Shown here one piece after another: positions 1 through 64,000 of a stretch of 64,000 nucleotides of DNA. The stretch is taken from assembly GCA_028711445.1 (NCBI GenBank), contig JAQTSD010000002.1, positions 27,044 to 91,043 of the forward strand, in the 5' to 3' direction. Numbering within the stretch: the stretch's first letter is position 1; each line of letters opens with the position of its first letter. The notes under the pieces are model-generated. The model did not search any database and was not told the DNA's origin. It was given only the letters and a program-made list of their open reading frames with translations. Both the position numbers and the translations under genes were made by a program. This DNA comes from Candidatus Peribacteraceae bacterium. GTDB lineage: Bacteria; Patescibacteriota; Gracilibacteria; Peribacterales; Peribacteraceae.

Positions 1-615
1 CAGGAGCAGATATCCCAGAAACGCGCCGACGGGCTCGGCGATACCGGCGACGAACGTGTACCAGAGCGCTGTTCTCCTGCTGCCGGTCGCCGCATAGACG
101 GGCGCGGCTACGGAAATGCCTTCCGGGATATTGTGAATGGCGATCGCGACGGCAAGGATGAAACCGATGTGGATGTCGTCCGCCACGCCGACGAGCGTGA
201 TGAGTCCTTCTGGAAGATTATGAAGCGCGATGGCGACGACGGCGATGATGCCGATCCGATACAGAGGAGAACGCTGGCAGGATCGCATTGTCTCCGGGCG
301 GCCTTCCCTGTGTGGGATATGGGGAATGAGGACGTCCAACAGCGCGACGACGGCGATTCCGACGAAGAAACCGAGGATCGCTCTCCACTCTCCTCCACTC
401 TCACCGTAGAATTCCGTGAGATGCGCTATACCCTCGGGGAGGAGTTCCATGAAGGAGATGAACACCATGACTCCGGCCGAGAATCCAAGAGCTACAGCGA
501 ATGAGCGCGGACTCCTGCTCCCGGGAGCGAAGGCGAACGCGGCTCCGAGCATCGTGCTCATGCCTGCAAGGAGAGCCAATGAGAAGGCGACGAGGAGAGT
601 CGTACTGTTCGGCAT
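1..615 (-). CDS. zupT: ZIP family zinc transporter ZupT (C-terminus lies beyond window start)
   Basis: Absent from the ORF track because it runs off the window edge. My minus-strand translation from the ATG at 615-613 gives MPNSTTLLVAFSLALLAGMSTMLGAAFAF...IALHNLPEGLITLVG...AIAIHNIPEGISVAAPVYAATGSRRTALWYTFVAGIAEPVGAFLGYLLL. It contains the two HNxPEG motifs typical of ZupT/ZIP transporters. Confidence 0.85.
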   Translation of the reverse strand, partial: MPNSTTLLVAFSLALLAGMSTMLGAAFAFAPGSRSPRSFAVALGFSAGVMVFISFMELLPEGIAHLTEFYGESGGEWRAILGFFVGIAVVALLDVLIPHIPHREGRPETMRSCQRSPLYRIGIIAVVAIALHNLPEGLITLVGVADDIHIGFILAVAIAIHNIPEGISVAAPVYAATGSRRTALWYTFVAGIAEPVGAFLGYLLL

Positions 616-739
616 GTCCGGCGCATTGTAGCACTGGGAATTCTTTCTTCGGCTCCAGTTCGCGATCTTGCAGATCTTCTTGACTCGGCATATATATGAA
701 TATATATTCATTACGTTCTATATCTTTCCAACCATTACT

Positions 740-985
740 ATGCCAGCACGCGATGGAACAGGACCCGCCGGGTGCGGTCCGATGACCGGTTGGGGTAGAG
801 GCCCTTGCTGCGGAACCGGTCGCGGTATGCAGCGCGGTTTCGGTCGCAGAGGCTTCTGTGGTTTCCTCGGTTGCCAGCGTCCCGCTCCGGCGGATGAGCG
901 AACGATGCTTGCCGAAGAGACACAGGCCGTCTCGGAGTATCTCAAAGATCTCCAGACACGCCAGAAGGAACTGAACGGAAAGTGA
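740..985 (+). CDS. DUF5320 family protein
   Basis: The internal ATG at 740 of ORF 668..985 gives MPARDGTGPAGCGPMTGWGRGPCCGTGRG... followed by a C-terminal coiled-coil. This is the typical DUF5320 N-terminus (MPxxDGTGPxGxGPMTGRG). Confidence 0.7.
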   Translation: MPARDGTGPAGCGPMTGWGRGPCCGTGRGMQRGFGRRGFCGFLGCQRPAPADERTMLAEETQAVSEYLKDLQTRQKELNGK

Positions 986-1014
986 TACACTCGCTCCTGC
1001 TTCCTCTTATTCCC

Positions 1015-1284
1015 ATGAAAGTTTTAAAATTCGGCGCCGTCTGGTGCCCCGGCTGTCTCGTGATGAAACCGCGCTGGAAGGAGATCGAAACGGAGAATTC
1101 TTGGCTGAAGAACGATTTCTATGATTTCGACCAAGACAAGGAGATGGTCTCGAAGTACGCGATTGACCGCAATCTTCCCACATTCGTTTTTCTCGATGCA
1201 AAGGGGGATGAATTTCTGCGTCTGCATGGCGAAATAGACAAGGAGAAACTTGTCTCTCTTATCAACGAAAATCGGGACAAGTGA
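1015..1284 (+). CDS. thioredoxin-fold protein
   Basis: MKVLKFGAVWCPGCLVMKP... contains the WCPGC active site. The size (89 aa) fits a thioredoxin. The ATG at 1015 lies inside ORF 982..1284. Confidence 0.8.
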   Translation: MKVLKFGAVWCPGCLVMKPRWKEIETENSWLKNDFYDFDQDKEMVSKYAIDRNLPTFVFLDAKGDEFLRLHGEIDKEKLVSLINENRDK

Positions 1285-1286
1285 TT

Positions 1287-2540
1287 ATGCGCAGAACCAT
1301 TCCATTTATCCTCGGCGTTTGTTTCCTCCTATGGCCTCTTCTGTCGCAGGCGCAGTGGCAGGTGGATCTGTACCTTTTCTGGGCCGATGGATGCCCACAC
1401 TGCGCTGCGGAAAGGGAAGCCCTACAGGAGAAGATTTCCCACACATACCCGCAGCTCAAGATTCATGAGTTCGAGGTGTACCGGCATCCTGCCAATGCAC
1501 GGTTGCTCCAGCGAGTGGGTGAAAAGCTCCACACCGATGTCAGCGGGGTGCCTTTCACGATCATCGGGGATCGCATCTTTGCGGGATTCTCCCCATCTAT
1601 CACCCTAAACCAGCTCACATCCCGCATCGAGGAATGCATAAGAGATGGATGCCCTGATTCTCTTGCGGCTCTTCTGGACCAAGACACTTCCGGAGACGAA
1701 CAAAGTTCTTCAGTGTCACAGAAATCCTCTATCGCTATTGTGAGCCCTTCCGTCAGTTCCACCGGGAATGTCATTGCACCGACTCTTCTGCCTTTTTCAC
1801 GCTTCTCCATCCCCTTTCTGGGAGAGGTAGATGCACGTTCCTTTTCGCTTCCTCTGCTTGCCGTGGTCATGGGGATACTCGACGGTTTCAACCCCTGCGC
1901 CCTTTGGACGCTTCTCTTTCTCCTCTCGCTCCTCCTCGGCATGACGAGCAGGGTGAGGATGTGGATTCTCGGATCAACATTCATCGTTGCTTCCGCTCTC
2001 GTATATTTTCTTTTCATGACGGCGTGGCTGCACCTTGTTCTCTTTCTCGGATTCATCCTCTGGGTTCGGATTGCCATCGCAGCACTGGCACTCACAGGAG
2101 GTAGTTATAGTCTCTACAAGGGATGGAAACAGGAAAGCGGCTGTATTGTAGCAGGCGATGAACGACGTGAGCGTATGTTTGAGCGGCTGAAGCATGCGGT
2201 ACAACAGCAGAGTTTCATCCTCGCGCTCTGCGGGATCATCCTCCTCGCATTCGCCGTCAACCTCGTGGAACTCATCTGCTCGGCGGGCCTTCCGGCCGTC
2301 TTCACGCAGGTGCTTGCAATTAATGCGCTTTCCGCATGGCAATCGTACGCGCTCATTGTGCTCTATATTTTCTTCTTCATGATTGATGACCTTTTCGTTT
2401 TCTTTGCCACGATGTTGATGCTTGAGATGACGGGCATCACGACAAAGTACACGTGCGCTTCTCACATCATCGGCGGCGCACTTATGATTGCCATCGGCAT
2501 TCTTCTCATTTTCAAGCCCGGATGGCTCATGTTCGGGTAA
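1287..2540 (+). CDS. membrane thiol-disulfide oxidoreductase: thioredoxin-like domain fused to a CcdA/DsbD-like membrane domain
   Basis: N-terminal signal/TM segment, then a WADGCPHC CxxC domain and a Ser-rich linker. The C-terminal polytopic domain has a DGFNPCALW motif. The start lies 2 nt after the upstream thioredoxin stop. Confidence 0.65.
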   Translation: MRRTIPFILGVCFLLWPLLSQAQWQVDLYLFWADGCPHCAAEREALQEKISHTYPQLKIHEFEVYRHPANARLLQRVGEKLHTDVSGVPFTIIGDRIFAGFSPSITLNQLTSRIEECIRDGCPDSLAALLDQDTSGDEQSSSVSQKSSIAIVSPSVSSTGNVIAPTLLPFSRFSIPFLGEVDARSFSLPLLAVVMGILDGFNPCALWTLLFLLSLLLGMTSRVRMWILGSTFIVASALVYFLFMTAWLHLVLFLGFILWVRIAIAALALTGGSYSLYKGWKQESGCIVAGDERRERMFERLKHAVQQQSFILALCGIILLAFAVNLVELICSAGLPAVFTQVLAINALSAWQSYALIVLYIFFFMIDDLFVFFATMLMLEMTGITTKYTCASHIIGGALMIAIGILLIFKPGWLMFG

Positions 2541-2549
2541 ACTGTTCGT

Positions 2550-2840
2550 ATGATTCGCCCCCTCAAGCCACGGTGTATCGGCGCGGAACCGGAAGCGTTT
2601 TACTACAAGCCGCGCGGGATCCCGCTGTGTGAATTGGAACAGGTGGTTCTCACATTGGATGAAGTGGAGGCACTGCGCCTGAAGAATCTGGAAGAAATGG
2701 ATCAGACGAAAGCAGCGAAGAAGATGGGCGTGTCGCAAAGCACATTCCAACGCATCCTTGTCTCGGCAAACAGGAAAACTGCCGATGCGCTCCTCAATGG
2801 GAAGGCGATCAAGATCGAGGGGGGTGTGATAAGAAAATAG
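2550..2840 (+). CDS. DUF134 (UPF0251) putative DNA-binding protein
   Basis: PRCIGAEPEAFYYKPRGIPL...VVLTLDEVEALRLKNLEEMDQTKAAKKMGVSQSTFQRIL matches the characteristic DUF134 pattern with a sigma-70 region-4-like HTH. Confidence 0.75.
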   Translation: MIRPLKPRCIGAEPEAFYYKPRGIPLCELEQVVLTLDEVEALRLKNLEEMDQTKAAKKMGVSQSTFQRILVSANRKTADALLNGKAIKIEGGVIRK

Positions 2841-2884
2841 CGGAATAGTCACAAGGCAATGAATTTGAGGCAAAAATCGCAGTA

Positions 2885-2913
2885 TTGCATATTTATTCAT
2901 TATTTGATATAAT
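2885..2913 (+). promoter_or_regulatory. sigma-70 type promoter (-35 TTGCAT, 17 bp spacer, TGa-TATAAT); the ATG lies 6 nt downstream, so the mRNA is probably leaderless
   Basis: TTGCAT at 2885-2890, TG at 2905-2906, TATAAT at 2908-2913, ATG at 2920. Confidence 0.5.
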
Positions 2914-2919
2914 ACCAGT

Positions 2920-3228
2920 ATGGCAAACACACAATTCTCTCTCCTCAAGATCACAGCGACCGCCGTCCTCGTGGCAGCCGTCGGTGCGATTTCCACGCTC
3001 GGCGGCGGAGCAGTTCTCGCCATGCTGAACGCATGCAGTTACGACGATGCGATGAGCATGGTTCCGCAATTCGTCATGAGCACGGAACCGCCCATTCTTC
3101 ACGCGGCTGCGGCGGAGCCTATTTGTCCTTCCCACATCGAAGGATTTCTGCTTATCGGAGTACTCCTCTTCGCTGCTGGATTCCTATTCCACGGGTTCCT
3201 GCGCTTGAGTCGCACGAAGCATCGGTAG
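2920..3228 (+). CDS. hypothetical small membrane protein
   Basis: 102-aa ORF with two hydrophobic helices (ATAVLVAAVGAISTLGGGAVLAML; GFLLIGVLLFAAGFLFHGFL) and a consensus promoter directly upstream. Confidence 0.4.
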   Translation: MANTQFSLLKITATAVLVAAVGAISTLGGGAVLAMLNACSYDDAMSMVPQFVMSTEPPILHAAAAEPICPSHIEGFLLIGVLLFAAGFLFHGFLRLSRTKHR

Positions 3229-3358
3229 CGAAGTTGGCTCCTGGAGGGCCTTTCATCAGCAATGTCCAATGATGAGACACTCCTCTGTTCTACTGTCTCC
3301 AATGTCTCATTTGGACGACCGACCGTGTGGCTTCACCATAGTAAAAGGGTACCCCCTC

Positions 3359-3384
3359 AAAAATGCCGTTGGTGCCCCAATGGC
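3359..3384 (-). terminator. possible rho-independent terminator downstream of dedA
   Basis: On the minus strand, GCCATTGG-GGCA-CCAACGGC is followed by ATTTTT. One mismatch in the stem. It sits ~80 nt after the dedA stop. Confidence 0.3.
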
Positions 3385-3460
3385 CTCGAAGTGTTGGGTT
3401 CTTGACCCCGTCGTTCTGCCAACACGTGCTTGTGCTTATAGACCTCTATGCCTCTGCCAC

Positions 3461-4108
3461 TTACTCTCCCTTCTTCTGTTTCATCCTCTCTATCGCCCAT
3501 CCGATGATCCCTGGAAGGATGGAGATGATGATAATAGCGAGGATGACGATGGAGAAGTTGTGCTGCACGAACGGCACGGTGCCGAAGAAATACCCGCCAC
3601 CGACGAAGAGCAACACCCACAGGATGCCGCCGAAAATGTTGTACGCGAGGAAGCGGCCGTACGCCATGCTGCCCATGCCGGCGACGAATGGAGCGAAGGT
3701 GCGGATGATGGGCATGAATCGGGCGATGACGATCGTCTTGCCTCCGTGGCGGGCGTAGAACTCCTTCGTGCGTACGAGGTATTGTTTATTGATGCAGCAC
3801 GCGTCCGCATTTTCTATGAAGTGCCCGAATTTGGCGCCGATCGCGAAATTCACAGAATCACCGATGATCGCTGCAGCGCTCAAGATCACGAAGAGGAGTA
3901 GGGGGTCCATGAGGCCCTTCCCCGCGAACGCTCCTGCCGCGAAAAGCAGCGAGTCGCCTGGCAAAAACGGCGTCACCACGAGACCTGTCTCACAAAGGAT
4001 AACGATAGAGAGGATGGCGTACGTGAGCGCTCCATACTGTTGGAGGATGGCTTCCAAATGCACATCCACGTGCAAGAAGAGATCGATGGCGGAGGAGAGC
4101 ATCTCCAT
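3461..4108 (-). CDS. dedA: DedA family membrane protein
   Basis: Typical SNARE-associated/DedA signature: LCETGLVVTPFLPGDSLLFAAGAFA...GDSVNFAIGAKFG...FYARHGGKTIVIARFMPIIRTFAPFVAG. Confidence 0.9.
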   Translation of the reverse strand: MEMLSSAIDLFLHVDVHLEAILQQYGALTYAILSIVILCETGLVVTPFLPGDSLLFAAGAFAGKGLMDPLLLFVILSAAAIIGDSVNFAIGAKFGHFIENADACCINKQYLVRTKEFYARHGGKTIVIARFMPIIRTFAPFVAGMGSMAYGRFLAYNIFGGILWVLLFVGGGYFFGTVPFVQHNFSIVILAIIIISILPGIIGWAIERMKQKKGE

Positions 4109-4163
4109 GGAAAGTCGTCCGCGAGCCTACACTGCTTGTGCATTATGCGAAAGCGGGTGAATG

Positions 4164-4415
4164 TCATACGTTCTTCCAGCAGCACGCTTCGCCGCACTTC
4201 TTGCAGTACTGCTCGCCGTATTCATGACGCTTCCCATTGAAGCATTGTGCATTACAGCAGTTCGAATGCACGAGTGGTCCCAAGACGAGGGGGGCGACGG
4301 CATGAGGCTTCTTTCCCTTTCGCACTTCCTTCATGTGCATATTGCAGTATGCCTTCCCGAGGGATGGTTTTCCACACCCTTCGACGGTGCACGACGAGTG
4401 TTTCGTGGCGTGCAT
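4164..4415 (-). CDS. hypothetical Cys-rich zinc-binding protein
   Basis: 83 aa with 13 Cys. The N-terminal CTVEGCGKPSLGKAYCNMH resembles the CxxxGC...GxCxxH zinc module seen in phage/HNH-associated proteins. Coding status is uncertain. Confidence 0.35.
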   Translation of the reverse strand: MHATKHSSCTVEGCGKPSLGKAYCNMHMKEVRKGKKPHAVAPLVLGPLVHSNCCNAQCFNGKRHEYGEQYCKKCGEACCWKNV

Positions 4416-4619
4416 GAGAGCAGGGGGGAGAAAGAAAAGATCATGCTACCAGTCAAAGTGATTTGAACCTACGAAAAGGTTCCCAATCTTTTTTGCCGGG
4501 AAATACGCAGATTATCCAAGGAAAGCGTTGGCGCCTGGTGAAACTGAAGAGTACGCTCCATGTGGACGGTAGAGGAATACGGCTCTGCTCTCCTCTTTAT
4601 TTCTCTCCTCCCAGTTTTC

Positions 4620-4829
4620 ATGACAAACGGCACCATCAAAACGGTAAACAAAGAAAGAGGTTTTGGTTTTATCAAGGTCGAAGGATCGGATGACGTGTTC
4701 TTCCACAGCAGCGAATGCGGTGACAAGTTCGACACGTTGGATATCGGGCAGGCTGTGCAGTTCGAGCAGAAGCCAGGTGACAAAGGCAAGGGGCCGAAGG
4801 CGGTGAATGTCGTCGCAGTCGCGGCATAA
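4620..4829 (+). CDS. cold-shock domain protein (CspA family)
   Basis: MTNGTIKTVNKERGFGFIKVEGSDDVFFHSS contains the RNP1 (GFGFI) and RNP2 (VFFH) motifs. The ATG at 4620 lies inside ORF 4560..4829. Confidence 0.9.
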   Translation: MTNGTIKTVNKERGFGFIKVEGSDDVFFHSSECGDKFDTLDIGQAVQFEQKPGDKGKGPKAVNVVAVAA

Positions 4830-4861
4830 CAGGTACAGAATTTCACTCTGTCTTTCGAAGG

Positions 4862-4881
4862 GCGCGGCTTCCATGCCGCGC
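4862..4881. terminator. GC-rich hairpin between convergent csp and rlmI-like genes
   Basis: GCGCGGC-TTCCAT-GCCGCGC, flanked by GAAG/CTTTC. It sits in the 56-bp gap between the two stop codons. Confidence 0.45.
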
Positions 4882-4885
4882 TCTT

Positions 4886-6067
4886 TCAGTCTACCCATAG
4901 AAGCAGGCTCTTCAGGTAATCCACTTCCGGGTGGAACAGATTGACGGGGTGGTCGTAGGCATGATGGTGACGTTGCAGGATGCGCACGGAGCGGCGAGCC
5001 TGACGCGCGGCGTGGAAGACGATCGTTTGGAAGAGCGACGCATCGATCTGATAGGAACATGAGCAGGTGAGCAGCAGCCCTCCGTGTGGGAGAGTTTCCA
5101 GTGCCATGCGGTTGAGATCGGTATAAGCCTTCTTTGCGGGGTCGAGATCGGAGCTGCGTTTCGCGAAGGCCGGTGGATCGAGGATGATGAAGGTGTAGGG
5201 GCGGGGGAGGGGTTTGTGCCTGAAGAAATTGAATACATCCTCGGCGAACGATCCAAATCGATCGGCAGTGAAACCGTTGATGGTGACATGCTCTGCGGCG
5301 CGGGCGAGTGCTGCGGCATCGTAGTCCACGGCATCGGCATGATGAGCGCCGCCTGCGAGCGCGCTCACGGAGAATCCGCCGACATAGCTGCAGCAGTCGA
5401 GGACCGATTGGTCTTTTGCGAGTGAGCGCACGAGAGAGCGCATCTCTCGCTGATCGAGGAAGAGGCCTGTTTTTTGGCTTCCTTCCAAGGAAATCAGGTA
5501 GTTGAGGCTGCGCTCCTTGACGGGGATCGCTCCCTGTACTTCGGCGCGCAGCCACCCCTCCATCGGTTCGAGACCCTCTTTCTTACGCGCAGGGCCGACG
5601 GATTTTTCGAAGATCGCTTTCGGCTTCACGATGTCCATGAGGAGATCTGCCGTCCATGTGCGCAGTGTGTCGAAGCCGAGTGTTGTCAGTTGTAAGACAA
5701 GGGTGTCACCGTAGCGATCCACGATGAGTCCAGGGAGAAAATCGCCCTCGGCATTCACGAGGCGATAGGCAGTCGTATCTTCCGTTGCGAAAAATTCTCG
5801 GCGAAGTGCGATGGCTCGCTCGATGGCAGATCGTACCTGAGTCAGCGGGTCACTTTTCTCGAAAGCGATCGCGCGGCCGCAAATGTAGGCCTTCGCATTC
5901 CAAGTTGCGTAGCAGAGAAAATCACCATTGCTGCTACGTACTTCCACGATGGTGCCGTCCGTCGTCGAAGGCGGTGCAGCGACTGCCGTCTGGAAAATCG
6001 CGTGGTGATGGTTACGGATGTGTACGTCTGCGCCGGCTTTGAGTTTGAGGATGGGATAAGCGACCAT
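4886..6067 (-). CDS. rlmI: class I SAM-dependent rRNA (cytosine-C5) methyltransferase, RlmI-like (PUA plus MTase)
   Basis: 393 aa. N-terminal PUA-like region, then GLFLDQREMR, VLDCCSYVGGFS (SAM motif I) and FIILDPPAFAK (motif IV). This architecture is typical of RlmI/YccW. Confidence 0.8.
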   Translation of the reverse strand: MVAYPILKLKAGADVHIRNHHHAIFQTAVAAPPSTTDGTIVEVRSSNGDFLCYATWNAKAYICGRAIAFEKSDPLTQVRSAIERAIALRREFFATEDTTAYRLVNAEGDFLPGLIVDRYGDTLVLQLTTLGFDTLRTWTADLLMDIVKPKAIFEKSVGPARKKEGLEPMEGWLRAEVQGAIPVKERSLNYLISLEGSQKTGLFLDQREMRSLVRSLAKDQSVLDCCSYVGGFSVSALAGGAHHADAVDYDAAALARAAEHVTINGFTADRFGSFAEDVFNFFRHKPLPRPYTFIILDPPAFAKRSSDLDPAKKAYTDLNRMALETLPHGGLLLTCSCSYQIDASLFQTIVFHAARQARRSVRILQRHHHAYDHPVNLFHPEVDYLKSLLLWVD

Positions 6068-6169
6068 GAATTGGAATGACAGTATCAGAGATCAGCGTTC
6101 TCCACAGCGGAAAGCCGGAGAATCGATCAGTTACTTCCAACTGCTTCAGTGTCAGCGTATCATCTCTCC

Positions 6170-6715
6170 ATGCGTTTCTTCGCATTGGAAACGGACAAGG
6201 AGAAGGTCTTCCGGAGATTCTGTTCCGAGTCGGAAGAGATCGTTCTCATGACGTACTATCATGGGCTGTCCTTCCTCTTTGCGAGTTTTCGGGACATCGT
6301 TGCTACCGTCTTTCTCTTCGGTGCTGGCATTTTCGCGTGGTGGATGCGGTGGCCCATGGAGTGGGTCCTCCTCTTTCTTGCTGTGATTTGGTTCGGGTTC
6401 GTATTTTTCAACATGATCAAGTCTTATATCGATTGGTGCTTTGACTACATTCTCGTTACGACGGACAAGATCATTCTCACAGATCAAACATCGTTCTGGA
6501 AGCAGGAGGTGAACCCGATCCATCTCGAAAATCTCGGAGCGGTATCCACGCAGACACAGTTTTGGGGCATCTTCAATTTCGGCATCGTGGTGCTCCATCT
6601 CAAGGAGGGATTGGGCGGGGATAAGATCGTGCTCAAGTACGTGCCGAATGCCACAGAAGTGGCGGCGAAAATCGCCGATGTCGTGACGCGGTATCAGAGG
6701 AAGGCTTCGCATTGA
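6170..6715 (+). CDS. hypothetical membrane protein with bacterial PH-like C-terminal domain
   Basis: Two TM helices, then DKIILTDQTSFWKQEVNPIHLENLGAVSTQ...VVLHLKEG...IVLKYVPNATEVAAKI, which looks like a bPH/YdbT-type fold. The start (6149 GTG or 6170 ATG) is uncertain. Confidence 0.5.
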   Translation: MRFFALETDKEKVFRRFCSESEEIVLMTYYHGLSFLFASFRDIVATVFLFGAGIFAWWMRWPMEWVLLFLAVIWFGFVFFNMIKSYIDWCFDYILVTTDKIILTDQTSFWKQEVNPIHLENLGAVSTQTQFWGIFNFGIVVLHLKEGLGGDKIVLKYVPNATEVAAKIADVVTRYQRKASH

Positions 6716-6723
6716 AACGTTCC

Positions 6724-6754
6724 TTCTTTCTTTGTCAGGGCGACAAAGAAAGAA
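6724..6754 (+). terminator. perfect 13-bp inverted repeat directly after the stop codon
   Basis: TTCTTTCTTTGTC-AGGGC-GACAAAGAAAGAA. There is no clear T-run, so it may be a stabiliser or protein-binding site rather than an intrinsic terminator. Confidence 0.4.
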
Positions 6755-6954
6755 GCAAAGAAAGCGCTCCGCCGCCAAAGCCCCTCCGCCCGGCCCTGCG
6801 CCTCCTCGTCGACCCCTCCAAGGATTCGGGGCCGCCTCGTCGGCAATGCTGCCTTCGGCAGCAGGGCCTTCCCCTTCACCCCCTGTGGCGGCGGAGCCCT
6901 CCCGTGTCGTACGACGGCGGCTCGCAGAGTGTCGGTAGGCATCGTTTCTTTGCA

Positions 6955-9201
6955 CTACGCAATCATGCGTTTCCTCACGCGTTTCTCGCGATGCCTGTTC
7001 GCGAAGCGATGGGCCTCGTCGCGCAGGCGCATGAGGAGGAATTTCGCCTGAGAATCTTTTGGGAAGATCACGGGCTCCGTTGATCCCGGGACGAAGACCT
7101 CCTCCTCCCTCTTTGCGAGGCCGATCACGGGGATGGCGAGCTTCGCATCCTTCAAGATTTCGAGCGCGGCAGAGAGCTGCCCCTTGCCGCCGTCGATGAC
7201 GAGGAGGTCGGGCCGCATGGAGAGCGATGGATCGGTCTTATTCTTCGATGCTTCCCACATCATGCAGATCACCTCGATATTCTTAAAAAATTTCTGAGCG
7301 CGCTTTGCCTTTTCAAGGATGGAATTTGGCGCTGTTCGGACGGTGCGGAAGCCGATGGCTGCGTAGTAGTCCTCCAGCTCAGCCTTCGTTTCCAGGTAGA
7401 CCTTTCCTGTTTTTACTCCTTTGAGGAGGTGCCGGATGATGCACTGTCCAAGATGCTTACCTCGCAAACGCTCGTCTACAAACACTGTGCCGAGTTCCAA
7501 CGCCTTCTCGGTCTTCCGAATCCTCCCGGACCCCACAATTTTTTTCTTCCGCTCCACGACGACGAATTCTTTCGGATTCACATCAGACGTATCCACCTCA
7601 TCTGCGTGTGGTGTCAGGAACTTCTCCAATGCCTTCCGATCGCTATTTTTCCCCCTTCGCACGATGATTCCCTTTTCATTCCATATCTTTTCCTCCTCCC
7701 GTACCGAATCGGCGAGATGCCGCAGTCTTCGTCCTAGCACTTCTTTGAGTGCACGATAGTCGTCGATCTCCCCCTCCTTCATCGTGCGGATCGTGAAAGA
7801 CCGGTAGAGGTCGCTCGCGGATTTTCCGTCTTTCGCGACGGCCATGCTTCCCACCGTCTCCGTGCCGGAGAGGTGCGAGATGTCGTAGCCTTCGATGCGC
7901 TTGGGTGGAATTTTCAGCGCGAGGAGTTCCGCAAGTTCTTTGAGCGCGAGAGCCGTGTTTTCGGCTTGCACTTCCCATTTCGTCTCCTGCGCGCGCATCT
8001 TCTCGAGCGCGTTTCTTTCCGCGAGGGAAAGGAGATGCGACTTCTTCCCGCGTTGTGCGATGCGCAGTTCCATGGCGGCTCCGCGCATCTTCCTGAGCCA
8101 CTCTTCAAGGAGCGCATGCTCGGGTAATTCTTCTCCGATGGCGATCACAGGCGGGATATCCGTAGTTTGCGAGTAATACTGTGTGAGGAAGTGCGCGAGC
8201 GCGTCCGCAGCCGATTCGGCAAGACCTAAGAGCGGGAAGTCTTTCTCTGAGATCACTTTGCCGCCGCGCTGAGCGAGCAAAACGATCTGGGTGCGTCCGT
8301 GGCCCGAGGCGAGCCCGATCACGTCCGCGTCCTCGCCGGATGTGTCCGAGATGAGCTGCTTCTCCTGCATGGCTTTCATGCGCGTGAGGACATCCCGGAT
8401 TTTGGCTGCCTGCTCATACTTCTTTTCGGCTGCGGCTTCTTGCATACGCTGTAGGATCAGCTCATTGAGTGCACGGTCGTCGCCCTTGAGGAAGTTGATC
8501 ACGCCGGAGATGGATTGCGCGCGGTACTCCTCCGGCGTGACGGTGCCGATGCAAGGAGCCGAGCACTGGTGAATGTGGTGGTCGAGACAGGGGGTGGGAC
8601 GGTCGCGGTGGGTAACAATAATGGGAATGAGGACTTGGGACTTGGGACTTGGAGATTTCGCTGCCCGTTGCCCATTTTTTTCTGCCGCTTCAATGCTCAT
8701 TTTGCAGTTTCTGAAGGGGAAGATTTTCCGCAGCATGGTCAGGGTTTCACGCACATCAAACGCGCTCGTGTATGGACCGAAATATTTCGCTTTGTCGTCA
8801 GCCATCCGCCGGACGATCTCCACGCTCGGGAAGGGGTCTTGGATCGCGACGCGGACGTAGACATAGTTCTTGTCGTCCTTCATGAGGACGTTATATTTGG
8901 GCTTACATTCTTTGATGAGATTCGTCTCGAGGATGAGTGCTTCGAGCTCCGTATTCGTGATCGTGCAGGAGAAATCCCGAACACGCTCCATGAGCGCGAT
9001 CTTCCACGGCCCCATGGTTTTGGCCATGGTCTTCTCCACGTAGCTCTTCAGACGGTTCCGCAGATTCTTCGCTTTCCCCACATAGAGGACATCTCCATCC
9101 TCATCCAGCCATCGGTAGACACCCGGATTGGTTGGCGCTTTCGCGATACGCTTGCGCAAGAGCGCGAGATGATCGGCCTTCTTATGGGCTTTCTTCGGCA
9201 C
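6955..9201 (-). CDS. uvrC: excinuclease ABC subunit C (UvrC) with an inserted GNAT-like domain and no C-terminal (HhH)2 domain
   Basis: GIY-YIG region (PGVYRWLDEDGDVLYVGKAKNLRNRLKSY), UVR domain (EKKYEQAAKIRD), and RNase-H-like endonuclease region (RIEGYDISHLSG...DLLVIDGGKGQL...IPVIGLAKREEEVF...RDEAHRFA). A GTG start at 9201 is inferred. The 930-aa track ORF extends upstream over the divergent GT2 gene. Confidence 0.85.
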   Translation of the reverse strand: MPKKAHKKADHLALLRKRIAKAPTNPGVYRWLDEDGDVLYVGKAKNLRNRLKSYVEKTMAKTMGPWKIALMERVRDFSCTITNTELEALILETNLIKECKPKYNVLMKDDKNYVYVRVAIQDPFPSVEIVRRMADDKAKYFGPYTSAFDVRETLTMLRKIFPFRNCKMSIEAAEKNGQRAAKSPSPKSQVLIPIIVTHRDRPTPCLDHHIHQCSAPCIGTVTPEEYRAQSISGVINFLKGDDRALNELILQRMQEAAAEKKYEQAAKIRDVLTRMKAMQEKQLISDTSGEDADVIGLASGHGRTQIVLLAQRGGKVISEKDFPLLGLAESAADALAHFLTQYYSQTTDIPPVIAIGEELPEHALLEEWLRKMRGAAMELRIAQRGKKSHLLSLAERNALEKMRAQETKWEVQAENTALALKELAELLALKIPPKRIEGYDISHLSGTETVGSMAVAKDGKSASDLYRSFTIRTMKEGEIDDYRALKEVLGRRLRHLADSVREEEKIWNEKGIIVRRGKNSDRKALEKFLTPHADEVDTSDVNPKEFVVVERKKKIVGSGRIRKTEKALELGTVFVDERLRGKHLGQCIIRHLLKGVKTGKVYLETKAELEDYYAAIGFRTVRTAPNSILEKAKRAQKFFKNIEVICMMWEASKNKTDPSLSMRPDLLVIDGGKGQLSAALEILKDAKLAIPVIGLAKREEEVFVPGSTEPVIFPKDSQAKFLLMRLRDEAHRFANRHREKRVRKRMIA

Positions 9202-9255
9202 GGGCGAAGCATAGCATTTCCGTCGCCCCCCTGTACTCTGGCATACTCTCCTCCT

Positions 9256-10071
9256 GTGGCTCCACCCCTCGTCTCCGCTCTCATCCTTAACTACCGCACG
9301 CCTGCCGATGTGGCCAAGTGTGTGCGGGCGCTCAAATCCCAAACGATTGCAGATCGTATCGAGATCATTGTTATCGACAATCATTCCGATGATGATTCCA
9401 TTGGCCGGATCCGCAACCAACTCTTGGGTGCAGATGGAGTTCACATCATTGAGACGCCGTCCAATCGCGGGTTTGCAGGCGGCAACAACTACGGAGCGCG
9501 CTACGTTACGGGCGAATATCTTCTCATCATCAACCCCGATACGGAACTGGAGCCCGGCGGCATCGAACGCATGGTTGCCATGCTTCGAGAAGATTCTACG
9601 ATCGGAATCCTGGCGCCGAAACTTCAGTTCCCAGACGGAACGATTCGCGACTCGTACCGCACGTTCCCCACGATCTTCGATGTCATCATCAAGCGGACGT
9701 TCTTCCGTCGCCTCTTCCCTCGACGCCTGAAACGTTACTTGCAACACGACACCGATCCGTGTCTTCAGCGCGACACTGATTGGGTGGTGGGCGCGTGTAT
9801 GTTCATGCGGAGAGGGTTTTATGAACAGTTACGGGGATTCGATGATCGGTTCTTCCTCTTCTTTGAAGATACGGATCTCTGCCGGCGGTGTTGGGATGCT
9901 GGTAAACGTGTCGTGTACTGCCCAGCAGTGCACGCATCCGATCGCAAGCAACGCTTGAGTGGTGGGGGGTTTCTTCCTTTGTTTACCACGAAAACCGGCC
10001 GCATCCATATGATTAGTGCGGTAAAGTATTTCTGGAAGTGGAGAGGGGCGGGGAGGGTCCAAGCGGCATAG
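9256..10071 (+). CDS. family 2 glycosyltransferase
   Basis: VSALILNYRTPADVAKCVRAL...IIVIDNHSDDDS...NRGFAGGNNYG...LLIINPDTE...FFLFFEDTDLCRR are classic GT2 (rhamnosyltransferase-like) motifs. A GTG start at 9256 is inferred. The track ORF start at 8515 is antisense to uvrC. Confidence 0.8.
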   Translation: MAPPLVSALILNYRTPADVAKCVRALKSQTIADRIEIIVIDNHSDDDSIGRIRNQLLGADGVHIIETPSNRGFAGGNNYGARYVTGEYLLIINPDTELEPGGIERMVAMLREDSTIGILAPKLQFPDGTIRDSYRTFPTIFDVIIKRTFFRRLFPRRLKRYLQHDTDPCLQRDTDWVVGACMFMRRGFYEQLRGFDDRFFLFFEDTDLCRRCWDAGKRVVYCPAVHASDRKQRLSGGGFLPLFTTKTGRIHMISAVKYFWKWRGAGRVQAA

Positions 10072-10072
10072 G

Positions 10073-10172
10073 GAAAGAAACCAAAGAGTCCAAGGAATCC
10101 AAGGAAACAAACAATTCTGTGCAATCGCCACTCGTTGGTTTCCTTGGTTTCGTCGGTTTCTTTGGACTCTTT
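10073..10172. repeat. palindromic element built from tandem 9-mers (NNNNCCAAR-G), copy A
   Basis: The left arm GAAAGAAACCAAAGAGTCCAAGGAATCCAAGGAAAC pairs with the right arm GGTTTCCTTGGTTTCGTCGGTTTCTTTGGACTCTTT. 10099-10108 pairs perfectly with 10138-10147, and 10083-10093 pairs perfectly with 10162-10172. Confidence 0.6.
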
Positions 10173-10228
10173 ATTTGACCGATTCATCCTTTTTCCCTAC
10201 CCTTCCTTGGCTTTTTTACGTTGAATTC

Positions 10229-10936
10229 ATGGAAATGGTGCCTCTGACAGTAACGGCTCGATCGAAGGAAGCTGCAGCGAAGGTGTTGCGTAAGAGCGGT
10301 AAAGTGCCATGTGTGCTCTACGGACATAATGCGAGCGGTGTCACGCTTCAGTGTAATTACAATGAGATCAAGCGGGCGTATCTCAAGGCGGGCGAGAGCA
10401 CGCTCGTAGAGCTCGATACCGGCGAGAAGAAGAAAATTCCGGCACTCTTTCATGCATTGGACGTGCATCCGGTAACCAATCGTATCATCCATGCAGATTT
10501 CTATGCTGTGGATATGACCAAGGAGATTACGGCGCACGTACCCTTGCAGATCGTCGGTGAGGCGCCTGCCGTGAAGGAATTGGGTGGTGTCATCGTCATT
10601 CCGCACGATCACGTAACAGTGGAGTGTCTTCCAGTTGCACTGCCACACCACATTCCAGTGGATATAAGTGGACTTGCGACATTCGGTGCGACGCTCACGA
10701 TCGGCGATCTTACCCTCCCGACCGGTGTGATTGTTCAGGAGGATAAGGGAACCGTTGTTGTGCTCATCCAACAGCCGCGCGAAGAGGAGGCCGTTACAAC
10801 CGCTTCTGTGGAAGGAGCTGCGGCGGAAGGAGTTGCTTCTGTGGAAGGAGCTGCGGCGGAGGGGGAAGGGAAGGATGCATCAGCGGCATCTGCCGATGCA
10901 GACAAGGATAAGAAGGACAAAGGTAGTAAGAAATGA
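10229..10936 (+). CDS. rplY: 50S ribosomal protein L25 / general stress protein Ctc
   Basis: TARSKEAAAKVLRKSGKVPCVLYGHN...STLVELD...HPVTNRIIHADFYAV...VPLQIVGEAPAVKELGGV is the typical Ctc-form L25, with an acidic/Lys-rich tail. ATG at 10229. Confidence 0.9.
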   Translation: MEMVPLTVTARSKEAAAKVLRKSGKVPCVLYGHNASGVTLQCNYNEIKRAYLKAGESTLVELDTGEKKKIPALFHALDVHPVTNRIIHADFYAVDMTKEITAHVPLQIVGEAPAVKELGGVIVIPHDHVTVECLPVALPHHIPVDISGLATFGATLTIGDLTLPTGVIVQEDKGTVVVLIQQPREEEAVTTASVEGAAAEGVASVEGAAAEGEGKDASAASADADKDKKDKGSKK

Positions 10937-10962
10937 TTGTTTTCTTCGCGTAGCTGTCACCA

Positions 10963-11988
10963 ATGAACATTCTTGCCCGCTTACTCTCCGTCCTCGTGTT
11001 CGCACTCACGTGTTTTGTTGGTGGAGCGCTCCTACTTGTCGCACTCACGGTTGCCCATCATCCGCAAGCGAAGACGCCGTCATACCGCTCCGTTCCGGCT
11101 GAGCCGGAAGCCAAGCCGGCGTTCTCTATCATCCTCTCTCGTTTGCCACTGCTGCCGTCGTTTTCGCGCGGAAAGCAACTCGTGACGGTCATGATTGAGA
11201 ATCATGAGGCGGCACGGCCGCATCAGAAGGGCTTGAGCGATGCACTCCTCATCGAGGAGTTCTTCGTGGAAGGTTATATTTCACGCTTCGCCGCACTCTA
11301 CGATGTTAAGCATCTTCCGAATATTCTCGGTCCTGTCCGGTCACTGCGGCCGTACTTCATCGACGGCATGCTTCCGTGGAGTCACATCTTTATTCACGCA
11401 GGCGGCAGTCCGGAAGCGCTCGGGCGTTTCGCGACGGATCCCACGATCACCTCCCTCAATGGACTGCATTTCTACGATCATTTCCAGCGCGACGAATCCG
11501 TGCCTGCGCCGCACAATCTCTTCCTTGCGGCTGATCGTGCTCTCGATCTCCTCTCATCCGATCTCCCTTCGATTGCGTGGCCACCTTACCCGGTTGGCAA
11601 TGCGTCGGGCGGAAACGAGGCAAGCGTGATCTCCATCAACTTCTTCAATCCGGAAAACAATGTTACCTACACCTTTGATTCGGGCCTTGGGCGATACATC
11701 CGCAAGAACGGAGACATAGTGAGCGAGGCAGAACCGTCGAATGTGCTCCTTCTGCAGATCCCGGTTCTCGGCGAGGGGGAGTCTGGCCGTCTTGATATCG
11801 ATGTTGTCGGCAAGGGCAAGGCCGTACTCTTTCGTTCCGGTGTAGCTATCGAGGGTCGATGGCGCAAGGATGCCGTCAGCAAGCCGTTCGTCTTCGAAGA
11901 TCTCTCTGGTCAGTTGCTTCCGTTCAGCCGCGGACAGACATGGATCACGGTGGTGGATTCACTCGAGGGGAGAGTGAAGTGGAAGTGA
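10963..11988 (+). CDS. DUF3048 domain-containing protein (membrane-anchored)
   Basis: N-terminal TM helix, then VMIENHEAARPHQKGLSDALLIEEFFVEGYISRFAALY...PVRSLRPYF, which is characteristic of DUF3048. Confidence 0.8.
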   Translation: MNILARLLSVLVFALTCFVGGALLLVALTVAHHPQAKTPSYRSVPAEPEAKPAFSIILSRLPLLPSFSRGKQLVTVMIENHEAARPHQKGLSDALLIEEFFVEGYISRFAALYDVKHLPNILGPVRSLRPYFIDGMLPWSHIFIHAGGSPEALGRFATDPTITSLNGLHFYDHFQRDESVPAPHNLFLAADRALDLLSSDLPSIAWPPYPVGNASGGNEASVISINFFNPENNVTYTFDSGLGRYIRKNGDIVSEAEPSNVLLLQIPVLGEGESGRLDIDVVGKGKAVLFRSGVAIEGRWRKDAVSKPFVFEDLSGQLLPFSRGQTWITVVDSLEGRVKWK

Positions 11989-11993
11989 TGATG

Positions 11994-12070
11994 AAAGAAT
12001 CCAAAGAAACCAAAGAGTCCAATGAGTCCAAGGGAATTCATCTTTGGCTTCCTTGGTTTCCTTGGACTCC
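11994..12070. repeat. palindromic element built from tandem 9-mers (NNNNCCAAR-G), copy B
   Basis: GAATCCAAAGAAACCAAAGAGTCCAATGAGTCCAAGG ... TTTGGCTTCCTTGGTTTCCTTGGACTC. 12024-12033 pairs perfectly with 12060-12069. It shares AAAGAAACCAAAGAGTCCAA with copy A and lies between convergent genes. Confidence 0.6.
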
Positions 12071-12109
12071 TCGCTGCCACGGAGCAGAGAGCCCCATCGT
12101 ACAACTGGA

Positions 12110-12463
12110 TTATTCCTGCCCCCGCTTATGGCGTGCAGAAATCATCCGTCCGCGCCGCGTTTTCAATTCCTTGTATTTTTTGAGCTGCGGTTCGAGCTTC
12201 TCCATGCATCGGTCTACCGCTTCGATAGGGTCACGTTTCCGCGATTCGGCACGTAGGATCTTCCCCGGCAACTCCACCGTGAGCGCGATCAGGATCTGGT
12301 CGCGATTCTTCTCCGTCAGCTGCATCTCCGATTCGATGCGGACGACAGAATCTTCCCGATTGAGCCTCTTGCAGTAGGTGGCGAGTCGGCCGAGCTTACG
12401 CGCAATCGTGAGGCGCTGTGTATCAGAGTAGGAGAATCCGCGTTCGAGGTGAATGATCTTCAT
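12110..12463 (-). CDS. hpf: ribosome hibernation promoting factor / RaiA family (short form)
   Basis: 117 aa. ...ILIALTVELPGKILRAESRKRDPIEAVDRCMEKLEPQLKKYKEL matches the S30AE/HPF C-terminal helix pattern (IDKLERQLRKYKEK-like). Confidence 0.8.
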   Translation of the reverse strand: MKIIHLERGFSYSDTQRLTIARKLGRLATYCKRLNREDSVVRIESEMQLTEKNRDQILIALTVELPGKILRAESRKRDPIEAVDRCMEKLEPQLKKYKELKTRRGRMISARHKRGQE

Positions 12464-12499
12464 GGGGAGGGGGGTGGGGGGGGGAGCGTGTGTGGGGCA

Positions 12500-12528
12500 A
12501 GAGTAGCACGGGTTGTCGGAGTTCGCAG
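12500..12528 (-). promoter_or_regulatory. candidate hpf promoter (-35 CTGCGA, 17 bp, TGc-TACTCT) giving a ~30-nt C-rich leader
   Basis: Read on the minus strand: CTGCGA at 12528-12523, TG at 12508-12507, TACTCT at 12505-12500. Confidence 0.4.
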
Positions 12529-12531
12529 CGA

Positions 12532-12560
12532 TTGAGAAATTCCGCAGAATTTGCTATAAT
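12532..12560 (+). promoter_or_regulatory. sigma-70 type promoter (-35 TTGAGA, 17 bp, TGc-TATAAT)
   Basis: TTGAGA at 12532-12537, TG at 12552-12553, TATAAT at 12555-12560, ATG at 12581. Confidence 0.55.
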
Positions 12561-12580
12561 ACAAACACATACACACTTCC

Positions 12581-12838
12581 ATGCCCACCGACTTAAGTCG
12601 CCTCATCAGCCTGGTGAAGGGGAGCAAGCTCCTCATGGATGACGAACGCAAAGAGTGGCTCGCCAAGATGGAAACGATGTCCGAGTCGCAGCTCAAAAAG
12701 CTGTCCGACATTCTCGAGCGTGCGGAGAAAGTGAACTGGACTCAAGAACTGCCCAAGTACGAGGCAGCCGTTCAGGCGGCGGAAACATTCGTACAATCGA
12801 CGCAAGCAACACTCTCTTCCCCTCTCACCAATGCCTGA
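12581..12838 (+). CDS. hypothetical helical protein (first gene of orphan cluster)
   Basis: 85-aa ORF behind a consensus promoter, with an 8-nt overlap with the next ORF. I recognise no family. Confidence 0.5.
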   Translation: MPTDLSRLISLVKGSKLLMDDERKEWLAKMETMSESQLKKLSDILERAEKVNWTQELPKYEAAVQAAETFVQSTQATLSSPLTNA

Positions 12839-14201
12839 GCCATTCGTTGAATCCTTTGAGGAAGGAAAGAGATCGGCGAAAGAGAGATTGGATGCTCTCA
12901 AGAAACAAATTCAGGAAACAAGAGAACTTCCTGTGACTCCCGCAGCAGCACCTGCCGCTGCGCCCGGAGTAGTACCGCCTCCGCCCACCCCTGAGACGCC
13001 CGCGCAGCAACAGGCACGATTCAATGAATTGAAACCAAGAGTGGATGCTCTGAAGGAAAGTGCGACGGGTACGATTGATGTGCTGAAGTCACGGTATTCA
13101 GATGCCAATGCCATTGCGAAACTCGACGAACTGCAGACTGCGATCTCGAATAAAATCACCACTCTCGTCGCCAAAACGACCATTGGAGAATTGGTAACCG
13201 AACTGAATGCCCTGAAGACAGAAGTGACAAATGTTGCTGCTGCGAACAAGCTTGGGAAGAAATTTGAGAACGCGAAAGATGCCATTCAAGCTGCCACTCA
13301 GGCGCCCGCAAGCAAAATCGTCAGCGATGAGATGACGCCACAGGAGATTGCACTCCGAGAGCAGGCAGATGCCGGCATGGGGTTTCTCAAAGGGACCAAG
13401 TGGCTCTTCGATCTGTGGATGAGCGCCCAGCCGATCATCAAGATGTTCCAGAAGATGAAGTGCATGGGTGACAAGGCGTGCGTGCAGCAGGTGGAGACGG
13501 AAGCTAAAGGACTCCAAGATCAGTTCGATGCGATCCACGGCACGCGCGATCTCCGTGAACGCTTCAGTAAGGCGCTCAAGGGTCGTGGTCTCACAGTGCG
13601 GCAGGGGACCAATGATGAATTGGCACTCGTGCGTTTTAAGGAACTGGAAGCCAAAAATCCGACAATGAGTCGTGAGGCGATTGTGTCCGCCGCCGCCAGC
13701 CAGTACCTAAGCAAGGTGCCGCCAGCAGCCGGGAAAAATGTGGTGACGCTCTATGGCATTCTCTTTGCGCAAGAGGCAGCCACGTCGGGTACGGAATCCC
13801 TTCAGCGGGAGGCTCCCTATGAAATCAAATTTGGAAACGGTCCGAAAGACAAGTATCAAGTGAACGCGAAAGGTGATGCACTCATCATTGGTGGTGCAGC
13901 ACACAAGCTCAAGGCAACAGGGACAGGTGTCGTTGGGAAGGATCTCAAGTTTTCACAGTTGGATATCACGAAGAAACCAGCGGTCGCTCCCGCAACCGTC
14001 GATACCTACTCTCTGACTCTTGGCATTTCCAGTCATGGCTTGCTGGGAGACAAGGTGGTGCACTCCGAGACATTCGATGGAAATGATGCCGTGAAGAAGT
14101 TCCTCGATGACGTGAAAGGAAAGAAACTCTCTTACGACGTTCAGGAGACGAAATATTTTGGGATGGCCAAGGGCGATGCATATAAGATTGAAGTGGCATA
14201 G
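12831..14201 (+). CDS. hypothetical protein (Pro-rich N-terminus, coiled-coil, C-terminal globular region)
   Basis: 456-aa ORF that is translationally coupled to the upstream ORF. I recognise no motif. Confidence 0.6.
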   Translation: MPEPFVESFEEGKRSAKERLDALKKQIQETRELPVTPAAAPAAAPGVVPPPPTPETPAQQQARFNELKPRVDALKESATGTIDVLKSRYSDANAIAKLDELQTAISNKITTLVAKTTIGELVTELNALKTEVTNVAAANKLGKKFENAKDAIQAATQAPASKIVSDEMTPQEIALREQADAGMGFLKGTKWLFDLWMSAQPIIKMFQKMKCMGDKACVQQVETEAKGLQDQFDAIHGTRDLRERFSKALKGRGLTVRQGTNDELALVRFKELEAKNPTMSREAIVSAAASQYLSKVPPAAGKNVVTLYGILFAQEAATSGTESLQREAPYEIKFGNGPKDKYQVNAKGDALIIGGAAHKLKATGTGVVGKDLKFSQLDITKKPAVAPATVDTYSLTLGISSHGLLGDKVVHSETFDGNDAVKKFLDDVKGKKLSYDVQETKYFGMAKGDAYKIEVA

Positions 14202-14228
14202 GGCGGGTTTTACGGAGAACCAATGTAC

Positions 14229-14303
14229 GTCATCCTGAGCTCGTCGAAGGATGATTTACCAAAGTTTGCGGGAGACATTATGGTTCGACGGGCTCACCAT
14301 GAC
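14229..14303. repeat. GTCATCCTGAGC...GTCGAAGG motif with imperfect inverted partner
   Basis: GTCATCCTGAGCTCGTCGAAGG (14229-14250) and TTCGACGGGCTCACCATGAC (14284-14303) form an imperfect palindrome. A related motif occurs at 48187-48209. Confidence 0.4.
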
Positions 14304-14328
14304 GTGTTTTTTGATTCCAAAAGCTTTC

Positions 14329-14357
14329 TTGGCTCGCAGCCCGATTTCTGCTATAAT
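14329..14357 (+). promoter_or_regulatory. sigma-70 type promoter (-35 TTGGCT, 17 bp, TGc-TATAAT)
   Basis: TTGGCT at 14329-14334, TG at 14349-14350, TATAAT at 14352-14357, ATG at 14384. Confidence 0.55.
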
Positions 14358-14383
14358 TTAAGGAAAATTACACACTCTTCTTT

Positions 14384-16411
14384 ATGGCTTCATCCGGTCG
14401 CGGCATCGACAACGCGCGGTTCTCGGAAGGGTTCCGCAATCCACGTCCAGAGCTCAATGAGAGTGCAGATATTCGCAGAACCACGTCAACGCGCTTAAGC
14501 GCGTTGCGCGGGGTCATCGGGGATATCGCCCGTCTCGACGATCGGGCTCTACAGACCCAGAAGGTGCATGAATTGAGTAAGGAAGAACTCAAGCAGTTGG
14601 TGAGGGATATCCGTATCAATCTGGCGAATCTTCCTGATGTCTACCATGAGACATGGATGATCGATGCGATTGGCAAGCAGGTGGAGCAGAAGTTTGAGGA
14701 GACCGATTCCGCGAAGAAGAAGGAGAAGGATGAAGTACAGGAGGATTTGCGGAAGCTCGAGGTCGAAGTGAATGCCAAGCGGGGGATCCAGCATCAAGTA
14801 TTTTTACCGAGAGAGTGGTCGTCTACTCGGAAAATAGTCGTGGGGAGTGTGGCGGCGGGTGTCGTAACGGTTGCTGCATTGTCCGCATTATGGGCGGGAT
14901 GGAAACTCCTCACTCGGGAGCCGAAGAACACCCCGAGTGGCGGTATGGGTTGGAAAGGATGGGCAGCGTTGTTCATTGGTGGCGCCGCCGCAGTAGGAGT
15001 CGTCGCGCTCTGGAGGAAATACGACAGCCTCAAAGAGTGGGTCATGAAGTATCTGGATGTCGAAATCAAAGCGAAAGTGGAATTCATCAAGGAGCTCACA
15101 GAATTACACAGCCCCGCCATCCAGCCAGAGTCTCTTCCTGCGAGGGCGGCGGAACTTACGCGCATCCTTGCACAGATCAAGCCGGAGAATCGGAAAGCAT
15201 TCTTGCTCGATGCGTCGGTCACGGGAGGAAAATTCACCGAAGGACCGCCGCCACATGCCTTCACGCGCACGATCGATGTCACAATGGGGAGCGGTCGCAA
15301 GCACAAGGTGATGATCGATGCGGCGGGGAAGGTGACGATTGAGAAGGTCGATGCGCCGAGGGCGGGACCTGAGGCGGTTCCCACCGCATCCGGATCGGCT
15401 GTCATGGCGCTATTGGATATTCATCGCGGTCTTGCGGCCGGGGAAGGTCTGCGTACAGACACCGCACGGCAGGGAGTGGTGACCCTCATGGAAAACCCAG
15501 CATTGCACGTTGCCGATATTCCGCTGAAGGATCTTCTTGATACCACATCCCCTGCGTTTGCCGGTCACCTCGGCCGCATGCCTGATGAACTGTCGAAGTC
15601 CGCCCTCCGGTTTCTTGCCAAGGTGTGTCAGAAAGACATTCGGACCAATGGTCTGCTTCAGAATAAATCCGTGAAAAGTGCCGCGGGTGTGTGGCAACCC
15701 ATTGATCTCAATGCACTCACCCTTGGTCGTTATCTGGATTATGTCGGTCCGGCGATGCGCACCATCCATCGCCATAATCAAGCATGCAAGAGACATCCAT
15801 TAGGATTTGCACCGGTTTACGATCGCCATGCTTTTCAAGAGGCTTTCAGGGAGATATCGCCGGATCATTCCATCCTGGCGGAAGACTTGCGTTCTGCGGA
15901 CGGCAGAGAGGCTCTGCGTACCCTCGATTCTCAATTGGAGCCGCATAGGGATGCATTCATCAATCTTCTTTCAACGATCGGGGCCAACCCAATGTCTATG
16001 TACAACGATGCGATGATTGCATCGGTTCCGGAACCGCAGCGTGCAATCTTTCGTCGAGCGCTCACGGCCCTGAAAGGGAAATTTAATCCGCCGCCCCGTT
16101 GGCTGACGAGGTATGGGCCAGCTTTTCCTACTGTTGTGAATGCCAATGGAAAACTCACGGAGGCATTGCAGTCGCTCTCTATCAGAGATGCTATGCAACT
16201 GTGGTTCATGCGTCAGCAGGCCTACATCCAGATGCCTCCTCCGGATGATTTCGATGATGCATCGGTTCCTGCAAATCATCAAGCGCTCGGACGACTCCAA
16301 TTGTGGCTGAAGGTTGTGGAATTGATTGCACGCGTTGATCCTGTGGTGGCTCAGAATTACTACAAAGCTGTTATCAATCGGGAACCTTCTGTGGGATCTG
16401 CCGGGCCTTAA
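14384..16411 (+). CDS. hypothetical membrane protein with a bilobed (two-helix hairpin) hydrophobic segment
   Basis: 675 aa. Coiled-coil N-terminus, then KIVVGSVAAGVVTVAALSALWAGWKLL, a short loop, and GWKGWAALFIGGAAAVGVVALW, followed by a ~460-aa soluble region. I recognise no family. Confidence 0.65.
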   Translation: MASSGRGIDNARFSEGFRNPRPELNESADIRRTTSTRLSALRGVIGDIARLDDRALQTQKVHELSKEELKQLVRDIRINLANLPDVYHETWMIDAIGKQVEQKFEETDSAKKKEKDEVQEDLRKLEVEVNAKRGIQHQVFLPREWSSTRKIVVGSVAAGVVTVAALSALWAGWKLLTREPKNTPSGGMGWKGWAALFIGGAAAVGVVALWRKYDSLKEWVMKYLDVEIKAKVEFIKELTELHSPAIQPESLPARAAELTRILAQIKPENRKAFLLDASVTGGKFTEGPPPHAFTRTIDVTMGSGRKHKVMIDAAGKVTIEKVDAPRAGPEAVPTASGSAVMALLDIHRGLAAGEGLRTDTARQGVVTLMENPALHVADIPLKDLLDTTSPAFAGHLGRMPDELSKSALRFLAKVCQKDIRTNGLLQNKSVKSAAGVWQPIDLNALTLGRYLDYVGPAMRTIHRHNQACKRHPLGFAPVYDRHAFQEAFREISPDHSILAEDLRSADGREALRTLDSQLEPHRDAFINLLSTIGANPMSMYNDAMIASVPEPQRAIFRRALTALKGKFNPPPRWLTRYGPAFPTVVNANGKLTEALQSLSIRDAMQLWFMRQQAYIQMPPPDDFDDASVPANHQALGRLQLWLKVVELIARVDPVVAQNYYKAVINREPSVGSAGP

Positions 16412-16432
16412 TCATCCAATTTATTTTTCACT

Positions 16433-19400
16433 ATGTCAGAACAAATTCCCTCCCAACAGCCTTCCTACACAGCTCTCGAGCAGATGGCCTCTGTGGCAAT
16501 GGATGAAGCATTGGGCAAGATGTCCATTCAGCAGTTGCAAGCATTGGTTGTGGAAATGAAAGACAGCCCGCGAGTAGCGCAGTCGGTGTTTTCGGCTGTG
16601 AATCGCCGCCTCAGTGCCTTTGAAGAGGTTCAGCGGGGCAAACGAGAGCGAAACGAGACATTGGAACAGGCGCGGCAGCAACTCGAAGATCTCTCCGGAA
16701 AGGTGCATGTTCCGTCAGATGTCCCGACTTCGCCGTCTCCCGGATCGAGTAAGCCAGTCGAGCAACGTACAACGCCAGTTGCTCCTACTGAGACAGTGGC
16801 AGTGGCACCGTCTACTCCTGCACCGACTTCACCAGTGAGTCCGGAATTGCCTCCATCGGCAGTTCCCGCTGTCACTGACACGCCGACGGGACAAGCGGAA
16901 GATCTGCTGCAGGGTCCCGAACGAATCTCACCGGTTGCTCTGGAGATGGCTCGAGATGAAGTGATGGCATCTTTCATAACAGGTTTGCTTCAGATGTATC
17001 CGGATCAGATGGAGAAATCTGGTATCACGGAAAAAGAAGAAGTGAAGGCAGTGACTCGCCTATTACTCTCACGCGCCGATATTCCCAACTGTCGTTTGGG
17101 TTTGCTGTGCAAGGTCCAATCTCTTGCTGACATCGATCGATTGAATATTTTCTCCGCACAGCCGAAGCCGATAGAGGCCGACAAAAAAGCAGCATGGTTC
17201 CTTGCCATGGTGAGTCAGCATCACGAAGCCTTTCTCCGGAAGAAGTTCACCGGTTCCAATGGTCGAAAGCGTTTTGAAGATCTGACAGTCAATGAGTTAA
17301 CGCAATACCTGTGGTATCCTCTCAGGGGTGCCGGGAAACTCATCAAAGGTGTCAAAGACGGTACTCTGGAAGGTGCCGGCATCGAGCAGGTGGCTGAGGC
17401 CATTCTCCCCTCGGCCAAAGAGTCGTTTGAACAGGCTCGGAGCAACATTTCATTGCAGAAGCGGATGTTAGAGTTGAATGCAGATCTACAAGGAAGAGAG
17501 AAGGATTTCCTGACATTCTGCGAGCATTATCGGACGATGACATTGCACGGTCTTACGGCAGATTCTCTCCAGAAAGCTCGCAAATTTTTCCGTTTGGATG
17601 ACATTCCCATATTCATCTCCGCTTTGCACACCCTCTCAGTCAGAATCAAAGATAAGAACAGCCCGATGCGGCAGTATCTGCGCAGGTTCGCCCACGGACG
17701 AAAGCAATTTGAAGAGGTATTGGATGGAAGCTTGGACAAAAGCATCACCATTGGCGATGCCATGGAGATCTATGCCTTGCTGAATAATCTCCGGGAGGAT
17801 GAGTCGGGGGGCTACCCGAAGAGTCTTAAGGACAGTGCCGATGGTACTGCCACGTTCTTCTTGCAGATAAAAATTGCACGCATGATCGGTGCTGCCAATG
17901 ATTGGCAGGGCAATCGCATCAAATATTTTCTATTCAATAACTGCGCGCAGGGCATCGTTTCCGGCGCAGCAAACATTGATCTTCCGGACGGAGCCATTCA
18001 GTATGTTCGTCAGGCGCTCAGTCCTGTTGCGAAAGGGGTATTCAAGCGTTCTGTGGGATGGTTGTGGGATTGGGCTTCGGAAGGTGTGCAAGAAGGTGCA
18101 GCTGTCGCTCTGGAGGCAACTCCTTTGGAGCTGACAGTTGTGGGAGGAGGCACTGCTATGACAGGTGTTGCTGCGTGGAAATTATATCGATATAGATACG
18201 ATTGGCGTTTTCTGCGGGATGTTGCCACTGCGGCGGCTGCACCGGATGCATTCATTCGTCGGCTTGTGCGAGCAGGCCTTTCTCCTGAGTATGCGAGAAG
18301 TATTGTCGGCACGGTGTGGGGATCCGGTGGGGTGTATAATAAACAGTATTATCCTCGCTCATTGAGCGAGCGTGTATCACAACCGGTTGGCCGCGTCACG
18401 ACAAGAGGGAAGGCAGTTCGGCAGATAGAGTATCTCTTGCGAGACAGTGGAAGTGGCATGACCAAGGATCAACTGTGGAAGATCGCGCAACAAATTGATC
18501 CCGTATCGTCTTCCTTGGCGAATCTCCTGCCACAGAAAGTTCGCGCGGCTCGGGAGCTTGGGCAGCGTTGTCAACAGATTGAGAGTATGCCGCGACGTAA
18601 TCCAAAGGAAATAGAGGCATTTCGTAAGGCGAGGAAAGAGTTCGAACAGTCGGCTCGCGCCTTTCAACGTGGCTTCAATGAATATTGCAAGATGGCTCAC
18701 CTGCCCGAAGCCAGGCGCGAAGCGGCGGTGGCAGCCATCGGTCGGCCCTTAATGGATCAAGAGTGGACACAGCTTCAAGAGGCGCATGCGGCCAAGGGTC
18801 TCCAAGAAAAATATCGCATTCTTGTTGGGGATATCGCTGACCTCAAACCGGCAGAGGTGAAGCGCCGCGTCGAATTTGCGGATCGCATGATCCGCACTGG
18901 GTTGGCAGGGGAGTTCGATGAAGCTGCCGATGCAGGTCGTATTCTATGGGAAGCCAGTGCAGAAGGGGCAAACGTTGTGCAAAGCGCGAAGCCACGTTCC
19001 ATTGGTGGTGAAGGAGCCAGTGCCTTGGATGATCAGCCCGAGAGTGTGAAGCAGGCGGCGACGAAGCAGGCTGTTGCGGCAGAGGGTGAGCCGGGTGTCG
19101 CAGCTCGTGCTGCAGACAGCGGTGTGGAAGCGACCGGCGGCGCCACGCGTTCCGCGCGGCAGGCGGAGCAGCAGTGGGCGAAGCTGCTCAATGAACAGCA
19201 GTGGGCGAAGGTCCTCAAGAACTTCAAGAACGTGCGCGTGGAGGATGTCGATGCTCTCCTCAAGCTTGCGCAGGAGACGGGAGCCATTGATCTGGATGCC
19301 AAGACACTCGCTCTCATCCGCCAGAGCGGCAAGGCCAAGGAGATCATCGCCGGTGCCGTGCAGACGACGGACGTGTCGGAGGTGGGACGTGCGCTCAAAG

Positions 19401-20956
19401 CGGCGAAGCTTGCTGCCAGCCTTCGTATTGCGGGCAATGTTGCCGGCTTCGCGGGGGATGCTTTTGGTCTGTATATGGCATACTGCGATTGGCAGGAGAA
19501 TGGAAAGAAAATCGCGGCCACGAGCAACCCGGCTCTCAAAGGTCTCTACTCCCGGATGAAGATCGTCTACGCGACGGAGGGAACATCGAGCGCAGTGGGG
19601 ATCGCCGTCGGGTCTGTGGTCATCGTCAAAGCTTTCGTTGCGGGAGAGGGCGCGCTTGCTGCGTTCGGGGCATCCGGCGGACTCGTCATGCTGCCCATCG
19701 CCGCGGCAACCATTTCCGGCAAGCTCATTGCCTCGCAGATGTACGCCGTCGCCGAGACGTGGCAGCAAGACGAGCGGGATTGGTTCAAGAAGCATGAAGG
19801 AGATCTTCTCAATCAGTTGCGCGCTCTCGGTCCCGGTCAGCAGAGCTACTGGCAGGGGAGCGGTCGGACATCCCTTGCCGGACAGGCGGCTCGCAAGATC
19901 AAGAGTTGGGTGACGCTCAATGGCGATGAGTACCGGCAGTGGCAAGATGAGATCTTCTCTCAGACCGAATCCGCGAATGCAGGTGCGCGCTTCCAGATCA
20001 CGAGAGCACTCCTTCGGCGCATGACGGCCCTGCCGCGTGAGCCGGGTGAGACCGATCAGCAGTATACCAAGCGCTTCGACGAGCACGTCATGGAGCAAGC
20101 CAAATTCATCGGCTTCGTCTCCGAAGGGGGCTTCTCTGCGCAGATGATGCCGATCTACGAGCAGGCGCAGACATTCGCTGAGGTGCAACTGCTTTCGAAG
20201 AAGCTTCGTGAGCAGGGGGCGACGCGAATGATCCGTGTGCAGAAGAGAGATGCGGAGACCGGGAAAGAATCTACGGTGGAGTTCGATCTCGCGAAGTTCG
20301 ATCAGCTGCTCAAGGAGACGGCCACCGAGCGTGGAACATCAATCTCTCAACGTGGCAAAGATGGCGTGAGTGCCTTGGAGGTGCTCATGGCGTTTGAGCG
20401 TGGGGAGAAGGAACAGGATCTTATACAGGTGGGTGTTATGAAGGAGCTCTCCAGAGGATCGGAGAATAGTGAACACATGACGAATACCACCATGCAGCAT
20501 CTTCTCTTGCAGGAGTTGCGCCATAGCCTTGCGCTATTTGAGAGCAGGCTCTTAAGTACGAATATGGTTGGATGGGAGTGGACTGGTGGCGAGGGGAAGA
20601 CCCGGGACAATGTCCGCGTCATCGTGCAGTATCACGTTCGCAGGCTCCTACGGCAGGAGGCAGACAGGCTCTGTGCTCTCTCCTCTCAATCCGTTGAGGA
20701 ATTCGATGCATCCGTACAGCAGATCAAGGCGTACCTCGAGCAGGATGGCTCCAAGTTCGAGGCGGAGTTTGCCAGTCAGCAGAACAAGGATATCTACCAG
20801 CGGGAAGCGTCTGAGCTGCGTGCTCAATTTGCGGAAGAAGGCCAGACCACGCAGCAACTGCTCTCCACACCGTGGCTTGCACAGCATCTTTACGTGATTC
20901 CTCCGAAGGGGTCTGTAGAGCGGGGGGTTGGAAGGATCGAAGAGCCCTCGCAGTGA
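16433..20956 (+). CDS. very large hypothetical protein (1507 aa) with P/S/T-rich linker and central hydrophobic segments
   Basis: Uninterrupted 4.5-kb ORF starting 21 nt after the previous stop. It has a Pro/Thr/Ser-rich stretch (nt ~16700-16890), hydrophobic blocks (AGNVAGFAGDAFGLYMAY; AVGIAVGSVVIVKAFVAGEGALAAFGASGGLVMLPIAAATISG) and no recognisable catalytic motif. Confidence 0.7.
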   Translation: MSEQIPSQQPSYTALEQMASVAMDEALGKMSIQQLQALVVEMKDSPRVAQSVFSAVNRRLSAFEEVQRGKRERNETLEQARQQLEDLSGKVHVPSDVPTSPSPGSSKPVEQRTTPVAPTETVAVAPSTPAPTSPVSPELPPSAVPAVTDTPTGQAEDLLQGPERISPVALEMARDEVMASFITGLLQMYPDQMEKSGITEKEEVKAVTRLLLSRADIPNCRLGLLCKVQSLADIDRLNIFSAQPKPIEADKKAAWFLAMVSQHHEAFLRKKFTGSNGRKRFEDLTVNELTQYLWYPLRGAGKLIKGVKDGTLEGAGIEQVAEAILPSAKESFEQARSNISLQKRMLELNADLQGREKDFLTFCEHYRTMTLHGLTADSLQKARKFFRLDDIPIFISALHTLSVRIKDKNSPMRQYLRRFAHGRKQFEEVLDGSLDKSITIGDAMEIYALLNNLREDESGGYPKSLKDSADGTATFFLQIKIARMIGAANDWQGNRIKYFLFNNCAQGIVSGAANIDLPDGAIQYVRQALSPVAKGVFKRSVGWLWDWASEGVQEGAAVALEATPLELTVVGGGTAMTGVAAWKLYRYRYDWRFLRDVATAAAAPDAFIRRLVRAGLSPEYARSIVGTVWGSGGVYNKQYYPRSLSERVSQPVGRVTTRGKAVRQIEYLLRDSGSGMTKDQLWKIAQQIDPVSSSLANLLPQKVRAARELGQRCQQIESMPRRNPKEIEAFRKARKEFEQSARAFQRGFNEYCKMAHLPEARREAAVAAIGRPLMDQEWTQLQEAHAAKGLQEKYRILVGDIADLKPAEVKRRVEFADRMIRTGLAGEFDEAADAGRILWEASAEGANVVQSAKPRSIGGEGASALDDQPESVKQAATKQAVAAEGEPGVAARAADSGVEATGGATRSARQAEQQWAKLLNEQQWAKVLKNFKNVRVEDVDALLKLAQETGAIDLDAKTLALIRQSGKAKEIIAGAVQTTDVSEVGRALKAAKLAASLRIAGNVAGFAGDAFGLYMAYCDWQENGKKIAATSNPALKGLYSRMKIVYATEGTSSAVGIAVGSVVIVKAFVAGEGALAAFGASGGLVMLPIAAATISGKLIASQMYAVAETWQQDERDWFKKHEGDLLNQLRALGPGQQSYWQGSGRTSLAGQAARKIKSWVTLNGDEYRQWQDEIFSQTESANAGARFQITRALLRRMTALPREPGETDQQYTKRFDEHVMEQAKFIGFVSEGGFSAQMMPIYEQAQTFAEVQLLSKKLREQGATRMIRVQKRDAETGKESTVEFDLAKFDQLLKETATERGTSISQRGKDGVSALEVLMAFERGEKEQDLIQVGVMKELSRGSENSEHMTNTTMQHLLLQELRHSLALFESRLLSTNMVGWEWTGGEGKTRDNVRVIVQYHVRRLLRQEADRLCALSSQSVEEFDASVQQIKAYLEQDGSKFEAEFASQQNKDIYQREASELRAQFAEEGQTTQQLLSTPWLAQHLYVIPPKGSVERGVGRIEEPSQ

Positions 20957-20975
20957 AGTGAGGTAAGATAGCCCG

Positions 20976-21764
20976 GTGCCCCTCTCCTACTCCCAGCTCG
21001 CTATGTACCGTCGCTGCCCGAGGCAGTACGAGTTTGCGGTCAGAAAGAAGTTGCCGTGGGGAATCAGTCCCGCAGAGAGCTTCGGGGCGAGCGTGCACAA
21101 TGCGCTCAAGAAGTGGGGGGAATTGGAGCGAGCTTCAAGCGGAAAGCTCCAAGCTTCAAGCGGTCAACAGGAATTATTCGCTGCTGAGAAGAAGGGTGAG
21201 GAGATAGAGCTCACGGAGGAAACGCTGCTCAAGATCTGGAGCGGGTGCTTCTCGCCCGAGGCATTCGCTACCCGTCTCGAGGCGGACTTTGCACGGGCCC
21301 GCGGGGAGACGCTCCTGCAGCAGTTCTACGCGTGGTGGGCGCGCGAACGGCGCCGCGTCGTTGCAGTCGAGAAATCTTTCTCCATCGCTCTCGACGGCTT
21401 CAAGCTCACAGGCCGGTTGGATCGCGTCGAGCAGATCGATGGGGGAGTTGCCATCATCGATTTCAAGACGGGGGAGCTCAAGGAGCAGGATGCGGTGGAT
21501 AGCGACCTGCAGCTCTCCGTGTACGCACTTGCGGCGAAAGAACTCTTCGATACGCCGTGCCACGGCCTGACGCTGCTCTTCCTCAATGAGGACGAAGTGA
21601 TCGAACGCACGACACAGCGTAGCGAAGGACAGCTCAAGGATGCCGTGCGGCAGATGCATGCACTTGCTGAGCGGATCGAATCCGCGGATTTCCACCCCAC
21701 GCCGGGGAAGGCTGTCTGCCGGTACTGTCCCTATAGAGGAGTGTGTGATATGGCGGCGGTGTGA
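20976..21764 (+). CDS. PD-(D/E)XK nuclease, Cas4/AddB-like with 4-Cys cluster
   Basis: N-terminal YRRCPRQYEF, the core GRLDRVEQIDGGVAIIDFKTGE, and C-terminal CRYCPYRGVC give the Cys-x(n)-CxxCx5C pattern of Cas4/AddB iron-sulfur nucleases. GTG start. Confidence 0.75.
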   Translation: MPLSYSQLAMYRRCPRQYEFAVRKKLPWGISPAESFGASVHNALKKWGELERASSGKLQASSGQQELFAAEKKGEEIELTEETLLKIWSGCFSPEAFATRLEADFARARGETLLQQFYAWWARERRRVVAVEKSFSIALDGFKLTGRLDRVEQIDGGVAIIDFKTGELKEQDAVDSDLQLSVYALAAKELFDTPCHGLTLLFLNEDEVIERTTQRSEGQLKDAVRQMHALAERIESADFHPTPGKAVCRYCPYRGVCDMAAV

Positions 21765-21850
21765 GGGGGGCAGAGGAGATATAGCTAACGGATAGAAGGG
21801 ACGACTGGTACCATTGTGCTGCGCACAAGACGAAATGCTACTTTCACGTC

Positions 21851-22939
21851 ATGCAGAAACCCTCCTACACCACGATCGTCGTCAAAATCGGCACGAACGC
21901 GCTTCTGACACCTCAGAACACGTTGGACAAAGGTGCGATCGCCCGATTGATGCGGCAGATTGCCTCGTTCAAGAAAAACAAGGTGAAGGTCACTATCGTT
22001 TCCTCGGGAGCCATGGCGTGCGGCAGGAGTCGCTTGGGTCGCCGGAAGTCGGCTGTGGAATCGGTGGGGGAACGCCAACTACTCGCTGCCGTTGGACAGG
22101 TGGAGCTCATGCTCAACTACCGGGCGGCGGCGCAGCAGCACCAATTGATCGTCGCGCAGGTTCTCGCCACCAAGGAGGATTTCCGCACCAGGGATCATTA
22201 TGCCAATATGCGGTACTGTTTCGACGCTCTCCTTCGGGAAGGGGTAATTCCCATCGTGAATGAGAATGATGTGGTGGCTGTGGAGGAACTCATGTTCACT
22301 GACAATGACCAACTCGCAGGGCTCGTGGCATCGATGATCGGCGCCGATGCATTGATTATCCTTTCAAATATCGACGGCGTCTTCGATCGCCCGATCGGAG
22401 AGAAGGGGGCCGAGCTCATCAAGACTTTCCATCCTGCTAAGGATATGAATCGCATCCGGATCGGTCACAAATCCTCCTTTGGGCGTGGAGGGATGCAGGC
22501 GAAGCTCGAGACGGCCAAGCTCCTCTCTGCACAGGGGATCACAACGCACATCGCCAATGCCGGCGCTGCAGATGTCCTCCTGCGCATCCAACGGGGAGAG
22601 GCTGTGGGGACTACGATCCTTCCAACACATTCTCATTTGTCGCGTACACGGCGCTGGCTCGCCAGCTCTGCCGATCATCGATGCGGGAGCGTAGCCGTCG
22701 ACCCCGGCGCAGGGAAAGCGCTAAGCGCGGATCAGCCGGCTAATCTGCTCCCTGTGGGGATCCGGTCTCTCGAAGGGGCATTCCAGAAAGGCGACATCGT
22801 GTCCGTTCTCGATGAAAAGGGGACGATGATCGGGATTGGTATGGCTGCTTACAACCATTCCATCCTTGCGAAGTGCATGGGGAAACGCGGGCACCCCCCC
22901 TTCATTCGAGCCGATTACTTCTTCCCATTCCTCTCATGA
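21851..22939 (+). CDS. proB: glutamate 5-kinase (with PUA domain)
   Basis: IVVKIGTNALL...VTIVSSGAMACG...QLLAAVGQ...IPIVNENDVV...FTDNDQLAG...FGRGGMQAKL, plus a C-terminal PUA domain (GDIVSVLDEKG). A TGc-TACTTT box ends 6 nt before the ATG. Confidence 0.92.
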   Translation: MQKPSYTTIVVKIGTNALLTPQNTLDKGAIARLMRQIASFKKNKVKVTIVSSGAMACGRSRLGRRKSAVESVGERQLLAAVGQVELMLNYRAAAQQHQLIVAQVLATKEDFRTRDHYANMRYCFDALLREGVIPIVNENDVVAVEELMFTDNDQLAGLVASMIGADALIILSNIDGVFDRPIGEKGAELIKTFHPAKDMNRIRIGHKSSFGRGGMQAKLETAKLLSAQGITTHIANAGAADVLLRIQRGEAVGTTILPTHSHLSRTRRWLASSADHRCGSVAVDPGAGKALSADQPANLLPVGIRSLEGAFQKGDIVSVLDEKGTMIGIGMAAYNHSILAKCMGKRGHPPFIRADYFFPFLS

Positions 22940-23736
22940 TTCCCACGGCCATCATCGGTGCGGGCAATATGGGCTCTGCCTTATATAAAGGTCTTGCTTC
23001 CCAAGGAAAAACCGACCGGATCTGGTTATGCGATCAGCACGCGGAGAAGCTTACGATTGCTTCCATGGATCGCAGGATCAATCATCCGGCAGATGCCGGG
23101 AAAGTCGCGGAATGCATCCTGCTGGCGGTCAAGCCTCAGTCCTTCTCTACTCTGATGACGACTGTCGGCAATGCCTGGGCCGGCACATTGGTGATTTCCA
23201 TCATGGCAGGTGTCACGATGAAAACGGTGGTAGATGCCACAGGTGCCTCCGCTGTTGTGCGTGCTATGCCCAATCTCGGAGCGCGTGTCGGGCGCAGTAT
23301 CACGGGGTGGCATCCGTCGCCCGCAGTCACCCCCGTTCAGATGGAACATGTCGAAGAACTGTTCTCCTCCATCGGTATGACAGTGCGGCTCGCGGAGGAA
23401 TCGCAGATGGATGGATTCACGGCGGTAGCCGGCTCGGGACCTGCCTATGTCTTTCTTCTCGCCGAATTACTCGAGAACGCCGCGCGGGAGCTTGGGGTCG
23501 ATGAGGCGACGAGCGCGCGGATTGCGCGGGATCTCCTTGGAGCAGGGAGTCTCTTGCTCGACGGGAAGGAGCGCAGCGCTCTCGAGTGGCAGGAAGCGGT
23601 TGCATCCAAAGGCGGCACCACCGAAGCGGCGTTACACGTGATGCAGGAAAAAGGTTTGCCTGCGATCTTCCACGATGCAATTGCTGCAGCCGCGGAGCGC
23701 TCCCGTTCCCTTTCTCGTGATGACAAGTCTCACTGA
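22936..23736 (+). CDS. proC: pyrroline-5-carboxylate reductase
   Basis: IIGAGNMGSALYKGL...LLAVKPQ...RAMPNLGARVG...VAGSGPAYVFLLAELL...SKGGTTEAAL. ATGA overlap with the proB stop. Confidence 0.9.
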   Translation: MIPTAIIGAGNMGSALYKGLASQGKTDRIWLCDQHAEKLTIASMDRRINHPADAGKVAECILLAVKPQSFSTLMTTVGNAWAGTLVISIMAGVTMKTVVDATGASAVVRAMPNLGARVGRSITGWHPSPAVTPVQMEHVEELFSSIGMTVRLAEESQMDGFTAVAGSGPAYVFLLAELLENAARELGVDEATSARIARDLLGAGSLLLDGKERSALEWQEAVASKGGTTEAALHVMQEKGLPAIFHDAIAAAAERSRSLSRDDKSH

Positions 23737-24970
23737 ATATCTACAGGCAACCAAGCAGGCCAGCAGGGTCCTCGCGGAAGTTTCCGAGGAGCAGATTGAG
23801 CTGCTTCTGCGCCAGTCGGCGGATGCACTCGAGCGCGACGCGGAAGTAATTTTGGCAGCCAACAAGCTGGATCTCGCCCGCATGGCTCCGGAAGATCCCA
23901 CGTTTGATCGACTCCTTCTCAATCGCGAGCGTATCCATGCCATTGCCAATGATGTCCGCGCGGTTGCCGGCCTTCCCTCGCCTGTCGGGAAAATACTCGA
24001 AGAGCGTACGAGGCCGAACGGCCTGAAGATTTCGAAGGTTGCCACCCCCATCGGAGTGATCGGCATCATCTACGAAGCGCGGCCGAACGTGACGATTGAT
24101 TCATTCTCGTTGTGCTTCAAGTCGCGCAATGCCTGCGTTCTAAAAGGAGGAAGCGATGCCTCATTCTCCAATGAAGCCCTCGCCGACTGCATTCATCGGG
24201 TACTCCGTGAGGCATCCATTCCCCAGGAGACGCTCCTTCTATTCCCTTCCAACCGCACTGCCGTAGGCGAAATGCTCCATGCCCGGGGATTCATCGACGT
24301 GGTTATTCCCCGGGGCAGTCAGAAACTCATCGACTTCGTGCGCGAAGAGGCGACGATCCCCGTCATCGAGACTGGGGCGGGCAGCGTGCACATTTATGTC
24401 GACAAATCGGCGGATGTCTCTATCGCGGCTTCCGTCATCTTCAACGCCAAAACGCGTCGTCCCAGCGTCTGCAACACCGTCGATACTGTTCTCATCCACG
24501 AGAGTCGTCTCGGCGATCTGCCGCAGATCGGCGAGCCACTCGCAGCGGCGCGTGTCCGTATCTTTGCGGACCAGTCCGCTTTCGATCACTTGCGCGGGTC
24601 CTACGATTCCTCATTACTGGAGTCGGCGAAAGAGGAGCATTTCGGAACGGAATTTCTCTCGTTGAAGCTTTCGATTGCAACCGTACAGAGCATCGATGAG
24701 GCGCTCGTGCACATTCAGCGGCATTCCTCCGGCCATAGCGAGTCCATCATTGCGAAGGATCAGGAGGCGATCGAGCGTTTCCTCCGCGAAGTCGACGCCG
24801 CCGCCGTGTATGCGAATGTTTCCACCGCGTTCACCGACGGAGCGCAGTTCGGCCTCGGCGCCGAGATCGGCATCTCGACGCAGAAGCTTCACGCGCGCGG
24901 TCCCATGGGCCTCGAGGCGCTCACGAGTTACAAATGGATCGTAAGGGGGAATGGACAAGTGAGACCGTAG
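23720..24970 (+). CDS. proA: glutamate-5-semialdehyde dehydrogenase (gamma-glutamyl phosphate reductase)
   Basis: PIGVIGIIYEARPNVTIDSFSLCFKSRNACVLKGGSDA...VIPRGSQKLI...CNTVDTVLIH...HSESII...VYANVSTAFTDG. Overlaps the proC 3' end. Confidence 0.92.
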   Translation: MTSLTEYLQATKQASRVLAEVSEEQIELLLRQSADALERDAEVILAANKLDLARMAPEDPTFDRLLLNRERIHAIANDVRAVAGLPSPVGKILEERTRPNGLKISKVATPIGVIGIIYEARPNVTIDSFSLCFKSRNACVLKGGSDASFSNEALADCIHRVLREASIPQETLLLFPSNRTAVGEMLHARGFIDVVIPRGSQKLIDFVREEATIPVIETGAGSVHIYVDKSADVSIAASVIFNAKTRRPSVCNTVDTVLIHESRLGDLPQIGEPLAAARVRIFADQSAFDHLRGSYDSSLLESAKEEHFGTEFLSLKLSIATVQSIDEALVHIQRHSSGHSESIIAKDQEAIERFLREVDAAAVYANVSTAFTDGAQFGLGAEIGISTQKLHARGPMGLEALTSYKWIVRGNGQVRP

Positions 24971-25032
24971 AGTTCTTCGATTGTCTCCTTCTCCGTCCAA
25001 GCTTAAGATAACTTTGTTTTCTTTCCTTCGTT

Positions 25033-26463
25033 ATGCCCCGACTTGCCGATCCAAAGAAAGACTTCTCGCAGTGGTACCTCGATGTCATCGAGCAGGCGGA
25101 TCTTGCAGAGAATGCCGATGTGCGCGGTTGCATCATTTTCAAGCCCTACGGCTATGCCATTTGGGAAGCGATGCAACGGGACATCGATCGTCGTATCAAG
25201 GAGCTTGGAGTGTCGAATGCCTATTTCCCGCTTTTCATTCCCGAGTCACTCCTTATGAAGGAGGCAAATCATGTCGAGGGATTCGCTCCGCAGTGCGCGG
25301 TGGTGACGCATGGGGGTGGGAAGGAACTTACCGAAAAACTCTACGTACGTCCCACGAGTGAGACGATCATCTATTCGGCGTATGCCCGTTGGGTTCACTC
25401 GCATCGGGATCTTCCCATCAAGCTGAATCAATGGGCGAACATCGTGCGCTGGGAGATGCGTACGCGGCCGTTTTTGCGAACGCTCGAGTTCCTGTGGCAG
25501 GAGGGACACACCTGTCACGCGACCAAGGAGGAGGCGGATACAATGACCGAAGCAGCGTTGCAGATGTATACGGCGTTCGATCGCGAGATGCTTGCGCTCC
25601 CGGTATTAACCGGTCGCAAGCCGGAACACGAGAAGTTTGCCGGTGCCCTGTATACCATGACGACGGAAGCGCTTGCCCGCGACGGGAAGGCGATCCAGGC
25701 AGGGACGTCGCACAATCTCGGTCAAGGATTTTCGGAAGCGTACAACGTTTCTTTCCTCGATGCGGCTGGGAAGTCGCAGCGCCCCTGGATGACGAGTTGG
25801 GGAGTTTCCACCAGGCTCATTGGCACACTTATCGTGGTGCACGGAGATGAGAAGGGTCTGCGTATTCCGCCCTCTCTTGCTCCAACGCAAATCGTATTCG
25901 TCCCGATCTATAAGTCGGATGAGGAGCGTGCTGCCGTGCTCGAAATGTGCCACAAAATCAAGAAACAATTATCTGACTTCCGTGTGTTCGTCGACGATCG
26001 AACCGAGAAATCTCCGGGTTTCAAGTTCAACGAGTGGGAAGTGAAGGGGGTTCCCGTACGTCTCGAAATCGGCCCGAAGGATCTGAAGGATGGTCAGGTG
26101 ACGGTTGTGCGACGGGACACATCCGTCAAAGAGACCTTGCCGCTCGCACAGTGCACTCCTGCTATCTTTGAAAAATTGCTCCAGTCAATTCAGACCGGCT
26201 TGTTTACACAAGCGCAACGTTTCCTTGATGACCACACGTTTGAAGCGAAGTCGTATGAGGCGCTCAGGGAACATATCGATGGCGATGGCGGATTCGTATG
26301 GGCGCCATGGGATGGTGAACTGGCCACGGCCGAAAAGATCCAAAGCGAGGTCAAGGCGTCGATTCGTCTGCTCGATCTCAATCCAAAGAAAGTCAAAGGA
26401 CGCAAAGATATCCTTTCCGGTGTCCCAGCCCAGAGCATGGCTCTCTATGCGAAGGCTTATTGA
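25033..26463 (+). CDS. proS: proline--tRNA ligase (archaeal/eukaryote-like short form)
   Basis: DFSQWYLDVIEQADLAE...RGCIIFKPYGYAIWE...FPLFIPE...RPTSETIIY...WANIVRWEMRTRPFLRTLEFLWQEGHT...GTSHNLGQ...WGVSTRLIG. 476 aa with no editing insertion. Confidence 0.93.
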   Translation: MPRLADPKKDFSQWYLDVIEQADLAENADVRGCIIFKPYGYAIWEAMQRDIDRRIKELGVSNAYFPLFIPESLLMKEANHVEGFAPQCAVVTHGGGKELTEKLYVRPTSETIIYSAYARWVHSHRDLPIKLNQWANIVRWEMRTRPFLRTLEFLWQEGHTCHATKEEADTMTEAALQMYTAFDREMLALPVLTGRKPEHEKFAGALYTMTTEALARDGKAIQAGTSHNLGQGFSEAYNVSFLDAAGKSQRPWMTSWGVSTRLIGTLIVVHGDEKGLRIPPSLAPTQIVFVPIYKSDEERAAVLEMCHKIKKQLSDFRVFVDDRTEKSPGFKFNEWEVKGVPVRLEIGPKDLKDGQVTVVRRDTSVKETLPLAQCTPAIFEKLLQSIQTGLFTQAQRFLDDHTFEAKSYEALREHIDGDGGFVWAPWDGELATAEKIQSEVKASIRLLDLNPKKVKGRKDILSGVPAQSMALYAKAY

Positions 26464-26532
26464 GTTTTTGAAGCTCAGGAGTTTCGTTTGTCCAATGTTT
26501 GCGGTATACTGGCGTCCGCTTCCCCACTGATC

Positions 26533-26988
26533 ATGAAAAAATTCTCCCTCCTCTTAGGAGCCCTCGGCGGTGCGATGGCCGGGTACCTTTTCAGCAACAA
26601 GAAACTCCGTGACGAGCTGGCAAATGCCACAGATGCGGAGATGGCGGCGAAGACGCTCGGCAAACATCTTCAGCGCGACGGTCGGACGCTGGCAAATCAG
26701 GTGCAGAAGTTCGTCGAGAGTGATGAGGTGCAGACGCACTGGAAAACGATGAAGGGTTTTGCCTTGAGGAAGGTCCGGCAGGCGAAGAAAGAGGTGCAGC
26801 ATTATTTCGGAGAAGAGGCAGATGCGGTTTGCAGGACGGCAGGAGATGCTATGGCACGTGCGAAGGGTATGGCAACAAAAGGAGAGAAGGGGATGAAACG
26901 CGCCGCCCAGAAAGTTGGAAGGAAAGCGGCAAAGGCTGCGAAGAAGGTTGTGCGTGGCGTGCAGGCGAATATCCGAAAGCTTACATAA
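26533..26988 (+). CDS. YtxH-like domain protein
   Basis: MKKFSLLLGALGGAMAGYLFSNKKLRDEL, followed by Lys/Ala-rich helices. The ATG at 26533 lies inside ORF 26488..26988. Confidence 0.6.
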   Translation: MKKFSLLLGALGGAMAGYLFSNKKLRDELANATDAEMAAKTLGKHLQRDGRTLANQVQKFVESDEVQTHWKTMKGFALRKVRQAKKEVQHYFGEEADAVCRTAGDAMARAKGMATKGEKGMKRAAQKVGRKAAKAAKKVVRGVQANIRKLT

Positions 26989-27149
26989 TTTTTGCCTACG
27001 GAAGCCATAGTTCAAGCAGCCCTCTTTTTAAGGCAGCTTGTTGCCAACATCATCAAATGATGTCATCATCTTTTTTTGACAAACGTTTGCGCTTTCCCCC
27101 CCTCCTCTTTACCCTATCTGCGTATTTGTTATCTCTTTCCTTATCTTCT

Positions 27150-27611
27150 ATGAAGAAAATCTTCCTCTCATCCATGTCTGTTGCGTTGGCTATGGCACTT
27201 ATCGCTCCGGCGTTCGCAGCGACGACGGATGTCACCAATGTCTCCGGTGCTCGGCAATACTTCTTCACCCAAAGGCCTTCGCGCCGTGCGGTACGCGATG
27301 CGAATTTGACGCGCAATGTGCTGAAGGAGGCCAAAGAGAAGAAGCCCGCTGCCGCGAGTGCGGGGCAGAATGCACTGGCCAAGCTCCAGCGCGCTCGCAC
27401 TGTTCGCGTCAAGAATAACGTTGCGAAGCCCGGGACCGGTACCTATAGGATTCTGAACAGGGTTGTTCCGATGACGCGCGTGATGCCCCGGGAGTCCGCA
27501 TTGCCAGCAACAATTGTTCAGACAGGCTTCTCCGTTGACCACCCGTCCGTGCGTGACGTACAACGTGCGGCTGCACAACAGGCAGCGACGATGTTGAAGT
27601 TTGTGAAGTGA
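27150..27611 (+). CDS. hypothetical secreted protein
   Basis: MKKIFLSSMSVALAMALIAPAFAATT is a clear signal peptide (AFA-A cleavage site). The upstream part of track ORF 26829..27611 overlaps the ytxH-like gene and is rejected. Confidence 0.5.
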   Translation: MKKIFLSSMSVALAMALIAPAFAATTDVTNVSGARQYFFTQRPSRRAVRDANLTRNVLKEAKEKKPAAASAGQNALAKLQRARTVRVKNNVAKPGTGTYRILNRVVPMTRVMPRESALPATIVQTGFSVDHPSVRDVQRAAAQQAATMLKFVK

Positions 27612-27681
27612 TCGAAAAAGCAAAGTATCTTCCTTCGTACTTTGTACGTCGGAAGACAGAGAGAAATTACATTGATTAAAG

Positions 27682-27714
27682 AATCAGAGGAACAAAGGTT
27701 CCTCTGATTTTTTT
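27682..27714 (+). terminator. rho-independent terminator
   Basis: Perfect 12-bp stem AATCAGAGGAAC-AAAG-GTTCCTCTGATT, followed by a T-run. Confidence 0.8.
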
Positions 27715-27818
27715 CCTCCTCCGATCATTCGCTACTTGTCCATAGCGCAGTGAAAAGGAAATGGGAAACCGTCGAATGTTCTTCTACAATTCCTCAGATC
27801 TTCATCCCCCCATTTTTT

Positions 27819-29897
27819 ATGAGTGCACTCGCCGCTTCCATCTTTCCATTTTCGCATACGCTCTCCAATGTGCTCCTCGTTGTTCTGCTGACGGGTATCC
27901 TCGCACTCGTTTCTGCGATGAGCTTCCGGATCGCTGTGGGAATGCGAGGCGTGGGAACGCAGAAGATGCAGGATGTGGCACTGGCGGAGCGCAACAATGT
28001 GACCACTCTCCTTGGGCGCGTTCGTTGGTTCGTTATTCTCCTTTCGCTTCTATTCGTCTGTTGTCTCTATGCAATGATGGACGGTGGATGGGGTGTCGTT
28101 GCAGGCGGGGCATGGCCACTTCCCATGATTGCGGGAAGTTTCCTCTTCGGGGTGATCGTGGCACTCGTGGGAGTATCCTATGCGGCTCGCGCAGCACATA
28201 CGGCACAGATGCACACGGCACAAGCAGCGCGTGTCGGTCTCACGGAGGCTCTGCGCACGGCATTTCTTGGCGGGTCGATCACCGGATTCGTAGTTGTGGG
28301 GAGCGTTGTCGTCGGCATGGCGTTCCTCCTCCTTCTCCTCATGGAATTTCTTGGCATGCCGCTGAATGATGTCGGGGGTTCAATGGTGGCATTCGTTGCA
28401 GGTGCGTCGATTGTGACACTGGTCATCCGGCTTGCAGGCGGAGCGTTCCTCCAGGGGGCTAGTTTGGCAGGTGCAGATACAAGAGGGGCGGCGGGGGATG
28501 CCGCTCGCACATCGGTGGCGGGCGCCCTGCTCGCAGGTGACACCGTGGTTGAAGTCGTTGGCGGTGCAATGGATCTGTTGCAGAGTATGCTCTTCGTTCT
28601 CGTTACTGCTTTCCTCGTCGGATCATCCATGCCCGGAGAGAGTGTTCCGGAACAGGCGGCGGTACTGCCTTTTGCTGTCATCGGTCTAAGCATCATTTCG
28701 AGCATTTTCGGTACGTTCGTGGTGCGGACGAAACGTGGGGATCGCAATGTACAGGCCGTTCTCAAAAACAGCCTCTTCTTTGCGGCGACACTCCTGCTCA
28801 TCGGGTCATTCTTCCTCTGCCACGGTTTGCTGGCGACCGATATGTTCCTTGGGATCTATGTCGCCACCATCACAGGTCTCGTCATTGGTATTGTCTTCTC
28901 TATGGCAGCAGAGTACGCCACGTCCGAATATTTTGCTCCTGTACGTCGTCTTGCAGCCGGCTATAAAGATGGACTCGTCTCAGCTACGTTCTCGGGGGTG
29001 GCGCTCGGCACGCGTTTTGTCTGTCTGCTCACGGTACTTCTCATCATGAACGTCCTCATTGCCTTCATTGCCGGGGGATTCTTCGGTGTTACCATGAGTA
29101 TGGTAGGAATGATCTCTCTCCTTGGGGTGCAATTGGCGATTGACGCAAGCTGTTGCGCAATGAGACATGCGGGAACAATCGCAGAGTCTTCCGATCTTCC
29201 CAAACAGGTGTGTGCACGGACGAATGTCCTGCGGGGGGCGGGCGATACGCTTGCTGCGGCCGGAAGAGTTTCCATGGTGGGGATCGGCATCTTAAGCGGT
29301 GTCCTCCTGCTCATCTCCTTCAGCGGTGCCGCGAGTTTCGACGCCGCAAATGCGGCGACGACTCTTGTCGTGATCTGCCTACTTCTCGGTGCCGCAGCAT
29401 CGTTTGCCGTCCTGAGTGCGCTGTTGCGTGCAGGTCGGACGGTTGCCCGTGGGTGGCTTTCCCGGTCGCAGATGCCGCGCGCTCCCGCACAAAGCGTAGA
29501 TGATGGCATACGCGTTGTTCGGAAGGTGGCATCTGGAGCCGTCTGGAGGACAGGATTCCCTCTTTTCCTCATGGCCGTGTTCCTCCCCATCATTCTCGGC
29601 ATGTTTGCAGGGTCGCAGGCACTCGGTGCGTTCCTTTTAGGCTTCCTCATTTCCTCCGGGGGTCTCGCGTTGGCCATGATCGTGAGCGGCGGAGCGTTTC
29701 GCAATGCATTAAGACATGTCGAAGAGGGGAACGATGGAGGCGAGGGGAGCGTTGCATATCGCTCGGCACTTATTACCGATGCCCTCGGTGTATCACTGGG
29801 CACCGCCGTCGCTCCGACGCTCATCGTATTCCTCAAAACGATGTTGATCGTCTCCCTCCTCTTCCTCACCTTCTTCACCGGCGGGGGGATGCTGTAG
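27819..29897 (+). CDS. membrane-bound pyrophosphatase (H+/Na+-PPase) homologue with degenerate catalytic motifs
   Basis: Clear collinearity with M-PPases: KMQDVA..., ARVGLTEALRTAFLGGSITGFVVVG, RLAGGAFLQGASLAGADTRG, GDTVVEVVGGAMDLLQS, GGAFRNALRHVEEG...GEGS, TDALGVSLGTAVAPTL..LKTM. Most conserved Asp/Lys/Glu residues are substituted (see findings). Confidence 0.75.
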   Translation: MSALAASIFPFSHTLSNVLLVVLLTGILALVSAMSFRIAVGMRGVGTQKMQDVALAERNNVTTLLGRVRWFVILLSLLFVCCLYAMMDGGWGVVAGGAWPLPMIAGSFLFGVIVALVGVSYAARAAHTAQMHTAQAARVGLTEALRTAFLGGSITGFVVVGSVVVGMAFLLLLLMEFLGMPLNDVGGSMVAFVAGASIVTLVIRLAGGAFLQGASLAGADTRGAAGDAARTSVAGALLAGDTVVEVVGGAMDLLQSMLFVLVTAFLVGSSMPGESVPEQAAVLPFAVIGLSIISSIFGTFVVRTKRGDRNVQAVLKNSLFFAATLLLIGSFFLCHGLLATDMFLGIYVATITGLVIGIVFSMAAEYATSEYFAPVRRLAAGYKDGLVSATFSGVALGTRFVCLLTVLLIMNVLIAFIAGGFFGVTMSMVGMISLLGVQLAIDASCCAMRHAGTIAESSDLPKQVCARTNVLRGAGDTLAAAGRVSMVGIGILSGVLLLISFSGAASFDAANAATTLVVICLLLGAAASFAVLSALLRAGRTVARGWLSRSQMPRAPAQSVDDGIRVVRKVASGAVWRTGFPLFLMAVFLPIILGMFAGSQALGAFLLGFLISSGGLALAMIVSGGAFRNALRHVEEGNDGGEGSVAYRSALITDALGVSLGTAVAPTLIVFLKTMLIVSLLFLTFFTGGGML

Positions 29898-29907
29898 TAC
29901 AATCTTT

Positions 29908-31326
29908 TTACGTGATCACCTTGTAGCAGGGGTCGTACTCCCCCTCGAGTTTCATCCGTTTCTCTGCGACGAAGCGCTCCAGGAGGATGCTGACCTCTCG
30001 CATGATCTCGGCATCTCCCCGCAGTTCGTAGGGGCCGTTCTTTTGTATGCTCTTCACGCCGTCGTCTGTGACATTTCCATAGACGATAGCAGAGAAGAGG
30101 CGTCGTAGCTGCGCACAGAGTACGTAGGGTGACTGGTTGCGGTGAATTTCGAGCTTACTCACGTTTTCGTGCGTAGGATGGAACGGTTGCTGTACCTCTT
30201 CGGGCAGGTACAGACTGCGGTACCATAGCTCCTGGTCGTCGTGTGCTGCCCGGCAATTCTTCGCCCGCTCGATGGCGGCCATCATATGCTGTGCAACGCG
30301 CTCAGGATCGTTGATGATGATCTCATAAAGCGGCCCGGGAGTTGTTCGGATAGCATCTCGTCCGACTGTCTTCATGATAAAACTGTCGATTGCCTCGAAG
30401 TAGTCGCGTGACGATTCTGGTCCCGTGAGAATAACGGGGTAGACTTGATCGCGATTCTCCTCGTGCAGGAGCATCGAGAGAATCATCTGGATCTCCTCGG
30501 CGGTTCCCGGCCCGCCTGGGAAGATGATACATCCCATCGAGGCACGGATGAACGCTTCGAGGCGCTTCTCGATGTCTGGGAGGATGACGAGTGGTTTCAC
30601 GAAGAGGTTCGGCGGTTCGGAGGTGATGATGCCCGGACAGTTGAAGCCGAACATGCGGGCGTTGGTGATGCGTTCAGCTGCGTAGGCTGCCGCCGCTCCG
30701 CTGAACGATGAGCGCATTATTCCTTGGCCGCCACCAGAGATGAACTCGCAGAAGCGTTCGGCCAGTCGCGTGCATACTGTTTTTCCGTACTTGTATGTTG
30801 TATCCGAGATTGCGTGACCACCGAAGCAGGTGATGCGCGTGAGCTCGTAACGGGCGCGCTCTACGAGCTTGAGGGGATCGGCGACCGGTGGGATGCGCTG
30901 GAAGACACTTGCATGATCGAGGATGCGGAAAACTGCGTCGGTGATCTCGTGTGGACTCTGTGGTTTGCCAATCGCTCGTGCATGGAAGATGAGGTCGATG
31001 GCGGCGGAACAGAGGTGTTCGCGCATCGACTCGTGAATTCTTTGCCCATCAATGAAGGCAGTCAGCGGGCCGTTCTCGAGGATGAATTTGATGCTCCCAC
31101 GCGTCCGGGCGATGGTCACGTTGAAAGTCGGGTAGCGTTCCAGAAGCTCCGTCGTGCTGTCACTATCCGTTCCTGCGTGGAGGATTCCGAGGCAGCAACG
31201 TCGTAATGTCTCGTGGTGTCCGTTCCCCACACTTGTGAGATACTGAATATCCTCCTCAGGAAGGTAGGAGAGACGCTGGTCCAGCGCGTCCACCTCCATC
31301 TGCCGGAATGTGTGGAATTGTTCCAT
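29908..31326 (-). CDS. ppnN: nucleotide 5'-monophosphate nucleosidase PpnN-like (LOG family with flanking domains)
   Basis: 472 aa. Central LOG motifs SGGGQGIM and FPGGPGTAEEI, plus the long N- and C-terminal extensions typical of PpnN/YgdH. Confidence 0.8.
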   Translation of the reverse strand: MEQFHTFRQMEVDALDQRLSYLPEEDIQYLTSVGNGHHETLRRCCLGILHAGTDSDSTTELLERYPTFNVTIARTRGSIKFILENGPLTAFIDGQRIHESMREHLCSAAIDLIFHARAIGKPQSPHEITDAVFRILDHASVFQRIPPVADPLKLVERARYELTRITCFGGHAISDTTYKYGKTVCTRLAERFCEFISGGGQGIMRSSFSGAAAAYAAERITNARMFGFNCPGIITSEPPNLFVKPLVILPDIEKRLEAFIRASMGCIIFPGGPGTAEEIQMILSMLLHEENRDQVYPVILTGPESSRDYFEAIDSFIMKTVGRDAIRTTPGPLYEIIINDPERVAQHMMAAIERAKNCRAAHDDQELWYRSLYLPEEVQQPFHPTHENVSKLEIHRNQSPYVLCAQLRRLFSAIVYGNVTDDGVKSIQKNGPYELRGDAEIMREVSILLERFVAEKRMKLEGEYDPCYKVIT

Positions 31327-31378
31327 GGGGGGAATTCGTGGCTTTACAAGCTATATTTTTTGGTGTGAAGTGTCAATC

Positions 31379-33120
<1,742 letters not shown>

Positions 33121-33137
33121 TGCTACACTTACCTCGC

Positions 33138-34076
33138 ATGACTCTTTCTCAAACCATCCTCGGTGTCCGGTTTTCCAACCCCACCGTTCTTGCTTCGGGT
33201 ATCTGGGGGATCACGGCAGCGAGTTGGCGTGCGGCGGCGAGGGTCGGAGCAGGAGGAGTGACGACGAAATCCCTCTGGTTGAAGGAGCATCGCGGCCACG
33301 TCAGTCCGGTGATCATCGCCACGGACCATTGGACACTCAATGCCGTCGGAGTGCCGGATGCCGGCATCGAGAAGGCACGCGAGGAGATCGGGGACTACCA
33401 GAGAGATCCACCTGTTCCTCTGATTGCGAACATCATTGCCGACACGGTCGAAAATTACGGCAAGACCGCTTCGGCGATCGCGAAGCTCAAACCGGAATTT
33501 CTTGAGGTGAATATCAGCTGCCCGAATGTGGAGGATGAGTTGGGCAAGCCCTTCGCCTGTTCTGCGCACGCTGCCGCGGCTGTCACGAAAGCCGTGAAGG
33601 CTGTCAGCGGGAAGATCCCCGTCTTCATTAAGCTCTCGCCGAATGTCGACTCCATCGCCGCGATCGCACAGTCCTGCGCCGCCGCCGGCGCGGACGGCTT
33701 CACCGTCATCAATACCGTCGGGCCGGGCATGGCGATCGACTTGAAGAGCCGCATGCCCATCCTCACCAACCGTGTCGGCGGTCTCTCTGGTCCGGCCATC
33801 AAGCCGATCGCGGTCCGGTGCATTGCGGACGTCTACCGTGCGACGGACGGCGAGCTCCCGATCATCGGGACGGGAGGCGTGATGACCGGCGAAGACGCGC
33901 TGGAACTCATGCTTGCGGGTGCGAGTCTCATCGGTATCGGATCTGCCGTCGGCTATCGAGGTCACAAGGTTTTTTCACTTGTCTGTGCGGAGATGGAGAC
34001 ATGGTGTAAGCGGGAGGGGGTCAGGAAGATCGGGGAGATGGTGGGGGCATTGAAAGATGTACAACATAAGGCATGA
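33138..34076 (+). CDS. pyrD: dihydroorotate dehydrogenase B, catalytic subunit
   Basis: NPTVLASG...GGVTTKS...LNAVGVPDAG...EVNISCPN...FIKLSPN...INTVGPGMAIDL...GGLSGPAIKPIAVR...IIGTGGV. The start (33120 or 33138) is uncertain. Confidence 0.9.
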   Translation: MTLSQTILGVRFSNPTVLASGIWGITAASWRAAARVGAGGVTTKSLWLKEHRGHVSPVIIATDHWTLNAVGVPDAGIEKAREEIGDYQRDPPVPLIANIIADTVENYGKTASAIAKLKPEFLEVNISCPNVEDELGKPFACSAHAAAAVTKAVKAVSGKIPVFIKLSPNVDSIAAIAQSCAAAGADGFTVINTVGPGMAIDLKSRMPILTNRVGGLSGPAIKPIAVRCIADVYRATDGELPIIGTGGVMTGEDALELMLAGASLIGIGSAVGYRGHKVFSLVCAEMETWCKREGVRKIGEMVGALKDVQHKA

Positions 34077-34903
34077 GTACAACTATTCCATTACAGGCGC
34101 GGCTTCCGAAGACTTATAAAATCACTTCCATGAAGCGTGAGACGGAGCAGGTGACATCATGTACATTTGACGTATCGCTTGGATCGCGGCCCGGACAGTT
34201 TGTGATGCTGTGGCTTCCCGGGGTGGAGGAGATCCCCATGAGCGTGGCGAATGATGACGGAAAGCAACTCACAGTTACATTCTTCGCTGTCGGAGAGACT
34301 ACCAAGAAGCTGGCGGGGTTGAAGAAAGGTGATCTGGTCGGACTGCGCGGTCCCTTTGGGACATTCTACGAATGGAAACCTCGTCAGAAGCTCGCACTTG
34401 TCGCGGGTGGTTATGGTGCTGCTCCAATGTATTTCACGGCGAGAGAAGCGGCGAAAGATGGTTGTACACTTTTCATCTTCGTTGGTGCACGAAGTAAAGA
34501 GCATCTCCTCTACCTTTCGGCGTTTAAGAAATTGCCACGTACGACCTTGTATATTTCAACCGATGATGGCTCACAGGGGTTTAAAGGTTTCAATGTGCAA
34601 TTGCTGGAGAAGATGCTCAAAGAGGGCAAGCAAGCCCTTACAATCGACCAGATCTTCGCCTGCGGACCCGAACGGATGCTTAAGGCCGTCTCAGATCTCT
34701 CCTTCAGGAAAAAGATTCTCAGCCAACTCTCGTTGGAGCGTTACATGAAGTGCGGTTTCGGCCTGTGCGGCAACTGCGTCGTCGACCCGCTCGGTATCCG
34801 CCTCTGTATCGATGGACCAGTTGTGAAGAATGATCTTGCGCGCAAGATCACGGAATTCGGGAAGTATCATCGGGATGAACTGGGGAGAAAGAGAGTGTTG
34901 TAG
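34073..34903 (+). CDS. pyrK: dihydroorotate dehydrogenase electron transfer subunit
   Basis: FAD/NAD-binding fold (RPGQFVMLWLPG...EIPMSV; LVAGGYGAAPM). C-terminal 2Fe-2S ligands MKCGFGLCGNCVVD. ATGA overlap with pyrD. Confidence 0.9.
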   Translation: MSTTIPLQARLPKTYKITSMKRETEQVTSCTFDVSLGSRPGQFVMLWLPGVEEIPMSVANDDGKQLTVTFFAVGETTKKLAGLKKGDLVGLRGPFGTFYEWKPRQKLALVAGGYGAAPMYFTAREAAKDGCTLFIFVGARSKEHLLYLSAFKKLPRTTLYISTDDGSQGFKGFNVQLLEKMLKEGKQALTIDQIFACGPERMLKAVSDLSFRKKILSQLSLERYMKCGFGLCGNCVVDPLGIRLCIDGPVVKNDLARKITEFGKYHRDELGRKRVL

Positions 34904-34933
34904 ATCTTTCAATGGTCTCTTTCGAAAGAGGTA

Positions 34934-36073
34934 TCACGTGCGAATTTTTCGATCCAGAGCAAGAATGATCTCGATCACCTGCTCGACTCCTTTGAGATAC
35001 GTCTTCTTTTCCATCTTCTCTTCAAGCGAATGTGTAGCAAAGCCATTACTTGCGCCGAGTGTGACGGTTGGAATGCCGCGTGCAAGGGAAACATCACCGT
35101 CTGTATTGCCAATCTTGAAAAACGGTCTGATGCCGAGGGATCGTTGCACCTTCCTTGCGGTAGTGCAGAGGAGGTGATTCTTTGGCATACTTGCTGCTTT
35201 TGTCATGGAGAGCATCGTGAGTTTGAACGTCACGCCGCCTTTCTTGTGCGTGCGGAGCACTCTGTGAAAAAGTTGTACGAGAGCGTTGATATTCTTCTGC
35301 CTCTCCGCGCGGAATTCTAGAAGCATCTTCGCTTCGCCGGGAATGGCATTGATACTCTTCCCTCCCTGAATTGCTGTCACATTGTACGTCGTATCCTTCG
35401 GTCGAGTGATCTTCGACAGATCGTGGATGATGGAGGAAAGGATGACGACGGCATTCGGCTCGCCGAAGTTGCGCCAGCTGTGCGCCCCTTTCTGCTTGGC
35501 AATCACCGAGAAATCTGCGCGGTACTGTCCCACACACGCATTCGTCACACGTCCAATATCGTGGCTCTCGATATTTACCACATGAGAGATAATTTTTTCA
35601 TATTTTGTGATGATTCTCTTCATGCCCCGTTTGGCACCCAGCCCCTCTTCCCCGACCGTGAAGACAACGAGATAGTTCTGCTCGAGAGGAATCTTCACAT
35701 CTCGCACAAATTTCAGAAATGTCAGGAGTGCAGTCACTCCCGCAGCATTATCACAGATACCGTGAGCGTGCAGAAATGTCGCGTCCTCTCGTACTCTGAT
35801 GGGTGACGGAGTATCGCAAGCCGTGTCTGCATGAGCACAGAGGAGAATGAACTTCTTCTGCTTGGGATGTGTGATGAGAAAGCCGATTGCATTGCCTTCA
35901 GCGTCTCTATGTACGTTCTTTAAGCCGAAGGAAGAAAGGATCTTCATGAGGTATCGGGTCCTCCTCTCTTCATGAAAAGTGGGAGACGGTATCTGGCAGA
36001 TAGTTTTCAGAAGTCGAAAAACATCTCCCCGGGATTCCCGGAGGAATGCACGGGTGGATGGGACGATTGTCAT
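34934..36073 (-). CDS. M20 family metallopeptidase
   Basis: LCAHADTA (metal-binding His/Asp), ICDNAAGV, VFTVGEEGLGAKRG (catalytic Glu-Glu), and a C-terminal GNTDG...GIPTVTLG. Confidence 0.8.
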   Translation of the reverse strand: MTIVPSTRAFLRESRGDVFRLLKTICQIPSPTFHEERRTRYLMKILSSFGLKNVHRDAEGNAIGFLITHPKQKKFILLCAHADTACDTPSPIRVREDATFLHAHGICDNAAGVTALLTFLKFVRDVKIPLEQNYLVVFTVGEEGLGAKRGMKRIITKYEKIISHVVNIESHDIGRVTNACVGQYRADFSVIAKQKGAHSWRNFGEPNAVVILSSIIHDLSKITRPKDTTYNVTAIQGGKSINAIPGEAKMLLEFRAERQKNINALVQLFHRVLRTHKKGGVTFKLTMLSMTKAASMPKNHLLCTTARKVQRSLGIRPFFKIGNTDGDVSLARGIPTVTLGASNGFATHSLEEKMEKKTYLKGVEQVIEIILALDRKIRT

Positions 36074-36253
36074 CGGTGAAACTCTATGCGATGAGAAGAG
36101 AGATGGTCAAGGTAAGAACTGATCAAAGACGAAGTTCTCAGAAAGAAACCAGTGTTTTTTCGAGACAAATTAGGTTTGACATTCGGCATTGGTGGTATCA
36201 AGATGCCTCTTTCCCGGCGCACCACCATTATTATGTTATCTTTCCGAAGAAAG

Positions 36254-37132
36254 ATGGCTGGGCTAACGATTTCCGATCTCCTCAAGCGGAAAGGTCCTGT
36301 CGAGGTGATCGGTTGCCACAGCCCTCTTTCGGGGAAGATTGCCGAGTCTGTCGGGTTTCAGGCACTCTGGCTCAGTAGCCTGGAACTCTCCGCTCTCAAC
36401 GGGGTTCCGGATGCGAATTTTCTCACCATGTCCGAAAATTTGGATATGGTGCGCAACGTTTGCCAAGCAGTATCCATCCCTGTCATTGCGGATTGCGACA
36501 GCGGCTACGGGAACGAGTTGAATGTCTATCGTATGGTACAGCTCTACGAACAGGCGGGTGTGAGTGGGATATGTCTTGAAGATAACGTGTATCCCAAAAA
36601 ATGCAGCTTCTACGAAACGAGTGCGGATGAAGTAGTCACTCCTGAAGAGCATGCCAGACGTATCGCTGCGGCAGTGCAAGCTCGTCACAATGGCCTCTTC
36701 ATCATTGCAAGAACCGAGGCGTTCATTCGTAACCTTGGTCTCAAGGAGGCATTGCATCGCGCATCCGTGTATGAGAAGGCGGGGGCCGACGCAATCTTGG
36801 TACACTCCAAGAAGAAAACAGACGAAGATCTCGTTGAGTTCGTAAAGGCTTGGAATGGCAAGGTTCCTCTTGTTTGCGTGCCGACGACCTATAATCAGTA
36901 TTCCTCCTCCGAGCTCTTCGAGCGCGGCTACAAGATCATCATTTTCGCCAATCATGGTCTCCGCGCCAGCATTAATGCGATGAAAGAGGCATTTGCGCTT
37001 ATAAAGGAGAAGCATCGTACCAAAGATCTCGACGATCAGATCGCATCACTACAAGATGTCTTCGAACTCACAGATGTCGACGCAATGCAGCAACTCATTG
37101 CATCTTTCAACCGCTCTCATGACGTACGCTGA
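36254..37132 (+). CDS. PEP mutase / isocitrate lyase superfamily enzyme, PEP-mutase-like with non-canonical active-site motif
   Basis: Collinear with PEP mutase as I recall it: GFQALWLSSLELSA..GVPDAN, DCDSGYGN, ILVHSKKKTDEDLVEFVKAW, FANHGLRAS. The signature reads EDNVYPKKCS instead of EDKxxxxxNS. Confidence 0.75.
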   Translation: MAGLTISDLLKRKGPVEVIGCHSPLSGKIAESVGFQALWLSSLELSALNGVPDANFLTMSENLDMVRNVCQAVSIPVIADCDSGYGNELNVYRMVQLYEQAGVSGICLEDNVYPKKCSFYETSADEVVTPEEHARRIAAAVQARHNGLFIIARTEAFIRNLGLKEALHRASVYEKAGADAILVHSKKKTDEDLVEFVKAWNGKVPLVCVPTTYNQYSSSELFERGYKIIIFANHGLRASINAMKEAFALIKEKHRTKDLDDQIASLQDVFELTDVDAMQQLIASFNRSHDVR

Positions 37133-37508
37133 ATGTAAATCTCAGGGTTTTGATTTTATCGTCGGCGTTCCCTGTTCATCGCTCAAGCAGTTCATCGAGG
37201 ATCTGCAGAGAGACGAACCCGGGCGATACATCCCTGTTCAACGTGAAGACACGGCGGTCGCTCTCGCAGTCGGCGCTTTCTTTGCTGGCAAGAAACCCCT
37301 CGTATTCCTCCAAAACAGCGGTCTCGGACATATCGTGAACATCGTTTCCTCCCTTTTGATTCCCTACGAGATTCCCATCCACTTTCTCGTCACCATGCGC
37401 GAGATGCCTTTCGAACATACGCACATGTACAAGATCACGAAGCCACTTCTCTCCCTTCTTGGCATTGAATCTCGCACGTTTCTCTTCGATGCCAGCTCCC
37501 ATGTTTGA
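37119..37508 (+). CDS. TPP-dependent 2-oxoacid (phosphonopyruvate/sulfopyruvate-type) decarboxylase, alpha subunit
   Basis: FDFIVGVPCSSLKQFI...PVQREDTAVALAVGAFFAGKKPLVFLQNSGLG is a ComD/Ppd N-terminal (PYR) domain pattern. Overlaps the stop of the mutase-like gene. Confidence 0.75.
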   Translation: MTYAECKSQGFDFIVGVPCSSLKQFIEDLQRDEPGRYIPVQREDTAVALAVGAFFAGKKPLVFLQNSGLGHIVNIVSSLLIPYEIPIHFLVTMREMPFEHTHMYKITKPLLSLLGIESRTFLFDASSHV

Positions 37509-37974
37509 AATGACGCGATTGCAGGCAGTTCGTTCGGTGCTCGATACACTGACTGATGAGCTGCTTATTGTCACAACCGGCTTTCTCTCACGCGATGTCT
37601 TTCATCTGCGGGATCGCAAAGAAAATTTTTACATGTGCGGTTCCATGGGGAATGCGTATCCCATCGGTATGGGGATTGCACTGGGCAGTCCGGAGCGGAC
37701 CATTACAGTCCTTTCCGGCGATGGAGCGGCACTCATGAGTCTTGGAAGTTTGGTGCTCGGAAACAGTCTCAAGTTGCCAAATCTGTGGCATATCATCATT
37801 GATAACAAGAAGTATGCTTCGACGGGGGGACAGCCGACGTGCAGTGATGGCATCGACTTTACACAGTTCCACAATACGCGGGTCATTCATGTGGATCATG
37901 ATGAGCCTGCATCCCCCCGCATCACACTTGATCCTGTCGAGATTGCTCGCCGGTTCCGTTTCTGCATCCGATGA
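37501..37974 (+). CDS. TPP-dependent 2-oxoacid decarboxylase, beta subunit
   Basis: GSMGNAYPIGMGIAL...VLSGDGAALMSLGSLV...IIIDNKKYASTGGQ is the TPP-binding GDG-x(24-27)-N motif (ComE/Ppd C-terminal half). ATGTTTGA overlap with the alpha subunit. Confidence 0.8.
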   Translation: MFEMTRLQAVRSVLDTLTDELLIVTTGFLSRDVFHLRDRKENFYMCGSMGNAYPIGMGIALGSPERTITVLSGDGAALMSLGSLVLGNSLKLPNLWHIIIDNKKYASTGGQPTCSDGIDFTQFHNTRVIHVDHDEPASPRITLDPVEIARRFRFCIR

Positions 37975-39392
37975 CCAGGGGAACACTCATCAGTGGCAAG
38001 TGGACGGTCTCGTTGCGGGCACGCGAAGTCATGAACCCGTTTTCGGGGGAGAAAGTGGGGGAAGTACCCTTACTTGAGCGAGAGCAAGTCATCCATGCCA
38101 TCGAAGATGCGGCTACATTCCACTCGTCGCTTACTCCATATGAGCGCTTCGTGATTCTGCGGAATGCGGCGAATATGGTTATGGAGAGAAAAGATGAAAT
38201 CGCGTGCCTCATTTCTTCGGAATCAGGACTGGCGTTGAAAGATACACGACATGAGGTGGAGAGAACGCATAATGTATTACTTCTGAGTGCCGAAGAAGCC
38301 AAGCGACAGCGGGGAAGTGTGTATCAATCGGATGTTGTTCCCCAGACGACCGGACGGGTGGCATTCACCATCCGGGAACCTGCGGGTCTGATTCTTGCAA
38401 TCACGCCGTTCAATCATCCCATGAATCAAGTGGCACATAAGATCGGGCCGGCGATTGCAATGAACAATACTGTTCTATTGAAGCCGTCGCTGAAGACGCC
38501 ACTCTCTGCCATCCGTCTTACAGAGATTCTCCTCGAAGCGGGTCTTCCACCGCGTATGCTGTCTGTTCTGACGCTCGACGTGATGGAACATGCACGCTTT
38601 CTTCTCTCACATCCTGCGATCGACATGGTGTGTTTTACCGGTAGTACGGAAAGCGGAGAGAAAGTACTCAAGGAAACCGGTGTGAAGAAAACTCTTATGG
38701 AACTGGGAGGTAATGACGTATGTATTCTCTGTGAAGATGCAGATGTTTCATCTCTCATCGATATGATCCTCATTGGTGGTCTGGGCAATTCCGGTCAACG
38801 GTGTACGTCGATCAAGAGACTGCTCTGCCACCGTTCCATCGCCGATGTTGTTGCGACTTCTTTGGGAGAAGCCGTCTCCCGTTTATGTGCCGGCGATCCC
38901 TTGCGGGAGGACACGGACATCGGGACGGTGATCGACGAAGAGGCGGCGATGACGATTGAACGCCGCATCCAGCAAGCATGCGCCATGGGGGCGAAGCTCC
39001 TCATAGGAGGGAGAAGAAAAGGTGCGCTCATCGAACCGACTCTGGTGGATTACATTCGGCCCGATATGGAATTGGTGCAGAAGGAGACGTTTGGGCCCGT
39101 TATCCCTCTCATCCGTTTCGATTCCGATGACGAGGCAATCAGGATGTGCAACGACACTCCTTTCGGATTGCAATCGGGCGTATGTACGAATGATCTTCGC
39201 AGAGCGATGCGTTATGTGCAGGGCATCCGCGCCGGCGCGGTCCATGTCAATCAGGCCCCGGGCTATCGTGTCGAATCCTGGCCGTTTGGCGGGATCAAGA
39301 AGAGCGGGTTTGGAAAAGAAGGTGTCGAACGAGCGTGTCTTGAAATGAGTACGGAGAAGCTTATATCCCTTCCTTTTCCTCCTTTTGCATGA
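37971..39392 (+). CDS. NAD(P)-dependent aldehyde dehydrogenase
   Basis: ITPFNHP, FTGSTESG, and MELGGND (catalytic Glu). GNSGQRCTS contains the catalytic Cys. EETFGPV. ATGA overlap with the upstream gene. Confidence 0.9.
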   Translation: MTRGTLISGKWTVSLRAREVMNPFSGEKVGEVPLLEREQVIHAIEDAATFHSSLTPYERFVILRNAANMVMERKDEIACLISSESGLALKDTRHEVERTHNVLLLSAEEAKRQRGSVYQSDVVPQTTGRVAFTIREPAGLILAITPFNHPMNQVAHKIGPAIAMNNTVLLKPSLKTPLSAIRLTEILLEAGLPPRMLSVLTLDVMEHARFLLSHPAIDMVCFTGSTESGEKVLKETGVKKTLMELGGNDVCILCEDADVSSLIDMILIGGLGNSGQRCTSIKRLLCHRSIADVVATSLGEAVSRLCAGDPLREDTDIGTVIDEEAAMTIERRIQQACAMGAKLLIGGRRKGALIEPTLVDYIRPDMELVQKETFGPVIPLIRFDSDDEAIRMCNDTPFGLQSGVCTNDLRRAMRYVQGIRAGAVHVNQAPGYRVESWPFGGIKKSGFGKEGVERACLEMSTEKLISLPFPPFA

Positions 39393-40714
39393 AGACCGTT
39401 CAGGAAATCATTAGGGCTGGGCGAGATGTGGAGGACCGCCTCGGTTGCGCACTCTTTCCAGATCTGCGTCTCGAGGATCTCGGTTGCCTTTCCATCGAGG
39501 ATTTACGACGTTGCTACCACAGAGAGATCGAGAGCATCATTACTCTTCACGGTTTGCTTCAATCGGGGATGGCACCGGCAGATCTTTCTTCCGTTGTGCA
39601 AACGATCAGCATCCACGGGAGGGAGCGCCCCGGAAGCCGGAGGGAAATCCTGGGTTTTCCCGTGAAAGCGATTGGTTCGAACATTCGCAGACAGGATATC
39701 GATTGGAATCAATTCACTTGTGAGCAATCCGGCGTGTGCCGCGAAGGGGATATCGTTATCGCCCGCGCTCTCTCGAGCAGGGGATCGATCAATCAACTGG
39801 AAGATCAAGCCGGCCGTGAAGTGCGGATCTTCGAAGGAGATCACTTCATGACGGTAATGGGGAATCGCCACTCCGGGACATCCGAGTATGGAGAACTGAC
39901 GGATGGGCAAATGGAGTTGCAGCCAGATACCGAAGTGGATCTTCTCTGCCATGGAGGTATTCTTGGTCATGGCATATGTATTCCGCGCAGCAGAGCAGTG
40001 CAGACCTTCTTCAAGGTGCACGTGGCTGCAATTCTCAGAAATGGCGGCCGCAATCTCAATCTTCTGGATCTGTATCCGGCGTGGGATAAGGAGATGCTGC
40101 CGTCCGCACCTATCATCTTCAACTGCGGCACATCGGCTGAGATCGGAAAGACGACATCTTCCTCCTCGATTATCCGAGCGCTGAAAAGAATGGGGAAGCG
40201 TGTCGGAGCGGCGAAGCTGGCCGGGACCGGCCGATATCGCGATTTACTTTCGATGCGCGATGCCGGTGCCGACTTGTACTTCGACTTCCCGGATGTGGGA
40301 TTGCCGTCAACATACACAAGTCCGTCCCGGTCATACCCGGCTGCTGTTACGCTTCTCAATAAGTTGAATCGTGGGAAGGTCGACGTGGTCGTTGCCGAAA
40401 TGGGGGGCGATATCATCGAGGCAAACATTCCTTCCGTTCTTCAGTCTCCGGAAATGATGCGTTATGCGAATGGCATCGTGCATTCATCCGCCGATATTCT
40501 TGGCATTCTCGGCTCATTGCAGCGGTATCGCGACTTTGGGGTGCAAGTGCCTGTCATGCTCACACTTCCGAAAGACCGCAACGATGCAGGAACGCGGGAG
40601 CGGCTTCAACAAGAGCATCTTTCGGCCTTCGATGTCATGAATATGCGGGAGTGCGATCAGGTGGTGGGAGCCCTCCTTCGCTGCCGCGAGGGGGAATCGA
40701 TATTTCCTGTATAA
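39389..40714 (+). CDS. hypothetical protein with C-terminal P-loop-like domain (GTSAEIGKTT)
   Basis: 441 aa. Walker-A-like NCGTSAEIGKTTSS, followed by VVVAEMGGD. This resembles the dethiobiotin-synthase/DUF1611-type nucleotide-binding fold. Family not recognised with certainty. Confidence 0.55.
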   Translation: MKTVQEIIRAGRDVEDRLGCALFPDLRLEDLGCLSIEDLRRCYHREIESIITLHGLLQSGMAPADLSSVVQTISIHGRERPGSRREILGFPVKAIGSNIRRQDIDWNQFTCEQSGVCREGDIVIARALSSRGSINQLEDQAGREVRIFEGDHFMTVMGNRHSGTSEYGELTDGQMELQPDTEVDLLCHGGILGHGICIPRSRAVQTFFKVHVAAILRNGGRNLNLLDLYPAWDKEMLPSAPIIFNCGTSAEIGKTTSSSSIIRALKRMGKRVGAAKLAGTGRYRDLLSMRDAGADLYFDFPDVGLPSTYTSPSRSYPAAVTLLNKLNRGKVDVVVAEMGGDIIEANIPSVLQSPEMMRYANGIVHSSADILGILGSLQRYRDFGVQVPVMLTLPKDRNDAGTRERLQQEHLSAFDVMNMRECDQVVGALLRCREGESIFPV

Positions 40715-40745
40715 TGCCGTACTTCTTCTTTCCCACTTTTGCACC

Positions 40746-41768
40746 ATGGAATTGAGAGGTTCTGACATTCTCACAATGGATCAGTTCGATCGGGAAGATC
40801 TCCGTCGTATTTTCGATACGGCTGCAGAGATGGAGGTGTATGCATCGAGACAAAAAATGACACGCGTTCTCGAGGGGGCAGTCTTGGCGAATCTGTTCTT
40901 CAGTTCGAGCACGCGTTCGCGCATCAGTTTTGGCTCAGCATTCAATCGTCTCGGTGGAGCAGTACGCGATACGACGAGCATTGACGAGTCGTCCATTGCC
41001 AAAGGGGAATCTCTCGAAGCGACTGCCCGTGTAGTCAGTGGTTACTCTGATGCGATTGTTCTGCGTTACCCGGAGGAAGATGCAGCCAAAATGGTTGCCG
41101 ATGCATCACCGCTGCCCGTGATCAACGGAGGAGACGGATCCAACGAGCACCCCACACAAGGGCTCCTCGATATCTTCACTATCCTGAAGGAGCGCAAGAT
41201 GTCTCTTGACGATCTTGACGGTCTCGTCGTTGCCGTTGGAGGAGATCTGAAGTACGGGCGTGCTGCCCACTCGATTGTCAAAGGACTCTCCATTTTTCGT
41301 AACATTTGCTACAAACTCATTGCCACGGATGAACTGCAAATGCCTGACAAGATTGTGGAACTCCTTCGCAACAGGGGGCATCAGGTCTTGCAGACCAGCG
41401 ATCTTTCTGAGGGGATCAAAGATGTGGACATCGTTTACATGACACGCAATCAAGAGGACAGGATGCCTCGTGAACTCGCTACGCACTTGCGCGGGAAGAT
41501 CTTCCTCGATCGTCGCACTTATGAGCGCTACGCCCGTCCCGATACCACGATCATGCACCCCCTCCCGATTGACATTCGGCCGGGTGCACAGGAAATCAAG
41601 CCTGATCTCTACGATCACCCGAACTTCGCGGTCTATCGTCAAACGGATAACGGTATGCCGGTGCGGATGTCGATTTATGTACATCTCCTCGGGGTCGTTG
41701 ACAGAGTACATGACACGGTCAGAGATGCGTTTTGGTTCCGACCGGATCGTACGGATTCCCATAGATGA
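40746..41768 (+). CDS. pyrB: aspartate carbamoyltransferase catalytic chain family protein
   Basis: LANLFFSSSTRSRISF (STRTR variant), AIVLRYP, NGGDGSNEHPTQ, GDLKYGRAAHS, YMTRNQEDR, HPLP...YRQTDNGMPVRMSI. Confidence 0.8.
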   Translation: MELRGSDILTMDQFDREDLRRIFDTAAEMEVYASRQKMTRVLEGAVLANLFFSSSTRSRISFGSAFNRLGGAVRDTTSIDESSIAKGESLEATARVVSGYSDAIVLRYPEEDAAKMVADASPLPVINGGDGSNEHPTQGLLDIFTILKERKMSLDDLDGLVVAVGGDLKYGRAAHSIVKGLSIFRNICYKLIATDELQMPDKIVELLRNRGHQVLQTSDLSEGIKDVDIVYMTRNQEDRMPRELATHLRGKIFLDRRTYERYARPDTTIMHPLPIDIRPGAQEIKPDLYDHPNFAVYRQTDNGMPVRMSIYVHLLGVVDRVHDTVRDAFWFRPDRTDSHR

Positions 41769-42232
41769 TTATGCATTTTGATGTTCCCGGTGTCGGCCCA
41801 ATAGATATTGATACGATTCTTCTCGATCTGAATGGGACGCTTCGTGATAAAAAAAAGTTTTTGGTGCCGGGTGTGAACACGCGCATAGCAAGGTTGCGGG
41901 AACTGGTACGTCTCATCCTTCTCTCAGGCGATACGCGGGGGGATGCAGCCGTTCTGGCAGAAGAACTTGGCATCGAATTTATCCGTACTCCGACGGCAGC
42001 AGATAAAGGTGCGATTGTTGATCGGCTTGGGGCAGAACATTGTGCCGGGATTGGGAACGGTCTCATCGATCTTACTATGGTTGAAAGGGCTCGTATTGGT
42101 ATTGCCGTTCTCCAAGGCGAGGGGGCTCACATGAAAACATTGCATGCTGCCGATATCGTCGTGACCAGTGTGAACGACGCACTCGATTTTTTTCTCGATG
42201 AGAAGAGCTTGATCGCCACTTTACGGGCATAG
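41765..42232 (+). CDS. HAD-superfamily hydrolase, soluble P-type-ATPase-like (COG4087-type)
   Basis: ILLDLNGTL (DxxGT variant), LLSGDTRG, AGIGNGLID...GIAVL. 155 aa. ATGA overlap with the ATCase stop. Confidence 0.7.
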   Translation: MIMHFDVPGVGPIDIDTILLDLNGTLRDKKKFLVPGVNTRIARLRELVRLILLSGDTRGDAAVLAEELGIEFIRTPTAADKGAIVDRLGAEHCAGIGNGLIDLTMVERARIGIAVLQGEGAHMKTLHAADIVVTSVNDALDFFLDEKSLIATLRA

Positions 42233-42281
42233 GGGCATTTGCATGCAGGAAAACGATGCAATATGAGTTGGCACTCTTCTC

Positions 42282-42310
42282 TTGCGAGTGCTAAATCGGT
42301 GTGCTAGACT
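42282..42310 (+). promoter_or_regulatory. mini-gene promoter, copy 1 (-35 TTGCGA, 17 bp, -10 TAGACT)
   Basis: TTGCGA at 42282-42287 and TAGACT at 42305-42310. Copy 2 has identical hexamers and identical spacing. Confidence 0.6.
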
Positions 42311-42342
42311 GCGGATCCTTCATTTCTTTCCCCCTCTTTCCC

Positions 42343-42393
42343 ATGACCGGTGGCGGTAAAGGCGGGTGTGGCGGCTGCTGTGGCTGCTGCTAA
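42343..42393 (+). CDS. 16-aa Gly/Cys-only peptide MTGGGKGGCGGCCGCC (mini-gene copy 1)
   Basis: My own translation; the ORF is below the track cutoff. ATG, reading frame, stop and the C-terminal CCGCC are conserved in the second copy at 46204..46260. It has its own promoter and terminator. Confidence 0.55.
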   Translation: MTGGGKGGCGGCCGCC

Positions 42394-42430
42394 CCCCTTC
42401 GGGGCGAGTGTCGCCCACATGAAATCCTCA

Positions 42431-42451
42431 GGCGGCCGCAAGCCGCCTTTT
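42431..42451 (+). terminator. rho-independent terminator of mini-gene copy 1
   Basis: GGCGGC-CGCAA-GCCGCC followed by TTTT. Confidence 0.75.
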
Positions 42452-42602
42452 CATGTATTCGATGTTTTTGAATTTCACCATCAATTGCATAATATTCCAT
42501 TCGGAAGTGGGAGGATTCTCTTCCTATGCGTTTAACCTTCATTGAAATTCCAGTCGGAGAATCCTTGCGATTCTTCGGTGTCTGCTATGCTGCAGGTGCG
42601 TT

Positions 42603-44933
42603 ATGAATTCTCCCCCGTCTCCTTCCGATGCAGTATCCGGCACCACTGCAGAGCACGTTTATGCCACAGCACGGAAACTTCTCGGGGAGGATCGTTTATT
42701 CGTGATCGTTTCCAATCGCGAACCCTACGAACATGTATCCAAAGGGGGACGCACTGTCGCCCAGCGCACCGTGGGAGGTGTAGTGAGCGCTTTGGATCCG
42801 CTCATGGAACGTTTGGGTGGAACATGGATTGCCTGGGGGAGCGGCGCAGCTGATCGCAGTATGGTCGATACCACGGACGGCGTGTTGCTTCCTCCGGGGA
42901 AGGAGACATATAGGCTCCGGCGGATATGGATGAGCGAAGAGGAAGTGGAACACTTCTATCGCGGTCACGTAAATCAGACATTGTGGCCTCTGTGTCACTC
43001 CGAAACAGAGAAAGTGCGCTTCCGCCGGCAAGAATGGGATGTATATCAGACCATCAATCGCCGGTTCGCAGAGGCTGCTGCGGAAGAATTGAAAGAGAAG
43101 AAAGGTGTAGTTTGGTTTCATGATTACCAGTTTGCCACTGCACCGGGAATGCTGCGGGATCTCCTCCCGGAAGTTACTATTCTTCAGTTCTGGCACATTC
43201 CCTGGCCTCCGTGGGAGATCTTCCGACGCCACCCGCAGCGTCGAGCTCTTCTCGAGGGGCTCCTCGGTTGCGATCTCATCGGTATGCATATCGATCAGTA
43301 TTGTGACAACTTCCTGCAGTGTGTCGAACGCGAATTACATTTGCCCGTAGATTGGGAGAAGGGGCATGTCCTCGTCGGGAACCGGATGGTGCGGATTCGG
43401 GCGCTGCCGATCAGTATCGACGCGCAGCATTGGGCGGATCTCGCCGCATCGGTTCCTGTGCAGCGCGCACTGGAAAAATATCGTACTCTCTATGCGCCTG
43501 CGGGTCGGGCAATTGGTATCGGCGTGGAACGAGCCGACTACACGAAGGGGATTCTATTGCGTTTGCATGCGCTTGAGTTGCTCTTCGAACAATACCCGCA
43601 GTGGCGGGGGACCTTCACCTTTCTGCAGGTCACTCCATCCTCTCGCAGTGCCATCCGCGCCTATGCGCTCTTTCAGCAGGAGATGATCCGTGTTGTCCGC
43701 GCGATCAACGCGCGCTATCAGACGGACACGTGGAAACCTATCGTGCACATTCGCACTGCCATTCCGGAGAAAGACCTCGCCGCTCTGTACCGTCTCGCGT
43801 CGATTGGCGTCGTGAGCGTACGGCAGGACGGCATGAATCTCGTTGCCAAGGAGTTCGTCGCTTGCCGTACCCACGAGGATGGCGCCCTCGTCTTGAGCGA
43901 ATTTGCGGGGGTCTCGGAGGAGCTTCATGAGGCCATTGCTATCAATCCGTATGATGTAGAAGGATTTGCGTATGCGCTGCATCAGGGTCTCAGTATGCCT
44001 GTTGCGGAACAACATACCCACATGCAGCGTCTACGCGAGCATCTCTTCAGTCATACCATCTACGATTGGGTGCAGGATCTCCTCGAAGAAGTCGCGGCAG
44101 TACAACAGGCGCAGGAAGGAGCCGGTTCCGCAGAGCCGCTGCTTGATCATCTCGATGATCTGCAGGAACGTATGGCGAAGCATCGGCATTTCGAGCTTTT
44201 CTGTGATTATGATGGTGTGCTGACATCCATTGCTCCACGTCCTCGTGAAGCGCGCTTAAATGAGCGCGTGCGTGATCTCCTCTGCAAGTTACGTGACAGC
44301 GCGTCCGTGCATGTGAGCATCATCAGCGGACGCATGCTTACGGATATAGTGGAACTGGTGTCCATTGAGCGTCTCACTTATGCGGGTAATCACGGACTGG
44401 AAATCAGCGGACCGCGCGTGAAGAGGATTCATCCGGATGTCGAACGTGTACACGGTGTACTCAAAACCCTCTATGACACATTACGTTCGACGATGCGCCC
44501 TTTCCCCGGTGTCCTTGTCGAGGACAAGGAGCTGGGTATCGCAGTGCACTTTCGTCTCGTGCCGACCGAACAAAGGCAGGACGTCGCAAATGTGTTCTAT
44601 GCGCAGGTGCAGCAAGCAGTCGACGAGGGATTACTGCGTGTGACGACAGGAAAGTTCGTCCTCGAGGTTCGGCCGAATGTCGCATGGGATAAGGGAACTG
44701 CTGCACTATGGCTCCTTGAGCAGCTTCATGGAAGCGACTGGCGTGGTCGCGTGCTGCCGTTCTATCTCGGGGATGATGAGACGGATGAAGATGCGTTCCT
44801 CGCGTTGCTTGGCAGCGGGGTGACGATTCGAGTGGGGGATCGGCGCACAGAGCCCACGGCTGCGCAGTATGTTGTGAGGGATACGGGAGACGTAACGGTG
44901 TTTCTCGAGTGGTTGGCGCAAACGGTACGGTAG
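42603..44933 (+). CDS. otsAB: bifunctional trehalose-6-phosphate synthase / trehalose-phosphatase (OtsA-OtsB fusion)
   Basis: GT20 region (VSNREPY...GGVVSAL...WFHDYQF...WHIPWP...GVERADYTKGI...RQDGMNLVAKEF) and a C-terminal HAD phosphatase (LFCDYDGVL...YLGDDETDEDAF). A TGc-TATGCT box is upstream. Confidence 0.88.
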   Translation: MNSPPSPSDAVSGTTAEHVYATARKLLGEDRLFVIVSNREPYEHVSKGGRTVAQRTVGGVVSALDPLMERLGGTWIAWGSGAADRSMVDTTDGVLLPPGKETYRLRRIWMSEEEVEHFYRGHVNQTLWPLCHSETEKVRFRRQEWDVYQTINRRFAEAAAEELKEKKGVVWFHDYQFATAPGMLRDLLPEVTILQFWHIPWPPWEIFRRHPQRRALLEGLLGCDLIGMHIDQYCDNFLQCVERELHLPVDWEKGHVLVGNRMVRIRALPISIDAQHWADLAASVPVQRALEKYRTLYAPAGRAIGIGVERADYTKGILLRLHALELLFEQYPQWRGTFTFLQVTPSSRSAIRAYALFQQEMIRVVRAINARYQTDTWKPIVHIRTAIPEKDLAALYRLASIGVVSVRQDGMNLVAKEFVACRTHEDGALVLSEFAGVSEELHEAIAINPYDVEGFAYALHQGLSMPVAEQHTHMQRLREHLFSHTIYDWVQDLLEEVAAVQQAQEGAGSAEPLLDHLDDLQERMAKHRHFELFCDYDGVLTSIAPRPREARLNERVRDLLCKLRDSASVHVSIISGRMLTDIVELVSIERLTYAGNHGLEISGPRVKRIHPDVERVHGVLKTLYDTLRSTMRPFPGVLVEDKELGIAVHFRLVPTEQRQDVANVFYAQVQQAVDEGLLRVTTGKFVLEVRPNVAWDKGTAALWLLEQLHGSDWRGRVLPFYLGDDETDEDAFLALLGSGVTIRVGDRRTEPTAAQYVVRDTGDVTVFLEWLAQTVR

Positions 44934-45117
44934 AGGGTCGCTTGCTCCTTGGGTATCAATAAACAACAATCGTTCCCTGTACGAGTTTGAAGAAGGGGAA
45001 TCAGTACGTCAGGGATCTTCTCTTCCTCGTCGCCATTCTCTCGGCGGTGAAGTTGATTCTGGGGGTGGTGTGAGACGAGAGAATTGAGCAAGAGAAAAAG
45101 CAAATGGCACAGGCGTG

Positions 45118-45669
45118 TTACAAAATATATGGAATAAACATTCTCACCTTCTTCTTGTATGCGGCATATGACTCCGGAAATATCGTAGCCAGCAAGGTCT
45201 CTTCCTTCCGTGCACGCAAGTACAGACCAATGAGGAGGGCGAAGAACAGGAGAAAACCCTCCAGATGGCGGTACCATAGGATGGTTCCAAATGTCAGACA
45301 GGAGAATCCCGTGTAAATGGGATGGCGAACGAAGCGGTACGGACCGGACCGGACAAGCTCGTGACGCTCTTTGAGCGTGAGATCCGCGCTCCAGTTGCGA
45401 CCGAGACTTGTTCGCGCCCAAATTTCAATACCCGTACCAAGAATGACAAATACCAAAGCCACGTCATCAAGTACAAACGAATCTGTCCATAGCAACAACC
45501 CCGTATATCCGAGACGGGCGAGAATAGTGTACGCGATGATGAGAAGATAAAGAAAAATTCTCTGCCATTTCCAGCTTTGTCTTACGAGAGTCCTCTTCGC
45601 TGAGAATGCGGCGAAGGAGGCGTCCAAGAACGGATGCACACTCAAAGTCTTCGTCGGTGCGCGGAGCAA
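45118..45669 (-). CDS. isoprenylcysteine carboxyl methyltransferase (ICMT/PEMT) family membrane protein
   Basis: LVRSGPYRFVRHPIYTGF...RKEETLLATIFPESYAAYKKKV is the characteristic ICMT-family C-terminal motif. The first ~26 codons are antisense to the pyrK fragment, so the true start is uncertain. Confidence 0.75.
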   Translation of the reverse strand: MLRAPTKTLSVHPFLDASFAAFSAKRTLVRQSWKWQRIFLYLLIIAYTILARLGYTGLLLWTDSFVLDDVALVFVILGTGIEIWARTSLGRNWSADLTLKERHELVRSGPYRFVRHPIYTGFSCLTFGTILWYRHLEGFLLFFALLIGLYLRARKEETLLATIFPESYAAYKKKVRMFIPYIL

Positions 45670-46072
45670 AGATCACCTCCTCTACCTCCCGGCATTCAAA
45701 AAATTACCGCGCACGACCCTGCACGTCTCGACCGATGACGGGTCGCAGGGATTCAAGGGTTTCAATGTGCAGCTGTTGGAGCGGTCACTCAAGGAGAAGA
45801 AATCGGCATTCGTCGATCAGATCTTCGCCTGCGGGCCGGAGCGGATGCTGAAAGCGGTCTCCGATCTCTCCTTCGAGATGAAGATCCCCAGCCAACTCTC
45901 TCTGGAACGGTACATGAAGTGCGGTTTCGGCCTGTGCGGCAACTGCGTGGTCGATCCGCTGGGTATCCGCCTCTGCACCGATGGGCCGGTGGTGCGTAAT
46001 GACATCGCGCGAAAGATCACGGAATTCGGGAAGTATTGTCGGGACGATCTTGGCCGAAAGCATTCATTTTAG
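45590..46072 (+). pseudogene. pyrK: 5'-truncated, diverged second copy of the pyrK 3' half
   Basis: My in-frame translation is ...LFAENAAKEASKNGCTLKVFVGARSKDHLLYLPAFKKLPRTTLHVSTDDGSQGFKGFNVQLLE...QIFACGPERMLKAVSDLSF...LSLERYMKCGFGLCGNCVVDPLGIRLC...ITEFGKY...*. It aligns with residues ~125-276 of the intact PyrK (34073..34903). No N-terminal FAD domain and no start context. Confidence 0.8.
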
Positions 46073-46128
46073 GGTTAGGATTAGGGGGATGCTTTCGTCT
46101 TATCCTAACCCTAACACCTAACCCTAAA
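46069..46128. repeat. hairpin made of TTAGGG/CCCTAA-like units
   Basis: TTAGGGTTAGGATTAGGGGG...ATCCTAACCCTAACACCTAACCCTAAA. GGGTTAGGAT (46072-46081) pairs perfectly with ATCCTAACCC (46102-46111). Confidence 0.4.
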
Positions 46129-46142
46129 CTGGCACTCCCCCC

Positions 46143-46171
46143 TTGCGAGTGCCAATTTCCCATGCTAGACT
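46143..46171 (+). promoter_or_regulatory. mini-gene promoter, copy 2 (-35 TTGCGA, 17 bp, -10 TAGACT)
   Basis: TTGCGA at 46143-46148 and TAGACT at 46166-46171. Confidence 0.6.
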
Positions 46172-46203
46172 CAAGGTCCTTCATTTCTTTCCCCGTTTCC
46201 CCT

Positions 46204-46260
46204 ATGACCGGTGGCGATAAAGGCGGCGGGTGTGGCGGCGGCTGCTGTGGCTGCTGCTAA
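46204..46260 (+). CDS. 18-aa Gly/Cys-only peptide MTGGDKGGGCGGGCCGCC (mini-gene copy 2)
   Basis: It differs from copy 1 by one substitution (GGT to GAT) and two 3-nt (GGC) insertions. The frame, the stop and the C-terminal CCGCC are preserved. Confidence 0.55.
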   Translation: MTGGDKGGGCGGGCCGCC

Positions 46261-46295
46261 ACCCCTCGAGCGGCTCTCGCTCGCATGATCTCGAA

Positions 46296-46316
46296 GGCGG
46301 CCCGTGGCCGCCTTTT
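46296..46316 (+). terminator. rho-independent terminator of mini-gene copy 2
   Basis: GGCGGCC-CGT-GGCCGCC followed by TTTT. Confidence 0.75.
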
Positions 46317-46383
46317 CATGACGGTTTCTTGTCCCTCCTCTTGCGCCACTGTTCCCGAAGAAGTTCTGAGGGGGGGCTATTGT

Positions 46384-46411
46384 TTGACATGTAAATAGAA
46401 CATGATTTAAT
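46384..46411 (+). promoter_or_regulatory. sigma-70 type promoter (-35 TTGACA, 16 bp, TGa-TTTAAT); ATG 8 nt downstream
   Basis: TTGACA at 46384-46389, TG at 46403-46404, TTTAAT at 46406-46411, ATG at 46420. Confidence 0.5.
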
Positions 46412-46419
46412 GCTCCGCT

Positions 46420-48108
46420 ATGGCGAAGCGGACTCCTGACCATGAACCGGGCCAACCCAAGAAGAAGAAATTTGGACCTCATCTGCGTTTGGAGGCTCTC
46501 CTTGCGAAGGAGTGCACTATCGAAACGAGCAGGCTTTCTGAGTGCAATCAGCTCGATATTTGGAGACACCAGAGAGAACGACTGATTTGTGACTTGGCAT
46601 TCATTGGTCTCGATCAGGGCGACCATTCCGAAATAACAGTTGCCGATCTTCATGATCGCGAAGAACTCATTGAGGCTCTTCTGGATCTTGTCCATAGAAA
46701 CCGTTTCAACCCCGATGAAAGCAATGATGTGTTGGGGATGGATCGCCATGCAATCGAGTGTGAGTGCGGTATCAAGTTCGGGAAAAGGTTCTGGTCAATG
46801 CGAGAGCCATTCATCGAGAACTGGCAAGGACGGTACCGTCCTGATGCGGCGCGGCGCGAACTATTGAAACGCGTGATCGAGGAGGAGAAGCAAACGGAAG
46901 AGAAAGATCAATGGCCGCTGGAAGACCGTGTATGGGACTGGGCACAGTGGTACTTCCGCGGTGGATGCCCGCGAGAGGTGGAAGTTCCGGAGGATCAAGA
47001 TCCCGAAGAAGTTCTTCGCATACTTGATCGGGATTGTGCATTCATCGAGCAGCTCTCTTTATCAGAGTCTGATTGCGGAGAGGCGATTCGATCATTGATA
47101 ATTCAATTTCTCAGTGGCGAATACCCGATTGTCACCAGCGAAGAGGATCCTGTATCTGAGGAGGCCATGCTCGGAGTCGCCGAAAGGATTGCACGGGCTC
47201 CGGATGCAGCTTTCCTTGGCGAAGGTCTTCGTGGTATTGCAGTTTCAAATGTGATGAAGCGGTATCGGGAGTATCTTGCACAGGGTCTCAGTTTCGAAGC
47301 GGAAGAGGCGAAAAGAGGAGAGGAGCAGCAGGCAGAGGATCGCATGCTTCTTCTCAGTCGCGAACGAGCGCAGAGAGAATATGATGTCGAATCTGCTTTT
47401 CTACAGAGTTTGAATCTTCCCGATTATGAGGCGCAGCAATGGCCGGAATTACTTCGGTGTGCTCTTTTACGTGGTGCAATACATATCGATCCAGCCTACC
47501 GTGAACGCGTTCATGGCCATGTGCGATGTTTCATCGGGAGAATGCCATGGCCCAAAGAGGAGCTCCCGGGAGCCGATCCATGGGGTCCATTAGGGCAAAT
47601 GCTGGCGAGCTATTGGCATGGTCATTACTACCCCGACAACTTACGGTGGAGGATTCTCCAGGAAGAATGTGCGAAGCTTCCACCGGGTTTTTCTGAAAGA
47701 AGGGGCGGGCTCTCGTCCATTGTTTCTACCTATCTATTACATGTCATGTTTATGGAAGGGTGTGCGAACGATGGTGCCAAGGTTGGTGCTTCTCAGGATC
47801 CGGAGATGCTCGAAATGGCCTATGCAAATGATATGCAACTCATTCGCAATCTCGGACTTCCGGATGACCTCTTCCGGGAAGCGGAATGGGGATATAACGA
47901 ATGGCTGCTTGGGGGGAATTTTATGCTCGCCGCCGATCGCGAATTGCCGGAGGATAGGGATAAACTTGCGAGACGACTGGCTGCTCGTCTGGAGGAGAGT
48001 GGAGGAGATCCTGCACAAGTCAGTTCATACTTCGTGAGCCAGATCCTTCAGGAGTTTTGTGAACATTGGCTCGCAGTTTCCAAGCGTCCAGCGCCTAGGA
48101 AGGAATGA
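46420..48108 (+). CDS. hypothetical acidic protein (562 aa)
   Basis: Long uninterrupted ORF behind a near-consensus promoter. It is rich in Glu/Asp/Trp/Cys, has no TM segment, and I recognise no family. Confidence 0.6.
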   Translation: MAKRTPDHEPGQPKKKKFGPHLRLEALLAKECTIETSRLSECNQLDIWRHQRERLICDLAFIGLDQGDHSEITVADLHDREELIEALLDLVHRNRFNPDESNDVLGMDRHAIECECGIKFGKRFWSMREPFIENWQGRYRPDAARRELLKRVIEEEKQTEEKDQWPLEDRVWDWAQWYFRGGCPREVEVPEDQDPEEVLRILDRDCAFIEQLSLSESDCGEAIRSLIIQFLSGEYPIVTSEEDPVSEEAMLGVAERIARAPDAAFLGEGLRGIAVSNVMKRYREYLAQGLSFEAEEAKRGEEQQAEDRMLLLSRERAQREYDVESAFLQSLNLPDYEAQQWPELLRCALLRGAIHIDPAYRERVHGHVRCFIGRMPWPKEELPGADPWGPLGQMLASYWHGHYYPDNLRWRILQEECAKLPPGFSERRGGLSSIVSTYLLHVMFMEGCANDGAKVGASQDPEMLEMAYANDMQLIRNLGLPDDLFREAEWGYNEWLLGGNFMLAADRELPEDRDKLARRLAARLEESGGDPAQVSSYFVSQILQEFCEHWLAVSKRPAPRKE

Positions 48109-48235
48109 CCAAGGCAATAATTCGTAGAGGCAATAAGCTCTGCCACTAGTGGTTCGCGACGGAATTTCCTCTATACTATGCGATGTGTCATCCTGAGCCT
48201 GTCGAAGGGTCGACACACCGTTGTTCTTTGAGCTA

Positions 48236-48310
48236 GGCCCTATCGTCTAATGGTTAGGACATCAGGTTTTCAGCCTGAGAATCGGGGTTCGATTCCCCGT
48301 GGGGCTGCCA
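48236..48310 (+). tRNA. tRNA-Glu (anticodon UUC)
   Basis: Manual cloverleaf fold. Acceptor stem GGCCCTA/TGGGGCT (two G-T wobbles), D arm GTCT/GGAC, and anticodon stem TCAGG/CCTGA with loop TTTTCAG (anticodon TTC). T arm CGGGG-TTCGATT-CCCCG, with an encoded CCA. Confidence 0.9.
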
Positions 48311-48460
48311 TTCTGCGTCGCAAGCTATGCAGAATGGCAGGGGGGTGGTCTGCGAAGCTCTCTGCTTTGCGTAGCTTCGCAGCGCAAAGCGCGGAGTATG
48401 ACCTTGGAGTTGCTGGAATAAATATTCCGGTTGATCAGCTATAACGCTATAGTCTGAAGC

Positions 48461-51400
48461 ATGTCTAGTGATTTGATGGAAGATCCCATTCTAAACTCGC
48501 CCTACAATGAGCCGAGCAGACATTTTGGTGCTGACGAGAGAGGTCTGACGCAAGAAGTAGTAGAGAGTCGCCGTCCAAGTAGTTTCTACATTCCAGTCCC
48601 GAAAGCAAAGACGAAGCAGAAGCAACTCGACTTACATCTTGCCGAGGGTGCCTTCGGGAGTGAGTTGCAAAAAGAGAATGAATTTATTAACAAGGTCAGA
48701 GCGAAGATAAAGGAGTGGCGAGCGATCGGTTACTCAGGAATCACCAAGGCCTCGCGCGATCTGCTTATGTATTGGAAAGATGAATCGAGAGATAACAAAT
48801 TATTCTATTGCCAAATCGAAGCATTAGAAACATTGATGTACATCAATGAAGTCGCGGAGAAGTCTGGGGACAGTTGGATTATCAATGAACTCAAGAAAGC
48901 AAATGCAGACGCCAATCCTGGTCTGTATCGATTGGCTTTCAAAATGGCTACAGGATCGGGCAAGACTGTTGTCATGGCAATGATCATTGCCTATCACACA
49001 CTGAATAAAATCCGCTATCCGCAGGACACGCGTTTCACAGATGCATTCGTCATTGTGACGCCGGGCATCACGATTCGTGATCGTCTCAATGTTCTTCATC
49101 CAAATGATCCACAGAACTACTACCGCTTACGCAACATTGTTTCCTATCAAGACCTAGAACTCTTACAACAGGCCACGGTTCACATAACAAATTTCCATCA
49201 GCTAGAACAACGACAGAACCAACGTTTTCAGGTGGGAGGTGTATTGAAAGCCGCCAAGCTGCTTAAGGAGGAGGCAATGAAAGAAACCCCCAGTGCGATG
49301 GTGAATCGTGCATTTAAGAGTGTTCTCTCCAAATCGCGTGTGCTCGTGATAAACGATGAGGCTCATCACTGTTACCGCGAGAAACCCAGTGAACAGAAAC
49401 TCTCAGGTGAAGAGCGGAAGGAGGCTGATGAGAATAACAAGGCAGCGCGGGTCTGGATCAGTGGATTGGAAGCACTAGCGCAAAAGATCAATATCAATGC
49501 GGTTATTGATCTCTCTGCCACACCGTACTTCCTCAGTGGTTCTGGTTACGCCGAGGGCACATTATTTCCATGGACTACGTTCGATTTCTCCCTGTTGGAT
49601 GCTCTTGAATGTGGAGTTGTGAAGATCCCACGCCTTCCCATCGAATCAGACACCATCTCGATTGATGATGAGCCAGAATTTCGTAATCTGTGGCTCCACG
49701 TTCGCGATAATTTGCCAAAAAAAGGATTGAAAACTGGAAACTACGATCTCTCTGTACTTATCCTTCCAACGAAGCTACAAGAGGCATTGGAGTCCCTCTA
49801 TGGAAACTATGAGAAGTATCATCGGGAGTATGAGAAACAGAAAAAAGGAAATCCTGCGGTGATGCCACCGGTGATGATTGTCGTATGTAATAACACGACA
49901 GTCTCAGAGCTTCTGTACCGCTGGATTGCAGGATATGAGAGGGAGACTGCAAGTGGTCAGATTAAGATTGAGAAAGGTAATCTCGAAATATTCCGAAACG
50001 AAGATGGCGTTCGTTTCTTTGATCGGCCTAGCACCCTCCTCATAGATAGTGCCCAGATTGAGAGTGGAGAGAAGATTAGTGATGAATTCAAAAAGATCTT
50101 CACCAAAGAGATCGCTGATTTCCATAAGGAATACCACAAACGTTTTCCGGGTCGTGAAGATCCAACCGATGAAGAGCTCTTGCGTGAGGTGATGAATACC
50201 GTAGGTAAACCGGGGAAGCTTGGAGAAAACATCAAGTGTGTTGTTTCAGTATCCATGCTTACCGAGGGATGGGATGTGAATACTGTCACTCACGTTCTCG
50301 GCGTTCGCGCATTCTCAACACAGCTCCTTTGTGAACAGGTCGTGGGCCGCGCTTTGAGACGAGTGGATTACAGCGTTGATGACTCAACAGGGCTTCTTTC
50401 TCCTGAGTACGCAGAGGTATATGGGGTGCCATTTAGCTTCCTGAAAGCAACGGGGCCCACGCCACCACAGCCGCCGAAGGTAATCCACAGAGTACGTTCT
50501 CTTCCTGAGCGAGAGGATCAGTACCAAATTACCTTTCCACGTGTTGAAGGGTATCGATATGAACTTAACGAAACCAAGCTCTCTGCTCACTTCACCGAGG
50601 AATCAAAAACCATTATTGAGAATGAACCTACTGAAGTGACCTTAGGTGGTCTCATTGGCAAAGAGGAAAAAGAGATGCTCGAAAAAATTAAAGAGCGCCG
50701 TGAGGGAGAGGTCATCATTCGATTGGTACAGAGTCTGCTAAAACGTTATTACACAGATGCAGATGGCAGTGAAAAGTATTGGCTGACACCAAAATTGATG
50801 AAGATTACTGAGGAATATGTGAAGCACCATGTCATCCTGAAAGACCGCATGGTAATTGGTTATCTCTCCGTCGGAGCGTATTTCTCTGGTGCACTCACAA
50901 AGATTCAACAGGCTATTGTGACGGATAATTTAGAGAGCCAAAAAGACAGGAAGGTACTGCCGATTCTGGCCCCTTACGACACTCTTGGATCAACGCGTTA
51001 TGTAGATTATCTGACAACGAAAGAGGTTCGCGAAACGGTGAAGAGTCACATCAATTATGTGGTCGCTGATACGCAAGAGTGGGAGCAGGGGGTTGCGAAG
51101 AAGCTGGAACAGATGCCAGAGGTTCTAGCCTATGTAAAAAACCAGAATTTGGGCTTCACCATTCCCTATGAACATCAGGGCGCAGCTCATCAATATATTC
51201 CCGACTTCATAGCTGTCCTGAAATTGCCTGATGGAAGTAAGTTGAATTTGCTCATCGAAGTAACAGGGAAAAAAGACGACAAGAAGGCGACGAAGATCAA
51301 GACGGCCCGTGAGCTTTGGGTACCTGCGGTCAATAACAATGGGAAATTTGGAGTTTGGGCAGTGATTGAAATCCAAGACATCCATGAGACACAGAATCTC

Positions 51401-51463
51401 ATTCGTGCCGGTATGGCGAGAGGGTTTGACCATATCGTTCCCGATAGTTTGTTTACCAAATAA
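48461..51463 (+). CDS. res: type III restriction enzyme, Res subunit (SF2 helicase plus PD-ExK nuclease)
   Basis: Walker A MATGSGKTVVMA, DEAH box INDEAHHCY, motif VI QVVGRALRR, and a C-terminal nuclease core YIPDFIAV...LLIEVTGKK. Confidence 0.88.
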   Translation: MSSDLMEDPILNSPYNEPSRHFGADERGLTQEVVESRRPSSFYIPVPKAKTKQKQLDLHLAEGAFGSELQKENEFINKVRAKIKEWRAIGYSGITKASRDLLMYWKDESRDNKLFYCQIEALETLMYINEVAEKSGDSWIINELKKANADANPGLYRLAFKMATGSGKTVVMAMIIAYHTLNKIRYPQDTRFTDAFVIVTPGITIRDRLNVLHPNDPQNYYRLRNIVSYQDLELLQQATVHITNFHQLEQRQNQRFQVGGVLKAAKLLKEEAMKETPSAMVNRAFKSVLSKSRVLVINDEAHHCYREKPSEQKLSGEERKEADENNKAARVWISGLEALAQKININAVIDLSATPYFLSGSGYAEGTLFPWTTFDFSLLDALECGVVKIPRLPIESDTISIDDEPEFRNLWLHVRDNLPKKGLKTGNYDLSVLILPTKLQEALESLYGNYEKYHREYEKQKKGNPAVMPPVMIVVCNNTTVSELLYRWIAGYERETASGQIKIEKGNLEIFRNEDGVRFFDRPSTLLIDSAQIESGEKISDEFKKIFTKEIADFHKEYHKRFPGREDPTDEELLREVMNTVGKPGKLGENIKCVVSVSMLTEGWDVNTVTHVLGVRAFSTQLLCEQVVGRALRRVDYSVDDSTGLLSPEYAEVYGVPFSFLKATGPTPPQPPKVIHRVRSLPEREDQYQITFPRVEGYRYELNETKLSAHFTEESKTIIENEPTEVTLGGLIGKEEKEMLEKIKERREGEVIIRLVQSLLKRYYTDADGSEKYWLTPKLMKITEEYVKHHVILKDRMVIGYLSVGAYFSGALTKIQQAIVTDNLESQKDRKVLPILAPYDTLGSTRYVDYLTTKEVRETVKSHINYVVADTQEWEQGVAKKLEQMPEVLAYVKNQNLGFTIPYEHQGAAHQYIPDFIAVLKLPDGSKLNLLIEVTGKKDDKKATKIKTARELWVPAVNNNGKFGVWAVIEIQDIHETQNLIRAGMARGFDHIVPDSLFTK

Positions 51464-53946
51464 TGCTTATGCCAAAAAAGAAGCAATCACAGTCTACAAC
51501 TGCAGCTCCGGTAGCCTCGTACAAGCACGATGCTAAGCGGGTGCATATTCCGACACAGGAAGAATCCGTAAAGCTCTCAGCGCGTGAGAAGCAGCCAGTG
51601 AAGAAGAGGTACGACTACGATCCCTCGCTCGATCCACAGCTCATTTGGGCAGGGAAAAAGGAGCAGGGCAGCGAGTTGGCAGTATCGACAGTCCCCATCT
51701 ATGTACAAGAGAAAATTGCACCAGAAGCGATTATTGCACGTCTCAAGGCTGGTACGAGCGAAAATGCACAGATGCTCCTTTTTGGCGAAACTGCAGAGAC
51801 GCAGGTGAGCAAGGCAGTGGAATTCTATAAACATGAGGACAACTGGCAAAACCGAATGATTCTAGGAGATTCACTGCTTGTAATGAACTCCCTTCTTGAG
51901 AAAGAGGGTATGCGAGGCAGAGTCCAGACTGTCTACATAGACCCACCATACGGAATCAAATTCGGAAGTAATTGGCAGGTCTCAACTCGCAAGAGAGATG
52001 TGAAGGATAACAAATTGGATAATTTTGTGCGGCAGCCGGAGCAAGTAAAGGCGTTTCGTGATACATGGGAATTAGGTATTCATTCCTACCTCTCCTATCT
52101 ACGAGATCGCTTACTCACAGCTCGTGAACTACTAACGGATAGTGGTTCGTGTTTTGTTCAGATTAACGATGAAAATGTACATCTTGTGCGCTGTATCCTT
52201 GATGAGGTATTTGGAAGTGATAATTTCTTAAGCATTATTCATTTCAACACTACAGGAGGCTTTGCTACCAATACTCTAAGTCGAATCGGAGACTATATCC
52301 TTTGGTATGGGAAAGATGCTTCCAAAGTAAAATATCGGCCGTTATTCCTAGAAAAAATTGCTATCGAAACAGGAGATAGCCAATATCGATTCTTAGAGCT
52401 TTCTGATGGGACACGACGACCAATGACGCCAGACGAACGTAACGGAATTGAAACTTTGCCCAAAGGATCGAAAATATACCGCTATGGAGATATGTGTGGT
52501 CAAGGAGCAGCAAAAGAACCCACTCCTGTAACTTTTCGGGGAAAGATATTTTTTCCAACAGCAAACAGTCATTGGAAAGCCAATTACCCCAAAGGGGTGG
52601 AGAAGTTGATTAAAGCAAATCGGGTTGAGGCATCAGGGAATACATTGAGTTACGTCCGTTATGTTGAAGATTTTCCCGTGACACCGTATAGCAATATTTG
52701 GATGGATACAGGGACTTCTGGTTTCGCTAGTTCGAAAATATATGTCGTTCAAACAAATGTTGATGTCATTCAGCGATGTGTCTTACTTTCCACCGATCCT
52801 GGCGATATCGTTCTTGATCCAACCTGTGGTTCTGGCACCACCGCGTTCGTAGCTGAACAATGGGGAAGGCGTTGGATTACCATTGATACCTCGCGCGTTG
52901 CTTTGGCTTTGGCTAGAACACGCTTAATGACTTCTAAATTTCCATTCTACAAGCTAAAGGATGAACACTATGTAAGTGCAGGTTTTGAATATAAGACTGT
53001 TCCGCACGTGACACTGAAATCTATTGCCAATGATGAAGAGCCAGAAAAGGAAGTGCTCTTCGATCAGCCCATTGAAATAAAGGAAATTATCCGTGTTACA
53101 GGGCCATTCACTGTTGAATCACTTTCCCCACACCGCGTCTCAGATGCACAAGAGATGCTTTCAAGTGAACGATTTGTTGAGACAGTTATTTCGAACCTTC
53201 TTCAGGCAGGAGTGCAGACTGGCCAGAAGGGGGCAAGAGTGGAGTTCGTGAATCTGGATATTCTTCCTAGCGGGCCAGAAGTGCAGGCTGTTGGGGAATA
53301 TAAGACTGCTGATGGGCTCAAGAAAGTTGCTGTTTCGATCGGCCCAGAGTTTGGCAGCGTCGATGATGATTTCATTCGTGATGCGGCGAAGGTGGCAAAG
53401 AAGTTTTCAGATCTACTTATTGTCGCTGGAACATCATTCGAGGCATCAGCCTTTTCTGAGCCTTCTCAGATCGAAGGTCTGCAGGTCATGAAAGTGAAGA
53501 TCAATCCGGATCTTTCGATGGGAGATCTGCTGAAAAAGACAGGATCAGGGAATCTATTCTTGGTCTTTGGTGAGCCAGAGGTGAAGGTAAAAGAAGTTAA
53601 AGATGGGATGGTAGTGGAGATCCTTGGTGTGGATGTGTATGACCCGGTGAAGAGCGAAATACGTTCCAGTGGCTCAGGAGATCCGGAACACGACATTGCC
53701 GCTTGGTTCATAGATACGAATTACAACGGAGACGCATTCTTCGTCCATCATGCGTACTTCCTTGGTGCCGATAAGCCATACGAGAAATTGAAGAAGGCAC
53801 TCAAGGCAGAAATTGATGAGAGTGCCTGGGAAGAACTCTATTCCACTGTCTCACGTCCGTTCCCCAAGCCGAAAACAGGGAAAATTGCGATCAAGGTTAT
53901 TAATCACTATGGAGACGAAGTCATGAGAGTATTTCAGGTAGATTAG
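51463..53946 (+). CDS. mod: type III (beta-class) DNA methyltransferase, Mod subunit, N6-adenine/N4-cytosine type
   Basis: Motif IV VYIDPPYGIKF precedes motif I VLDPTCGSGTTAFVAEQWGRRWITID. The ATG overlaps the res TAA by 1 nt. Confidence 0.9.
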   Translation: MLMPKKKQSQSTTAAPVASYKHDAKRVHIPTQEESVKLSAREKQPVKKRYDYDPSLDPQLIWAGKKEQGSELAVSTVPIYVQEKIAPEAIIARLKAGTSENAQMLLFGETAETQVSKAVEFYKHEDNWQNRMILGDSLLVMNSLLEKEGMRGRVQTVYIDPPYGIKFGSNWQVSTRKRDVKDNKLDNFVRQPEQVKAFRDTWELGIHSYLSYLRDRLLTARELLTDSGSCFVQINDENVHLVRCILDEVFGSDNFLSIIHFNTTGGFATNTLSRIGDYILWYGKDASKVKYRPLFLEKIAIETGDSQYRFLELSDGTRRPMTPDERNGIETLPKGSKIYRYGDMCGQGAAKEPTPVTFRGKIFFPTANSHWKANYPKGVEKLIKANRVEASGNTLSYVRYVEDFPVTPYSNIWMDTGTSGFASSKIYVVQTNVDVIQRCVLLSTDPGDIVLDPTCGSGTTAFVAEQWGRRWITIDTSRVALALARTRLMTSKFPFYKLKDEHYVSAGFEYKTVPHVTLKSIANDEEPEKEVLFDQPIEIKEIIRVTGPFTVESLSPHRVSDAQEMLSSERFVETVISNLLQAGVQTGQKGARVEFVNLDILPSGPEVQAVGEYKTADGLKKVAVSIGPEFGSVDDDFIRDAAKVAKKFSDLLIVAGTSFEASAFSEPSQIEGLQVMKVKINPDLSMGDLLKKTGSGNLFLVFGEPEVKVKEVKDGMVVEILGVDVYDPVKSEIRSSGSGDPEHDIAAWFIDTNYNGDAFFVHHAYFLGADKPYEKLKKALKAEIDESAWEELYSTVSRPFPKPKTGKIAIKVINHYGDEVMRVFQVD

Positions 53947-53982
53947 TACCCAACTTCTTTATCATATTATGAAACCAAAAAT

Positions 53983-54540
53983 ATGAAAGCTAATCCCTCC
54001 GAGCAGCCATCCATTCATCTCTGTAAACAATGTGGCAGAATTCCTAAAACAAATGAGGATCCCACATTTGTTAACTATAGCTGGAAAGTCTGGGATAAGT
54101 CTCGGGATCGAGGAAGAATCTGCGAATGCGAACACTGTGAACAGCGATTCTTGGAATACGATATTTCAGCAGACTTCTACGGTCCAAAGGCATTTGAAGT
54201 GAGCATAGAAGGTACTGATTGGATTCCCATTACAAAGCAGGAAGTGGATATCCTCAGATCGAACGATGCGGGATGGTGGTACATTAAAAAACTCGTAACT
54301 ACCAGAAGTCATCTCTATAGAGAAAATGGTCGGTATTTTTGGCACAAACTAAAAAAACAAACAAAAGCGAAGGATTTAGCTGATAGCATGCTACGTGCTC
54401 TGAAAGAAGTTAACGAACGATCTATGCGAAAGGGTGGGGGTTGGGTACCACAGTGGGATGAAATGAACGGGAATGAACGTAGGGAATATCTGAAGTTTCT
54501 TGAAGAAAAAACTCGTCATTCCTCAGACAGAGAAGAATGA
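53983..54540 (+). CDS. hypothetical Zn-ribbon protein
   Basis: 185 aa. CKQCG...CECEHC provides four Cys ligands. Basic C-terminal half. Lies in the low-GC island. Confidence 0.5.
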   Translation: MKANPSEQPSIHLCKQCGRIPKTNEDPTFVNYSWKVWDKSRDRGRICECEHCEQRFLEYDISADFYGPKAFEVSIEGTDWIPITKQEVDILRSNDAGWWYIKKLVTTRSHLYRENGRYFWHKLKKQTKAKDLADSMLRALKEVNERSMRKGGGWVPQWDEMNGNERREYLKFLEEKTRHSSDREE

Positions 54541-57018
54541 TTTTTTAACTAGATTCATATTATATCCGCCGCAGTCACATTTAATGCTCGTTGGCATTCC
54601 CTCCTTGTCATTTATCACTTTCAAGAGAGAGCCACATTTAGGATTACTGCATCGGAAAATATCGAATAACTCCTTGTATGCTTCAATGACAGGTTCGAAG
54701 TCTTGTTTCTCAAGTTGGTGCCATTCGTTGAAATGCACGACTGAATTCACAGCCCAACCCTCGCTTCTCGTTCGTTGCATTATTTCCTTTACCACACTTT
54801 CCCATTCTTTGATTTTATCTACTGCATCCTGTTTGTTCCATGAATTTGCTGACTCCTTTGCTTTTGCAAGAATAGAAAGATACGAGCTTATACTGGCTGG
54901 AAGGAAATCGCCGAGATCCCATCTACTGTTCATGTGGTAGGTAACTTTTGCCTGAAGCGCATCACAGACCTCCCTAAAGAATTCTTCTGCTCCACGGCGC
55001 AGTTTGTGTGCAGCGCTTGGTATGTCGTTTTTCTGCAAGTCGGAAGTAATGCGTTCCCAAAGATCAGTTTGAGTATTGACTTGCGGCCCTGAATTAACAT
55101 TCCAGTTATAGAATTCAACAAGTCTCGAAGATTTAATTACACCCTCACTTTTCAATTGATTTGCCCATGTCCTATCATGAGTGGTAATTAAAAATTGCCG
55201 ATGTGGGAATTGTTTCTTTAACAACAAACACAGCTGCTTTCTATGTTCGGAATCCACAGACATTACGACATCGTCCAGAATAATGAGATCTAGGATTCCT
55301 TTGGTCAGATAGTCGCTCAATGCAAGGAACAGACATAGTCCCATACTGTCTTGGTGCCCCTCGCTGTGTAAGGCATGCGGGGGGTGGCATCCTCTTCCGT
55401 AGAAATCGACTTCAAAATCAAGGCCAGCTCCTGATGGCTCAATAACTGCCAAGAAGTTTTCCTCGTCAGAACCGTGTAATTCTTTGTAGAGGGCAACGAA
55501 TCGATCTCGAATTGCCTCGTAGAGTGATGCAAGTACTTCATCTCTAGCCTGCTCAAAGGCACTTAAAAGCATTTCCGCCTTTGACAGTGCTGATTCAAAT
55601 TTCATTAGATCCTTCTTGGCCGTTTCATACATCTTCAAATTTTCCTCGAGTCTTATGAGAGTATCCAAAGCAGTTCGTTGAGGTGAAACTGTCTTTCGTA
55701 TTTTTGCCTCGGTCAGTACCTCAGACATCGTCTCCGCTCTGGAGCTGGGAGCAAATAATCCTGCAACATCTTCAGATGATTGTTGCGCCACCGGGTAGCC
55801 CTCGACAGCAGCATCAACTTCAAAGAGTAAAACCATTTTTTCAAGTTTTTTTAACCATTCGTCAAACGCATCCTTCGCTTTTTCCAAGTCCAATTGTTGC
55901 GCGGCAGTTCGGATGTTCTTTATGAAAGCGATTGCCTCACTGTAGTGTTTCTTCATCTTCTGAGCTTCTGAAGTAATTGTATCCACCTGGCCTGCTGCCT
56001 TTTTCGCCTCCTCGCTTCGCCTTTCGAGATGTGATTGTAGCTTTGCTGCATCCCATTGAGTATCACAGAGAGGGCATTTTCCCGAATCATCCAGAAGTTC
56101 AATTCCTCTCGATATCAGCGAGGAGTGCTTATGAGCACGAAGTAGTTCAGAGTTAGACCTAATATCGTTAAGTGCTTTTCGTAAAGCTGTTTCTGCCTTG
56201 AGGAGGCTTGCGGTATGTTCATTCCCAAGAAGTTTATTGAGACCCTCAATGTCCTTTTCTAAGAGGGCGGGGTTGGGATTCTTGGCGTTGTCTTTTTTCT
56301 CCTCTTCAACCCCTTTTAACTGCGACTTAATTTTGGTCGAATGCAGCTCAGTGATCGGCTCCCCACCAAGAATCTTACGATGACGATTAACTTCGGCAAG
56401 GATCGCTTCTTTGTCGTCTTTCTGGAGGCCGGCATTCGTTCGTATGCTGGTCAAACACTTCTCCACGGACTGCACTGCAGATTTATGAGCAGCACTTGCC
56501 TTGTTCTTTGCACTCACAATCGCTTGTCTGGCCTCTTCGATATCTGAAATGTTCAGTAGTTCTTGAATTTCCTCAGCGCGCTTTTTTGACTCCGAATGAA
56601 CGTACTTCAGTATTTCTCTACGGGTGAGCACATGCTGGCCTCTTTGTGCAAACAAAATAACCGGTTCCATTGCTCTAATCACATCTTTCGACGCAATAAG
56701 AGTGTCCGGTTCTTTCATGCATCTACTGATTTCTACTGGCTGATCAAAAGCTTCTAACTTGATCTTTGCAGTCACGACTACCTCCTCTGGGCTTTCGGCC
56801 GCATCTATATGCGGGCCATGTTTCTTGACTGAGATGCCCCGTGTACCCACTCCGCACAAGCGGGCAATTTTTCCAGTAAGAAGAAAATCGATTGCATCAA
56901 CCACGGCGCTTTTCCCAGATCCATTCGGTCCTGCAATAGCAAAGTTATCTCCTCCGACTTCAAAGGAAGCCTGACGAATGCCCCGAATATCTTTGATGTT
57001 AATACTAATAATCCTCAT
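54523..57018 (-). CDS. SMC/Rad50-like ABC ATPase with CxxC zinc hook and C-terminal Zn-ribbon domain (RloC/AAA_13-like?)
   Basis: Walker A AGPNGSGKSAVVDA. Long coiled-coil interrupted by GKCPLCDTQW (nt ~56065-56076). Signature/Walker B HSEGHQDSMGLCLFLAL...LIILDDVVMSVD and D-loop/H-loop ITTHDR. ~210-aa C-terminal extension ending CSNPKCGS...CDCGG. Confidence 0.8.
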   Translation of the reverse strand: MRIISINIKDIRGIRQASFEVGGDNFAIAGPNGSGKSAVVDAIDFLLTGKIARLCGVGTRGISVKKHGPHIDAAESPEEVVVTAKIKLEAFDQPVEISRCMKEPDTLIASKDVIRAMEPVILFAQRGQHVLTRREILKYVHSESKKRAEEIQELLNISDIEEARQAIVSAKNKASAAHKSAVQSVEKCLTSIRTNAGLQKDDKEAILAEVNRHRKILGGEPITELHSTKIKSQLKGVEEEKKDNAKNPNPALLEKDIEGLNKLLGNEHTASLLKAETALRKALNDIRSNSELLRAHKHSSLISRGIELLDDSGKCPLCDTQWDAAKLQSHLERRSEEAKKAAGQVDTITSEAQKMKKHYSEAIAFIKNIRTAAQQLDLEKAKDAFDEWLKKLEKMVLLFEVDAAVEGYPVAQQSSEDVAGLFAPSSRAETMSEVLTEAKIRKTVSPQRTALDTLIRLEENLKMYETAKKDLMKFESALSKAEMLLSAFEQARDEVLASLYEAIRDRFVALYKELHGSDEENFLAVIEPSGAGLDFEVDFYGRGCHPPHALHSEGHQDSMGLCLFLALSDYLTKGILDLIILDDVVMSVDSEHRKQLCLLLKKQFPHRQFLITTHDRTWANQLKSEGVIKSSRLVEFYNWNVNSGPQVNTQTDLWERITSDLQKNDIPSAAHKLRRGAEEFFREVCDALQAKVTYHMNSRWDLGDFLPASISSYLSILAKAKESANSWNKQDAVDKIKEWESVVKEIMQRTRSEGWAVNSVVHFNEWHQLEKQDFEPVIEAYKELFDIFRCSNPKCGSLLKVINDKEGMPTSIKCDCGGYNMNLVKKSFFSV

Positions 57019-57208
57019 TGGTTCTTAGTGAAGAAAGGATATTCACTAACTTTTCAGCATCTTTATTCTCCGAGACTAACCATGCCTTTATTTCTTCAGC
57101 GCAAGCCTTCAATTCATCCTTTGTAGTCAGTTTTACGATCAGTTTTTCGACAATCTTCTCGTAGAGAGATTTTGGTATTACCCCAGTTATCTTTGGAGCT
57201 TCTGGCAT
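57005..57208 (-). CDS. hypothetical small protein upstream of the ATPase
   Basis: 67-aa helical ORF that overlaps the ATPase start by 14 nt, consistent with translational coupling. Confidence 0.4.
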   Translation of the reverse strand: MPEAPKITGVIPKSLYEKIVEKLIVKLTTKDELKACAEEIKAWLVSENKDAEKLVNILSSLRTNEDY

Positions 57209-57488
57209 GTTGAAGATTCTGGCCCACCCTTCCCCTCTATGTAAAGAACAACATACTCCGTTATTGCATACGAATCTTCTGATCTTTTAGCTCCAACTAC
57301 TCTTCAAATTGTCGAATATTTGACGTTTTTCCTCAGTTGAGCCGTTCTTCAAAAATATTTCACATACTTCCGCTGATTAATCTTCCGCGCCTTCTGCCTG
57401 TCACTGATCCCCAGCACATCGCTTGCGAAGCATGAGAACCGCTCGAACTCGTCGTCGATATTCCTCTTCACTGCCGACAGTTGGGCCT

Positions 57489-57977
57489 TCACGGTGCCTC
57501 CGTATTCCCCGCACTAGGATTCGGATCATTCGGATCCGGACAATCCCCGTCGAGATTCGCTTGCGCATTGCACAGAGTCCCATCAACTCTCTTGCACATC
57601 GGTGTCGCCGTCCCCACGCCTTCCACCTGTCCGCCCGTAATCGCGCAGAAGATCTCTGCATCATTCTCATACCCGGTGATCTTCACTCCGCCCACGGGAC
57701 ATTGACCGCGGAAGAGCGCCCATTCCTCACACTGTCGATTGTCCTCGAAGAGACATACCCCGTACTCCCCCTTCTTGTTGTTCTTCATGATGATGGTACC
57801 GCCGTTTTTCAGACAATTCTCCGTGGCAGGATTCGCGATCGAAGCCCCCGGGGTCCCTGTTGCATCGTTCGCGGGAGGAGTCTGGCATCCGGCGAGCATC
57901 GTGAGCGTGAAGAGGCCGAGCAGTACGGGGATTTTTCTTATGGGGGAGCGGGGGAATTGCGCTTGGAGTGTAGTCAC
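57489..57977 (-). CDS. DUF333 domain lipoprotein
   Basis: Lipobox LTMLAGC. ANPATENCLKNGG...GEYGVCLFEDNRQCEEWALFRGQC matches DUF333 (putative hemolysin, COG3042) and is followed by a second Cys-rich module. GTG start. Confidence 0.7.
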   Translation of the reverse strand: MTTLQAQFPRSPIRKIPVLLGLFTLTMLAGCQTPPANDATGTPGASIANPATENCLKNGGTIIMKNNKKGEYGVCLFEDNRQCEEWALFRGQCPVGGVKITGYENDAEIFCAITGGQVEGVGTATPMCKRVDGTLCNAQANLDGDCPDPNDPNPSAGNTEAP

Positions 57978-58004
57978 TCACTCGCGGATGAATCAAACAG
58001 CCCT

Positions 58005-59171
58005 TCACGCCCTCCTCTCCTCGTGCACGAACCCCAGCATCCCCGCGGCGATCACGGTGAGGACGAGCGAGAAGATGAAGGGTGCGGCGATGCCGACGCG
58101 GTCCCAGAGGATTCCCGCGATGAGCGAGGCCGGAAGAATGCACAGGCCGATGACCATCTGGAGGCCGCCCAAGGCGCTGGCGACGAAATCCTTGGGCGCG
58201 AGCTCCGCAGCGAACGCTTTCTGTACAGGCTCCAGCGCCGCCTTGTGCAGGCCGTAGAAGACGAAGGCGATGACAACGGCGCTCATGCCATTTGCGAAAG
58301 CGAGGAGTGCGAGCGTGGCCGCCCAGAAAGTGAGGGAGAGCAGGAGGACGGGCTTGCGGCTCTTGCGGTCGGCGAGCTTGCCGAAGAAAATCGAGAAGAG
58401 CGCTGCCGTGAGCGAAAAGAGCAGGTAGAGCACGGGGATCGCCCCCACGGAGAATCCCGCTTGTTTCGCAAAGAGCATGAGGAAGGAGTAGCTGAAGTTC
58501 CCAAGAGAGAAGATCGCGCTCAAGGAGATATAGAGCTTTAGATTGCGCGTGAGATCCGTGAGGCGGATGCCCTTGAAGATCTTTCCGGGCGTAGCCGTTT
58601 CCCGGATGAAAAGGAGCACGAGCAGAACGGCGAGGACGGAGGGGATAGCGGCGATGAGGAAAAGCGTGCGGTAACCGATGTGCCCGACGAGGAGGATGGA
58701 GAGAACGATCCCTACCACTGCGCCGGCATTGTCCATCATGCGCAGGATGCCGAAATTTCTCCCGCGGTTCTCGCGGGTGGAAATATCGGAGAGGATGGCG
58801 TCACGCGGGGAGCCGCGCATCTTGCCGCTGCGGTCGAGGAGGCGGAAGGGGATCACCCATTGCCAGGTGAGGGCGATGGCATAGCCGGCGTGCGCGATAC
58901 CGCCCAGGAGATAGCCCGTCCAGACGAAGATTTTGCGCTTGCGGATGCGGTCGGAGATATATCCGGAGACGGCTTGGGAGACGGAGACGATGGCATCTCC
59001 GAGACCGTCGATCAATCCGACAACCTGCATGTTTGCGCCGAGCACGCTCGTGAGGAAGAGCGGCCAGACGGAGAAGATCATGTCGGAGCCGGCATCGTGG
59101 AGGAAAGAGGCGATCGAGAAGACGCGAACGGTCTTCCTCGTCTCACGTTGATCGATGGAGTGGGGATCCAT
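58005..59171 (-). CDS. MFS transporter
   Basis: 12 predicted TM segments. The SDRIRKRK loop between TM2 and TM3 and LADRKSRKP in the second half are the MFS signature loops. Confidence 0.85.
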   Translation of the reverse strand: MDPHSIDQRETRKTVRVFSIASFLHDAGSDMIFSVWPLFLTSVLGANMQVVGLIDGLGDAIVSVSQAVSGYISDRIRKRKIFVWTGYLLGGIAHAGYAIALTWQWVIPFRLLDRSGKMRGSPRDAILSDISTRENRGRNFGILRMMDNAGAVVGIVLSILLVGHIGYRTLFLIAAIPSVLAVLLVLLFIRETATPGKIFKGIRLTDLTRNLKLYISLSAIFSLGNFSYSFLMLFAKQAGFSVGAIPVLYLLFSLTAALFSIFFGKLADRKSRKPVLLLSLTFWAATLALLAFANGMSAVVIAFVFYGLHKAALEPVQKAFAAELAPKDFVASALGGLQMVIGLCILPASLIAGILWDRVGIAAPFIFSLVLTVIAAGMLGFVHEERRA

Positions 59172-59222
59172 GTGGGCGGAGTATACGCTATGGGCTGGAA
59201 GCCGTAAGACAGGCTATGAGTT

Positions 59223-59840
59223 TCAATCCTTCCTGAAGATGCAGCTGAAGTCGTATTCCACTGGCCACATATCTGTGATGCAGACTTTGCACCCGTGTGC
59301 GGTGAAGAGGCTGATGAGATCTTCGCGCGAGAGACGATTTACAGAATCACGACGCAATACATCGGGATTTTGGGATTGGTCCGCATTCGGGGAGGAATTA
59401 TCGATGGCGGCGAAGGCGATGAAATGTCTTGCAACGCGTGCGAACTCCGCAGCACTTCGGGAGCATTCCTCCACGGTAAGGTATTGAAAAATATCGTTGC
59501 AGAGGAGCACGTCGAAGGATGCGTCGGGAAAGGGGAGGTGGAATGACTCGCCGAAGGTCATCCACTGCTTCGAGGGCGCGTGCTCCAAACAGTAAGGTGA
59601 CACCTCTGTTCCCCATGCTTCGAAACCCAAGCGCCGAAGAACCAACATCGTCCCCCCCATACCGCAGCCTACATCGAGGAATGTCCAATCCGGTTGCGGA
59701 TGTACGTGATCGATAACCGCTTGCACGAGATCAGTCATCTCTTCTTCGAAGCGTTCAAGGTAATCGTCATAGCCATCTGTCGTGTAGTACGCGTAGTCGA
59801 ATTGACGGTAGTACGCTTCCCGGGCGGAGACGGGTTTCAT
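59223..59840 (-). CDS. class I SAM-dependent methyltransferase
   Basis: Motif I FLDVGCGMGG and post-I acidic LGFEAWGTEVS. Motif II FDVLLCNDIFQYL. 4-nt overlap with the upstream ATP-grasp gene. Confidence 0.85.
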   Translation of the reverse strand: MKPVSAREAYYRQFDYAYYTTDGYDDYLERFEEEMTDLVQAVIDHVHPQPDWTFLDVGCGMGGTMLVLRRLGFEAWGTEVSPYCLEHAPSKQWMTFGESFHLPFPDASFDVLLCNDIFQYLTVEECSRSAAEFARVARHFIAFAAIDNSSPNADQSQNPDVLRRDSVNRLSREDLISLFTAHGCKVCITDMWPVEYDFSCIFRKD

Positions 59841-62263
59841 AGCAACGTCGTCTGGAGGTGGTAGTACGGAGGACGATCCTTGTAGCGCTTGATGGCGAGC
59901 TTCATGATCTCTTCGATGAAATCGGCATAATCCATGCCGACGAGTTGGGCGCAGTCGGGAAGGTAGTCGCCAAAATTGATCGACGGATTCGGATTGAGTT
60001 CAAGCACATAGGGGTTGCCTTCTTCGTCGGTGCGGATCTCGATGCGGCCGTAATCGTGACAGTCGAGGATATTATACGTGTCCAGGGCGATCTCCGTGAT
60101 GAGCGATTCCAGCTTCTTGGGGATCTTTGCCGGCTTCTGAATGATGATGCTCTTGTAGGGTTTTTTCTCCAGCCACTTGGCATCGTAAGTGTAGATATGC
60201 CAGTAGCCTTTCGGCATGTTTTTGAAGATGGAACGTGCAAGAGGCAAGACTTTTAAATCATCCTCCTCATTGCCCAAAATGGAGACATCGTACTCGTCGC
60301 CTTCGATGTACTCTTCGACGAGTGCCGGGCTGCCGATACCGCGGATGATGTGCTCGAGCTGATCGCGGAGCTGGCGCTTGTCGGTGACGACGGATTTATT
60401 TGTGATGCCGATGGAGTTGTCGGAATTTGCCGGTTTTACGATGAGCGGGTAGCAGAGGTCTTCGCTGATGTCGTCATCCACATCGTAGGCATAGTCCCAG
60501 CGGGGAGTGGGGATGCCGTGATAGGAGAGGAGCTTCTTTACGCGGATCTTGTCTATACAGAGACTCAAAGTGAATGGGTTACTGCCTGTGTATGGGATCT
60601 GAAGAATGTCGAAAACGGAAGCGGCGTGTGGTTCTAGAAGACTTGAATCATTGATACGCTCACAAACGTTGAAGACGATATCTACGTCGGATTCTTTGAG
60701 TTGCTGGATGGCAGTCATGACATCGTTGAAGTCGAAGAATGTCACACGGTTTCCCCGTGCTTTGAGAGTCTTCTCGATTGAGTGACCGACGGCAGTGAGA
60801 TCCTGTTCCACTTCGCTATGTCCCTCATAGGTATTGCATGCGATGCCGACGTGCAGATTCTTCAGGTCTCGCTTCGAGAGCGTGCGTAGTTTTTCGATCT
60901 TCGTAAGGCTTGGGGAGATTTGTCCATTGATGAATGCCGGTGACTTGTGACGCTTACGAAGAGTTTTACCTACAGATGAGTAGCTTCGGAAAGGCGAAAC
61001 CTCGATGGTAATCTGTCGTTGCACTCGTGCCATTGCCTGTTCTGCTTCGGAGACAGTGCGTCCCGTTACGGATACCCACCCGATACTCTCGTAGCCGTCC
61101 GGTGGGACGAGGACGTTGTCGCCGACGCGCATAGCCATGAAGAGGGAGAGAAGGTTCTTCTCTTTGCGACGCACTTGTTCCACGCCGCGGATCTTCGTGA
61201 TCACACCCGAAACCTCGGGGATGAAAAAGCTGCTCACGACGTGACGCGTAGGCTCTTTGGGGATCTGCAGGACATTACGGCCGAGCGCAATGTCCACGCC
61301 AGCTTCGATGAGATCGAACTCGTAGACGTTGAGGGTGTTCTCATAGGTGTAATCACCGCCCATGCGTGAGGCAACTTCGATCACTTGAATACCATCGCGG
61401 GTTTTCTTCAGCTCGACATGTGCGAGGCTGTCGCGGACGCCGAGGACAATGAGAGCCTCCTTTGCTGCTTCTGTGAGCTCCCACTCCTCCTCATCATTGA
61501 TGCGTGACGGGATGTGGTCGCCGGTTTCCATGAAGAACGGCGGATTCATTGGTGACTTCTCGTGAATACCCACAACGTGAGGGACGCCGTGCTGAACGTA
61601 GCATTCGAGACTAAACTCATGCCCTTCGACAAATTGCTGATAGAGAAAGAGGCGCTTGTTGTAGTGATAGATAGGATCGAAAGCCGGCGTACAGTTCTTG
61701 AGGAGATAATTGTAAGCGTTTTGTGCTTCGTCCGCGTCTTCCACGAGGATGACGAACTGGCTGTCGGCACCGAAGACGGGTTTCATCACTGCCGGGAAAC
61801 CGATGGCCTGGATAGCGATGTTCAGATCAGCTTTCGTGCGAAGTAGTTGGTGAGGGATGTGTCTCAAGCCGCACTTTTTGAATTGTTCCTGCATCTTCAT
61901 CTTGTCGCGTGTGAATGTAGCTGTCTCCGAGCTGTTTCCTTGAAGCTTGAACTCTGCACAGATCTTTGCGAGCAACGGAATGTCATCTTCCCAGAAGGTA
62001 ATTGCACCATCGAAGTGTTTACCGTGGTTGGTCGCGAGGTAGGCGCGCACTGCTTCGAGCACCTCTGTGTGATTGTATGTATCTGCGATGATCCAATCAT
62101 CCACGTACGGCTGCGCCCAGTTACGTTCCTTGTGGACGGCGACAATGCGTACTTTGAGCTTGCGGAGTTTCTGGATGATGTACTTCGTGTCGTGTGTTCC
62201 AGTGTTGACGAGCAGCAGTGTTTTTTTCTCAGATGTCTCGGGCATTGTAGTGATCCTTTTCAT
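59837..62263 (-). CDS. fusion of two ATP-grasp ligase modules (L-amino-acid-ligase-like plus D-Ala-D-Ala-ligase-like)
   Basis: Module 1: FPAVMKPVFGADSQFV...QQFVEGHEFSLE...HVELKKT...VIEVASRMGG. Module 2: YPLIVKPANSDNSIGI...EEYIEGDEYDVSILG...GRIEIRTDEEGNPYVLELNPNPS. Confidence 0.8.
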   Translation of the reverse strand: MKRITTMPETSEKKTLLLVNTGTHDTKYIIQKLRKLKVRIVAVHKERNWAQPYVDDWIIADTYNHTEVLEAVRAYLATNHGKHFDGAITFWEDDIPLLAKICAEFKLQGNSSETATFTRDKMKMQEQFKKCGLRHIPHQLLRTKADLNIAIQAIGFPAVMKPVFGADSQFVILVEDADEAQNAYNYLLKNCTPAFDPIYHYNKRLFLYQQFVEGHEFSLECYVQHGVPHVVGIHEKSPMNPPFFMETGDHIPSRINDEEEWELTEAAKEALIVLGVRDSLAHVELKKTRDGIQVIEVASRMGGDYTYENTLNVYEFDLIEAGVDIALGRNVLQIPKEPTRHVVSSFFIPEVSGVITKIRGVEQVRRKEKNLLSLFMAMRVGDNVLVPPDGYESIGWVSVTGRTVSEAEQAMARVQRQITIEVSPFRSYSSVGKTLRKRHKSPAFINGQISPSLTKIEKLRTLSKRDLKNLHVGIACNTYEGHSEVEQDLTAVGHSIEKTLKARGNRVTFFDFNDVMTAIQQLKESDVDIVFNVCERINDSSLLEPHAASVFDILQIPYTGSNPFTLSLCIDKIRVKKLLSYHGIPTPRWDYAYDVDDDISEDLCYPLIVKPANSDNSIGITNKSVVTDKRQLRDQLEHIIRGIGSPALVEEYIEGDEYDVSILGNEEDDLKVLPLARSIFKNMPKGYWHIYTYDAKWLEKKPYKSIIIQKPAKIPKKLESLITEIALDTYNILDCHDYGRIEIRTDEEGNPYVLELNPNPSINFGDYLPDCAQLVGMDYADFIEEIMKLAIKRYKDRPPYYHLQTTLL

Positions 62264-62382
62264 GGTGGGGGAGAATGCAAACGTTTATTACTGTAACTAT
62301 TGTGTGCCGAATAAACAATAAAGAGCGTGCAAGAAAAAAATTTTGTGTACATGCAGCAAAATTTTTTTGCTATGGTTTCAAC

Positions 62383-63783
62383 ATGTCGCGGTTCACTTCT
62401 CGTCTCCCTCTCGGGGAGAAAAATCTTCCCGACGCACCGAAGCTCAGGCGTCTCATCGGTCCGAGTTTTATCTTACTGGGCTTGGGTCTTGGCAGTGGTG
62501 AAGTAATTCTTTGGCCGTACTTCGCCAGTAATCACGGATTAGGGATGGTGTGGGCGATCATCGTCGGTGTGACGATGCAATTCTTTATCAATATGGAAGT
62601 CGAACGCTATGCACTGATTTTCGGCGAGAGTATCTTCGTCGGATTCGCCCGCATGTTCCGTTGGCTTCCGGTGTGGTTCATTCTCTCGACGTTCTTTGGG
62701 TTCGGCTGGCCGGGTATCGGACTTGCCGGTGCGACGCTCATTGCGCAGGCGTTTGGGATAGGTGATGTTCGGCTGGTGGGGATAGTTCTCTTTCTCATCA
62801 TCGGGTGCATACTTTCATTTGGAGCGGTGCTGTATCGGACGGTGGAACGATTGCAGATGATTCTCATCGGTATCGGTGTGCCGTTCATTTTCCTCCTCAC
62901 GTTGTACTTGGTGGAGCATACGGATTTCATCGCTCTTGCGAAGGGGGCGGTGGGAGCAGGGGAGGGGTTCACCTTCCTTCCTGTTGGTGTTTCTCTTGCG
63001 ACGTTCCTCGGAGCGCTTGCGTACGCAGGGGCAGGCGGCAATCTCAATCTCGCGCAATCGTGTTATGTTCGAGACAAAGGCTACGGCATGGGTGCCTACG
63101 CACACAAGATCACGAGTCTGATCACCGGAAGGCACCGACAACAGACGTATTCGATTACTGGGAATACCTTCCCGCTCACCAAGACGAATCTCCAATCGTT
63201 TCGTCATTGGTGGCGCGCGGTAAACATGGAACACTTCCTCGTCTTTTGGGTCCTCGGGCTCTTCACAATGCTCACACTCTCTCTCCTTGCATACGCGACG
63301 ACGTATGGAATGTCCGGCAATGCGGAAGGTATCGGTTTTGTCTTGAATGAAGCGGCAGCTATCGGCGTGGCCACGATACCGTTCCTCTCTATTCTGTTTC
63401 TCTTCGTAATGGGCATCATGCTCGCTGCCACGCAGCTGACCGTTCTCGATTCCACGAGTCGCATCATGACGGAGAATATTCTGCTTCTACGACGCACACC
63501 CAGTGCCAATGTTTCGCGTACGTATTATCTTATCCTCTGGTTACAGATTCTTTTCGGCATCGCGGTCTTCTCTGCGGGCTTCGATCAGCCGCGCGACCTG
63601 ATCGTGCTCGGCGCCGTCATCAATGCCTTCACCATGTTTTCGTACACGGGCTTGCTCCTCTTTCTCAATAACCGGTTCCTTCCTGCAGCACTGCGGCCGC
63701 ACCCTGTACGTAGCCTGGTCCTTGTTGCGACCTTCCTCTTCTTCGGTGTGTTTTGTACACTGACAGTGCTGTCGTACATATAA
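62383..63783 (+). CDS. Nramp-family-like divalent metal transporter
   Basis: ~11 TM segments. LIGPSFILLGLGLGSGEVILWP...MQFFINMEVERYALIFGESI resembles distant Nramp/MntH-related proteins. A TGc-TATGGT box ends 6 nt before the ATG at 62383. Confidence 0.6.
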   Translation: MSRFTSRLPLGEKNLPDAPKLRRLIGPSFILLGLGLGSGEVILWPYFASNHGLGMVWAIIVGVTMQFFINMEVERYALIFGESIFVGFARMFRWLPVWFILSTFFGFGWPGIGLAGATLIAQAFGIGDVRLVGIVLFLIIGCILSFGAVLYRTVERLQMILIGIGVPFIFLLTLYLVEHTDFIALAKGAVGAGEGFTFLPVGVSLATFLGALAYAGAGGNLNLAQSCYVRDKGYGMGAYAHKITSLITGRHRQQTYSITGNTFPLTKTNLQSFRHWWRAVNMEHFLVFWVLGLFTMLTLSLLAYATTYGMSGNAEGIGFVLNEAAAIGVATIPFLSILFLFVMGIMLAATQLTVLDSTSRIMTENILLLRRTPSANVSRTYYLILWLQILFGIAVFSAGFDQPRDLIVLGAVINAFTMFSYTGLLLFLNNRFLPAALRPHPVRSLVLVATFLFFGVFCTLTVLSYI

Positions 63784-64000
63784 TGAGAAGGCGGGGCCTA
63801 TCATCTGTCGGATGAACAGAGAAAACGGAAAAATAAGTGTGGAAGCAGCATTGTATGGATATTTGTCATATTAATTATAAATTGCAAAATATAATCTTTT
63901 TACCTGTTTCTCTATTGTCTGTCCACTCCCGACACTTGAGGTTTTCCGGGGGCGCGCCTACCTTCACCCTCCTATTTCCACATCATCCTATGTTTCATCG

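Follow-up and report, generated by a model that had tools for sequence, protein, structure and literature searches.

What does a phosphoenolpyruvate mutase-like enzyme do when the motif that defines its family is altered? Phosphoenolpyruvate mutase (PepM) is the gateway to nearly all natural C-P compounds, and the literature motif for it is E-D-K-x5-N-S, containing Lys116 and Asn122. The window, a stretch of 64,000 nucleotides, encodes a PepM-like protein that reads EDNVYPKKCS instead (Mytilus PepM numbering is used below unless stated otherwise). Asn122 is held to be catalytically important and an N122T change is the usual explanation of why phosphonopyruvate hydrolase (PPH) hydrolyses rather than isomerises (review PMC7916636), so a Cys at this position could alter the outcome of the reaction. 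The motif lies in an open reading frame at 36152..37132 (+) with a probable true start at 36254 (MAGLTISDLL), and is read directly from GAA GAT AAC GTG TAT CCC AAA AAA TGC AGC. The gene and its neighbours are as follows.

34934..36073, minus strand: M20-family metallohydrolase (PF01546, PF07687), divergently transcribed, a conserved member of the module
36254..37132, plus strand: PepM-like gene (protein P0001, 292 aa), a probable PEP mutase from the PepM/PPH branch of the isocitrate-lyase superfamily
36578..36607, plus strand: variant gating-loop motif EDNVYPKKCS, equivalent to E114-S123 of Mytilus PepM, with Lys116 replaced by Asn and Asn122 by Cys
37119..37508, plus strand: TPP-dependent decarboxylase alpha subunit (N-terminal TPP domain, PF02776), Ppd/ComD-like
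37501..37974, plus strand: TPP-dependent decarboxylase beta subunit (C-terminal TPP domain, PF02775), Ppd/ComE-like
37971..39392, plus strand: aldehyde dehydrogenase (ALDH) nearest PhnY, phosphonoacetaldehyde dehydrogenase (TIGR03250, 513.9 bits)
39389..40714, plus strand: DUF1611/CbiA-like SIMIBI P-loop protein, a recurrent PepM partner in CPR bacteria
40746..41768, plus strand: aspartate carbamoyltransferase (ATCase) catalytic chain (TIGR00670, 274 bits, above the cut-off of 236.95)
41765..42232, plus strand: small HAD-family hydrolase of ~152-155 aa (PF00702), overlapping the ATCase gene by 4 nt

Gap-free HMMER alignments to four solved structures set the motif against E114-D-K116-L-F-P-K120-T-N122-S123 in Mytilus PepM (1m1b), EDKRFPKVNS in Streptomyces PepM (5unc), EDKTFPKDTS in PPH (2dua), and EDQVWPKKCGH in petal death protein (PDP, 1zlp). 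Lys116 is therefore Asn and Asn122 is Cys, the two changes described in the sequence-only reading, and a mis-registered motif is ruled out. The same alignments put the Cys in exact register with the catalytic Cys of the lyases, which bears out the earlier likening of PKKC to the lyase K(K/R)C loop. Two peptides quoted in that reading, ILVHSKKKTDEDLVEFVKAW and FANHGLRAS, also lie within the same open reading frame as the motif.

Cys is the general acid/base in isocitrate, methylisocitrate, and 2-alkylmalate lyases. If Cys122 acted in the same way, the window enzyme would catalyse C-C cleavage or formation, or an oxaloacetate decarboxylation or hydrolysis, to feed the TPP decarboxylase encoded downstream. 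The protein shares with 2-methylisocitrate lyase, isocitrate lyase, and PDP (K-[KR]-C-G-H) the loop position of the Cys, the K-K/R before it, and a non-Lys residue after E-D (Gln in the lyases), while a clade His (EEH) is common to PDP where canonical PepM has Phe. Lys116 was also never found together with Cys122 (0/95 sequences). However, the alignment of the PepM-like protein lacks the lyase hallmark Gly-His after the loop Cys, with Ser-Phe in its place (K-K-C-S-F), and at the PepM-190 position it has His (LVHSKK) where the lyases have Glu (FVEAPA in PDP). Identity to the lyases is only ~25–31% and their gene neighbourhoods are unrelated. Taken with the evidence below, a lyase-type reaction is very unlikely.

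Profile scores and the predicted fold both lie closer to PepM. The Pfam PEP_mutase match of the protein is 3e-57, and its NCBIfam scores, each below its cut-off, are 272.6 bits for PepM (TIGR02320, cut-off 319.55), 247.8 for PPH (TIGR02321, 374.4), 177.3 for prpB (TIGR02317, 354.4), 119.2 for carboxy-PEP mutase/CPEP phosphonomutase (TIGR02319, 420.05), and 32.4 for isocitrate lyase (TIGR01346, 275.9). The gap of 177 bits for prpB versus 273 for PepM counts against a lyase. A structure prediction, proposed at the sequence-only stage, gave an AF2 model with a pLDDT of 92.3, although only ~73–74 in the variant loop itself. The model is an ICL-superfamily TIM-barrel whose top Foldseek match is PepM 5unc (TM 0.93, rmsd 1.6), followed by PPH, Mytilus PepM, and only then the lyases.

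The active site tells a similar story. Equivalents of W44, S46, D58, D85, D87, E114, D115, K120, S123, R159, H190, and R239 are conserved in the PepM-like protein. Proteins that combine Asn116 with Cys122 are referred to here as NC type, and those with Lys116 and Thr122 as PPH or KT type. The Mg2+ site (D58, D85, D87, E114) and the substrate and phosphoryl binders (W44, S46, K120, S123, R159, H190) are intact in all of the NC class, the window protein included. The NC class keeps the PepM catalytic residues except at 116 and 122, while the lyase outgroup departs at 123, 124, and 190. Compared with PepM/Ppm (EC 5.4.2.9; 1M1B/1PYM, 5UNC; TIGR02320), the window protein is ~41–44% identical and shares the fold, the four Mg2+ ligands, K120, S123, R159, and H190; it differs where PepM has K116, N122, I/L/V125, and F138 and the window clade has Asn, Cys, Tyr, and His.

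These differences are not peculiar to one protein. Among the 120 best database relatives, reaching down to 45% identity, all 120 carry EDN/S..PK.(C/N/S)(S/A); position 116 is always Asn or Ser, and position 122 is Cys (113), Asn (4), Ser (1), or similar. The motif change is a conserved trait and neither chance nor a sequencing error. It is accompanied by an invariant Tyr125, which is I/L/V in canonical PepM, and by His instead of Phe138. Across the aligned sequences the gating loop of this subfamily is E-D-N-x-(F/Y)-P-K-(R/K)-C-(S/A)-F-Y, as opposed to E-D-K-x5-N-S. The PepM-like gene belongs to a large, previously unrecognised subfamily of the PepM/PPH branch; no description or biochemical characterisation of an EDN...CS PepM was found in the published literature. 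The C. difficile "PepM homolog" (PMC8861647) was considered and rejected as having no mechanistic relevance. The large clade behind the variant motif had gone unseen in the sequence-only reading.

Position 122 itself is not fixed. Two relatives with EDNIFPKRNS (P0082 and P0116) are 83% identical to the NC-type P0046, and P0082, with Asn122, shares an aminotransferase/ATP-grasp/MFS/GGT module with NC members. Judged from these alignments, position 122 is one that switches between Cys and Asn within a single gene module. Asn or Ser thus replaces Cys in same-module relatives of 83% and 73% identity, which would not be tolerable for a catalytic acid/base and argues further against lyase-type chemistry. 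A phylogeny had also been proposed in the sequence-only reading. The neighbour-joining tree (100 bootstraps, loop columns removed, PDP root) has backbone supports near 0, leaving the deep branching unresolved, and neither supports monophyly of the NC clade nor places it within proven PepMs.

The neighbourhoods of the NC class were sampled at 56 NC-type and 13 PPH-type (KT) loci in GTDB reference genomes. Ppd occurs within 5 kb of the gene at 41/56 NC-type loci and NTP_transf_3 (a PntC-like nucleotidyltransferase) is fused or adjacent at 53/56, while neither was found at any of the 13 KT loci. An AEPT-type aminotransferase (AEP transaminase) is present at 25 of the 56 NC-type loci and a CDP-alcohol phosphatidyltransferase at 26. 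Pfam domains were assigned at the L046 locus of Nitrospira and at L033 of Sorangium cellulosum So ce56 (NC_010162), where the orthologue lies at 7983-9647. Most NC-type members in this sample sit in complete phosphonolipid-type clusters, and their hosts include many Nitrospira, Binatia, Acidobacteriota, Planctomycetota, Omnitrophota, and CPR bacteria, as well as Polyangiales such as S. cellulosum So ce56 and Minicystis rosea DSM 24000. Some NC-class proteins carry C-terminal PF12804 domain fusions, which have been reported for genuine Ppm (Rice et al. 2019, PMC6697681). Ppd, AEPT, PntC, PhnY-like ALDH, and the C-terminal NTP_transf_3 fusions are thus genomic partners in common with PepM/Ppm. 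As phosphonate-pathway enzymes, Ppd, AEPT, PntC, the CDP-OH transferase, and the PhnY-like ALDH also speak against a lyase.

The same sample bears on whether the enzyme is a catabolic, PPH-like hydrolase that cleaves the P-C bond, with Cys in place of the Thr of PPH. The main difference between PPH and PepM is the N-to-T change at position 122 (PMC7916636), and Variovorax PPH/PalA (2DUA, TIGR02321) shares the fold and metal site of the window protein at ~42–47% identity and likewise deviates at 122. By E-value 2dua is also the best PDB sequence match (5.8e-69 versus 1.9e-68 for PepM 5unc), and a distant clade member (L008) adjoins a LysR regulator and a solute-binding protein. Nonetheless, PPH has K116 and T122 (EDKTFPKDTSLR), continues with S-L-R rather than S-F-Y after position 122, and its model TIGR02321 scores below cut-off. 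PPH-type genes (EDK..PK[DV]TS) are solitary or stand beside a PalB-type aminotransferase, with no Ppd or PntC neighbour at the 13 loci, whereas the window gene is followed by a decarboxylase. A hydrolase placed ahead of a phosphonopyruvate decarboxylase and coupled to it in translation would be futile, and this function is highly improbable.

A dead or purely structural paralogue would account for the loss of two diagnostic-motif residues and for the score below the equivalog cut-off. It is scarcely credible given that the variant loop, like every metal and substrate ligand, is strictly conserved over hundreds of sequences from many phyla, that none of the 56 NC-type loci has a second PepM-family gene, leaving this one as the sole member in its clusters, and that the gene is translationally coupled to the decarboxylase.

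In the window, the PepM-like gene stands first in a closely linked operon and overlaps the alpha-subunit gene by 14 nt, followed by overlaps of 8 nt (alpha/beta), 4 nt (beta/ALDH), and 4 nt (ALDH/P-loop). The Ppd/ComDE-type decarboxylase that the sequence-only reading had named as recruited is present directly downstream, split in two subunits (PF02776, PF02775). The start of the alpha subunit was taken from an 83%-identical orthologue (L001) and that of the beta subunit from the alignment with L001. The alpha subunit scores 91.8 bits for Ppd (TIGR03297) and 88 for ComD, both below cut-off, and the beta subunit 127.8 for TIGR03297 and 125.8 for TIGR03846. The neighbourhood fits phosphonopyruvate and a closely analogous β-anionic 2-oxo acid alike.

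Such near-equal ComDE and Ppd scores would suit a mutase for a PEP analogue, or an enzyme making a non-phosphonate β-anionic pyruvate such as sulfopyruvate, in clusters leading to sulfonates or other heteroatom analogues. TauE/SafE-family permeases in related clusters (L009, L012) and the joint alteration of two "diagnostic" phosphoryl-loop residues would agree with this. It is very unlikely all the same, as the phosphoryl-binding R159 and H190 are unaltered, the same module contains an Asn122 variant, and homologous CPR clusters have canonical PepM in the same slot (EDKVFPKRNS, EDKRGLKQNS, EDKTGLKKNS). We also know of no metabolite, such as an enol sulfate, that would fit as the substrate. 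The ALDH is far nearer PhnY (514 bits) than the sulfoacetaldehyde dehydrogenase SafD (382 bits). An arsenic analogy (arsenoenolpyruvate to arsonopyruvate) was rejected separately; the bisenarsan cluster enzyme belongs to the phosphoglycerate-mutase family, not the ICL superfamily, and is therefore irrelevant here.

Further evidence on the ALDH comes from TIGR03250, which is top among 44 ALDH families with 513.9 bits (cut-off 635.65), and from the PDB, where the best match is PhnY 4i3t with 391 bits versus 310 for GAPN. From the 4i3t chain the protein keeps R111, H162, R293/C294, and R450; we take C294 to be the catalytic Cys and the other four to be the phosphonate-binding Arg/His residues. 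The P-loop protein on its own has no Pfam or NCBIfam match; DUF1611 is matched by 34/43 members of its family. Its AF2 model (pLDDT 93.7) returned generic SIMIBI NTPase matches only, from a PDB profile search and Foldseek. In CPR bacteria, genes for its homologues lie in clusters with canonical PepM and Ppd, and in P0140 a homologue forms a fusion with PepM.

The ATCase gene is co-transcribed with the cluster. Its product keeps every catalytic motif compared with 1ml4 and 2rgw and falls among the ordinary ATCases of ~340 aa; it is therefore taken as a real ATCase, and a role as a novel acyl-transferase was rejected on the same grounds. The eight-gene module is kept in four independent contigs with differing flanks. 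ATCase is found in each module copy and also in L009, and the small HAD hydrolase is kept in L001, L002, and the P0004 contig. The M20 gene has the same place in these three and lies inside the operon in L011.

The evidence as a whole favours one of the two options left by the sequence-only reading. A new PepM variant is the likelier, on the strength of His190, the missing Gly-His, the PepM fold, the 56-locus context, and the Cys/Asn interchange; different chemistry, as a lyase or decarboxylase, is very unlikely. The genomic context favours ordinary PEP-mutase function, and the gene probably encodes a functional Mg2+-dependent phosphoenolpyruvate mutase of a subfamily with a non-EDKx5NS gating loop. 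We infer this activity and its products from the sequence, residue conservation, fold, and gene neighbourhoods.

In the proposed pathway, the PepM-like enzyme would convert PEP to 3-phosphonopyruvate using the metal ligands D53, D80, D82, and E109, the phosphoryl binders R153 and H184, and the loop residues K115 and S118 (P0001 numbering). Cys117 would stand in for Asn122 and Asn111 for Lys116 (P0001 versus Mytilus numbering). The mutase equilibrium is unfavourable, and the gene is clustered with an enzyme able to pull it; the coupled split TPP decarboxylase (14-nt overlap) would remove CO2 to give phosphonoacetaldehyde, as the gene context suggests. The PhnY-like ALDH may then oxidise this to phosphonoacetate; candidate enzymes for tailoring or conjugating it are the DUF1611-like P-loop protein and the M20 and HAD hydrolases. 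The trio of mutase, decarboxylase, and PhnY-like ALDH is that of the Ppm-Ppd-PhnY phosphonoacetate branch, with the chemical steps in the same order (Li and Horsman 2022, PMC8942020). The window differs from that branch in its non-canonical mutase, its decarboxylase in two subunits, and its CPR (Peregrinibacteria-like) host, and its DUF1611-like P-loop protein, ATCase, small HAD hydrolase, and M20 protein lie outside the tailoring sets described there.

A more specific but unlikely product of the conserved CPR operon is a phosphonoacetate-derived antimetabolite that targets ATCase. N-phosphonoacetyl-L-aspartate (PALA), or a compound closely related to it, would be an example. Synthesis would run from PEP through phosphonopyruvate and phosphonoacetaldehyde to phosphonoacetate, with the amide bond formed by the dethiobiotin-synthetase-like P-loop enzyme. 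The co-transcribed, fast-diverging ATCase would be a copy that provides self-resistance or represents the target; maturation or immunity would fall to the M20 and HAD hydrolases. To our knowledge PALA is so far only a synthetic transition-state analogue, and no natural PALA was found in the published literature; nor was any account of CPR bacteria that make phosphonates.

The phosphonate inventories of 2019–2025 demand a perfect EDKX5NS match, and the motif-filtered PepM gene is the marker for all producer censuses of genomes and metagenomes and for phosphonate natural-product mining. With the loop EDN...C-S, this clade has been missed by such surveys. If it is catalytically competent, the censuses overlook a sizeable set of producers, including Nitrospira, which are key nitrifiers. 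Asn122 is held to separate mutase from hydrolase chemistry. A natural Cys122, strictly tied to loss of Lys116, together with a loop resembling a retained lyase state, would inform how phosphoryl transfer evolved from C-C lyase chemistry. For the host itself, the window operon suggests that CPR bacteria with reduced genomes have a phosphonate metabolism that involves uncharacterised tailoring enzymes.

The PepM-like protein of the window (P0001) carries the codons GAA GAT AAC GTG TAT CCC AAA AAA TGC AGC, encoding EDNVYPKKCS, at window 36578-36607 (+). The ORF bearing this loop ends at 37132, and the database copy is a 292-aa protein starting with MAGLTISDLL at window 36254. The register of the loop is settled by HMMER alignments to solved structures, which are gap-free there: Mytilus PepM has E114-D115-K116-L-F-P-K120-T-N122-S123, Streptomyces PepM EDKRFPKVNS, and phosphonopyruvate hydrolase (PPH) EDKTFPKDTS. 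Lys116 (Mytilus numbering) is therefore replaced by Asn and Asn122 by Cys in the window protein, with Lys120 and Ser123 retained. The sequence-only reading, which described EDNVYPKKCS as departing from EDKxxxxxNS at two positions, is accurate. The Cys aligns with the lyase catalytic Cys of petal death protein (PDP, EDQVWPKKCGH). The window protein scores under the cut-off of the equivalog models for PepM (272.6, cut-off 319.55), PPH (247.8, 374.4), PrpB (177.3, 354.4), and CPEP mutase (119.2, 420.05). An AlphaFold2 model built with 57 clade members as input has a pLDDT of 92.3 overall, with only about 73-74 in the gating loop, and its fold ranks closest to Streptomyces PepM (TM 0.93), followed by PPH, Mytilus PepM, and the lyases.

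The gene belongs to a cluster with the following neighbours:

Upstream of the PepM-like gene, divergently transcribed: M20 hydrolase
Downstream of the PepM-like gene, same strand: split TPP decarboxylase of two subunits, scoring about equally as phosphonopyruvate decarboxylase (Ppd) and sulfopyruvate decarboxylase (ComDE)
Downstream of the decarboxylase subunits, same strand: aldehyde dehydrogenase, with phosphonoacetaldehyde dehydrogenase (PhnY) as best family
Window 39389-40714, +: 441-aa P-loop protein, DUF1611/CbiA-like SIMIBI, without a direct Pfam match
Window 40746-41768, +: aspartate carbamoyltransferase (ATCase), 31 nt after the P-loop gene
Window 41765-42232, +: small HAD hydrolase of about 152-155 aa, overlapping the ATCase gene by 4 nt

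Overlaps of 14, 8, 4, and 4 nt chain the PepM-like, two decarboxylase subunit, aldehyde dehydrogenase, and P-loop genes. All eight genes recur in three other contigs, one from a Candidatus Peregrinibacteria MAG, with PepM identities of 64-77%. As the module is kept there despite different flanking genes, it is regarded as a unit, and a CPR bacterium is its probable host. In the window, a PpnN-like nucleotide nucleosidase (-), pyrG, pyrD, and pyrK lie just upstream (29908-34903) and a fused trehalose-6-phosphate synthase/phosphatase downstream (42603-44933); the pyrimidine genes adjoin the cluster only in this genome and are absent there from the sister contigs. The small HAD protein resembles mostly the P-type ATPase phosphorylation domain rather than the usual free-standing HAD phosphatases.

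The aldehyde dehydrogenase scores 513.9 bits as PhnY versus 381.7 as SafD, and its nearest solved relative is PhnY 4i3t (391 bits; GAPN 310). It retains the catalytic Cys and 4i3t chain residues Arg111, His162, Arg293, and Arg450, which we take to be the PhnY phosphonate binders Arg108, His159, Arg290, and Arg447; the roles of these residues reportedly come from work by Agarwal and colleagues in 2014. The Ppm-Ppd-PhnY series is the accepted route to phosphonoacetate within phosphonate biosynthesis (PMC8942020). The putative window mutase would be the first enzyme of such a pathway, leading from PEP through phosphonopyruvate and phosphonoacetaldehyde to phosphonoacetate, with the P-loop enzyme, M20, and HAD proteins as candidates for subsequent steps.

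The P-loop protein is a distant DUF1611/CbiA-type SIMIBI member found mainly in CPR bacteria, where it repeatedly accompanies PepM and Ppd. Fold searches return only generic P-loop NTPases (SRP GTPases, HypB, dethiobiotin synthetase). Homologues lie at:

L009/L010, 7664-9337
L011 (Gottesmanbacteria), 8001-9113
L012 (Kaiserbacteria), 8001-9365

These cluster with Ppd and PepMs of canonical motif (EDKVFPKRNS, EDKRGLKQNS, EDKTGLKKNS), so homologous clusters hold either a canonical enzyme or one with Asn116 and Cys122 (NC-type) in the same position. In L009/L010 a single fused protein (P0140) combines the canonical PepM with the P-loop protein, and its neighbours are a TauE permease, an ALDH fragment, and an ATCase. 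The shared slot, the PhnY-like dehydrogenase, and the want of a plausible substrate argue against a mutase that acts on some analogue, for instance a precursor of sulfonates.

In all four contigs the ATCase is part of the module and co-transcribed with the phosphonate genes, and in L009 one lies beside the PepM::P-loop fusion. It belongs to the ordinary ~340-aa family and keeps every catalytic motif (STRSR, KGES, R105, HPTQ, YGR, TRNQ, HPLP); no second copy was found within the window. No other module gene has diverged as far between the window and the module contig L001: identity is 59% for the ATCase, 70% for the M20 hydrolase, and 77-83% for the rest of the operon. Phosphonoacetate mimics carbamoyl phosphate, and the classic inhibitor of ATCase is phosphonoacetyl-aspartate (PALA); as both are classic ligands of the enzyme, the association may be functional. 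ATP-dependent C-N ligases, dethiobiotin synthetase among them, occur in the group to which the P-loop protein belongs. The cluster might therefore make a PALA-like compound and carry an ATCase dedicated to it, an attractive but unproven idea that we consider improbable.

The variant loop extends well beyond this cluster. Among 5.8 billion proteins, EDN (or EDS) occurs in all 120 best matches, at identities down to 45%, with PK(R/K)C(S/A) nearly always following. Of 1.84 billion representatives clustered at 50% identity and searched without filters, 8213 matched at E<=1e-3; in the best 150 plus references, residues 116/122 are KN (canonical) in 99, NC in 26, and NN in 15, with scattered NH, NS, SN, SS, SC, QN, KS, and KT (PPH). 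W44, S46, D58, D85, D87, E114, D115, K120, S123, R159, H190, and R239 are kept in all classes, and such strict conservation argues against a dead paralogue. In an alignment of 260 sequences, Cys122 is found in 0/95 with Lys116 and 129/165 without, counts that are not phylogenetically independent. At position 125 the EDN group invariably has Tyr, where canonical PepMs have I/L/V, and at the position of Mytilus F138 it has His (EEH), as does the lyase PDP. From this pattern, the NC class seems to combine a PepM-type active site with a loop that is in part like that of lyases and may be ancestral; the backbone of the NJ family tree is without bootstrap support.

Speaking against a Cys-dependent lyase or decarboxylase, the outgroup lyases have Gly-His after the Cys and Glu at 190, all missing in the window protein. 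The gene context is a further argument against such an enzyme, as is the exchange of Cys122 with Asn. P0082 and P0116 (EDNIFPKRNS) are 83% identical to the NC-type P0046, and one NS-type and one NC-type protein share 73% identity. The Asn122 variant, two nucleotide changes from a Cys codon, recurs in independent assemblies and in the same gene module as Cys122 members. This exchange between close relatives fits Cys122 and Asn122 having the same role, and is hard to reconcile with Cys122 as the indispensable acid/base of another reaction. The shared module comprises a non-canonical PepM (Cys122 or Asn122), class I/II aminotransferase, ATP-grasp ligase, MFS transporter, and gamma-glutamyltranspeptidase (GGT). 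It looks like a phosphonoalanine-peptide cluster and spans Planctomycetota, Acidobacteriota, and other phyla:

L004, L005, L006, and L007, about 10001-16550 in each
L013, 1716-8176

Gene neighbourhoods were compared in 80 loci returned by scanning one genome per GTDB species, with ORFs labelled by BLAST against proteins from Pfam-annotated loci. A Ppd-type decarboxylase lies within 5 kb of the NC-type gene in 41 of 56 loci; an NTP_transf_3 (PntC-like) domain is fused or adjacent in 53, AEP transaminase-type class-V aminotransferases occur in 25, and CDP-alcohol phosphatidyltransferases in 26. No second PepM-family gene was found within 8 kb in any of the 56. Two complete clusters annotated by Pfam have the same layout as AEP-phosphonolipid clusters, with a Cys-type enzyme as sole mutase:

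L046, Nitrospira sp. RBC093, 1621-9650: PepM(NC)::NTP_transf_3, split Ppd, Aminotran_5, NTP transferase, CDP-OH_P_transf, LPG_synthase_TM
L033, Sorangium cellulosum So ce56 (NC_010162), 7983-12697: PepM(NC)::NTP_transf_3, split Ppd, NTP_transf_3, CDP-OH_P_transf

The NC-type fusions match the PF12804 fusion typical of genuine Ppm (Rice et al. 2019, PMC6697681). Ppd is present at 5/7 canonical loci, and neither Ppd nor an NTP transferase was found near PPH-type (EDK..PK[DV]TS) genes at 13 loci, two of which have an aminotransferase. PPH-like EDK(S/T)FPK(V/D)TS genes are common and mostly solitary in L074-L092 (mostly Alphaproteobacteria MAGs), their Val-Thr-Ser form departing from the Asp-Thr-Ser of the characterised Variovorax PPH. 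This quite different context, and the coupling of the window gene to Ppd, argue against a phosphonopyruvate hydrolase, although PPH and PepM differ exactly at position 122 (PMC7916636), which is the main caveat to a putative mutase. The best-supported reading is that the window protein is probably a functional PEP mutase whose loop departs from the canonical form.

Judged by the defining motif of the literature the protein is not a canonical PepM, and the clade is classed as a PepM variant for this reason; the window enzyme is nonetheless predicted most likely to work like PepM. Some members are automatically labelled 'phosphoenolpyruvate phosphomutase' (JGI names), with NCBI naming them at family level as ICL/PEP mutase proteins, and no paper describing or characterising the EDN...CS variant came up in full-text literature searches. 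The phosphonate surveys consulted, from 2019 to December 2025, have demanded a perfect EDKX5NS match and dropped the rest as presumed non-Ppm, yet 22 sequences discarded by Rice et al. (2019, PMC6697681) were fused to other domains. Such motif filtering would overlook the five-gene GGT module. 2-aminoethylphosphonate has been detected on the flagellin of C. difficile, whose genome was scored pepM-negative by a motif-based survey (PMC8861647), so phosphonates are possible in motif-negative organisms. The Nitrospira and Sorangium clusters imply that phosphonolipids are made in nitrite oxidisers and myxobacteria, a capacity that has gone unrecognised.

Follow-up and report, generated by a model that had tools for sequence, protein, structure and literature searches.

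Introduction

To our knowledge, the heat-shock repressor HrcA and its operator CIRCE govern essentially chaperones. The targets of this regulon (groESL, hrcA-grpE-dnaKJ) are chaperone and protease genes, and the operator is located at a sigma-70-type promoter. CIRCE, the operator of HrcA, is described by the consensus TTAGCACTC-N9-GAGTGCTAA (PMC545781, PMC7464140). In the literature that we searched, we found no micropeptide or small-ORF member of the CIRCE regulon and no work on HrcA in Peregrinibacteria or CPR bacteria.

Metallothioneins and phytochelatins are characterised as low-complexity, Cys-rich peptides whose length varies. Examples are the bacterial SmtA/BmtA and MymT, the fungal Cu-metallothionein with 25 aa, and phytochelatin, the enzymatic product (gamma-Glu-Cys)n-Gly. 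The smallest gene-encoded metallothionein that we know of has 25 aa. Attenuators of the HisL/PheL/TrpL type consist of an ORF of 14–16 codons with one or two dominant residues, followed by hairpins and a terminator. Precursors of the microcin B17/TOMM type carry a Gly/Cys(/Ser)-rich core and a leader, and are encoded adjacent to a cyclodehydratase/dehydrogenase. Very short precursors without a classical leader exist as well (MccA). Vicinal cysteines are found in high-Mr thioredoxin reductases, where GCCG or SCCS forms the redox-active C-terminal motif (GCCG in nematodes, SCCS in Drosophila, GCUG in mammals; PMC11508645).

The window, i.e. the whole stretch of 64,000 nucleotides of DNA that was analysed, originates from a MAG of the uncultivated family Peribacteraceae (Peregrinibacteria, candidate phyla radiation). 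The pyrK product encoded in the window shares 100% identity with an NCBI protein of a Candidatus Peribacteraceae bacterium MAG, and the nearest GTDB genome is that of Candidatus Peribacteria UBA11694. The window contains two copies of a short transcription unit, and copy 1 is a real, unannotated gene for a 16-residue Gly/Cys peptide. Its operator and those of its relatives are like the operators of the HrcA/CIRCE regulon, with 15–18 of 18 matching positions at a sigma-70-type promoter. In contrast to the chaperone and protease genes of that regulon, the gene behind the operator is here an ORF of 9–29 codons with its own terminator.

Results and Discussion

The coordinates of all features are collected in Table 1. 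The anatomy of copy 1 can be read directly from the sequence. Both promoter boxes and their spacer, the ATG, the 16 codons with the stop codon and the terminator agree with what a first-pass annotation of this DNA had described. The promoter of copy 1 is absent from the list of a generic sigma-70 scan of the window, because merely 8 of the 12 hexamer positions match. Since the generic scan misses it, the promoter call rests on the conservation in all relatives, where the counterparts of the −35 box are TTGCGA, TTGTGA or TTGAGA. A TGn plus TAnnnT −10 element at unchanged spacing is found in the CIRCE-bearing relatives with the exception of L032, and −10 box and ATG are 29–32 nt apart in 12 of 12 elements. 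The predicted transcript of copy 1 has a length of ~135 nt.

Table 1. Features of the two copies in the window, and peptides encoded by the relatives.
Feature	Position	Strand	Description
CIRCE operator, copy 1	42268–42294	.	TTGGCACTC-TTCTCTTGC-GAGTGCTAA; 17/18 consensus positions
−35 box, copy 1	42282–42287	+	TTGCGA; direct reading; within CIRCE spacer and right arm
Extended −10, copy 1	42302–42310	+	TGC-TAGACT, 17 nt past −35; TAGACT 42305–42310, TG 42302–42303
Predicted 5' leader, copy 1	42314–42342	+	CU-rich, without Shine-Dalgarno; start site predicted to ±3 nt
Micro-ORF, copy 1	42343–42393	+	16 codons, MTGGGKGGCGGCCGCC; TAA 42391–42393
Hairpin, copy 1	42402–42416	+	GGGCGA-GTG-TCGCCC; between stop and terminator
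Intrinsic terminator, copy 1	about 42430–42451	+	GGCGGC-CGCAA-GCCGCC-TTTT; also listed by terminator scan
pyrK-paralogue C-terminal fragment	45609–46072	+	stop codons upstream; travelled with copy 2
CIRCE operator, copy 2	46129–46155	.	CTGGCACTC-CCCCCTTGC-GAGTGCCAA; 15/18 vs consensus
Promoter, copy 2	46143–46171	+	TTGCGA, 17 nt, TGC-TAGACT; sequence reading
Micro-ORF, copy 2	46204–46260	+	MTGGDKGGGCGGGCCGCC plus TAA; sequence reading
Hairpin, copy 2	46268–46282	+	GAGCG-GCTCT-CGCTC; sequence reading
Intrinsic terminator, copy 2	46297–46317	+	GGCGGCC-CGT-GGCCGCC-TTTT; sequence reading
Peptide, L021/L022			MTGGGKGGCGGCCGCC
Peptide, L023/L024			MIGGGKGCCGSC
Peptide, L025/L026			MSGGCCGGCGDKK
Peptide, L027			MIGGGKCGC
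Peptide, L028/L029			MFGGGCSCGK; non-CIRCE palindrome
Peptide, L030/L031			MVGGGKGGCCGCGSC
Peptide, L032			MSTGPGSCCGFGPGGCCSFGPGCGGGGCC
Peptide, L033			MSGGEKGGCCGLMGGGGGCGCGSC
Peptide, L035/L036			MIFDDEKQGGCCGGCCS; CIRCE 18/18
Peptide, L037/L038			MSGGEKGGCCGCC

Two hairpins had been proposed between the stop codon and the terminator. The one listed in Table 1 was found again and is kept in copy 2 by compensatory G:C to A:T exchange, but it does not occur family-wide; the other, CCCC-TTCG-GGGG, is unconserved even in the nearest relative. At the terminator site every relative carries a GC-rich hairpin with a T-run, with a different sequence each time.

The second copy that had been reported is also present. 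In comparison to the ORF of copy 1 it contains two in-frame GGC insertions and the exchange G5D. Two instances of the Gly/Cys coding pattern are present in the window, compared to none in 100 shuffles. Both copies can be aligned from the palindrome ~75 nt 5' of the ATG through TTTTCATG past the terminator, and nowhere beyond. Since a pyrK fragment precedes copy 2, the ancestral position of the micro-gene is directly after pyrK, and this order is seen in 10 lineages. Copy 1 of the window genome has been relocated to a site ahead of otsAB. The neighbouring otsAB makes trehalose, a compatible solute. It is a speculation that read-through beyond the 4-T terminator of copy 1 could place otsAB under heat control.

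The −35 box of copy 1 is enclosed by a CIRCE palindrome, which the first-pass annotation had overlooked. Both arm variants of the window are tabulated upstream of groESL in Desulfovibrio (PMC545781 Table 8): the arms of copy 1 are those of the D. desulfuricans site, and the arms of copy 2 are those of the D. vulgaris site. In copy 2, eight of nine arm positions form a perfect palindrome (TGGCACTC/GAGTGCCA). A search of the window with the consensus at N9 spacing, allowing ≤3 mismatches, returned the sites of copy 1 and copy 2 only, whereas none of the 100 shuffled controls gave a match. In ~340 kb of fetched Peribacteraceae DNA, all CIRCE sites with ≤3 mismatches lie 5' of a micro-ORF. The arms are conserved across the relatives and the spacer is variable, with scores of 18/18 in L035 and 17/18 in L027 and L033.

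The position of the predicted −35 box inside CIRCE is not restricted to copy 1, as a like arrangement was found in 8 further lineages; in L032 the −35 box overlaps the right arm at its end only. L028 possesses the micro-ORF with another palindrome in place of CIRCE. Genes for hrcA, groES or dnaK were found neither in the window nor in the fetched loci. The unit is very probably independent and under the control of CIRCE, and by its operator the micro-gene qualifies as a candidate member of the HrcA regulon.

Other operators and promoters were considered. A sigma-54 promoter (TGGCAC...TTGC) was rejected because its spacing is N7 rather than N5; its TGGCAC is accounted for by the CIRCE arm. A metal-sensor operator of the CsoR/RcnR type, with a C-tract between inverted repeats, was discarded as well, the C-tract being different between the copies. 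The operator is of the CIRCE type, unlike a metal-sensor site of the SmtB/CsoR/MerR type.

To find relatives, GTDB genomes, JGI metagenomes and IMG/VR were searched with a degenerate ORF pattern. The GTDB genomes gave seven matches, one of which was true (L002, Candidatus Peribacteria UBA11694), and the JGI metagenomes eleven with two true ones (L011 with 17 aa, and L012). The single match in IMG/VR occurred by chance, and no true relative was found there. Judged by these scans, the exact peptide type is confined to one close lineage, comprising L002 and the JGI contigs L011 and L012. Diverged relatives were recovered by synteny only. As the unit follows pyrK in this close lineage and copy 2 follows a pyrK fragment, we sampled relatives via pyrK and thus independently of the ORF. 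This sampling covered 11 lineages of one family with a pyrK protein identity of 65–87%.

A Gly/Cys micro-ORF was found 100–500 nt downstream of pyrK in 10 of the 11 lineages, nine of which also carry CIRCE. In the remaining lineage, L034, micro-ORF and CIRCE are both absent after pyrK. Common to the relatives are the extended −10, a CU-rich leader, the micro-ORF and a strong terminator of lineage-specific sequence. In total, 12 distinct peptides of 9–29 aa were obtained. The earlier description of a self-contained, independently transcribed mini-gene is thereby borne out, both by the directly readable anatomy and by the like unit in these ten lineages. An assembly or repeat artefact, which had been named as a possible refutation, was rejected, since the micro-gene is present in independent NCBI, JGI, ENA and Logan assemblies.

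The pyrimidine leader without Shine-Dalgarno sequence had been pointed out before. It is indeed present in copy 1, with 96% pyrimidine across the 25 nt 5' of the ATG, but it is no oddity. A Shine-Dalgarno-like tetramer precedes only 2 of 33 window genes compared to 15% of random background 25-mers, and CU-rich leaders are common among ordinary window genes. Candidatus Peribacter riflensis is likewise listed as an SD-scarce organism without the CCUCC anti-SD core (PMC10783764). We therefore regard this leader as the normal start context. The leaders of the relatives are also CU-rich and without Shine-Dalgarno sequence, and they carry TTCTTTCCCC-like motifs. A longer, 30-aa precursor starting from the GTG at 42301 was rejected: a 1-nt indel breaks its frame in L002, L011 and L012, and its start would fall inside the −10 box.

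Evidence for coding was obtained from three close, phylogenetically independent pairs (win1/L021, L033/L037 and L023/L027), which differ in the ORF by 9 synonymous and 0 non-synonymous changes. The synonymous share expected by chance is 23%, and 9 of 9 corresponds to P about 1.5e-6 for pairs that were picked after inspecting the sequences. In these pairs, leader identity is only 67–88%. Among the closest copies, the indels within the ORF are multiples of 3 and those of the flanks include 1-nt gaps. This is the outcome that the first-pass annotation had suggested checking for, but in-frame indels alone are weak coding evidence, because GGC/TGC repeats slip in threes regardless.

The composition of the product points in the same direction as the substitutions. 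A tally of ten peptides gave 46% Gly and 25% Cys, and all four codons for Gly as well as both for Cys are in use. A filter for ATG ORFs of 6–35 aa with ≥2 Cys and ≥50% Gly+Cys, applied to both strands of 280 kb, returned family members only, plus one 7-aa chance match. Folding of leader and ORF in 12 homologues revealed no excess of structure over shuffles (z −0.5 to +1.7); for the whole transcript of two copies, z was −1.6 and −2.2. The unstructured leader and ORF argue against a structured RNA, and on these folding energies a structured leader or thermometer was rejected. Rfam 15 gave nothing at the gathering threshold and chance-level matches only at E ≤ 10. From the synonymous-only changes, the kept composition, the specificity of the filter, the unstructured RNA and the lack of an Rfam match we conclude that the peptide, if translated as predicted, is probably the functional, selected product.

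Given its size and its separate promoter and terminator, the transcript could also be a heat-shock-regulated sRNA. Its CU-rich 5' end or its G-rich middle would then be functional, and the ORF would be incidental or secondarily translated (dual-function RNA). The good conservation of the CU-rich leader motif TTCTTTCCCC across lineages is in accordance with such an RNA. We nevertheless consider it unlikely, since all substitutions in the three independent pairs are synonymous and the amino-acid composition is kept, whereas nucleotide sequence and length (27–87 nt) vary freely. The folding and Rfam results described above speak against an sRNA, too. Further, there is little point in an anti-Shine-Dalgarno seed where a lineage makes no use of SD sequences, and comparable CU-rich leaders are found 5' of ordinary protein genes of the window.

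For a selected peptide, the precursor of a modified natural product or cofactor (azole, thioamide, chalkophore) has to be discussed, whose enzyme genes would have to lie in other parts of the genome. The Gly/Cys-rich core resembles those of microcin B17 or heterocycloanthracin, and the conserved N-terminal MxGGGK of 6 of the 12 peptides could serve as recognition element. MccA is a precedent for leaderless precursors of very short length. Precursors of the microcin B17/TOMM type, however, possess a leader and adjacent modifying enzymes, and neither was found near the micro-gene. To look for maturation enzymes, larger ORFs of the window were scanned with Pfam, and the gene table of every fetched locus was inspected. 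In agreement with the first-pass annotation, no gene for a YcaO, radical-SAM, LanB/C, DUF692 or prenyltransferase protein is located near either copy, and the surroundings of the unit in the 10 lineages contain no conserved gene for such an enzyme. In the nearest relatives, a frameshift disrupts the in-frame upstream extension from 42301. A variable length with 2 to 7 Cys would be unusual for an enzyme substrate, and a heat-shock operator is atypical of natural-product genes. The microcin-B17-type precursor suggested earlier, with neither a conserved leader nor modifying enzymes nearby, and modified peptides in general are thus very unlikely.

Individual neighbours were inspected for a functional link. 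An ICMT/PEMT-family methyltransferase (45118–45669) was considered as methylator of the C-terminal Cys, but it is unlinked to the unit in other lineages, and a prenyltransferase is missing. Copper and zinc genes were likewise dismissed as partners: csoR-copA follows the unit in L027 only and is not conserved, and a CDF transporter lies ~5 kb off in the UBA11694-like lineage only. Across the sampled lineages, there is no conserved neighbour hinting at redox or metal chemistry.

The neighbourhood also decides on the third alternative. In six lineages (L023, L030, L032, L033, L035 and L037), the gene that follows lies in convergent orientation. Co-directional next genes code for OtsAB, proteins of 562 and 650 aa without mutual similarity, RelA/SpoT, or csoR-copA with its own promoter. 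The proteins downstream of copy 2 and of L012 share no homology. HisL and PheL are leader peptides with a similar size and codon run, a terminator follows the ORF, base pairing is possible between the GGCGGC of the ORF and the 3' terminator arm, and a same-strand gene lies within 60–150 nt in the window and the UBA11694-like lineage. An attenuator in which a Cys/Gly-codon leader peptide senses tRNA charging and controls read-through (into otsAB for copy 1), as had been put forward earlier, is nevertheless effectively refuted by the convergent neighbours in those six lineages; same-strand neighbours are unrelated to each other and to Cys/Gly metabolism, and the homology between the copies ends exactly at the terminator. 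In contrast to attenuators, the micro-gene has no conserved downstream operon and possesses its own regulated promoter, and its peptide sequence is under purifying selection.

For the selected free peptide, the chemistry of the product has to be read from its composition. The motif [GS]CC[GS] (GCCG, SCCG or GCCS) is present in 10 of the 12 peptides, and the other two contain CxC. Like the C-terminal arm of high-Mr thioredoxin reductases, the peptides carry vicinal Cys flanked by small residues in a flexible Gly-rich stretch. There, the motif is the tail of a flavoenzyme, whereas it is part of a free peptide here, so that this is a resemblance and not homology.

Similarities to metallothioneins and phytochelatins are the low complexity, the Cys content of 25%, the CC/CxC/CxxC motifs, the variable Cys number and the near absence of aromatic residues, with three Phe in the ten-peptide tally plus one more in L035. 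Expression appears to be stress-linked in both cases. In contrast to metallothioneins, the backbone is made of glycine only, most members are below 25 aa, and a sensor of protein folding, rather than one of metals, would exert control. For the members of 24 and 29 aa there was no match in Pfam/NCBIfam, including the metallothioneins, even at E ≤ 10, and they are absent from a collection of 15 billion proteins. With the members of 9–10 aa, which have two Cys, a metal cluster would have to form on a very small peptide, and such peptides may be unstable.

Because the content of [GS]CC[GS] and CxC resembles the thioredoxin reductase motif as well as metallothioneins and phytochelatins, we propose a role as low-molecular-weight thiol. 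Drawn from composition, the function as thiol redox or metal buffer is a tentative assignment. The metal-thiolate (mini-metallothionein) role brought up in the first-pass annotation is plausible.

According to established HrcA biology, the following course of events can be proposed. Under normal conditions, HrcA bound to CIRCE would cover the −35 box and repress transcription; it would block RNA polymerase because this box sits within the palindrome. Upon stress, unfolded proteins would titrate GroEL, HrcA would become inactive and the ~135-nt mRNA could be made. It would consist of the ~25-nt CU-rich leader without SD sequence, the 16-codon ORF and the intrinsic terminator. In the peptide, the flexible Gly backbone would present the vicinal thiols ([GS]CC[GS], CxC). 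The product would act as a gene-encoded low-molecular-weight thiol during proteotoxic stress, either as sacrificial or recyclable redox buffer, as chelator of thiophilic metals, or as both, and might buffer oxidants or electrophiles. Overall, we lean towards a stand-alone, HrcA-repressed heat-shock micro-gene with a thiol-rich peptide as product.

Conclusion

We rate the micro-gene as new, as it is unlike described gene families; should its product turn out to chelate metals, the micro-gene would amount to a very small variation on the metallothionein idea. A more far-reaching reading is that the genome-reduced Peribacteraceae make a ribosomal low-molecular-weight thiol of 9–29 residues with vicinal GCCG dithiols, which is switched by HrcA and replaces compounds of the glutathione/phytochelatin type. 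We consider this doubtful, yet if it holds true, the unit would be the smallest known heat-shock gene and its product a new class of stress effector.

The reading as an HrcA-repressed micro-gene is directly testable, since synthetic peptides of this size are cheap and the operator can be assayed in any HrcA-containing host. Samples rich in Peribacteraceae were also identified, for example those behind JGI 3300009031, 3300009285, 3300025150 and 3300037810, or SRR22315508. As this case illustrates, very short ORFs in SD-less lineages can be recognised from the anatomy of promoter, leader and terminator in combination with comparative genomics. If the reading is true, HrcA/CIRCE would gain a new kind of member, with peptides down to 9 residues, and CPR bacteria would possess a stress effector overlooked by every gene caller. 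Encoding a thiol buffer or a chelator of metals could then take no more than a micro-ORF, without any biosynthetic pathway, which would be economical for reduced genomes.

Surroundings of the two copies

The first copy of the Gly/Cys micro-ORF (42343-42393) is immediately preceded by a phosphonate-type biosynthetic operon, and the genes 3' of the second copy (46204-46260) likely form a restriction-modification or defence island that also contains a tRNA-Glu gene. Directly 5' of copy 2 lies a C-terminal piece of a second pyrK, with stop codons farther 5'. Its DNA is 73-84% identical to the intact pyrK of the window and about 80% identical to pyrK of UBA11694, the nearest GTDB genome. The fragment together with copy 2 appears to stem from partial duplication, or from import, of a pyrK 3' end plus micro-gene.

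Between the pyrK stop codon and the CIRCE element (the HrcA operator) of copy 2, a telomere-like imperfect palindrome (GGGTTAGGATTAGGG ... CCTAACCCTAACACCTAACCCTAA) was observed, which could serve as pyrK terminator or as a recombination site. A related GGGTTAG/CCCTCA-rich stretch occupies the equivalent position in the UBA11694-like lineage (L021, 10700-10780). It was tempting to tie the membrane methyltransferase encoded between otsAB and copy 2 to the terminal Cys of the peptide, but this gene is unlinked to the unit in other lineages.

Features in the window and, where a locus is named, in related lineages (own coordinates)
Feature	Position	Strand	Remarks
Intact pyrK	34073-34903
pyrK fragment	45609-46072		compared with 34437-34903
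Telomere-like palindrome	46073-46128
ICMT/PEMT-family (isoprenylcysteine carboxyl methyltransferase-like) methyltransferase	45118-45669	minus
Phosphonate-type operon	36152-42232		PEP mutase; split TPP-dependent decarboxylase (37056-37974); aldehyde dehydrogenase; 441-aa protein of unknown function; OTCase-like carbamoyltransferase; HAD hydrolase
Putative island	46420-57018		unknown 562-aa protein; ResIII helicase (1000 aa); N6/N4 DNA methylase (827 aa); SMC/AAA ATPase (831 aa)
tRNA-Glu	48236-48310
UvrC	6955-9747	minus
Nonamer block	10074-10116		inside or overlapping ribosomal protein L25 gene
Nonamer block	11994-12036		3' end of DUF3048 gene
Two-TM protein, L023	11258-11644	minus
Two-TM protein, L030	11177-11701	minus
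Two-TM protein, L033	11098-11475	minus
Two-TM protein, L035	11080-11421	minus
Two-TM protein, L037	11065-11442	minus
Copper operon, L027	4270-8381
Palindrome, L028	11255-11290

The micro-gene in other lineages

In five lineages a small protein with two transmembrane helices (113-174 aa) is conserved in convergent orientation directly past the micro-gene terminator; it has no Pfam match, and its gene is absent from the window. In one further lineage (L027) the micro-gene encodes MIGGGKCGC and precedes a copper operon of csoR, HMA/cupredoxin and copA. This operon has a separate promoter, and its ATACCTGGGGTGGGGGTAT resembles a CsoR box.

In one lineage (L028, L029) the micro-gene encodes MFGGGCSCGK and lacks CIRCE. 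In both loci the perfect palindrome GTTTAGTACTAAAC is found between consensus TTGACA and TATACT, and the usual operator appears to have been exchanged for that of another regulator.

Apart from the micro-gene, the UvrC of the window contains a GNAT acetyltransferase domain inserted between the RNase H-like domains, a fusion shared with L025 and L028. Lys/Glu/Ser-rich DNA nonamer repeats (AAAGAAACCAAAGAGTCCAAGGAATCC...) occur in the window in two blocks about 1.9 kb apart.

Translation starts

Shine-Dalgarno-like tetramers were found upstream of 2/33 window genes, compared with 15% of random background 25-mers; the gene starts considered include 12831, 25033, 39389, 40746 and 54523 on the minus strand. 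This scarcity agrees with the listing of Ca. Peribacter riflensis among the Shine-Dalgarno-scarce organisms (PMC10783764). CU-rich leaders with TTCTTTCC-like motifs are common among window genes, and such leaders may constitute a lineage-specific translation-initiation signal.

Follow-up and report, generated by a model that had tools for sequence, protein, structure and literature searches.

The stretch of DNA analysed here, 64,000 nt from an ultra-small bacterium of the Candidatus Peribacteraceae (Peregrinibacteria, CPR; hereafter the window), carries an intact pyrK gene and, further along, the 3′ half of a second one. Read from the left, the genes are pyrG, pyrD, the intact pyrK (I), an eight-gene cassette, a first copy of a Gly/Cys mini-gene module (module A), a gene for a trehalose-6-phosphate synthase/phosphatase fusion (T6PS), an ICMT-family methyltransferase gene, the pyrK remnant (F), a hairpin, a second copy of the module (module B), an ORF of 562 aa, a tRNA-Glu gene and a restriction-modification/defence island (Table 1). 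The start of the intact pyrK overlaps the stop codon of pyrD. Its product shows the domains PF00970 (weak), PF00175 and PF10418, and this combination of FAD-binding, NAD-binding and C-terminal 2Fe-2S domains, together with the pyrD neighbour, identifies it as PyrK, the electron-transfer subunit of DHODH-B. The 562-aa ORF is an accessory gene with no Pfam match and a GC3 of 0.49, and within the family it has a counterpart only in G142, at 32% identity. An Rfam scan of 34-49 kb returned the tRNA-Glu gene as the only match.

Table 1. Features of the pyrK locus, in window coordinates.
Feature	Position	Strand	Basis or remark
pyrD	33129..34076	+	alignment with G001 stops at 34047
19-nt inverted repeat, left arm	34048..34066		starts where pyrD homology with G001 ends; encodes the atypical pyrD tail
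Intact pyrK (I), 276 aa	34073..34903	+	GC 0.51, GC3 0.59; divergent over its whole length
19-nt inverted repeat, right arm	34896..34914		last two codons and stop of intact pyrK
Eight-gene cassette	34934..42232	M20 peptidase -	M20 peptidase, PEP mutase, split phosphonopyruvate decarboxylase, aldehyde dehydrogenase, 441-aa ORF, OTCase-like gene, HAD
Gly/Cys mini-gene module, copy A (~190 bp)	42269..42455	+	93% identical to the module directly 3′ of G001 pyrK
T6PS	42603..44933	+	absent from G001; nearest family homolog 62% identical
ICMT-family methyltransferase gene, 5′-truncated	45118..45669	-	Pfam, homolog alignment
ICMT/pyrK joint	45604..45616		tgcggcgaa readable as part of either gene
pyrK remnant (F)	45608..46072	+	residues 122-276 and stop; alignment, Pfam
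TTAGGG-like hairpin	46069..46131		directly 3′ of the F stop codon; same kind after pyrK in G001 and L038
Gly/Cys mini-gene module, copy B	46130..46321	+	77-79% identical to copy A and to the G001 module

The remnant is an in-frame, stop-free counterpart of PyrK residues 122-276. An earlier note on this DNA, made by reading the sequence, had proposed such a relic of the pyrK 3′ half 10.7 kb downstream of the intact gene, and alignment confirmed it: F matches intact pyrK at 77.6% of nucleotides and 84.7% of amino acids (150 aligned codons), has the same orientation and lies about 11 kb away, 10,705 bp separating it from the stop codon of the intact gene. The proposed end at 46072 holds, but the start had to be moved from 45590 to ~45608 and the residues from ~125-276 to 122-276; the frame is open from about 45548-45551 to 46072, and in translation the alignment with PyrK holds only from 45608 onward. 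The identical islands of 38 bp and 21 bp described in that note are both present, each exactly twice in the window (none expected by chance), and F retains, as the note had also stated, the motif MKCGFGLCGNCVVD with all four cysteine ligands of the 2Fe-2S cluster. Pfam recognises in F the Fe-S domain PF10418 (DHODB_Fe-S_bind) and positions 19-108 of the NAD-binding domain PF00175, whose beginning is missing; F also has no FAD-binding domain, no GGxG nucleotide loop and no start codon. Judged by this domain content, F is a truncated member of PyrK and represents the non-functional 3′ half of another pyrK gene. Since it contains no stop or frameshift, and only one family-invariant site is altered (H to C), the truncation is recent relative to the divergence of I and F. 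F is the sole other pyrK match in the 1.25-Mb genome. In a survey of 200 genomes of the family, 136 of which carry pyrK, no other pyrK-bearing genome combined a full gene with an internal truncated copy; the second matches seen elsewhere were split alignments, contig ends or distant paralogs.

We compared the locus with G001, the only other genome of the genus compared, and with L038, a Logan contig. In G001, pyrD is followed by pyrK, the hairpin, the module and then an unrelated ORF of 650 aa, and in L038 pyrK is followed by the hairpin, the module and msrB, a gene absent from both this genome and G001. Because both loci have it, the order pyrK-hairpin-module is taken as the layout of the genus, with variable DNA after the module. 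The idea that relatives might carry pyrK directly followed by the mini-gene and the 562-aa ORF thus holds for G001 in part: the module does come next, after the hairpin, but the following ORF is the 650-aa one. We also tried these two ORFs as a synteny guide to the resident copy; they are unrelated to each other and give no argument. Overall, the gene 3′ of the module is T6PS for copy A, the 562-aa ORF for copy B, the 650-aa ORF in G001 (L028), and msrB in L038 (module at 925-1110), while upstream of the T6PS gene of G065 no mini-gene module was found. Module B carries a 6-nt in-frame insertion, and its hairpins have been maintained by compensatory changes, for example an A-T pair in place of G-C in the stem that follows the stop codon; this copy therefore diverged while it was still functional.

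G001 lacks PEP mutase, T6PS and the 562-aa ORF, and none of the genes of the interval between I and F was found there; the DNA between the two copies is thus accessory and has no counterpart in the congener. Synteny with G001 resumes only at an MFS gene at window position 58005, so that the stretch from pyrK to this gene, 34.9-58.0 kb of the window (~24 kb), stands against ~29 kb of unrelated genes in G001 (C3:258-287.5 kb). The tRNA-Glu gene is 100% identical to that of G001, but with respect to the MFS gene it points the opposite way in the two genomes. Between pyrG and pyrD the congener has a Vut_1 transporter gene that is absent from the window. The cassette occupies precisely the space from the I stop codon to module A. 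The same eight genes, M20 and phosphonate genes in the same order, are found in other Peregrinibacteria in unrelated contexts (L041 3628-10981 and a P0150 contig), with RelB/YafQ, a sigma factor, AlaRS, GIY-YIG and histidine kinases as neighbours. None of the contexts of the nearest M20 homologs adjoins pyrK; in G012 a pair of M20 and PEP-mutase genes lies 10 kb downstream of pyrK.

The two pyrK copies are xenologs. A nucleotide tree built on the pyrK 3′ half placed I, F, G001 and L038 in one genus-level clade (support 100/99), resolving the clade itself and leaving the order within it without strong support. The most distant pair in the clade is I and F themselves (76-78% nucleotide identity), and an AU test rejects them as sisters (p=0.018). 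Their synonymous divergence (dS 1.53, dN/dS 0.07) is 2.6 times the median between this genome and G001 (0.59, 21 syntenic genes). The AU test and the excess of dS together exclude a duplication within this genome, and since both copies belong to one genus-level clade, one of them is a xenolog from a congener; by these measures I and F evolved apart as functional genes, each in its own lineage within the genus. The phylogeny of the two 3′ halves that the earlier note had suggested therefore bears out its surmise that one of the two ends is foreign, the copies being of different evolutionary origin. Its description of F as a diverged duplicate stands in the sense of a second copy and fails in the sense of a duplicate arisen here. 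The note itself had named a tandem duplication of the pyrDK region as the case that would speak against its reading. Such a duplication, of pyrK alone or of pyrDK, after which one copy decayed and other DNA was inserted, would account for the shared orientation and for the 11 kb between the copies, but it runs against the AU test and the species-level dS, and the differences between I and F fall mainly at third codon positions (22/12/67 for the three positions) and are mostly synonymous, pointing to purifying selection on both copies. We regard it as extremely improbable, and the note is not refuted on that account.

The interpretation the note had put forward was a site-specific integrative element inserted in the pyrK 3′ end, carrying a replacement end, with a recombination core (att) in the 38-bp block. 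The layout of gene, accessory DNA and displaced 3′ end fits this reading, and is the one seen in integrase-mediated genomic islands, which insert at the 3′ ends of genes and tRNAs and regenerate them. However, a Pfam scan of the ten ORFs of 34.9-45.7 kb detected no recombinase, integrase or transposase domain, only metabolic genes, and no direct att repeats specific to both ends were found. Further, the 5′ half of I is as divergent from G001 as the 3′ half (dS 1.56 and 1.10, GC3 0.56 and 0.61, respectively), with no breakpoint at codon 122 in either measure, so that it is the whole gene that differs and not only its end. The 38-bp block is identical at 35 of 38 positions in G001 and at 36 of 38 in L038, neither of which has the insert, and for this reason it does not qualify as an att core; its identity is best explained by conservation of the Fe-S cluster-binding motif. 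Finally, the 5′ edge of F is a junction with the truncated ICMT gene and not a repeat boundary. In these respects the locus is unlike the integrase-mediated islands, and an integrative element is scarcely credible here.

The right joint of the interval damages two genes. ICMT homologs in the family align only from about residue 19 of the protein in the window, and they begin with a hydrophobic helix (mean hydropathy ~2.1), against a value of 0.25 for the first 18 residues here. These first ~18 codons, the TTG start and the Shine-Dalgarno-like site are the antisense of F: all the in-frame start candidates upstream of the conserved part (45669, 45645, 45639 and 45627) lie inside F, and the sequence GGAGG...AGGAGG in front of the TTG at 45669 is the conserved HLLYL codons of pyrK read in antisense. 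One and the same point cuts both genes, ICMT having lost its first helix and pyrK its codons 1-121. Two unrelated genes cut at one point are consistent with an illegitimate or deletion joint, possibly through microhomology, and not with site-specific recombination. The ICMT gene is accordingly either chimeric or dead, and both its ribosome-binding site and its start codon are now supplied by the antisense strand of pyrK. Its truncation undercuts ideas of an intact partner for the Cys-peptide mini-genes.

The genome is a MAG of 45 contigs (1.25 Mb) and its joints are known from the assembly alone, so it might be argued that contig C35, to which the window belongs, wrongly joins two co-occurring congeneric populations. 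This seems quite improbable: the flanks of the 45.6-kb joint share no sequence, leaving the assembler no repeat on which to jump, a join at the blocks shared between the pyrK genes would have produced one chimeric gene and not a second, truncated copy, and the estimated contamination is 0.46%.

On the left side, the last 10 codons of pyrD (ALKDVQHKA*) differ from the GGMH... tail of the family. Third-position mismatch against G001 climbs from 0.27 to 0.43, with the best change point at 33.92-34.05 kb (LLR 12.3), immediately after the 350 bp of pyrD that are most conserved (93-95% identical to G001). A homologous crossover in pyrD would fit this change point; it is not proof of one, because dS is heterogeneous among the genes compared with G001, ranging from 0.17 to 1.58 over the syntenic genes (1.17 in one neighbour and 1.58 in another). 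The GC content of the intact pyrK continues into the adjoining cassette (0.50-0.53), compared with 0.60 in pyrD and 0.57 in F, which speaks for I as the imported copy.

Which of the two copies is the resident one bears directly on how the arrangement arose, and we somewhat favour F as the remnant of the resident pyrK, with the intact gene as the import. Compared with G001, F has a dS of 0.57, close to those of pyrG (0.64) and pyrD (0.42) and to the median of 0.59, and its GC3 shift (-0.058) is close to the median shift of -0.066. For the intact copy dS is 1.26, and its GC3 shift, -0.21, exceeds the shifts of all 21 syntenic genes (range -0.184 to -0.007). F thus matches a resident ortholog in both measures and I is an outlier, which is what inclines us to F. 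The best nucleotide tree speaks differently, as it places F outside a group of I, G001 and L038 (support 89/93), and three amino-acid states (G/K, RDE/RDD and KR/KH) likewise unite I with G001 and L038 while F has the outgroup states. With F outside, its status as resident requires that the lineage of this genome be basal in the genus and that the long branch of I be an effect of its AT shift; tree and dS can be reconciled if this lineage is indeed basal and the donor lineage drifted towards AT. The modules also speak against F as the resident, since module A, on the side of I, is the one close to that of G001, with module B, on the side of F, only 79% identical to it. Codon usage, which we tried as a marker of foreignness, did not discriminate, I (36th percentile) and the island genes (10th-55th) being in the normal range of the genome, with F at the 89th-94th. 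Searches of 5.8 billion proteins and of the 200 family genomes yielded neither a donor nor an empty site; the nearest pyrK to either copy is 86-87% identical, and the nearest M20 gene 70%.

The placement of F in the tree and the modules are better accommodated by the mirror image, in which the intact pyrK is resident and the fragment imported. A piece of congener DNA would have begun by chance inside pyrK and extended over the hairpin and module B as far as the 562-aa ORF, which it included, with an anchor on the right, for example in the invariant tRNA-Glu gene, and an illegitimate joint on the left inside the resident ICMT gene. The tree with its three amino-acid synapomorphies agrees with this, as does the position of module B as the outlier among the modules; the 562-aa ORF that adjoins F is accessory and low in GC3, and the M20 cassette is independently mobile, so that its adjacency to I need not mean that they arrived together. 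But the mirror image leaves it unexplained that F, and not I, fits the syntenic background in dS and GC3 shift, and that synonymous divergence shifts at the pyrD/pyrK boundary, where the pyrD tail has been rewritten; it also needs two separate events in this lineage. We consider it possible, though unlikely.

If F is the remnant of the resident gene, the history could be the following. The donor would have been another species of the same Peribacteraceae genus, and the incoming DNA a linear chromosomal piece of ~11.6 kb (roughly 34.0-45.6 kb of the window) carrying a complete pyrK, the M20/phosphonate cassette, a Gly/Cys mini-gene module, the trehalose-phosphate synthase gene and part of an ICMT gene. 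Its left end would have recombined through the highly conserved pyrD, and its right end would have been attached at codon 122 of the resident pyrK by an illegitimate joint. In this single event the first 121 codons of the resident gene would have been removed, and its 3′ half, hairpin and mini-gene module left downstream. The replacement would then be an in-situ xenologous displacement by homology-facilitated illegitimate recombination, with no site-specific recombinase involved, and the DNA may have been taken up by transformation; the genome encodes ComEC and DprA, which would permit transformation and do not demonstrate it. Most laboratory imports by homology-facilitated illegitimate recombination are smaller than ~11.6 kb.

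The intact pyrK is also bracketed exactly by a 19-nt inverted repeat, the arms of which are complementary at 18 of 19 positions. No further copy of either arm was found in the genome (with up to 3 mismatches) or in the comparison loci, and we rejected the arms as ends of a repeated element for this lack of recurrence. A perfect 14-nt palindrome, CTCTTTCGAAAGAG, lies at 34915-34933, between the convergent intact pyrK and M20 genes, and its half-sites resemble the outer parts of the arms. In the congener, the gap between pyrD and pyrK holds a gene of PF05635 (23S rRNA IVS-protein family, four-helix bundle) that is absent from the window; in G001 this gene stands between the two 29-nt arms of an inverted repeat built from heptamer-like units (congener loci L029 939-967 / 1375-1403 and L039 9410-9763). 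About 20 loci of the genome have 19-nt inverted-repeat pairs (at most 1 mismatch, 60-2000 nt apart), each with a sequence of its own, on contigs C1, C9, C11, C23, C28, C29, C31 and C44 (L049-L057), and the genes at these pairs are mixed; among them are ychF, dnaN, deoC, an IVP gene, an HD-domain gene and genes for a histidine kinase and a large serine recombinase. The repeat around pyrK could delimit a cassette, reflect gene capture in the loop of a hairpin, or have to do with RNA or with inversion. If the second of these applied, intergenic hairpins would capture or exchange whole genes in their loops without a recombinase, the intact pyrK would be a discrete unit of 867 bp (34048-34914), and F would be the resident copy made redundant by it. 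We hold this to be improbable; if true, hairpin capture in these CPR genomes would reach even housekeeping genes.

The displacement by homology-facilitated illegitimate recombination that we favour has parallels in known systems. In natural transformation (de Vries & Wackernagel 2002, PMC122324; Prudhomme et al. 2002, PMC122325; both as cited in PMC5361080), one conserved flank, which here would be pyrD, anchors the incoming DNA, and the other end joins without homology, cutting genes and deleting resident DNA with no recombinase. The difference is that here we infer the process only from its end product, in an uncultivated CPR genome, with the anchoring crossover located statistically. The same route has been proposed for displaced 3′ ends in Vibrio T6SS and in rhs loci (PMC5361080). 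In the T6SS effector-immunity arrays of Vibrio cholerae (PMC5361080) and in rhs C-terminal displacement (Jackson et al. 2009, PMC2935791, cited there), an incoming module replaces the resident gene, whose former 3′ end persists as a remnant further downstream, as may have happened to pyrK. The incoming module of those arrays has a conserved upstream part, and the loci encode polymorphic toxins under diversifying selection (PMC5361080), whereas the gene displaced here encodes a housekeeping electron-transfer subunit. The displacement of pyrK was probably a by-product of the acquisition of accessory genes.

Genes inside conserved operons are reported to undergo xenologous displacement in situ (Omelchenko et al. 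2003, Genome Biology), and the locus resembles this in that a foreign ortholog would occupy the same position in the conserved operon pyrG-pyrD-pyrK. It differs in that the donor would be a congener (~85% amino-acid identity) and not a distant lineage, and in that a remnant of the displaced gene is still visible.

As a footprint of gene replacement between close relatives the locus is clear, though ordinary, and it leaves known principles unchanged. It shows, in a natural and well-resolved case, how sister species of CPR bacteria recombine without mobile-element machinery; a block of accessory genes (the phosphonate cluster and trehalose synthesis) was probably delivered here and a core pyrimidine gene replaced in passing. 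Downstream of pyrK lies a plasticity zone, and the remnant, still free of stops, serves as a dated marker for how recently the block arrived.

Follow-up and report, generated by a model that had tools for sequence, protein, structure and literature searches.

A CIRCE-associated Gly/Cys mini-gene conserved downstream of pyrK in Peribacteraceae, a putative heat-shock-type gene for a thiol-rich micro-peptide

The stretch of Candidatus Peribacteraceae DNA that we analyzed (64,000 nt; hereafter, the window) contains two copies of a mini-gene unit, at 42268-42452 (copy 1) and 46129-46318 (copy 2), in which a very short Gly/Cys-rich ORF follows a promoter overlapped by a CIRCE-type inverted repeat. 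The unit looks like a stress-response micro-gene that has not been described before. The overall explanation that we favor, and to which we give a reasonable degree of confidence, is that both copies are monocistronic stress genes, complete in themselves, whose product may be a thiol- or metal-buffering peptide.

Anatomy of the unit and its CIRCE-type operator

The two copies are 77% identical across approximately 190 nt, i.e., 23% diverged, and the internal repeats of the window are limited to these units and a duplication of the pyrK 3' end. Among the 399 ATG-ORFs of 9-18 amino acids present in the window, the two mini-ORFs are the only ones that are rich in Gly and Cys. All the elements of the unit described in this section lie on the plus strand.

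A previous interpretation of this DNA, made from the letters alone (the sequence-only reading), placed the start of copy 2 at position 46143. That start does take in the promoter, but the unit begins 14 nt further upstream, at 46129, because the inverted repeat lying over the -35 hexamer is part of it. This repeat, which had been overlooked, is a CIRCE element, with the consensus TTAGCACTC-N9-GAGTGCTAA. Copy 1 carries TTGGCACTC-N9-GAGTGCTAA at 42268-42294 and copy 2 carries CTGGCACTC-N9-GAGTGCCAA at 46129-46155, the latter, a presumed HrcA operator, overlapping the -35; both have the exact 9-nt spacing, with one and three mismatches, respectively, to the 18 positions of the consensus. These are the only two CIRCE matches in the 64 kb, and 100 shuffled sequences gave 0 (chance expectation 0). 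The consensus and its accepted variants, including cTgGCACTC-N9-GAGTGCcAA at a groESL operon, have been documented, and the arms of copy 2 are identical to those of the D. vulgaris groESL CIRCE (PMC545781).

The promoter of copy 1 (42282-42310) consists of the -35 hexamer TTGCGA at 42282-42287, a 17-bp spacer and the extended -10 TGCTAGACT at 42302-42310. By direct reading of the sequence, copy 2 has TTGCGA at 46143-46148 and, 17 bp after it, the same extended -10 at 46163-46171. The claim that the hexamers are identical in both copies is thus borne out (TTGCGA, and TAGACT at 42305-42310 and 46166-46171), as are the common spacing of 17 bp and the differing spacer sequences. In the alignment of the eight available units, which represent six lineages, the TTG of the -35 and the TGnTAnnnT of the extended -10 are invariant, the most conserved columns are the near-invariant CIRCE arms, the -35 TTG, TGnTAnnnT, the ATG and GGnGGn, and CIRCE begins 74-75 nt ahead of the ATG in every one of the eight. 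CIRCE is the only conserved operator, and no metal-sensor operator was found at the unit; a CsoR-box-like site in one relative, L082, belongs to the next operon. A sigma-54 promoter (TGGCAC-N5-TTGC) was also considered and ruled out, because its GG-to-GC spacing is 2 nt too long, and the motif corresponds to the left CIRCE arm plus the -35.

CIRCE is the operator of HrcA in the groESL and dnaK heat-shock operons, and its location at the promoter shifts the biological reading of the unit to that of a heat-shock-regulon gene. That the unit is a real CIRCE-controlled transcription unit is, in our estimation, highly probable. The genes hrcA, groEL and dnaK are absent from the window and from the Peribacteraceae loci that were fetched, according to the gene tables and to Pfam searches of parts of the window. 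HrcA control is deduced from the operator, and the binding of HrcA and the heat induction of the mini-gene are predictions.

Downstream of the promoter, each copy has a pyrimidine-rich 5' leader without a Shine-Dalgarno motif, at 42316-42342 in copy 1 and 46177-46203 in copy 2. The first 18 nt, TCCTTCATTTCTTTCCCC, are identical in both (42316-42333 and 46177-46194), as had been noted, and occur nowhere else in the window even when three mismatches are allowed (0.13 sites expected). The mini-ORF of copy 1 (42343-42393) encodes MTGGGKGGCGGCCGCC and that of copy 2 (46204-46260) encodes MTGGDKGGGCGGGCCGCC, each followed by TAA. The differences described for the ORFs were found again, namely a nonsynonymous GGT-to-GAT change and a pair of extra GGC codons, with the last 21 nt, TAA included, being identical. 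The 3' regions have diverged, as was also proposed, yet they keep a hairpin at an equal position (GGGCGA-GTG-TCGCCC at 42402-42416 in copy 1; CGAGCG-GCTCT-CGCTCG at 46267-46283 in copy 2), followed by a GC-rich intrinsic terminator ending in CCGCCTTTTCATG. The latter was located by a terminator scan at 42430-42452 in copy 1, and in copy 2 it extends over 46294-46318 as AAGGCGGCC-CGT-GGCCGCCTT plus a T run.

Family members in relatives and their genomic context

Relatives were fetched through the homologues of the neighboring pyrK gene, which are 73-88% identical to the pyrK of the window, and thus independently of the ORF. In five other lineages of Peribacteraceae, the unit lies directly downstream of their pyrK. 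The loci with this arrangement are L073/L074 (the same stretch as L018), L075, L076/L077, L078, L080/L081 and L082, while the sequence of L079 ends after the promoter. Each relative shares the CIRCE element, the extended -10, the pyrimidine-rich leader, the Gly/Cys ORF and the intrinsic terminator, which lies 30-70 nt past the stop codon in every family member. The peptides of the relatives are MTGGGKGGCGGCCGCC, MSGGCCGGCGDKK, MIGGGKGGCGCGSC, MSGGEKGGCCGCC and MIGGGKCGC, the first of them, that of copy 1, being present in L018/L073/L074 and in L075. The window has two copies of the unit and each relative locus of 15-21 kb has one; the locus with a more distant pyrK (L083, 65% identical) lacks it.

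Other searches define how far the family has been seen. A scan of a genome collection of 185,579 species with the degenerate pattern MTGG...CCGCC, which is too narrow for members beginning with MSGG or MIGG, returned 53 loci, of which only L018 is a true member. The metagenome scan with TGGCACTC-N5-CTTGCGAGTGC gave 12 chance matches; its blocks were set 6 nt apart, compared to 5 in the unit, and with this spacing the scan carries no information on the occurrence of the family in JGI metagenomes. Three of the loci with the unit (L073, L074 and L082) are themselves JGI contigs. A broader pattern for the family is GCACTC-N9-GAGTGC-N{40,56}-ATGNNNGGNGG. No member was found in the viral contigs searched, nor in the relatives reached by synteny through OtsAB and the 562-aa orphan (L071, L072 and L067-L070). 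The family has been seen only within a narrow clade, the Peribacteraceae, which are uncultured groundwater bacteria.

The flanking genes are those given in the sequence-only reading: HAD and OtsAB around copy 1, and a pyrK fragment and a 562-aa orphan around copy 2. The pyrK fragment (45609-46072, plus strand) is a truncated paralogue comprising the C-terminal ~155 codons with the frame intact; it shares 78% identity with positions 34437-34891 of the complete pyrK, contains the Pfam domain DHODB_Fe-S_bind, and aligns with the pyrK-plus-mini-gene stretch of L018, and it marks the ancestral position of copy 2 after pyrK. Between the pyrK stop and CIRCE there is an imperfect palindrome of TTAGGG-like repeats (46065-46131) that is unique in the window, has equivalents in L075 and L073, and is likely to be a pyrK terminator or insulator. 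Copy 1 lies within a 10.7-kb segment that is bounded by the duplicated pyrK 3' end and is absent downstream of the pyrK of the relatives, and only the genome of the window has a second copy.

The genes found downstream of the unit are mutually unrelated: OtsAB, two orphans (those following copy 2 and L073) that are not homologous to each other, an MsrB-like gene (judged from its sequence), RelA/SpoT and CsoR. In L078 and L080/L081 the downstream genes are convergent, on the opposite strand. Together with the terminator that every member has, this shows the unit to be independent of its downstream genes, and its only conserved neighbor is pyrD-pyrK.

Evidence for translation

The central proposal of the sequence-only reading, a small translated ORF with its own promoter and terminator, is also the most likely one after our analysis, even though the same reading missed the operator and its idea of mobility was not supported (see below). 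In all the pyrK-synteny loci, the position of the ATG is unchanged, and it opens a Gly/Cys ORF of 9-18 codons that ends in a stop codon. In codons 2-9, the minimum numbers of changes at the first, second and third positions are 4, 3 and 10 (p = 0.027), or 2, 2 and 8 (p = 0.019) when the most divergent member is left out; the p values are only ~0.02-0.03 because the test covers eight codons and approximately six lineages. The ORFs of copy 1, L073 and L075 differ by one to three synonymous changes in Cys codons and by nothing else, and the Gly and Lys codons vary between lineages while the residues are unchanged.

Two of the arguments previously offered for coding carry less weight than the comparison between lineages. 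The insertions that distinguish the window copies are indeed in frame, but they are single GGC units within GGC runs, where slippage stays in frame regardless of coding. The leader is a real conserved feature, yet this gene shares it with others, CU-rich leaders being common in the genome. Moreover, there are zero synonymous changes between the ORFs of copies 1 and 2 despite the 23% divergence of the units, so this pair by itself cannot separate coding from constraint at the RNA level; the absence of such changes could reflect nucleotide-level (RNA) constraint or gene conversion.

A Shine-Dalgarno-like motif precedes just 3 of the 41 predicted genes of at least 150 aa in the window, and several of these genes have similar CU-rich leaders. 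In all the units, the last 30 nt of the leader contain two to five purines. Since the genes of this genome mostly lack a Shine-Dalgarno sequence and often have CU-rich leaders, the leader of the mini-gene is normal for the lineage. The region from -30 to +29 is less folded than its shuffled versions in six of the seven members (z from +0.8 to +2.4). On these grounds and on the substitution pattern, the mini-ORF is probably translated. 

Two other candidates were rejected. An RNA thermometer, in which the CU-rich leader would hide the AUG by pairing with the G-rich ORF, does not agree with a weak consensus fold (-4.7 kcal/mol) that has no covariation, nor with a start region less structured than shuffles. 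The conserved CATGA of the 3' UTR might have opened a second ORF; this was discarded, as the two copies do not place such an ORF in the same frame with respect to the terminator.

Proposed function, rival explanations and significance

The peptides of the family have 9-18 residues, with 21-31% Cys, 38-50% Gly and no aromatic residues. Their consensus starts with M-[TSI]-G-G-x-K-G-G-C and continues with further Gly and Cys, the latter arranged as CC, CxC or CxxC (CGGC, CC, CGC). In the mechanism that we propose, active HrcA would occlude a sigma-70-type promoter (TTGCGA, 17 bp, TGnTAGACT) that is overlapped at its -35 by CIRCE. HrcA is classically inactivated when unfolded proteins titrate GroEL; under heat or proteotoxic stress, its inactivation would allow the synthesis of a transcript of ~140 nt ending at the intrinsic terminator. 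The pyrimidine-rich, unstructured leader of ~30 nt, which is devoid of a Shine-Dalgarno sequence, would then direct the translation of the 9-18-residue peptide, and this thiol-rich product, induced by stress, might buffer thiophilic metals or oxidants released under proteotoxic conditions.

Because composition is kept more than residue order and the Cys residues appear as CC, CxC or CxxC, our best guess, a tentative one, is that the peptide serves as a thiol or metal buffer, either a mini-metallothionein or a gene-encoded, phytochelatin-like thiol. Some members have only two or three Cys (e.g., MIGGGKCGC), a small number for a metal-thiolate cluster if the peptide does not oligomerize. As an anecdotal observation, CsoR-CopA is located beside L082, and in L073 there is a CDF transporter at a distance of ~5 kb. 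A precedent for a small, Cys-rich, metal-binding protein under heat-shock control is the yeast metallothionein CUP1, whose gene carries heat-shock elements (PMC10815948).

A different possibility is that the RNA itself is the product, an HrcA-controlled sRNA that would use its C/U-rich 5' end to pair with the purine-rich ribosome-binding regions of target mRNAs, the ORF being incidental or the RNA dual-functional. As in SgrS/SgrT, RNAIII/hld and SR1/SR1P, a very small ORF is carried by a transcript of ~140 nt that has a promoter and a terminator to itself; in the window copies the 5' block is 100% identical, the ORFs lack synonymous changes, as noted above, and the 3' hairpin is kept as a structure with a changed sequence. 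However, conservation tracks codon positions, unlike in those dual-function sRNAs: across lineages, substitutions are biased to the third position and residues are kept through different codons, whereas conservation of the 3' UTR and of the GGC/GCU hairpin within the ORF does not extend to L076, L080 and L082. There is neither target complementarity (zero complementary sites in the window on both strands with up to three mismatches) nor a conserved RNA structure; no Rfam family matched, either at the gathering threshold or with E values of up to 1 allowed, and the covariation term of the consensus fold of -4.7 kcal/mol is approximately zero. Ordinary genes of the genome share the CU-rich leader, and a purely non-coding role would leave the fixed ATG and stop codon of every lineage unexplained. 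We therefore regard an RNA product as unlikely, but as deserving more credit than the three readings that follow. A cis-acting leader peptide or attenuator, in which ribosomes stalled at the Cys/Gly codons would decide between termination and read-through, draws on the clustering of these codons just before the hairpin and terminator, and on the minimum-free-energy fold of copy 1, and only of copy 1, in which the 3' half of the ORF pairs with the 5' arm of the terminator. Polycysteine sORF attenuators are known from mycobacteria, and they, like classical leader peptides, resemble the mini-gene as tiny ORFs with consecutive Cys codons and RNA structures after them, but the mini-gene differs in that it has a promoter and terminator to itself and a leader of 30 nt, and in that its downstream genes are unrelated to each other and to Cys/Gly metabolism. 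The opposite orientation of these genes in L078 and L080/L081 largely refutes the attenuator; those of copy 2 and L018/L073 have promoter-like sequences of their own (by eye), and the sequence from stop to terminator varies between lineages, which leaves no alternative terminator/antiterminator pairing that they share. The mini-gene is not a cis regulator, and we give this explanation next to no credence.

Equally hard to sustain is a mobile or repetitive intergenic element spreading through the genome, with the ORF as a by-product of a GGC/TGC simple repeat. The sequence-only reading leaned toward mobility, and in its favor are the differing surroundings of the two copies, which the window holds within a span of 4 kb, and ORF indels made of GGC units. 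But there are only two copies in the window and one per relative locus, the site directly after pyrK is fixed in six lineages (window copy 2 included), and no terminal repeats, target-site duplication or transposase were seen; furthermore, the 10.7-kb segment with the duplicated pyrK 3' end points to a segmental rearrangement rather than to transposition of the unit. A RiPP precursor, whose Gly/Cys core would be modified by enzymes encoded elsewhere (thiazole formation of the microcin B17/TOMM type, or thioether formation), is very improbable, though slightly less so. The azole-forming core of microcin B17 is rich in Gly and Cys, as is the mini-gene peptide, and the window encodes ATP-grasp ligases at 59837-62263, though unlinked to the unit. 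Nevertheless, a total of 9-18 residues has no room for a recognition leader, there are no adjoining modification or export genes, and CIRCE, a heat-shock-type control, is unexpected for a secondary-metabolite gene. The suggestion that flanking genes might reveal a modifying enzyme led to none: the gene tables around the six members list no YcaO, cyclodehydratase, radical-SAM or lanthipeptide-type enzyme, and neither they nor the annotated parts of the window contain a RiPP modification enzyme (YcaO, cyclodehydratase or dehydrogenase) or exporter.

Returning to the stress-gene explanation, the unit resembles the known HrcA/CIRCE regulon in its operator (TTAGCACTC-N9-GAGTGCTAA with one to three mismatches), which sits at the promoter, ~75 nt from the start codon, and is strongly conserved in orthologues; it differs in that the operator precedes a 9-18-codon Gly/Cys ORF, where a chaperone or protease gene would be usual. 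The likeness to metallothioneins (the 25-residue Neurospora Cu-metallothionein, cyanobacterial SmtA, mycobacterial MymT and yeast CUP1) is one of size, composition and Cys motifs: they are small, Gly-rich and stress-induced (the latter being a prediction for the mini-gene), with Cys in CC, CxC and CxxC and without aromatic residues. The mini-gene peptides, however, are much shorter, some with two or three Cys, and the unit lacks a metal-sensor operator of the SmtB/ArsR or CsoR/RicR type. Phytochelatins, (gamma-Glu-Cys)n-Gly, are likewise very short, thiol-rich peptides that buffer thiophilic metals, and we propose them as a functional analogue, with the difference that they are made enzymatically from glutathione, whereas the mini-gene peptide would be ribosomal.

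The HrcA/CIRCE regulon is generally seen as a small and conservative set of chaperone genes, and, to our knowledge, almost nothing is known of the stress physiology of Candidate Phyla Radiation (CPR) bacteria. In the literature, we found no paper linking CIRCE/HrcA to metallothioneins, cysteine-rich mini-proteins or CPR bacteria and no report of a Gly/Cys micro-ORF as a member of the HrcA/CIRCE regulon; neither heat shock nor chaperones come up in the paper on Peribacteria genomes. Annotation missed the mini-gene because gene callers discard such short ORFs.

It is possible, although less likely than not, that Peribacteraceae use a ribosomal peptide of 9-18 residues as an HrcA/CIRCE-inducible low-molecular-weight thiol or micro-metallothionein. 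If true, the mini-gene would be a new kind of effector in the bacterial heat-shock regulon, would rank among the shortest conserved protein-coding genes on record, and would stand in functionally for enzymatic thiols such as glutathione and phytochelatins. The idea is directly testable, since the peptide is short enough for chemical synthesis and the promoter can be assayed in an HrcA-containing host, and the mini-gene would thus offer a testable example of a functional micro-protein in CPR bacteria, with their reduced genomes. It suggests a route by which organisms of reduced metabolism may obtain an inducible thiol or metal buffer at a genomic cost of nearly zero.

Anatomy and operator of the two window copies

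The unit is present twice in the window, at 42268-42452 (copy 1) and 46129-46318 (copy 2), and the two copies are 77% identical over ~190 nt in a self-comparison of the window, in which the only further internal repeat is the duplicated 3' part of pyrK. The ORF of copy 1 (42343-42393) reads ATG ACC GGT GGC GGT AAA GGC GGG TGT GGC GGC TGC TGT GGC TGC TGC TAA and encodes MTGGGKGGCGGCCGCC; that of copy 2 (46204-46260), encoding MTGGDKGGGCGGGCCGCC, differs by one GGT to GAT change and two additional GGC codons, as the sequence-only reading had stated. The rest of its description of the pair was also borne out: both copies share the promoter hexamers (-35 TTGCGA, -10 TAGACT) with a spacing of 17 bp, an 18-nt leader block that is 100% identical, and the final 21 nt of the ORF, while the 3' hairpin keeps its position and changes its sequence, and a GC-rich terminator closes each unit. 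The leader block is absent from the rest of the window. Among the 399 ATG-initiated ORFs of 9-18 codons in the window, these two are the only Gly/Cys-rich ones.

What that reading overlooked is an inverted repeat overlapping the -35, TTGGCACTC-TTCTCTTGC-GAGTGCTAA in copy 1 and CTGGCACTC-CCCCCTTGC-GAGTGCCAA in copy 2, which at the sequence level is a CIRCE element (consensus TTAGCACTC-N9-GAGTGCTAA). CIRCE is the operator bound by HrcA, the repressor of the groESL and dnaK heat-shock operons, and the element of the Desulfovibrio vulgaris groESL operon, cTgGCACTC-N9-GAGTGCcAA (PMC545781), is identical to copy 2 in both arms. A search of the 64 kb for the consensus, tolerating up to 3 mismatches, hits copies 1 and 2 only, and 100 shuffled versions of the window gave no match. 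A sigma-54 promoter was also considered for the unit and was ruled out by its wrong spacing.

CIRCE elements also occur in two other contigs. A predicted viral contig from IMG/VR (L086) carries two perfect copies (TTAGCACTC-N9-GAGTGCTAA), at 3471-3497 and 3819-3845, both intergenic, which suggests that phage genes have been put under the control of the host HrcA. A metagenome contig from an unrelated organism (L056) has a perfect CIRCE at 6255-6281 and a second CIRCE-like repeat at 7445-7468, with a spacer of 10 nt rather than 9 nt, before a gene that its first residues suggest to be ABC-transporter-like.

Relatives of the unit and probable translation of its ORF

In a scan of 185,579 species genomes, a degenerate peptide pattern picked out a single true relative, in Ca. 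Peribacteria UBA11694 (L018), where the unit comes after an intact pyrK. The same pattern also brought up an extremely Cys-rich ORF (MTGGCGSCCGCCSCPCASCSPCMCCPCCCCAGV...), found twice in a Thermoplasmata archaeon MAG (contigs L022 and L038), in a context unrelated to the Peribacteraceae unit. Further relatives were collected through homologues of pyrK, an anchor independent of the ORF, and their contigs were fetched. The unit lies directly 3' of pyrK at every locus whose pyrK is 73-88% identical to that of the window and whose downstream DNA is present; the sequence of L079 stops just past the promoter of the unit, and the more distant L083 (pyrK 65% identical) has no unit within 20 kb. A profile search with the unit gave no extra copies in the window or in the fetched loci. 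The peptide is MTGGGKGGCGGCCGCC in L073/L074 (the same stretch as L018) and in L075, MSGGCCGGCGDKK in L076/L077, MIGGGKGGCGCGSC in L078, MSGGEKGGCCGCC in L080/L081, and MIGGGKCGC in L082.

All members keep the same order of features: CIRCE with the -35 (TTGCGA or TTGAGA) inside it, an extended -10 (TGnTAnnnT) after a 17-bp spacer, a leader with just 2-5 purines among its final 30 nt, an ATG 74-75 nt from the first base of CIRCE, an ORF of 9-18 codons closed by TAA or TGA, and, after a variable 30-70 nt, an intrinsic terminator. Columns that do not vary in the alignment are those of the CIRCE arms, TTG, TGnTA...T, ATG, GGnGGn, and the terminator stem. Directly upstream of CIRCE, three of the more distant lineages conserve a GAATAATCAAGTGA motif (GAAAAATCAAGCGA in L080), at ~2050-2070 in L078 and ~3862-3882 in L080 and L082; the window copies lack it. 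It may serve as an UP element, as an additional promoter, or as a binding site of another kind.

Six lineages, none of them chosen through the ORF, keep the start at a fixed position and have a stop. Residues are kept while their codons vary (Gly GGT/GGC/GGA/GGG, Lys AAA/AAG, Cys TGT/TGC), and between the ORFs of copy 1, L073, and L075 the only differences are one to three synonymous changes in Cys codons. Over codons 2-9, a small data set, the minimum numbers of changes at positions 1, 2, and 3 are 4, 3, and 10 (binomial p=0.027), or 2, 2, and 8 when the most divergent member is left out (p=0.019). The ORF is under protein-level constraint and, judging from these patterns, is very probably translated into a Gly/Cys peptide of 9-18 residues, in agreement with the earlier proposal of a translated ORF. 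The in-frame GGC insertions cited for that proposal are present, but they are weaker coding evidence than it supposed, since simple slippage in a GGC run could give them; copies 1 and 2 share every third codon position, so RNA-level constraint or gene conversion is possible in that pair.

Peribacteraceae belong to the Candidate Phyla Radiation. Of the 41 genes predicted in the window with 150 aa or more, only 3 are preceded by a Shine-Dalgarno-like motif, and several have CU-rich leaders like that of the unit (e.g., starts at 12831, 25033, 39389, and 40746), so a unit lacking such a site is normal for this genome, which seems to start translation largely without one. Many start regions among these 41 genes are pyrimidine-rich. 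In six of seven members, positions -30 to +29 show less structure than dinucleotide shuffles do; such an open start region is favourable to initiation in the absence of a Shine-Dalgarno site and speaks against an RNA thermometer.

Genomic context and mobility

The genes downstream of the unit differ from locus to locus: OtsAB after copy 1, a 562-aa orphan after copy 2, a non-homologous 650-aa orphan in L073, an MsrB-like gene (judged from sequence) in L075, RelA/SpoT in L076, and CsoR-HMA-CopA in L082, while the neighbours in L078 and L080 lie on the opposite strand. Among its neighbours, only the upstream pyrD-pyrK is conserved, and the unit is not a leader for the downstream gene. An attenuator, a RiPP precursor, an sRNA only, and a mobile element each fail on defining features of their class.

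The window order ProRS, H+-PPase, PpnN, CTP synthase, pyrD, pyrK is that of L073. The full pyrK (34073-34903) is followed by a 10.7-kb segment with an M20 peptidase, PEP mutase, a TPP enzyme in two halves (probably phosphonopyruvate decarboxylase), aldehyde dehydrogenase, an unknown 441-aa protein, an OTCase-like protein, HAD, copy 1, OtsAB, and PEMT; then comes a truncated pyrK (45609-46072; frame intact, ~155 codons), a duplicate of the 3' half with 78% nucleotide identity, and copy 2. Because the unit follows pyrK elsewhere and the truncated pyrK lies just before copy 2, this copy holds the ancestral position, and the segment around copy 1 looks inserted or rearranged. Copy 1 resembles the units of L073 and L075 (93%) more closely than it does copy 2 (77-80%). 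The segment appears to be an accessory island that carries phosphonate-biosynthesis genes and came in at pyrK, perhaps through recombination with a relative's DNA. The suggestion of a mobile or duplicated unit thus survives as duplication, or acquisition with a larger segment, and not as transposition of the unit.

Between the pyrK stop and CIRCE lies an imperfect palindrome (window 46065-46131, L075 837-925, L073 10701-10768) with TTAGGG/CTAGGG-like (telomere-like) repeats in its arms; its sequence varies by genome, the palindrome is retained, and in the window the motif is confined to this site. It possibly acts as the pyrK terminator or as an insulator. Elsewhere, in region 48236-57018, a tRNA-Glu (48236-48310) precedes a low-GC stretch (43-47% vs ~54%) that encodes a ResIII helicase (48461-51463), an N6/N4 DNA methylase (51463-53946), and, on the minus strand, an SMC-like AAA ATPase (54523-57018). 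This stretch is probably an island for restriction or defence that inserted at the tRNA. A cluster at 668-2840 comprises DUF5320, a thioredoxin-fold protein, a 419-aa protein without a Pfam match, and the HTH protein DUF134. A large double ATP-grasp protein (59837-62263, minus strand), with L-amino-acid-ligase-like and D-Ala-D-Ala-ligase-like parts, has a similar counterpart in a relative (L071, 11762-14143), ~7 kb downstream of otsAB; it might form peptides non-ribosomally, and no link to the mini-gene was seen.

Proposed regulation and role of the peptide

The unit is monocistronic and has its own terminator. A canonical CIRCE overlaps its conserved promoter, and in operator sequence and position its predicted regulation agrees with the HrcA/CIRCE family in all features compared. 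From established knowledge of this system, HrcA on CIRCE would occlude the -35, and a stress that titrates GroEL would leave HrcA inactive and derepress the mini-gene. By its composition, the product would be a tiny, flexible peptide that has clustered thiols (CC, CxC, CxxC) and a single Lys and lacks a hydrophobic core. The L076 peptide has its Cys cluster and Asp/Lys residues in another order, which suggests that composition counts more than fold, a pattern typical of metal-thiolate or redox-buffer peptides such as metallothioneins and phytochelatins. The peptide fits the compositional definition of metallothionein-like peptides; the mini-gene has no metal-sensor operator, and the peptide is too short for homology comparison. 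Yeast CUP1 offers a precedent for a heat-shock regulator driving a metallothionein (PMC10815948).

Metal and redox genes lie near some units: CsoR-CopA after L082, the MsrB-like gene after L075, and a CDF transporter, DUF302, and DsrE ~5-8 kb from the L073 unit. In L082, the locus with the shortest peptide, an operon of CsoR, HMA/cupredoxin, and a copper P-type ATPase (4076-6822) immediately follows the mini-gene, with a CsoR-box-like site, TATACCTGGGGTGGGGGTAT, in front. As support for a buffer role, this neighbourhood is suggestive but anecdotal. A stress-induced thiol or metal buffer is our leading hypothesis for the peptide, a tentative one that we hold to be possible rather than probable.

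Rfam holds no family matching the unit, and literature searches returned no description of such a gene. The mini-gene is a real, conserved gene family, seen in one lineage, and represents a new kind of cargo beneath a well-known heat-shock operator.
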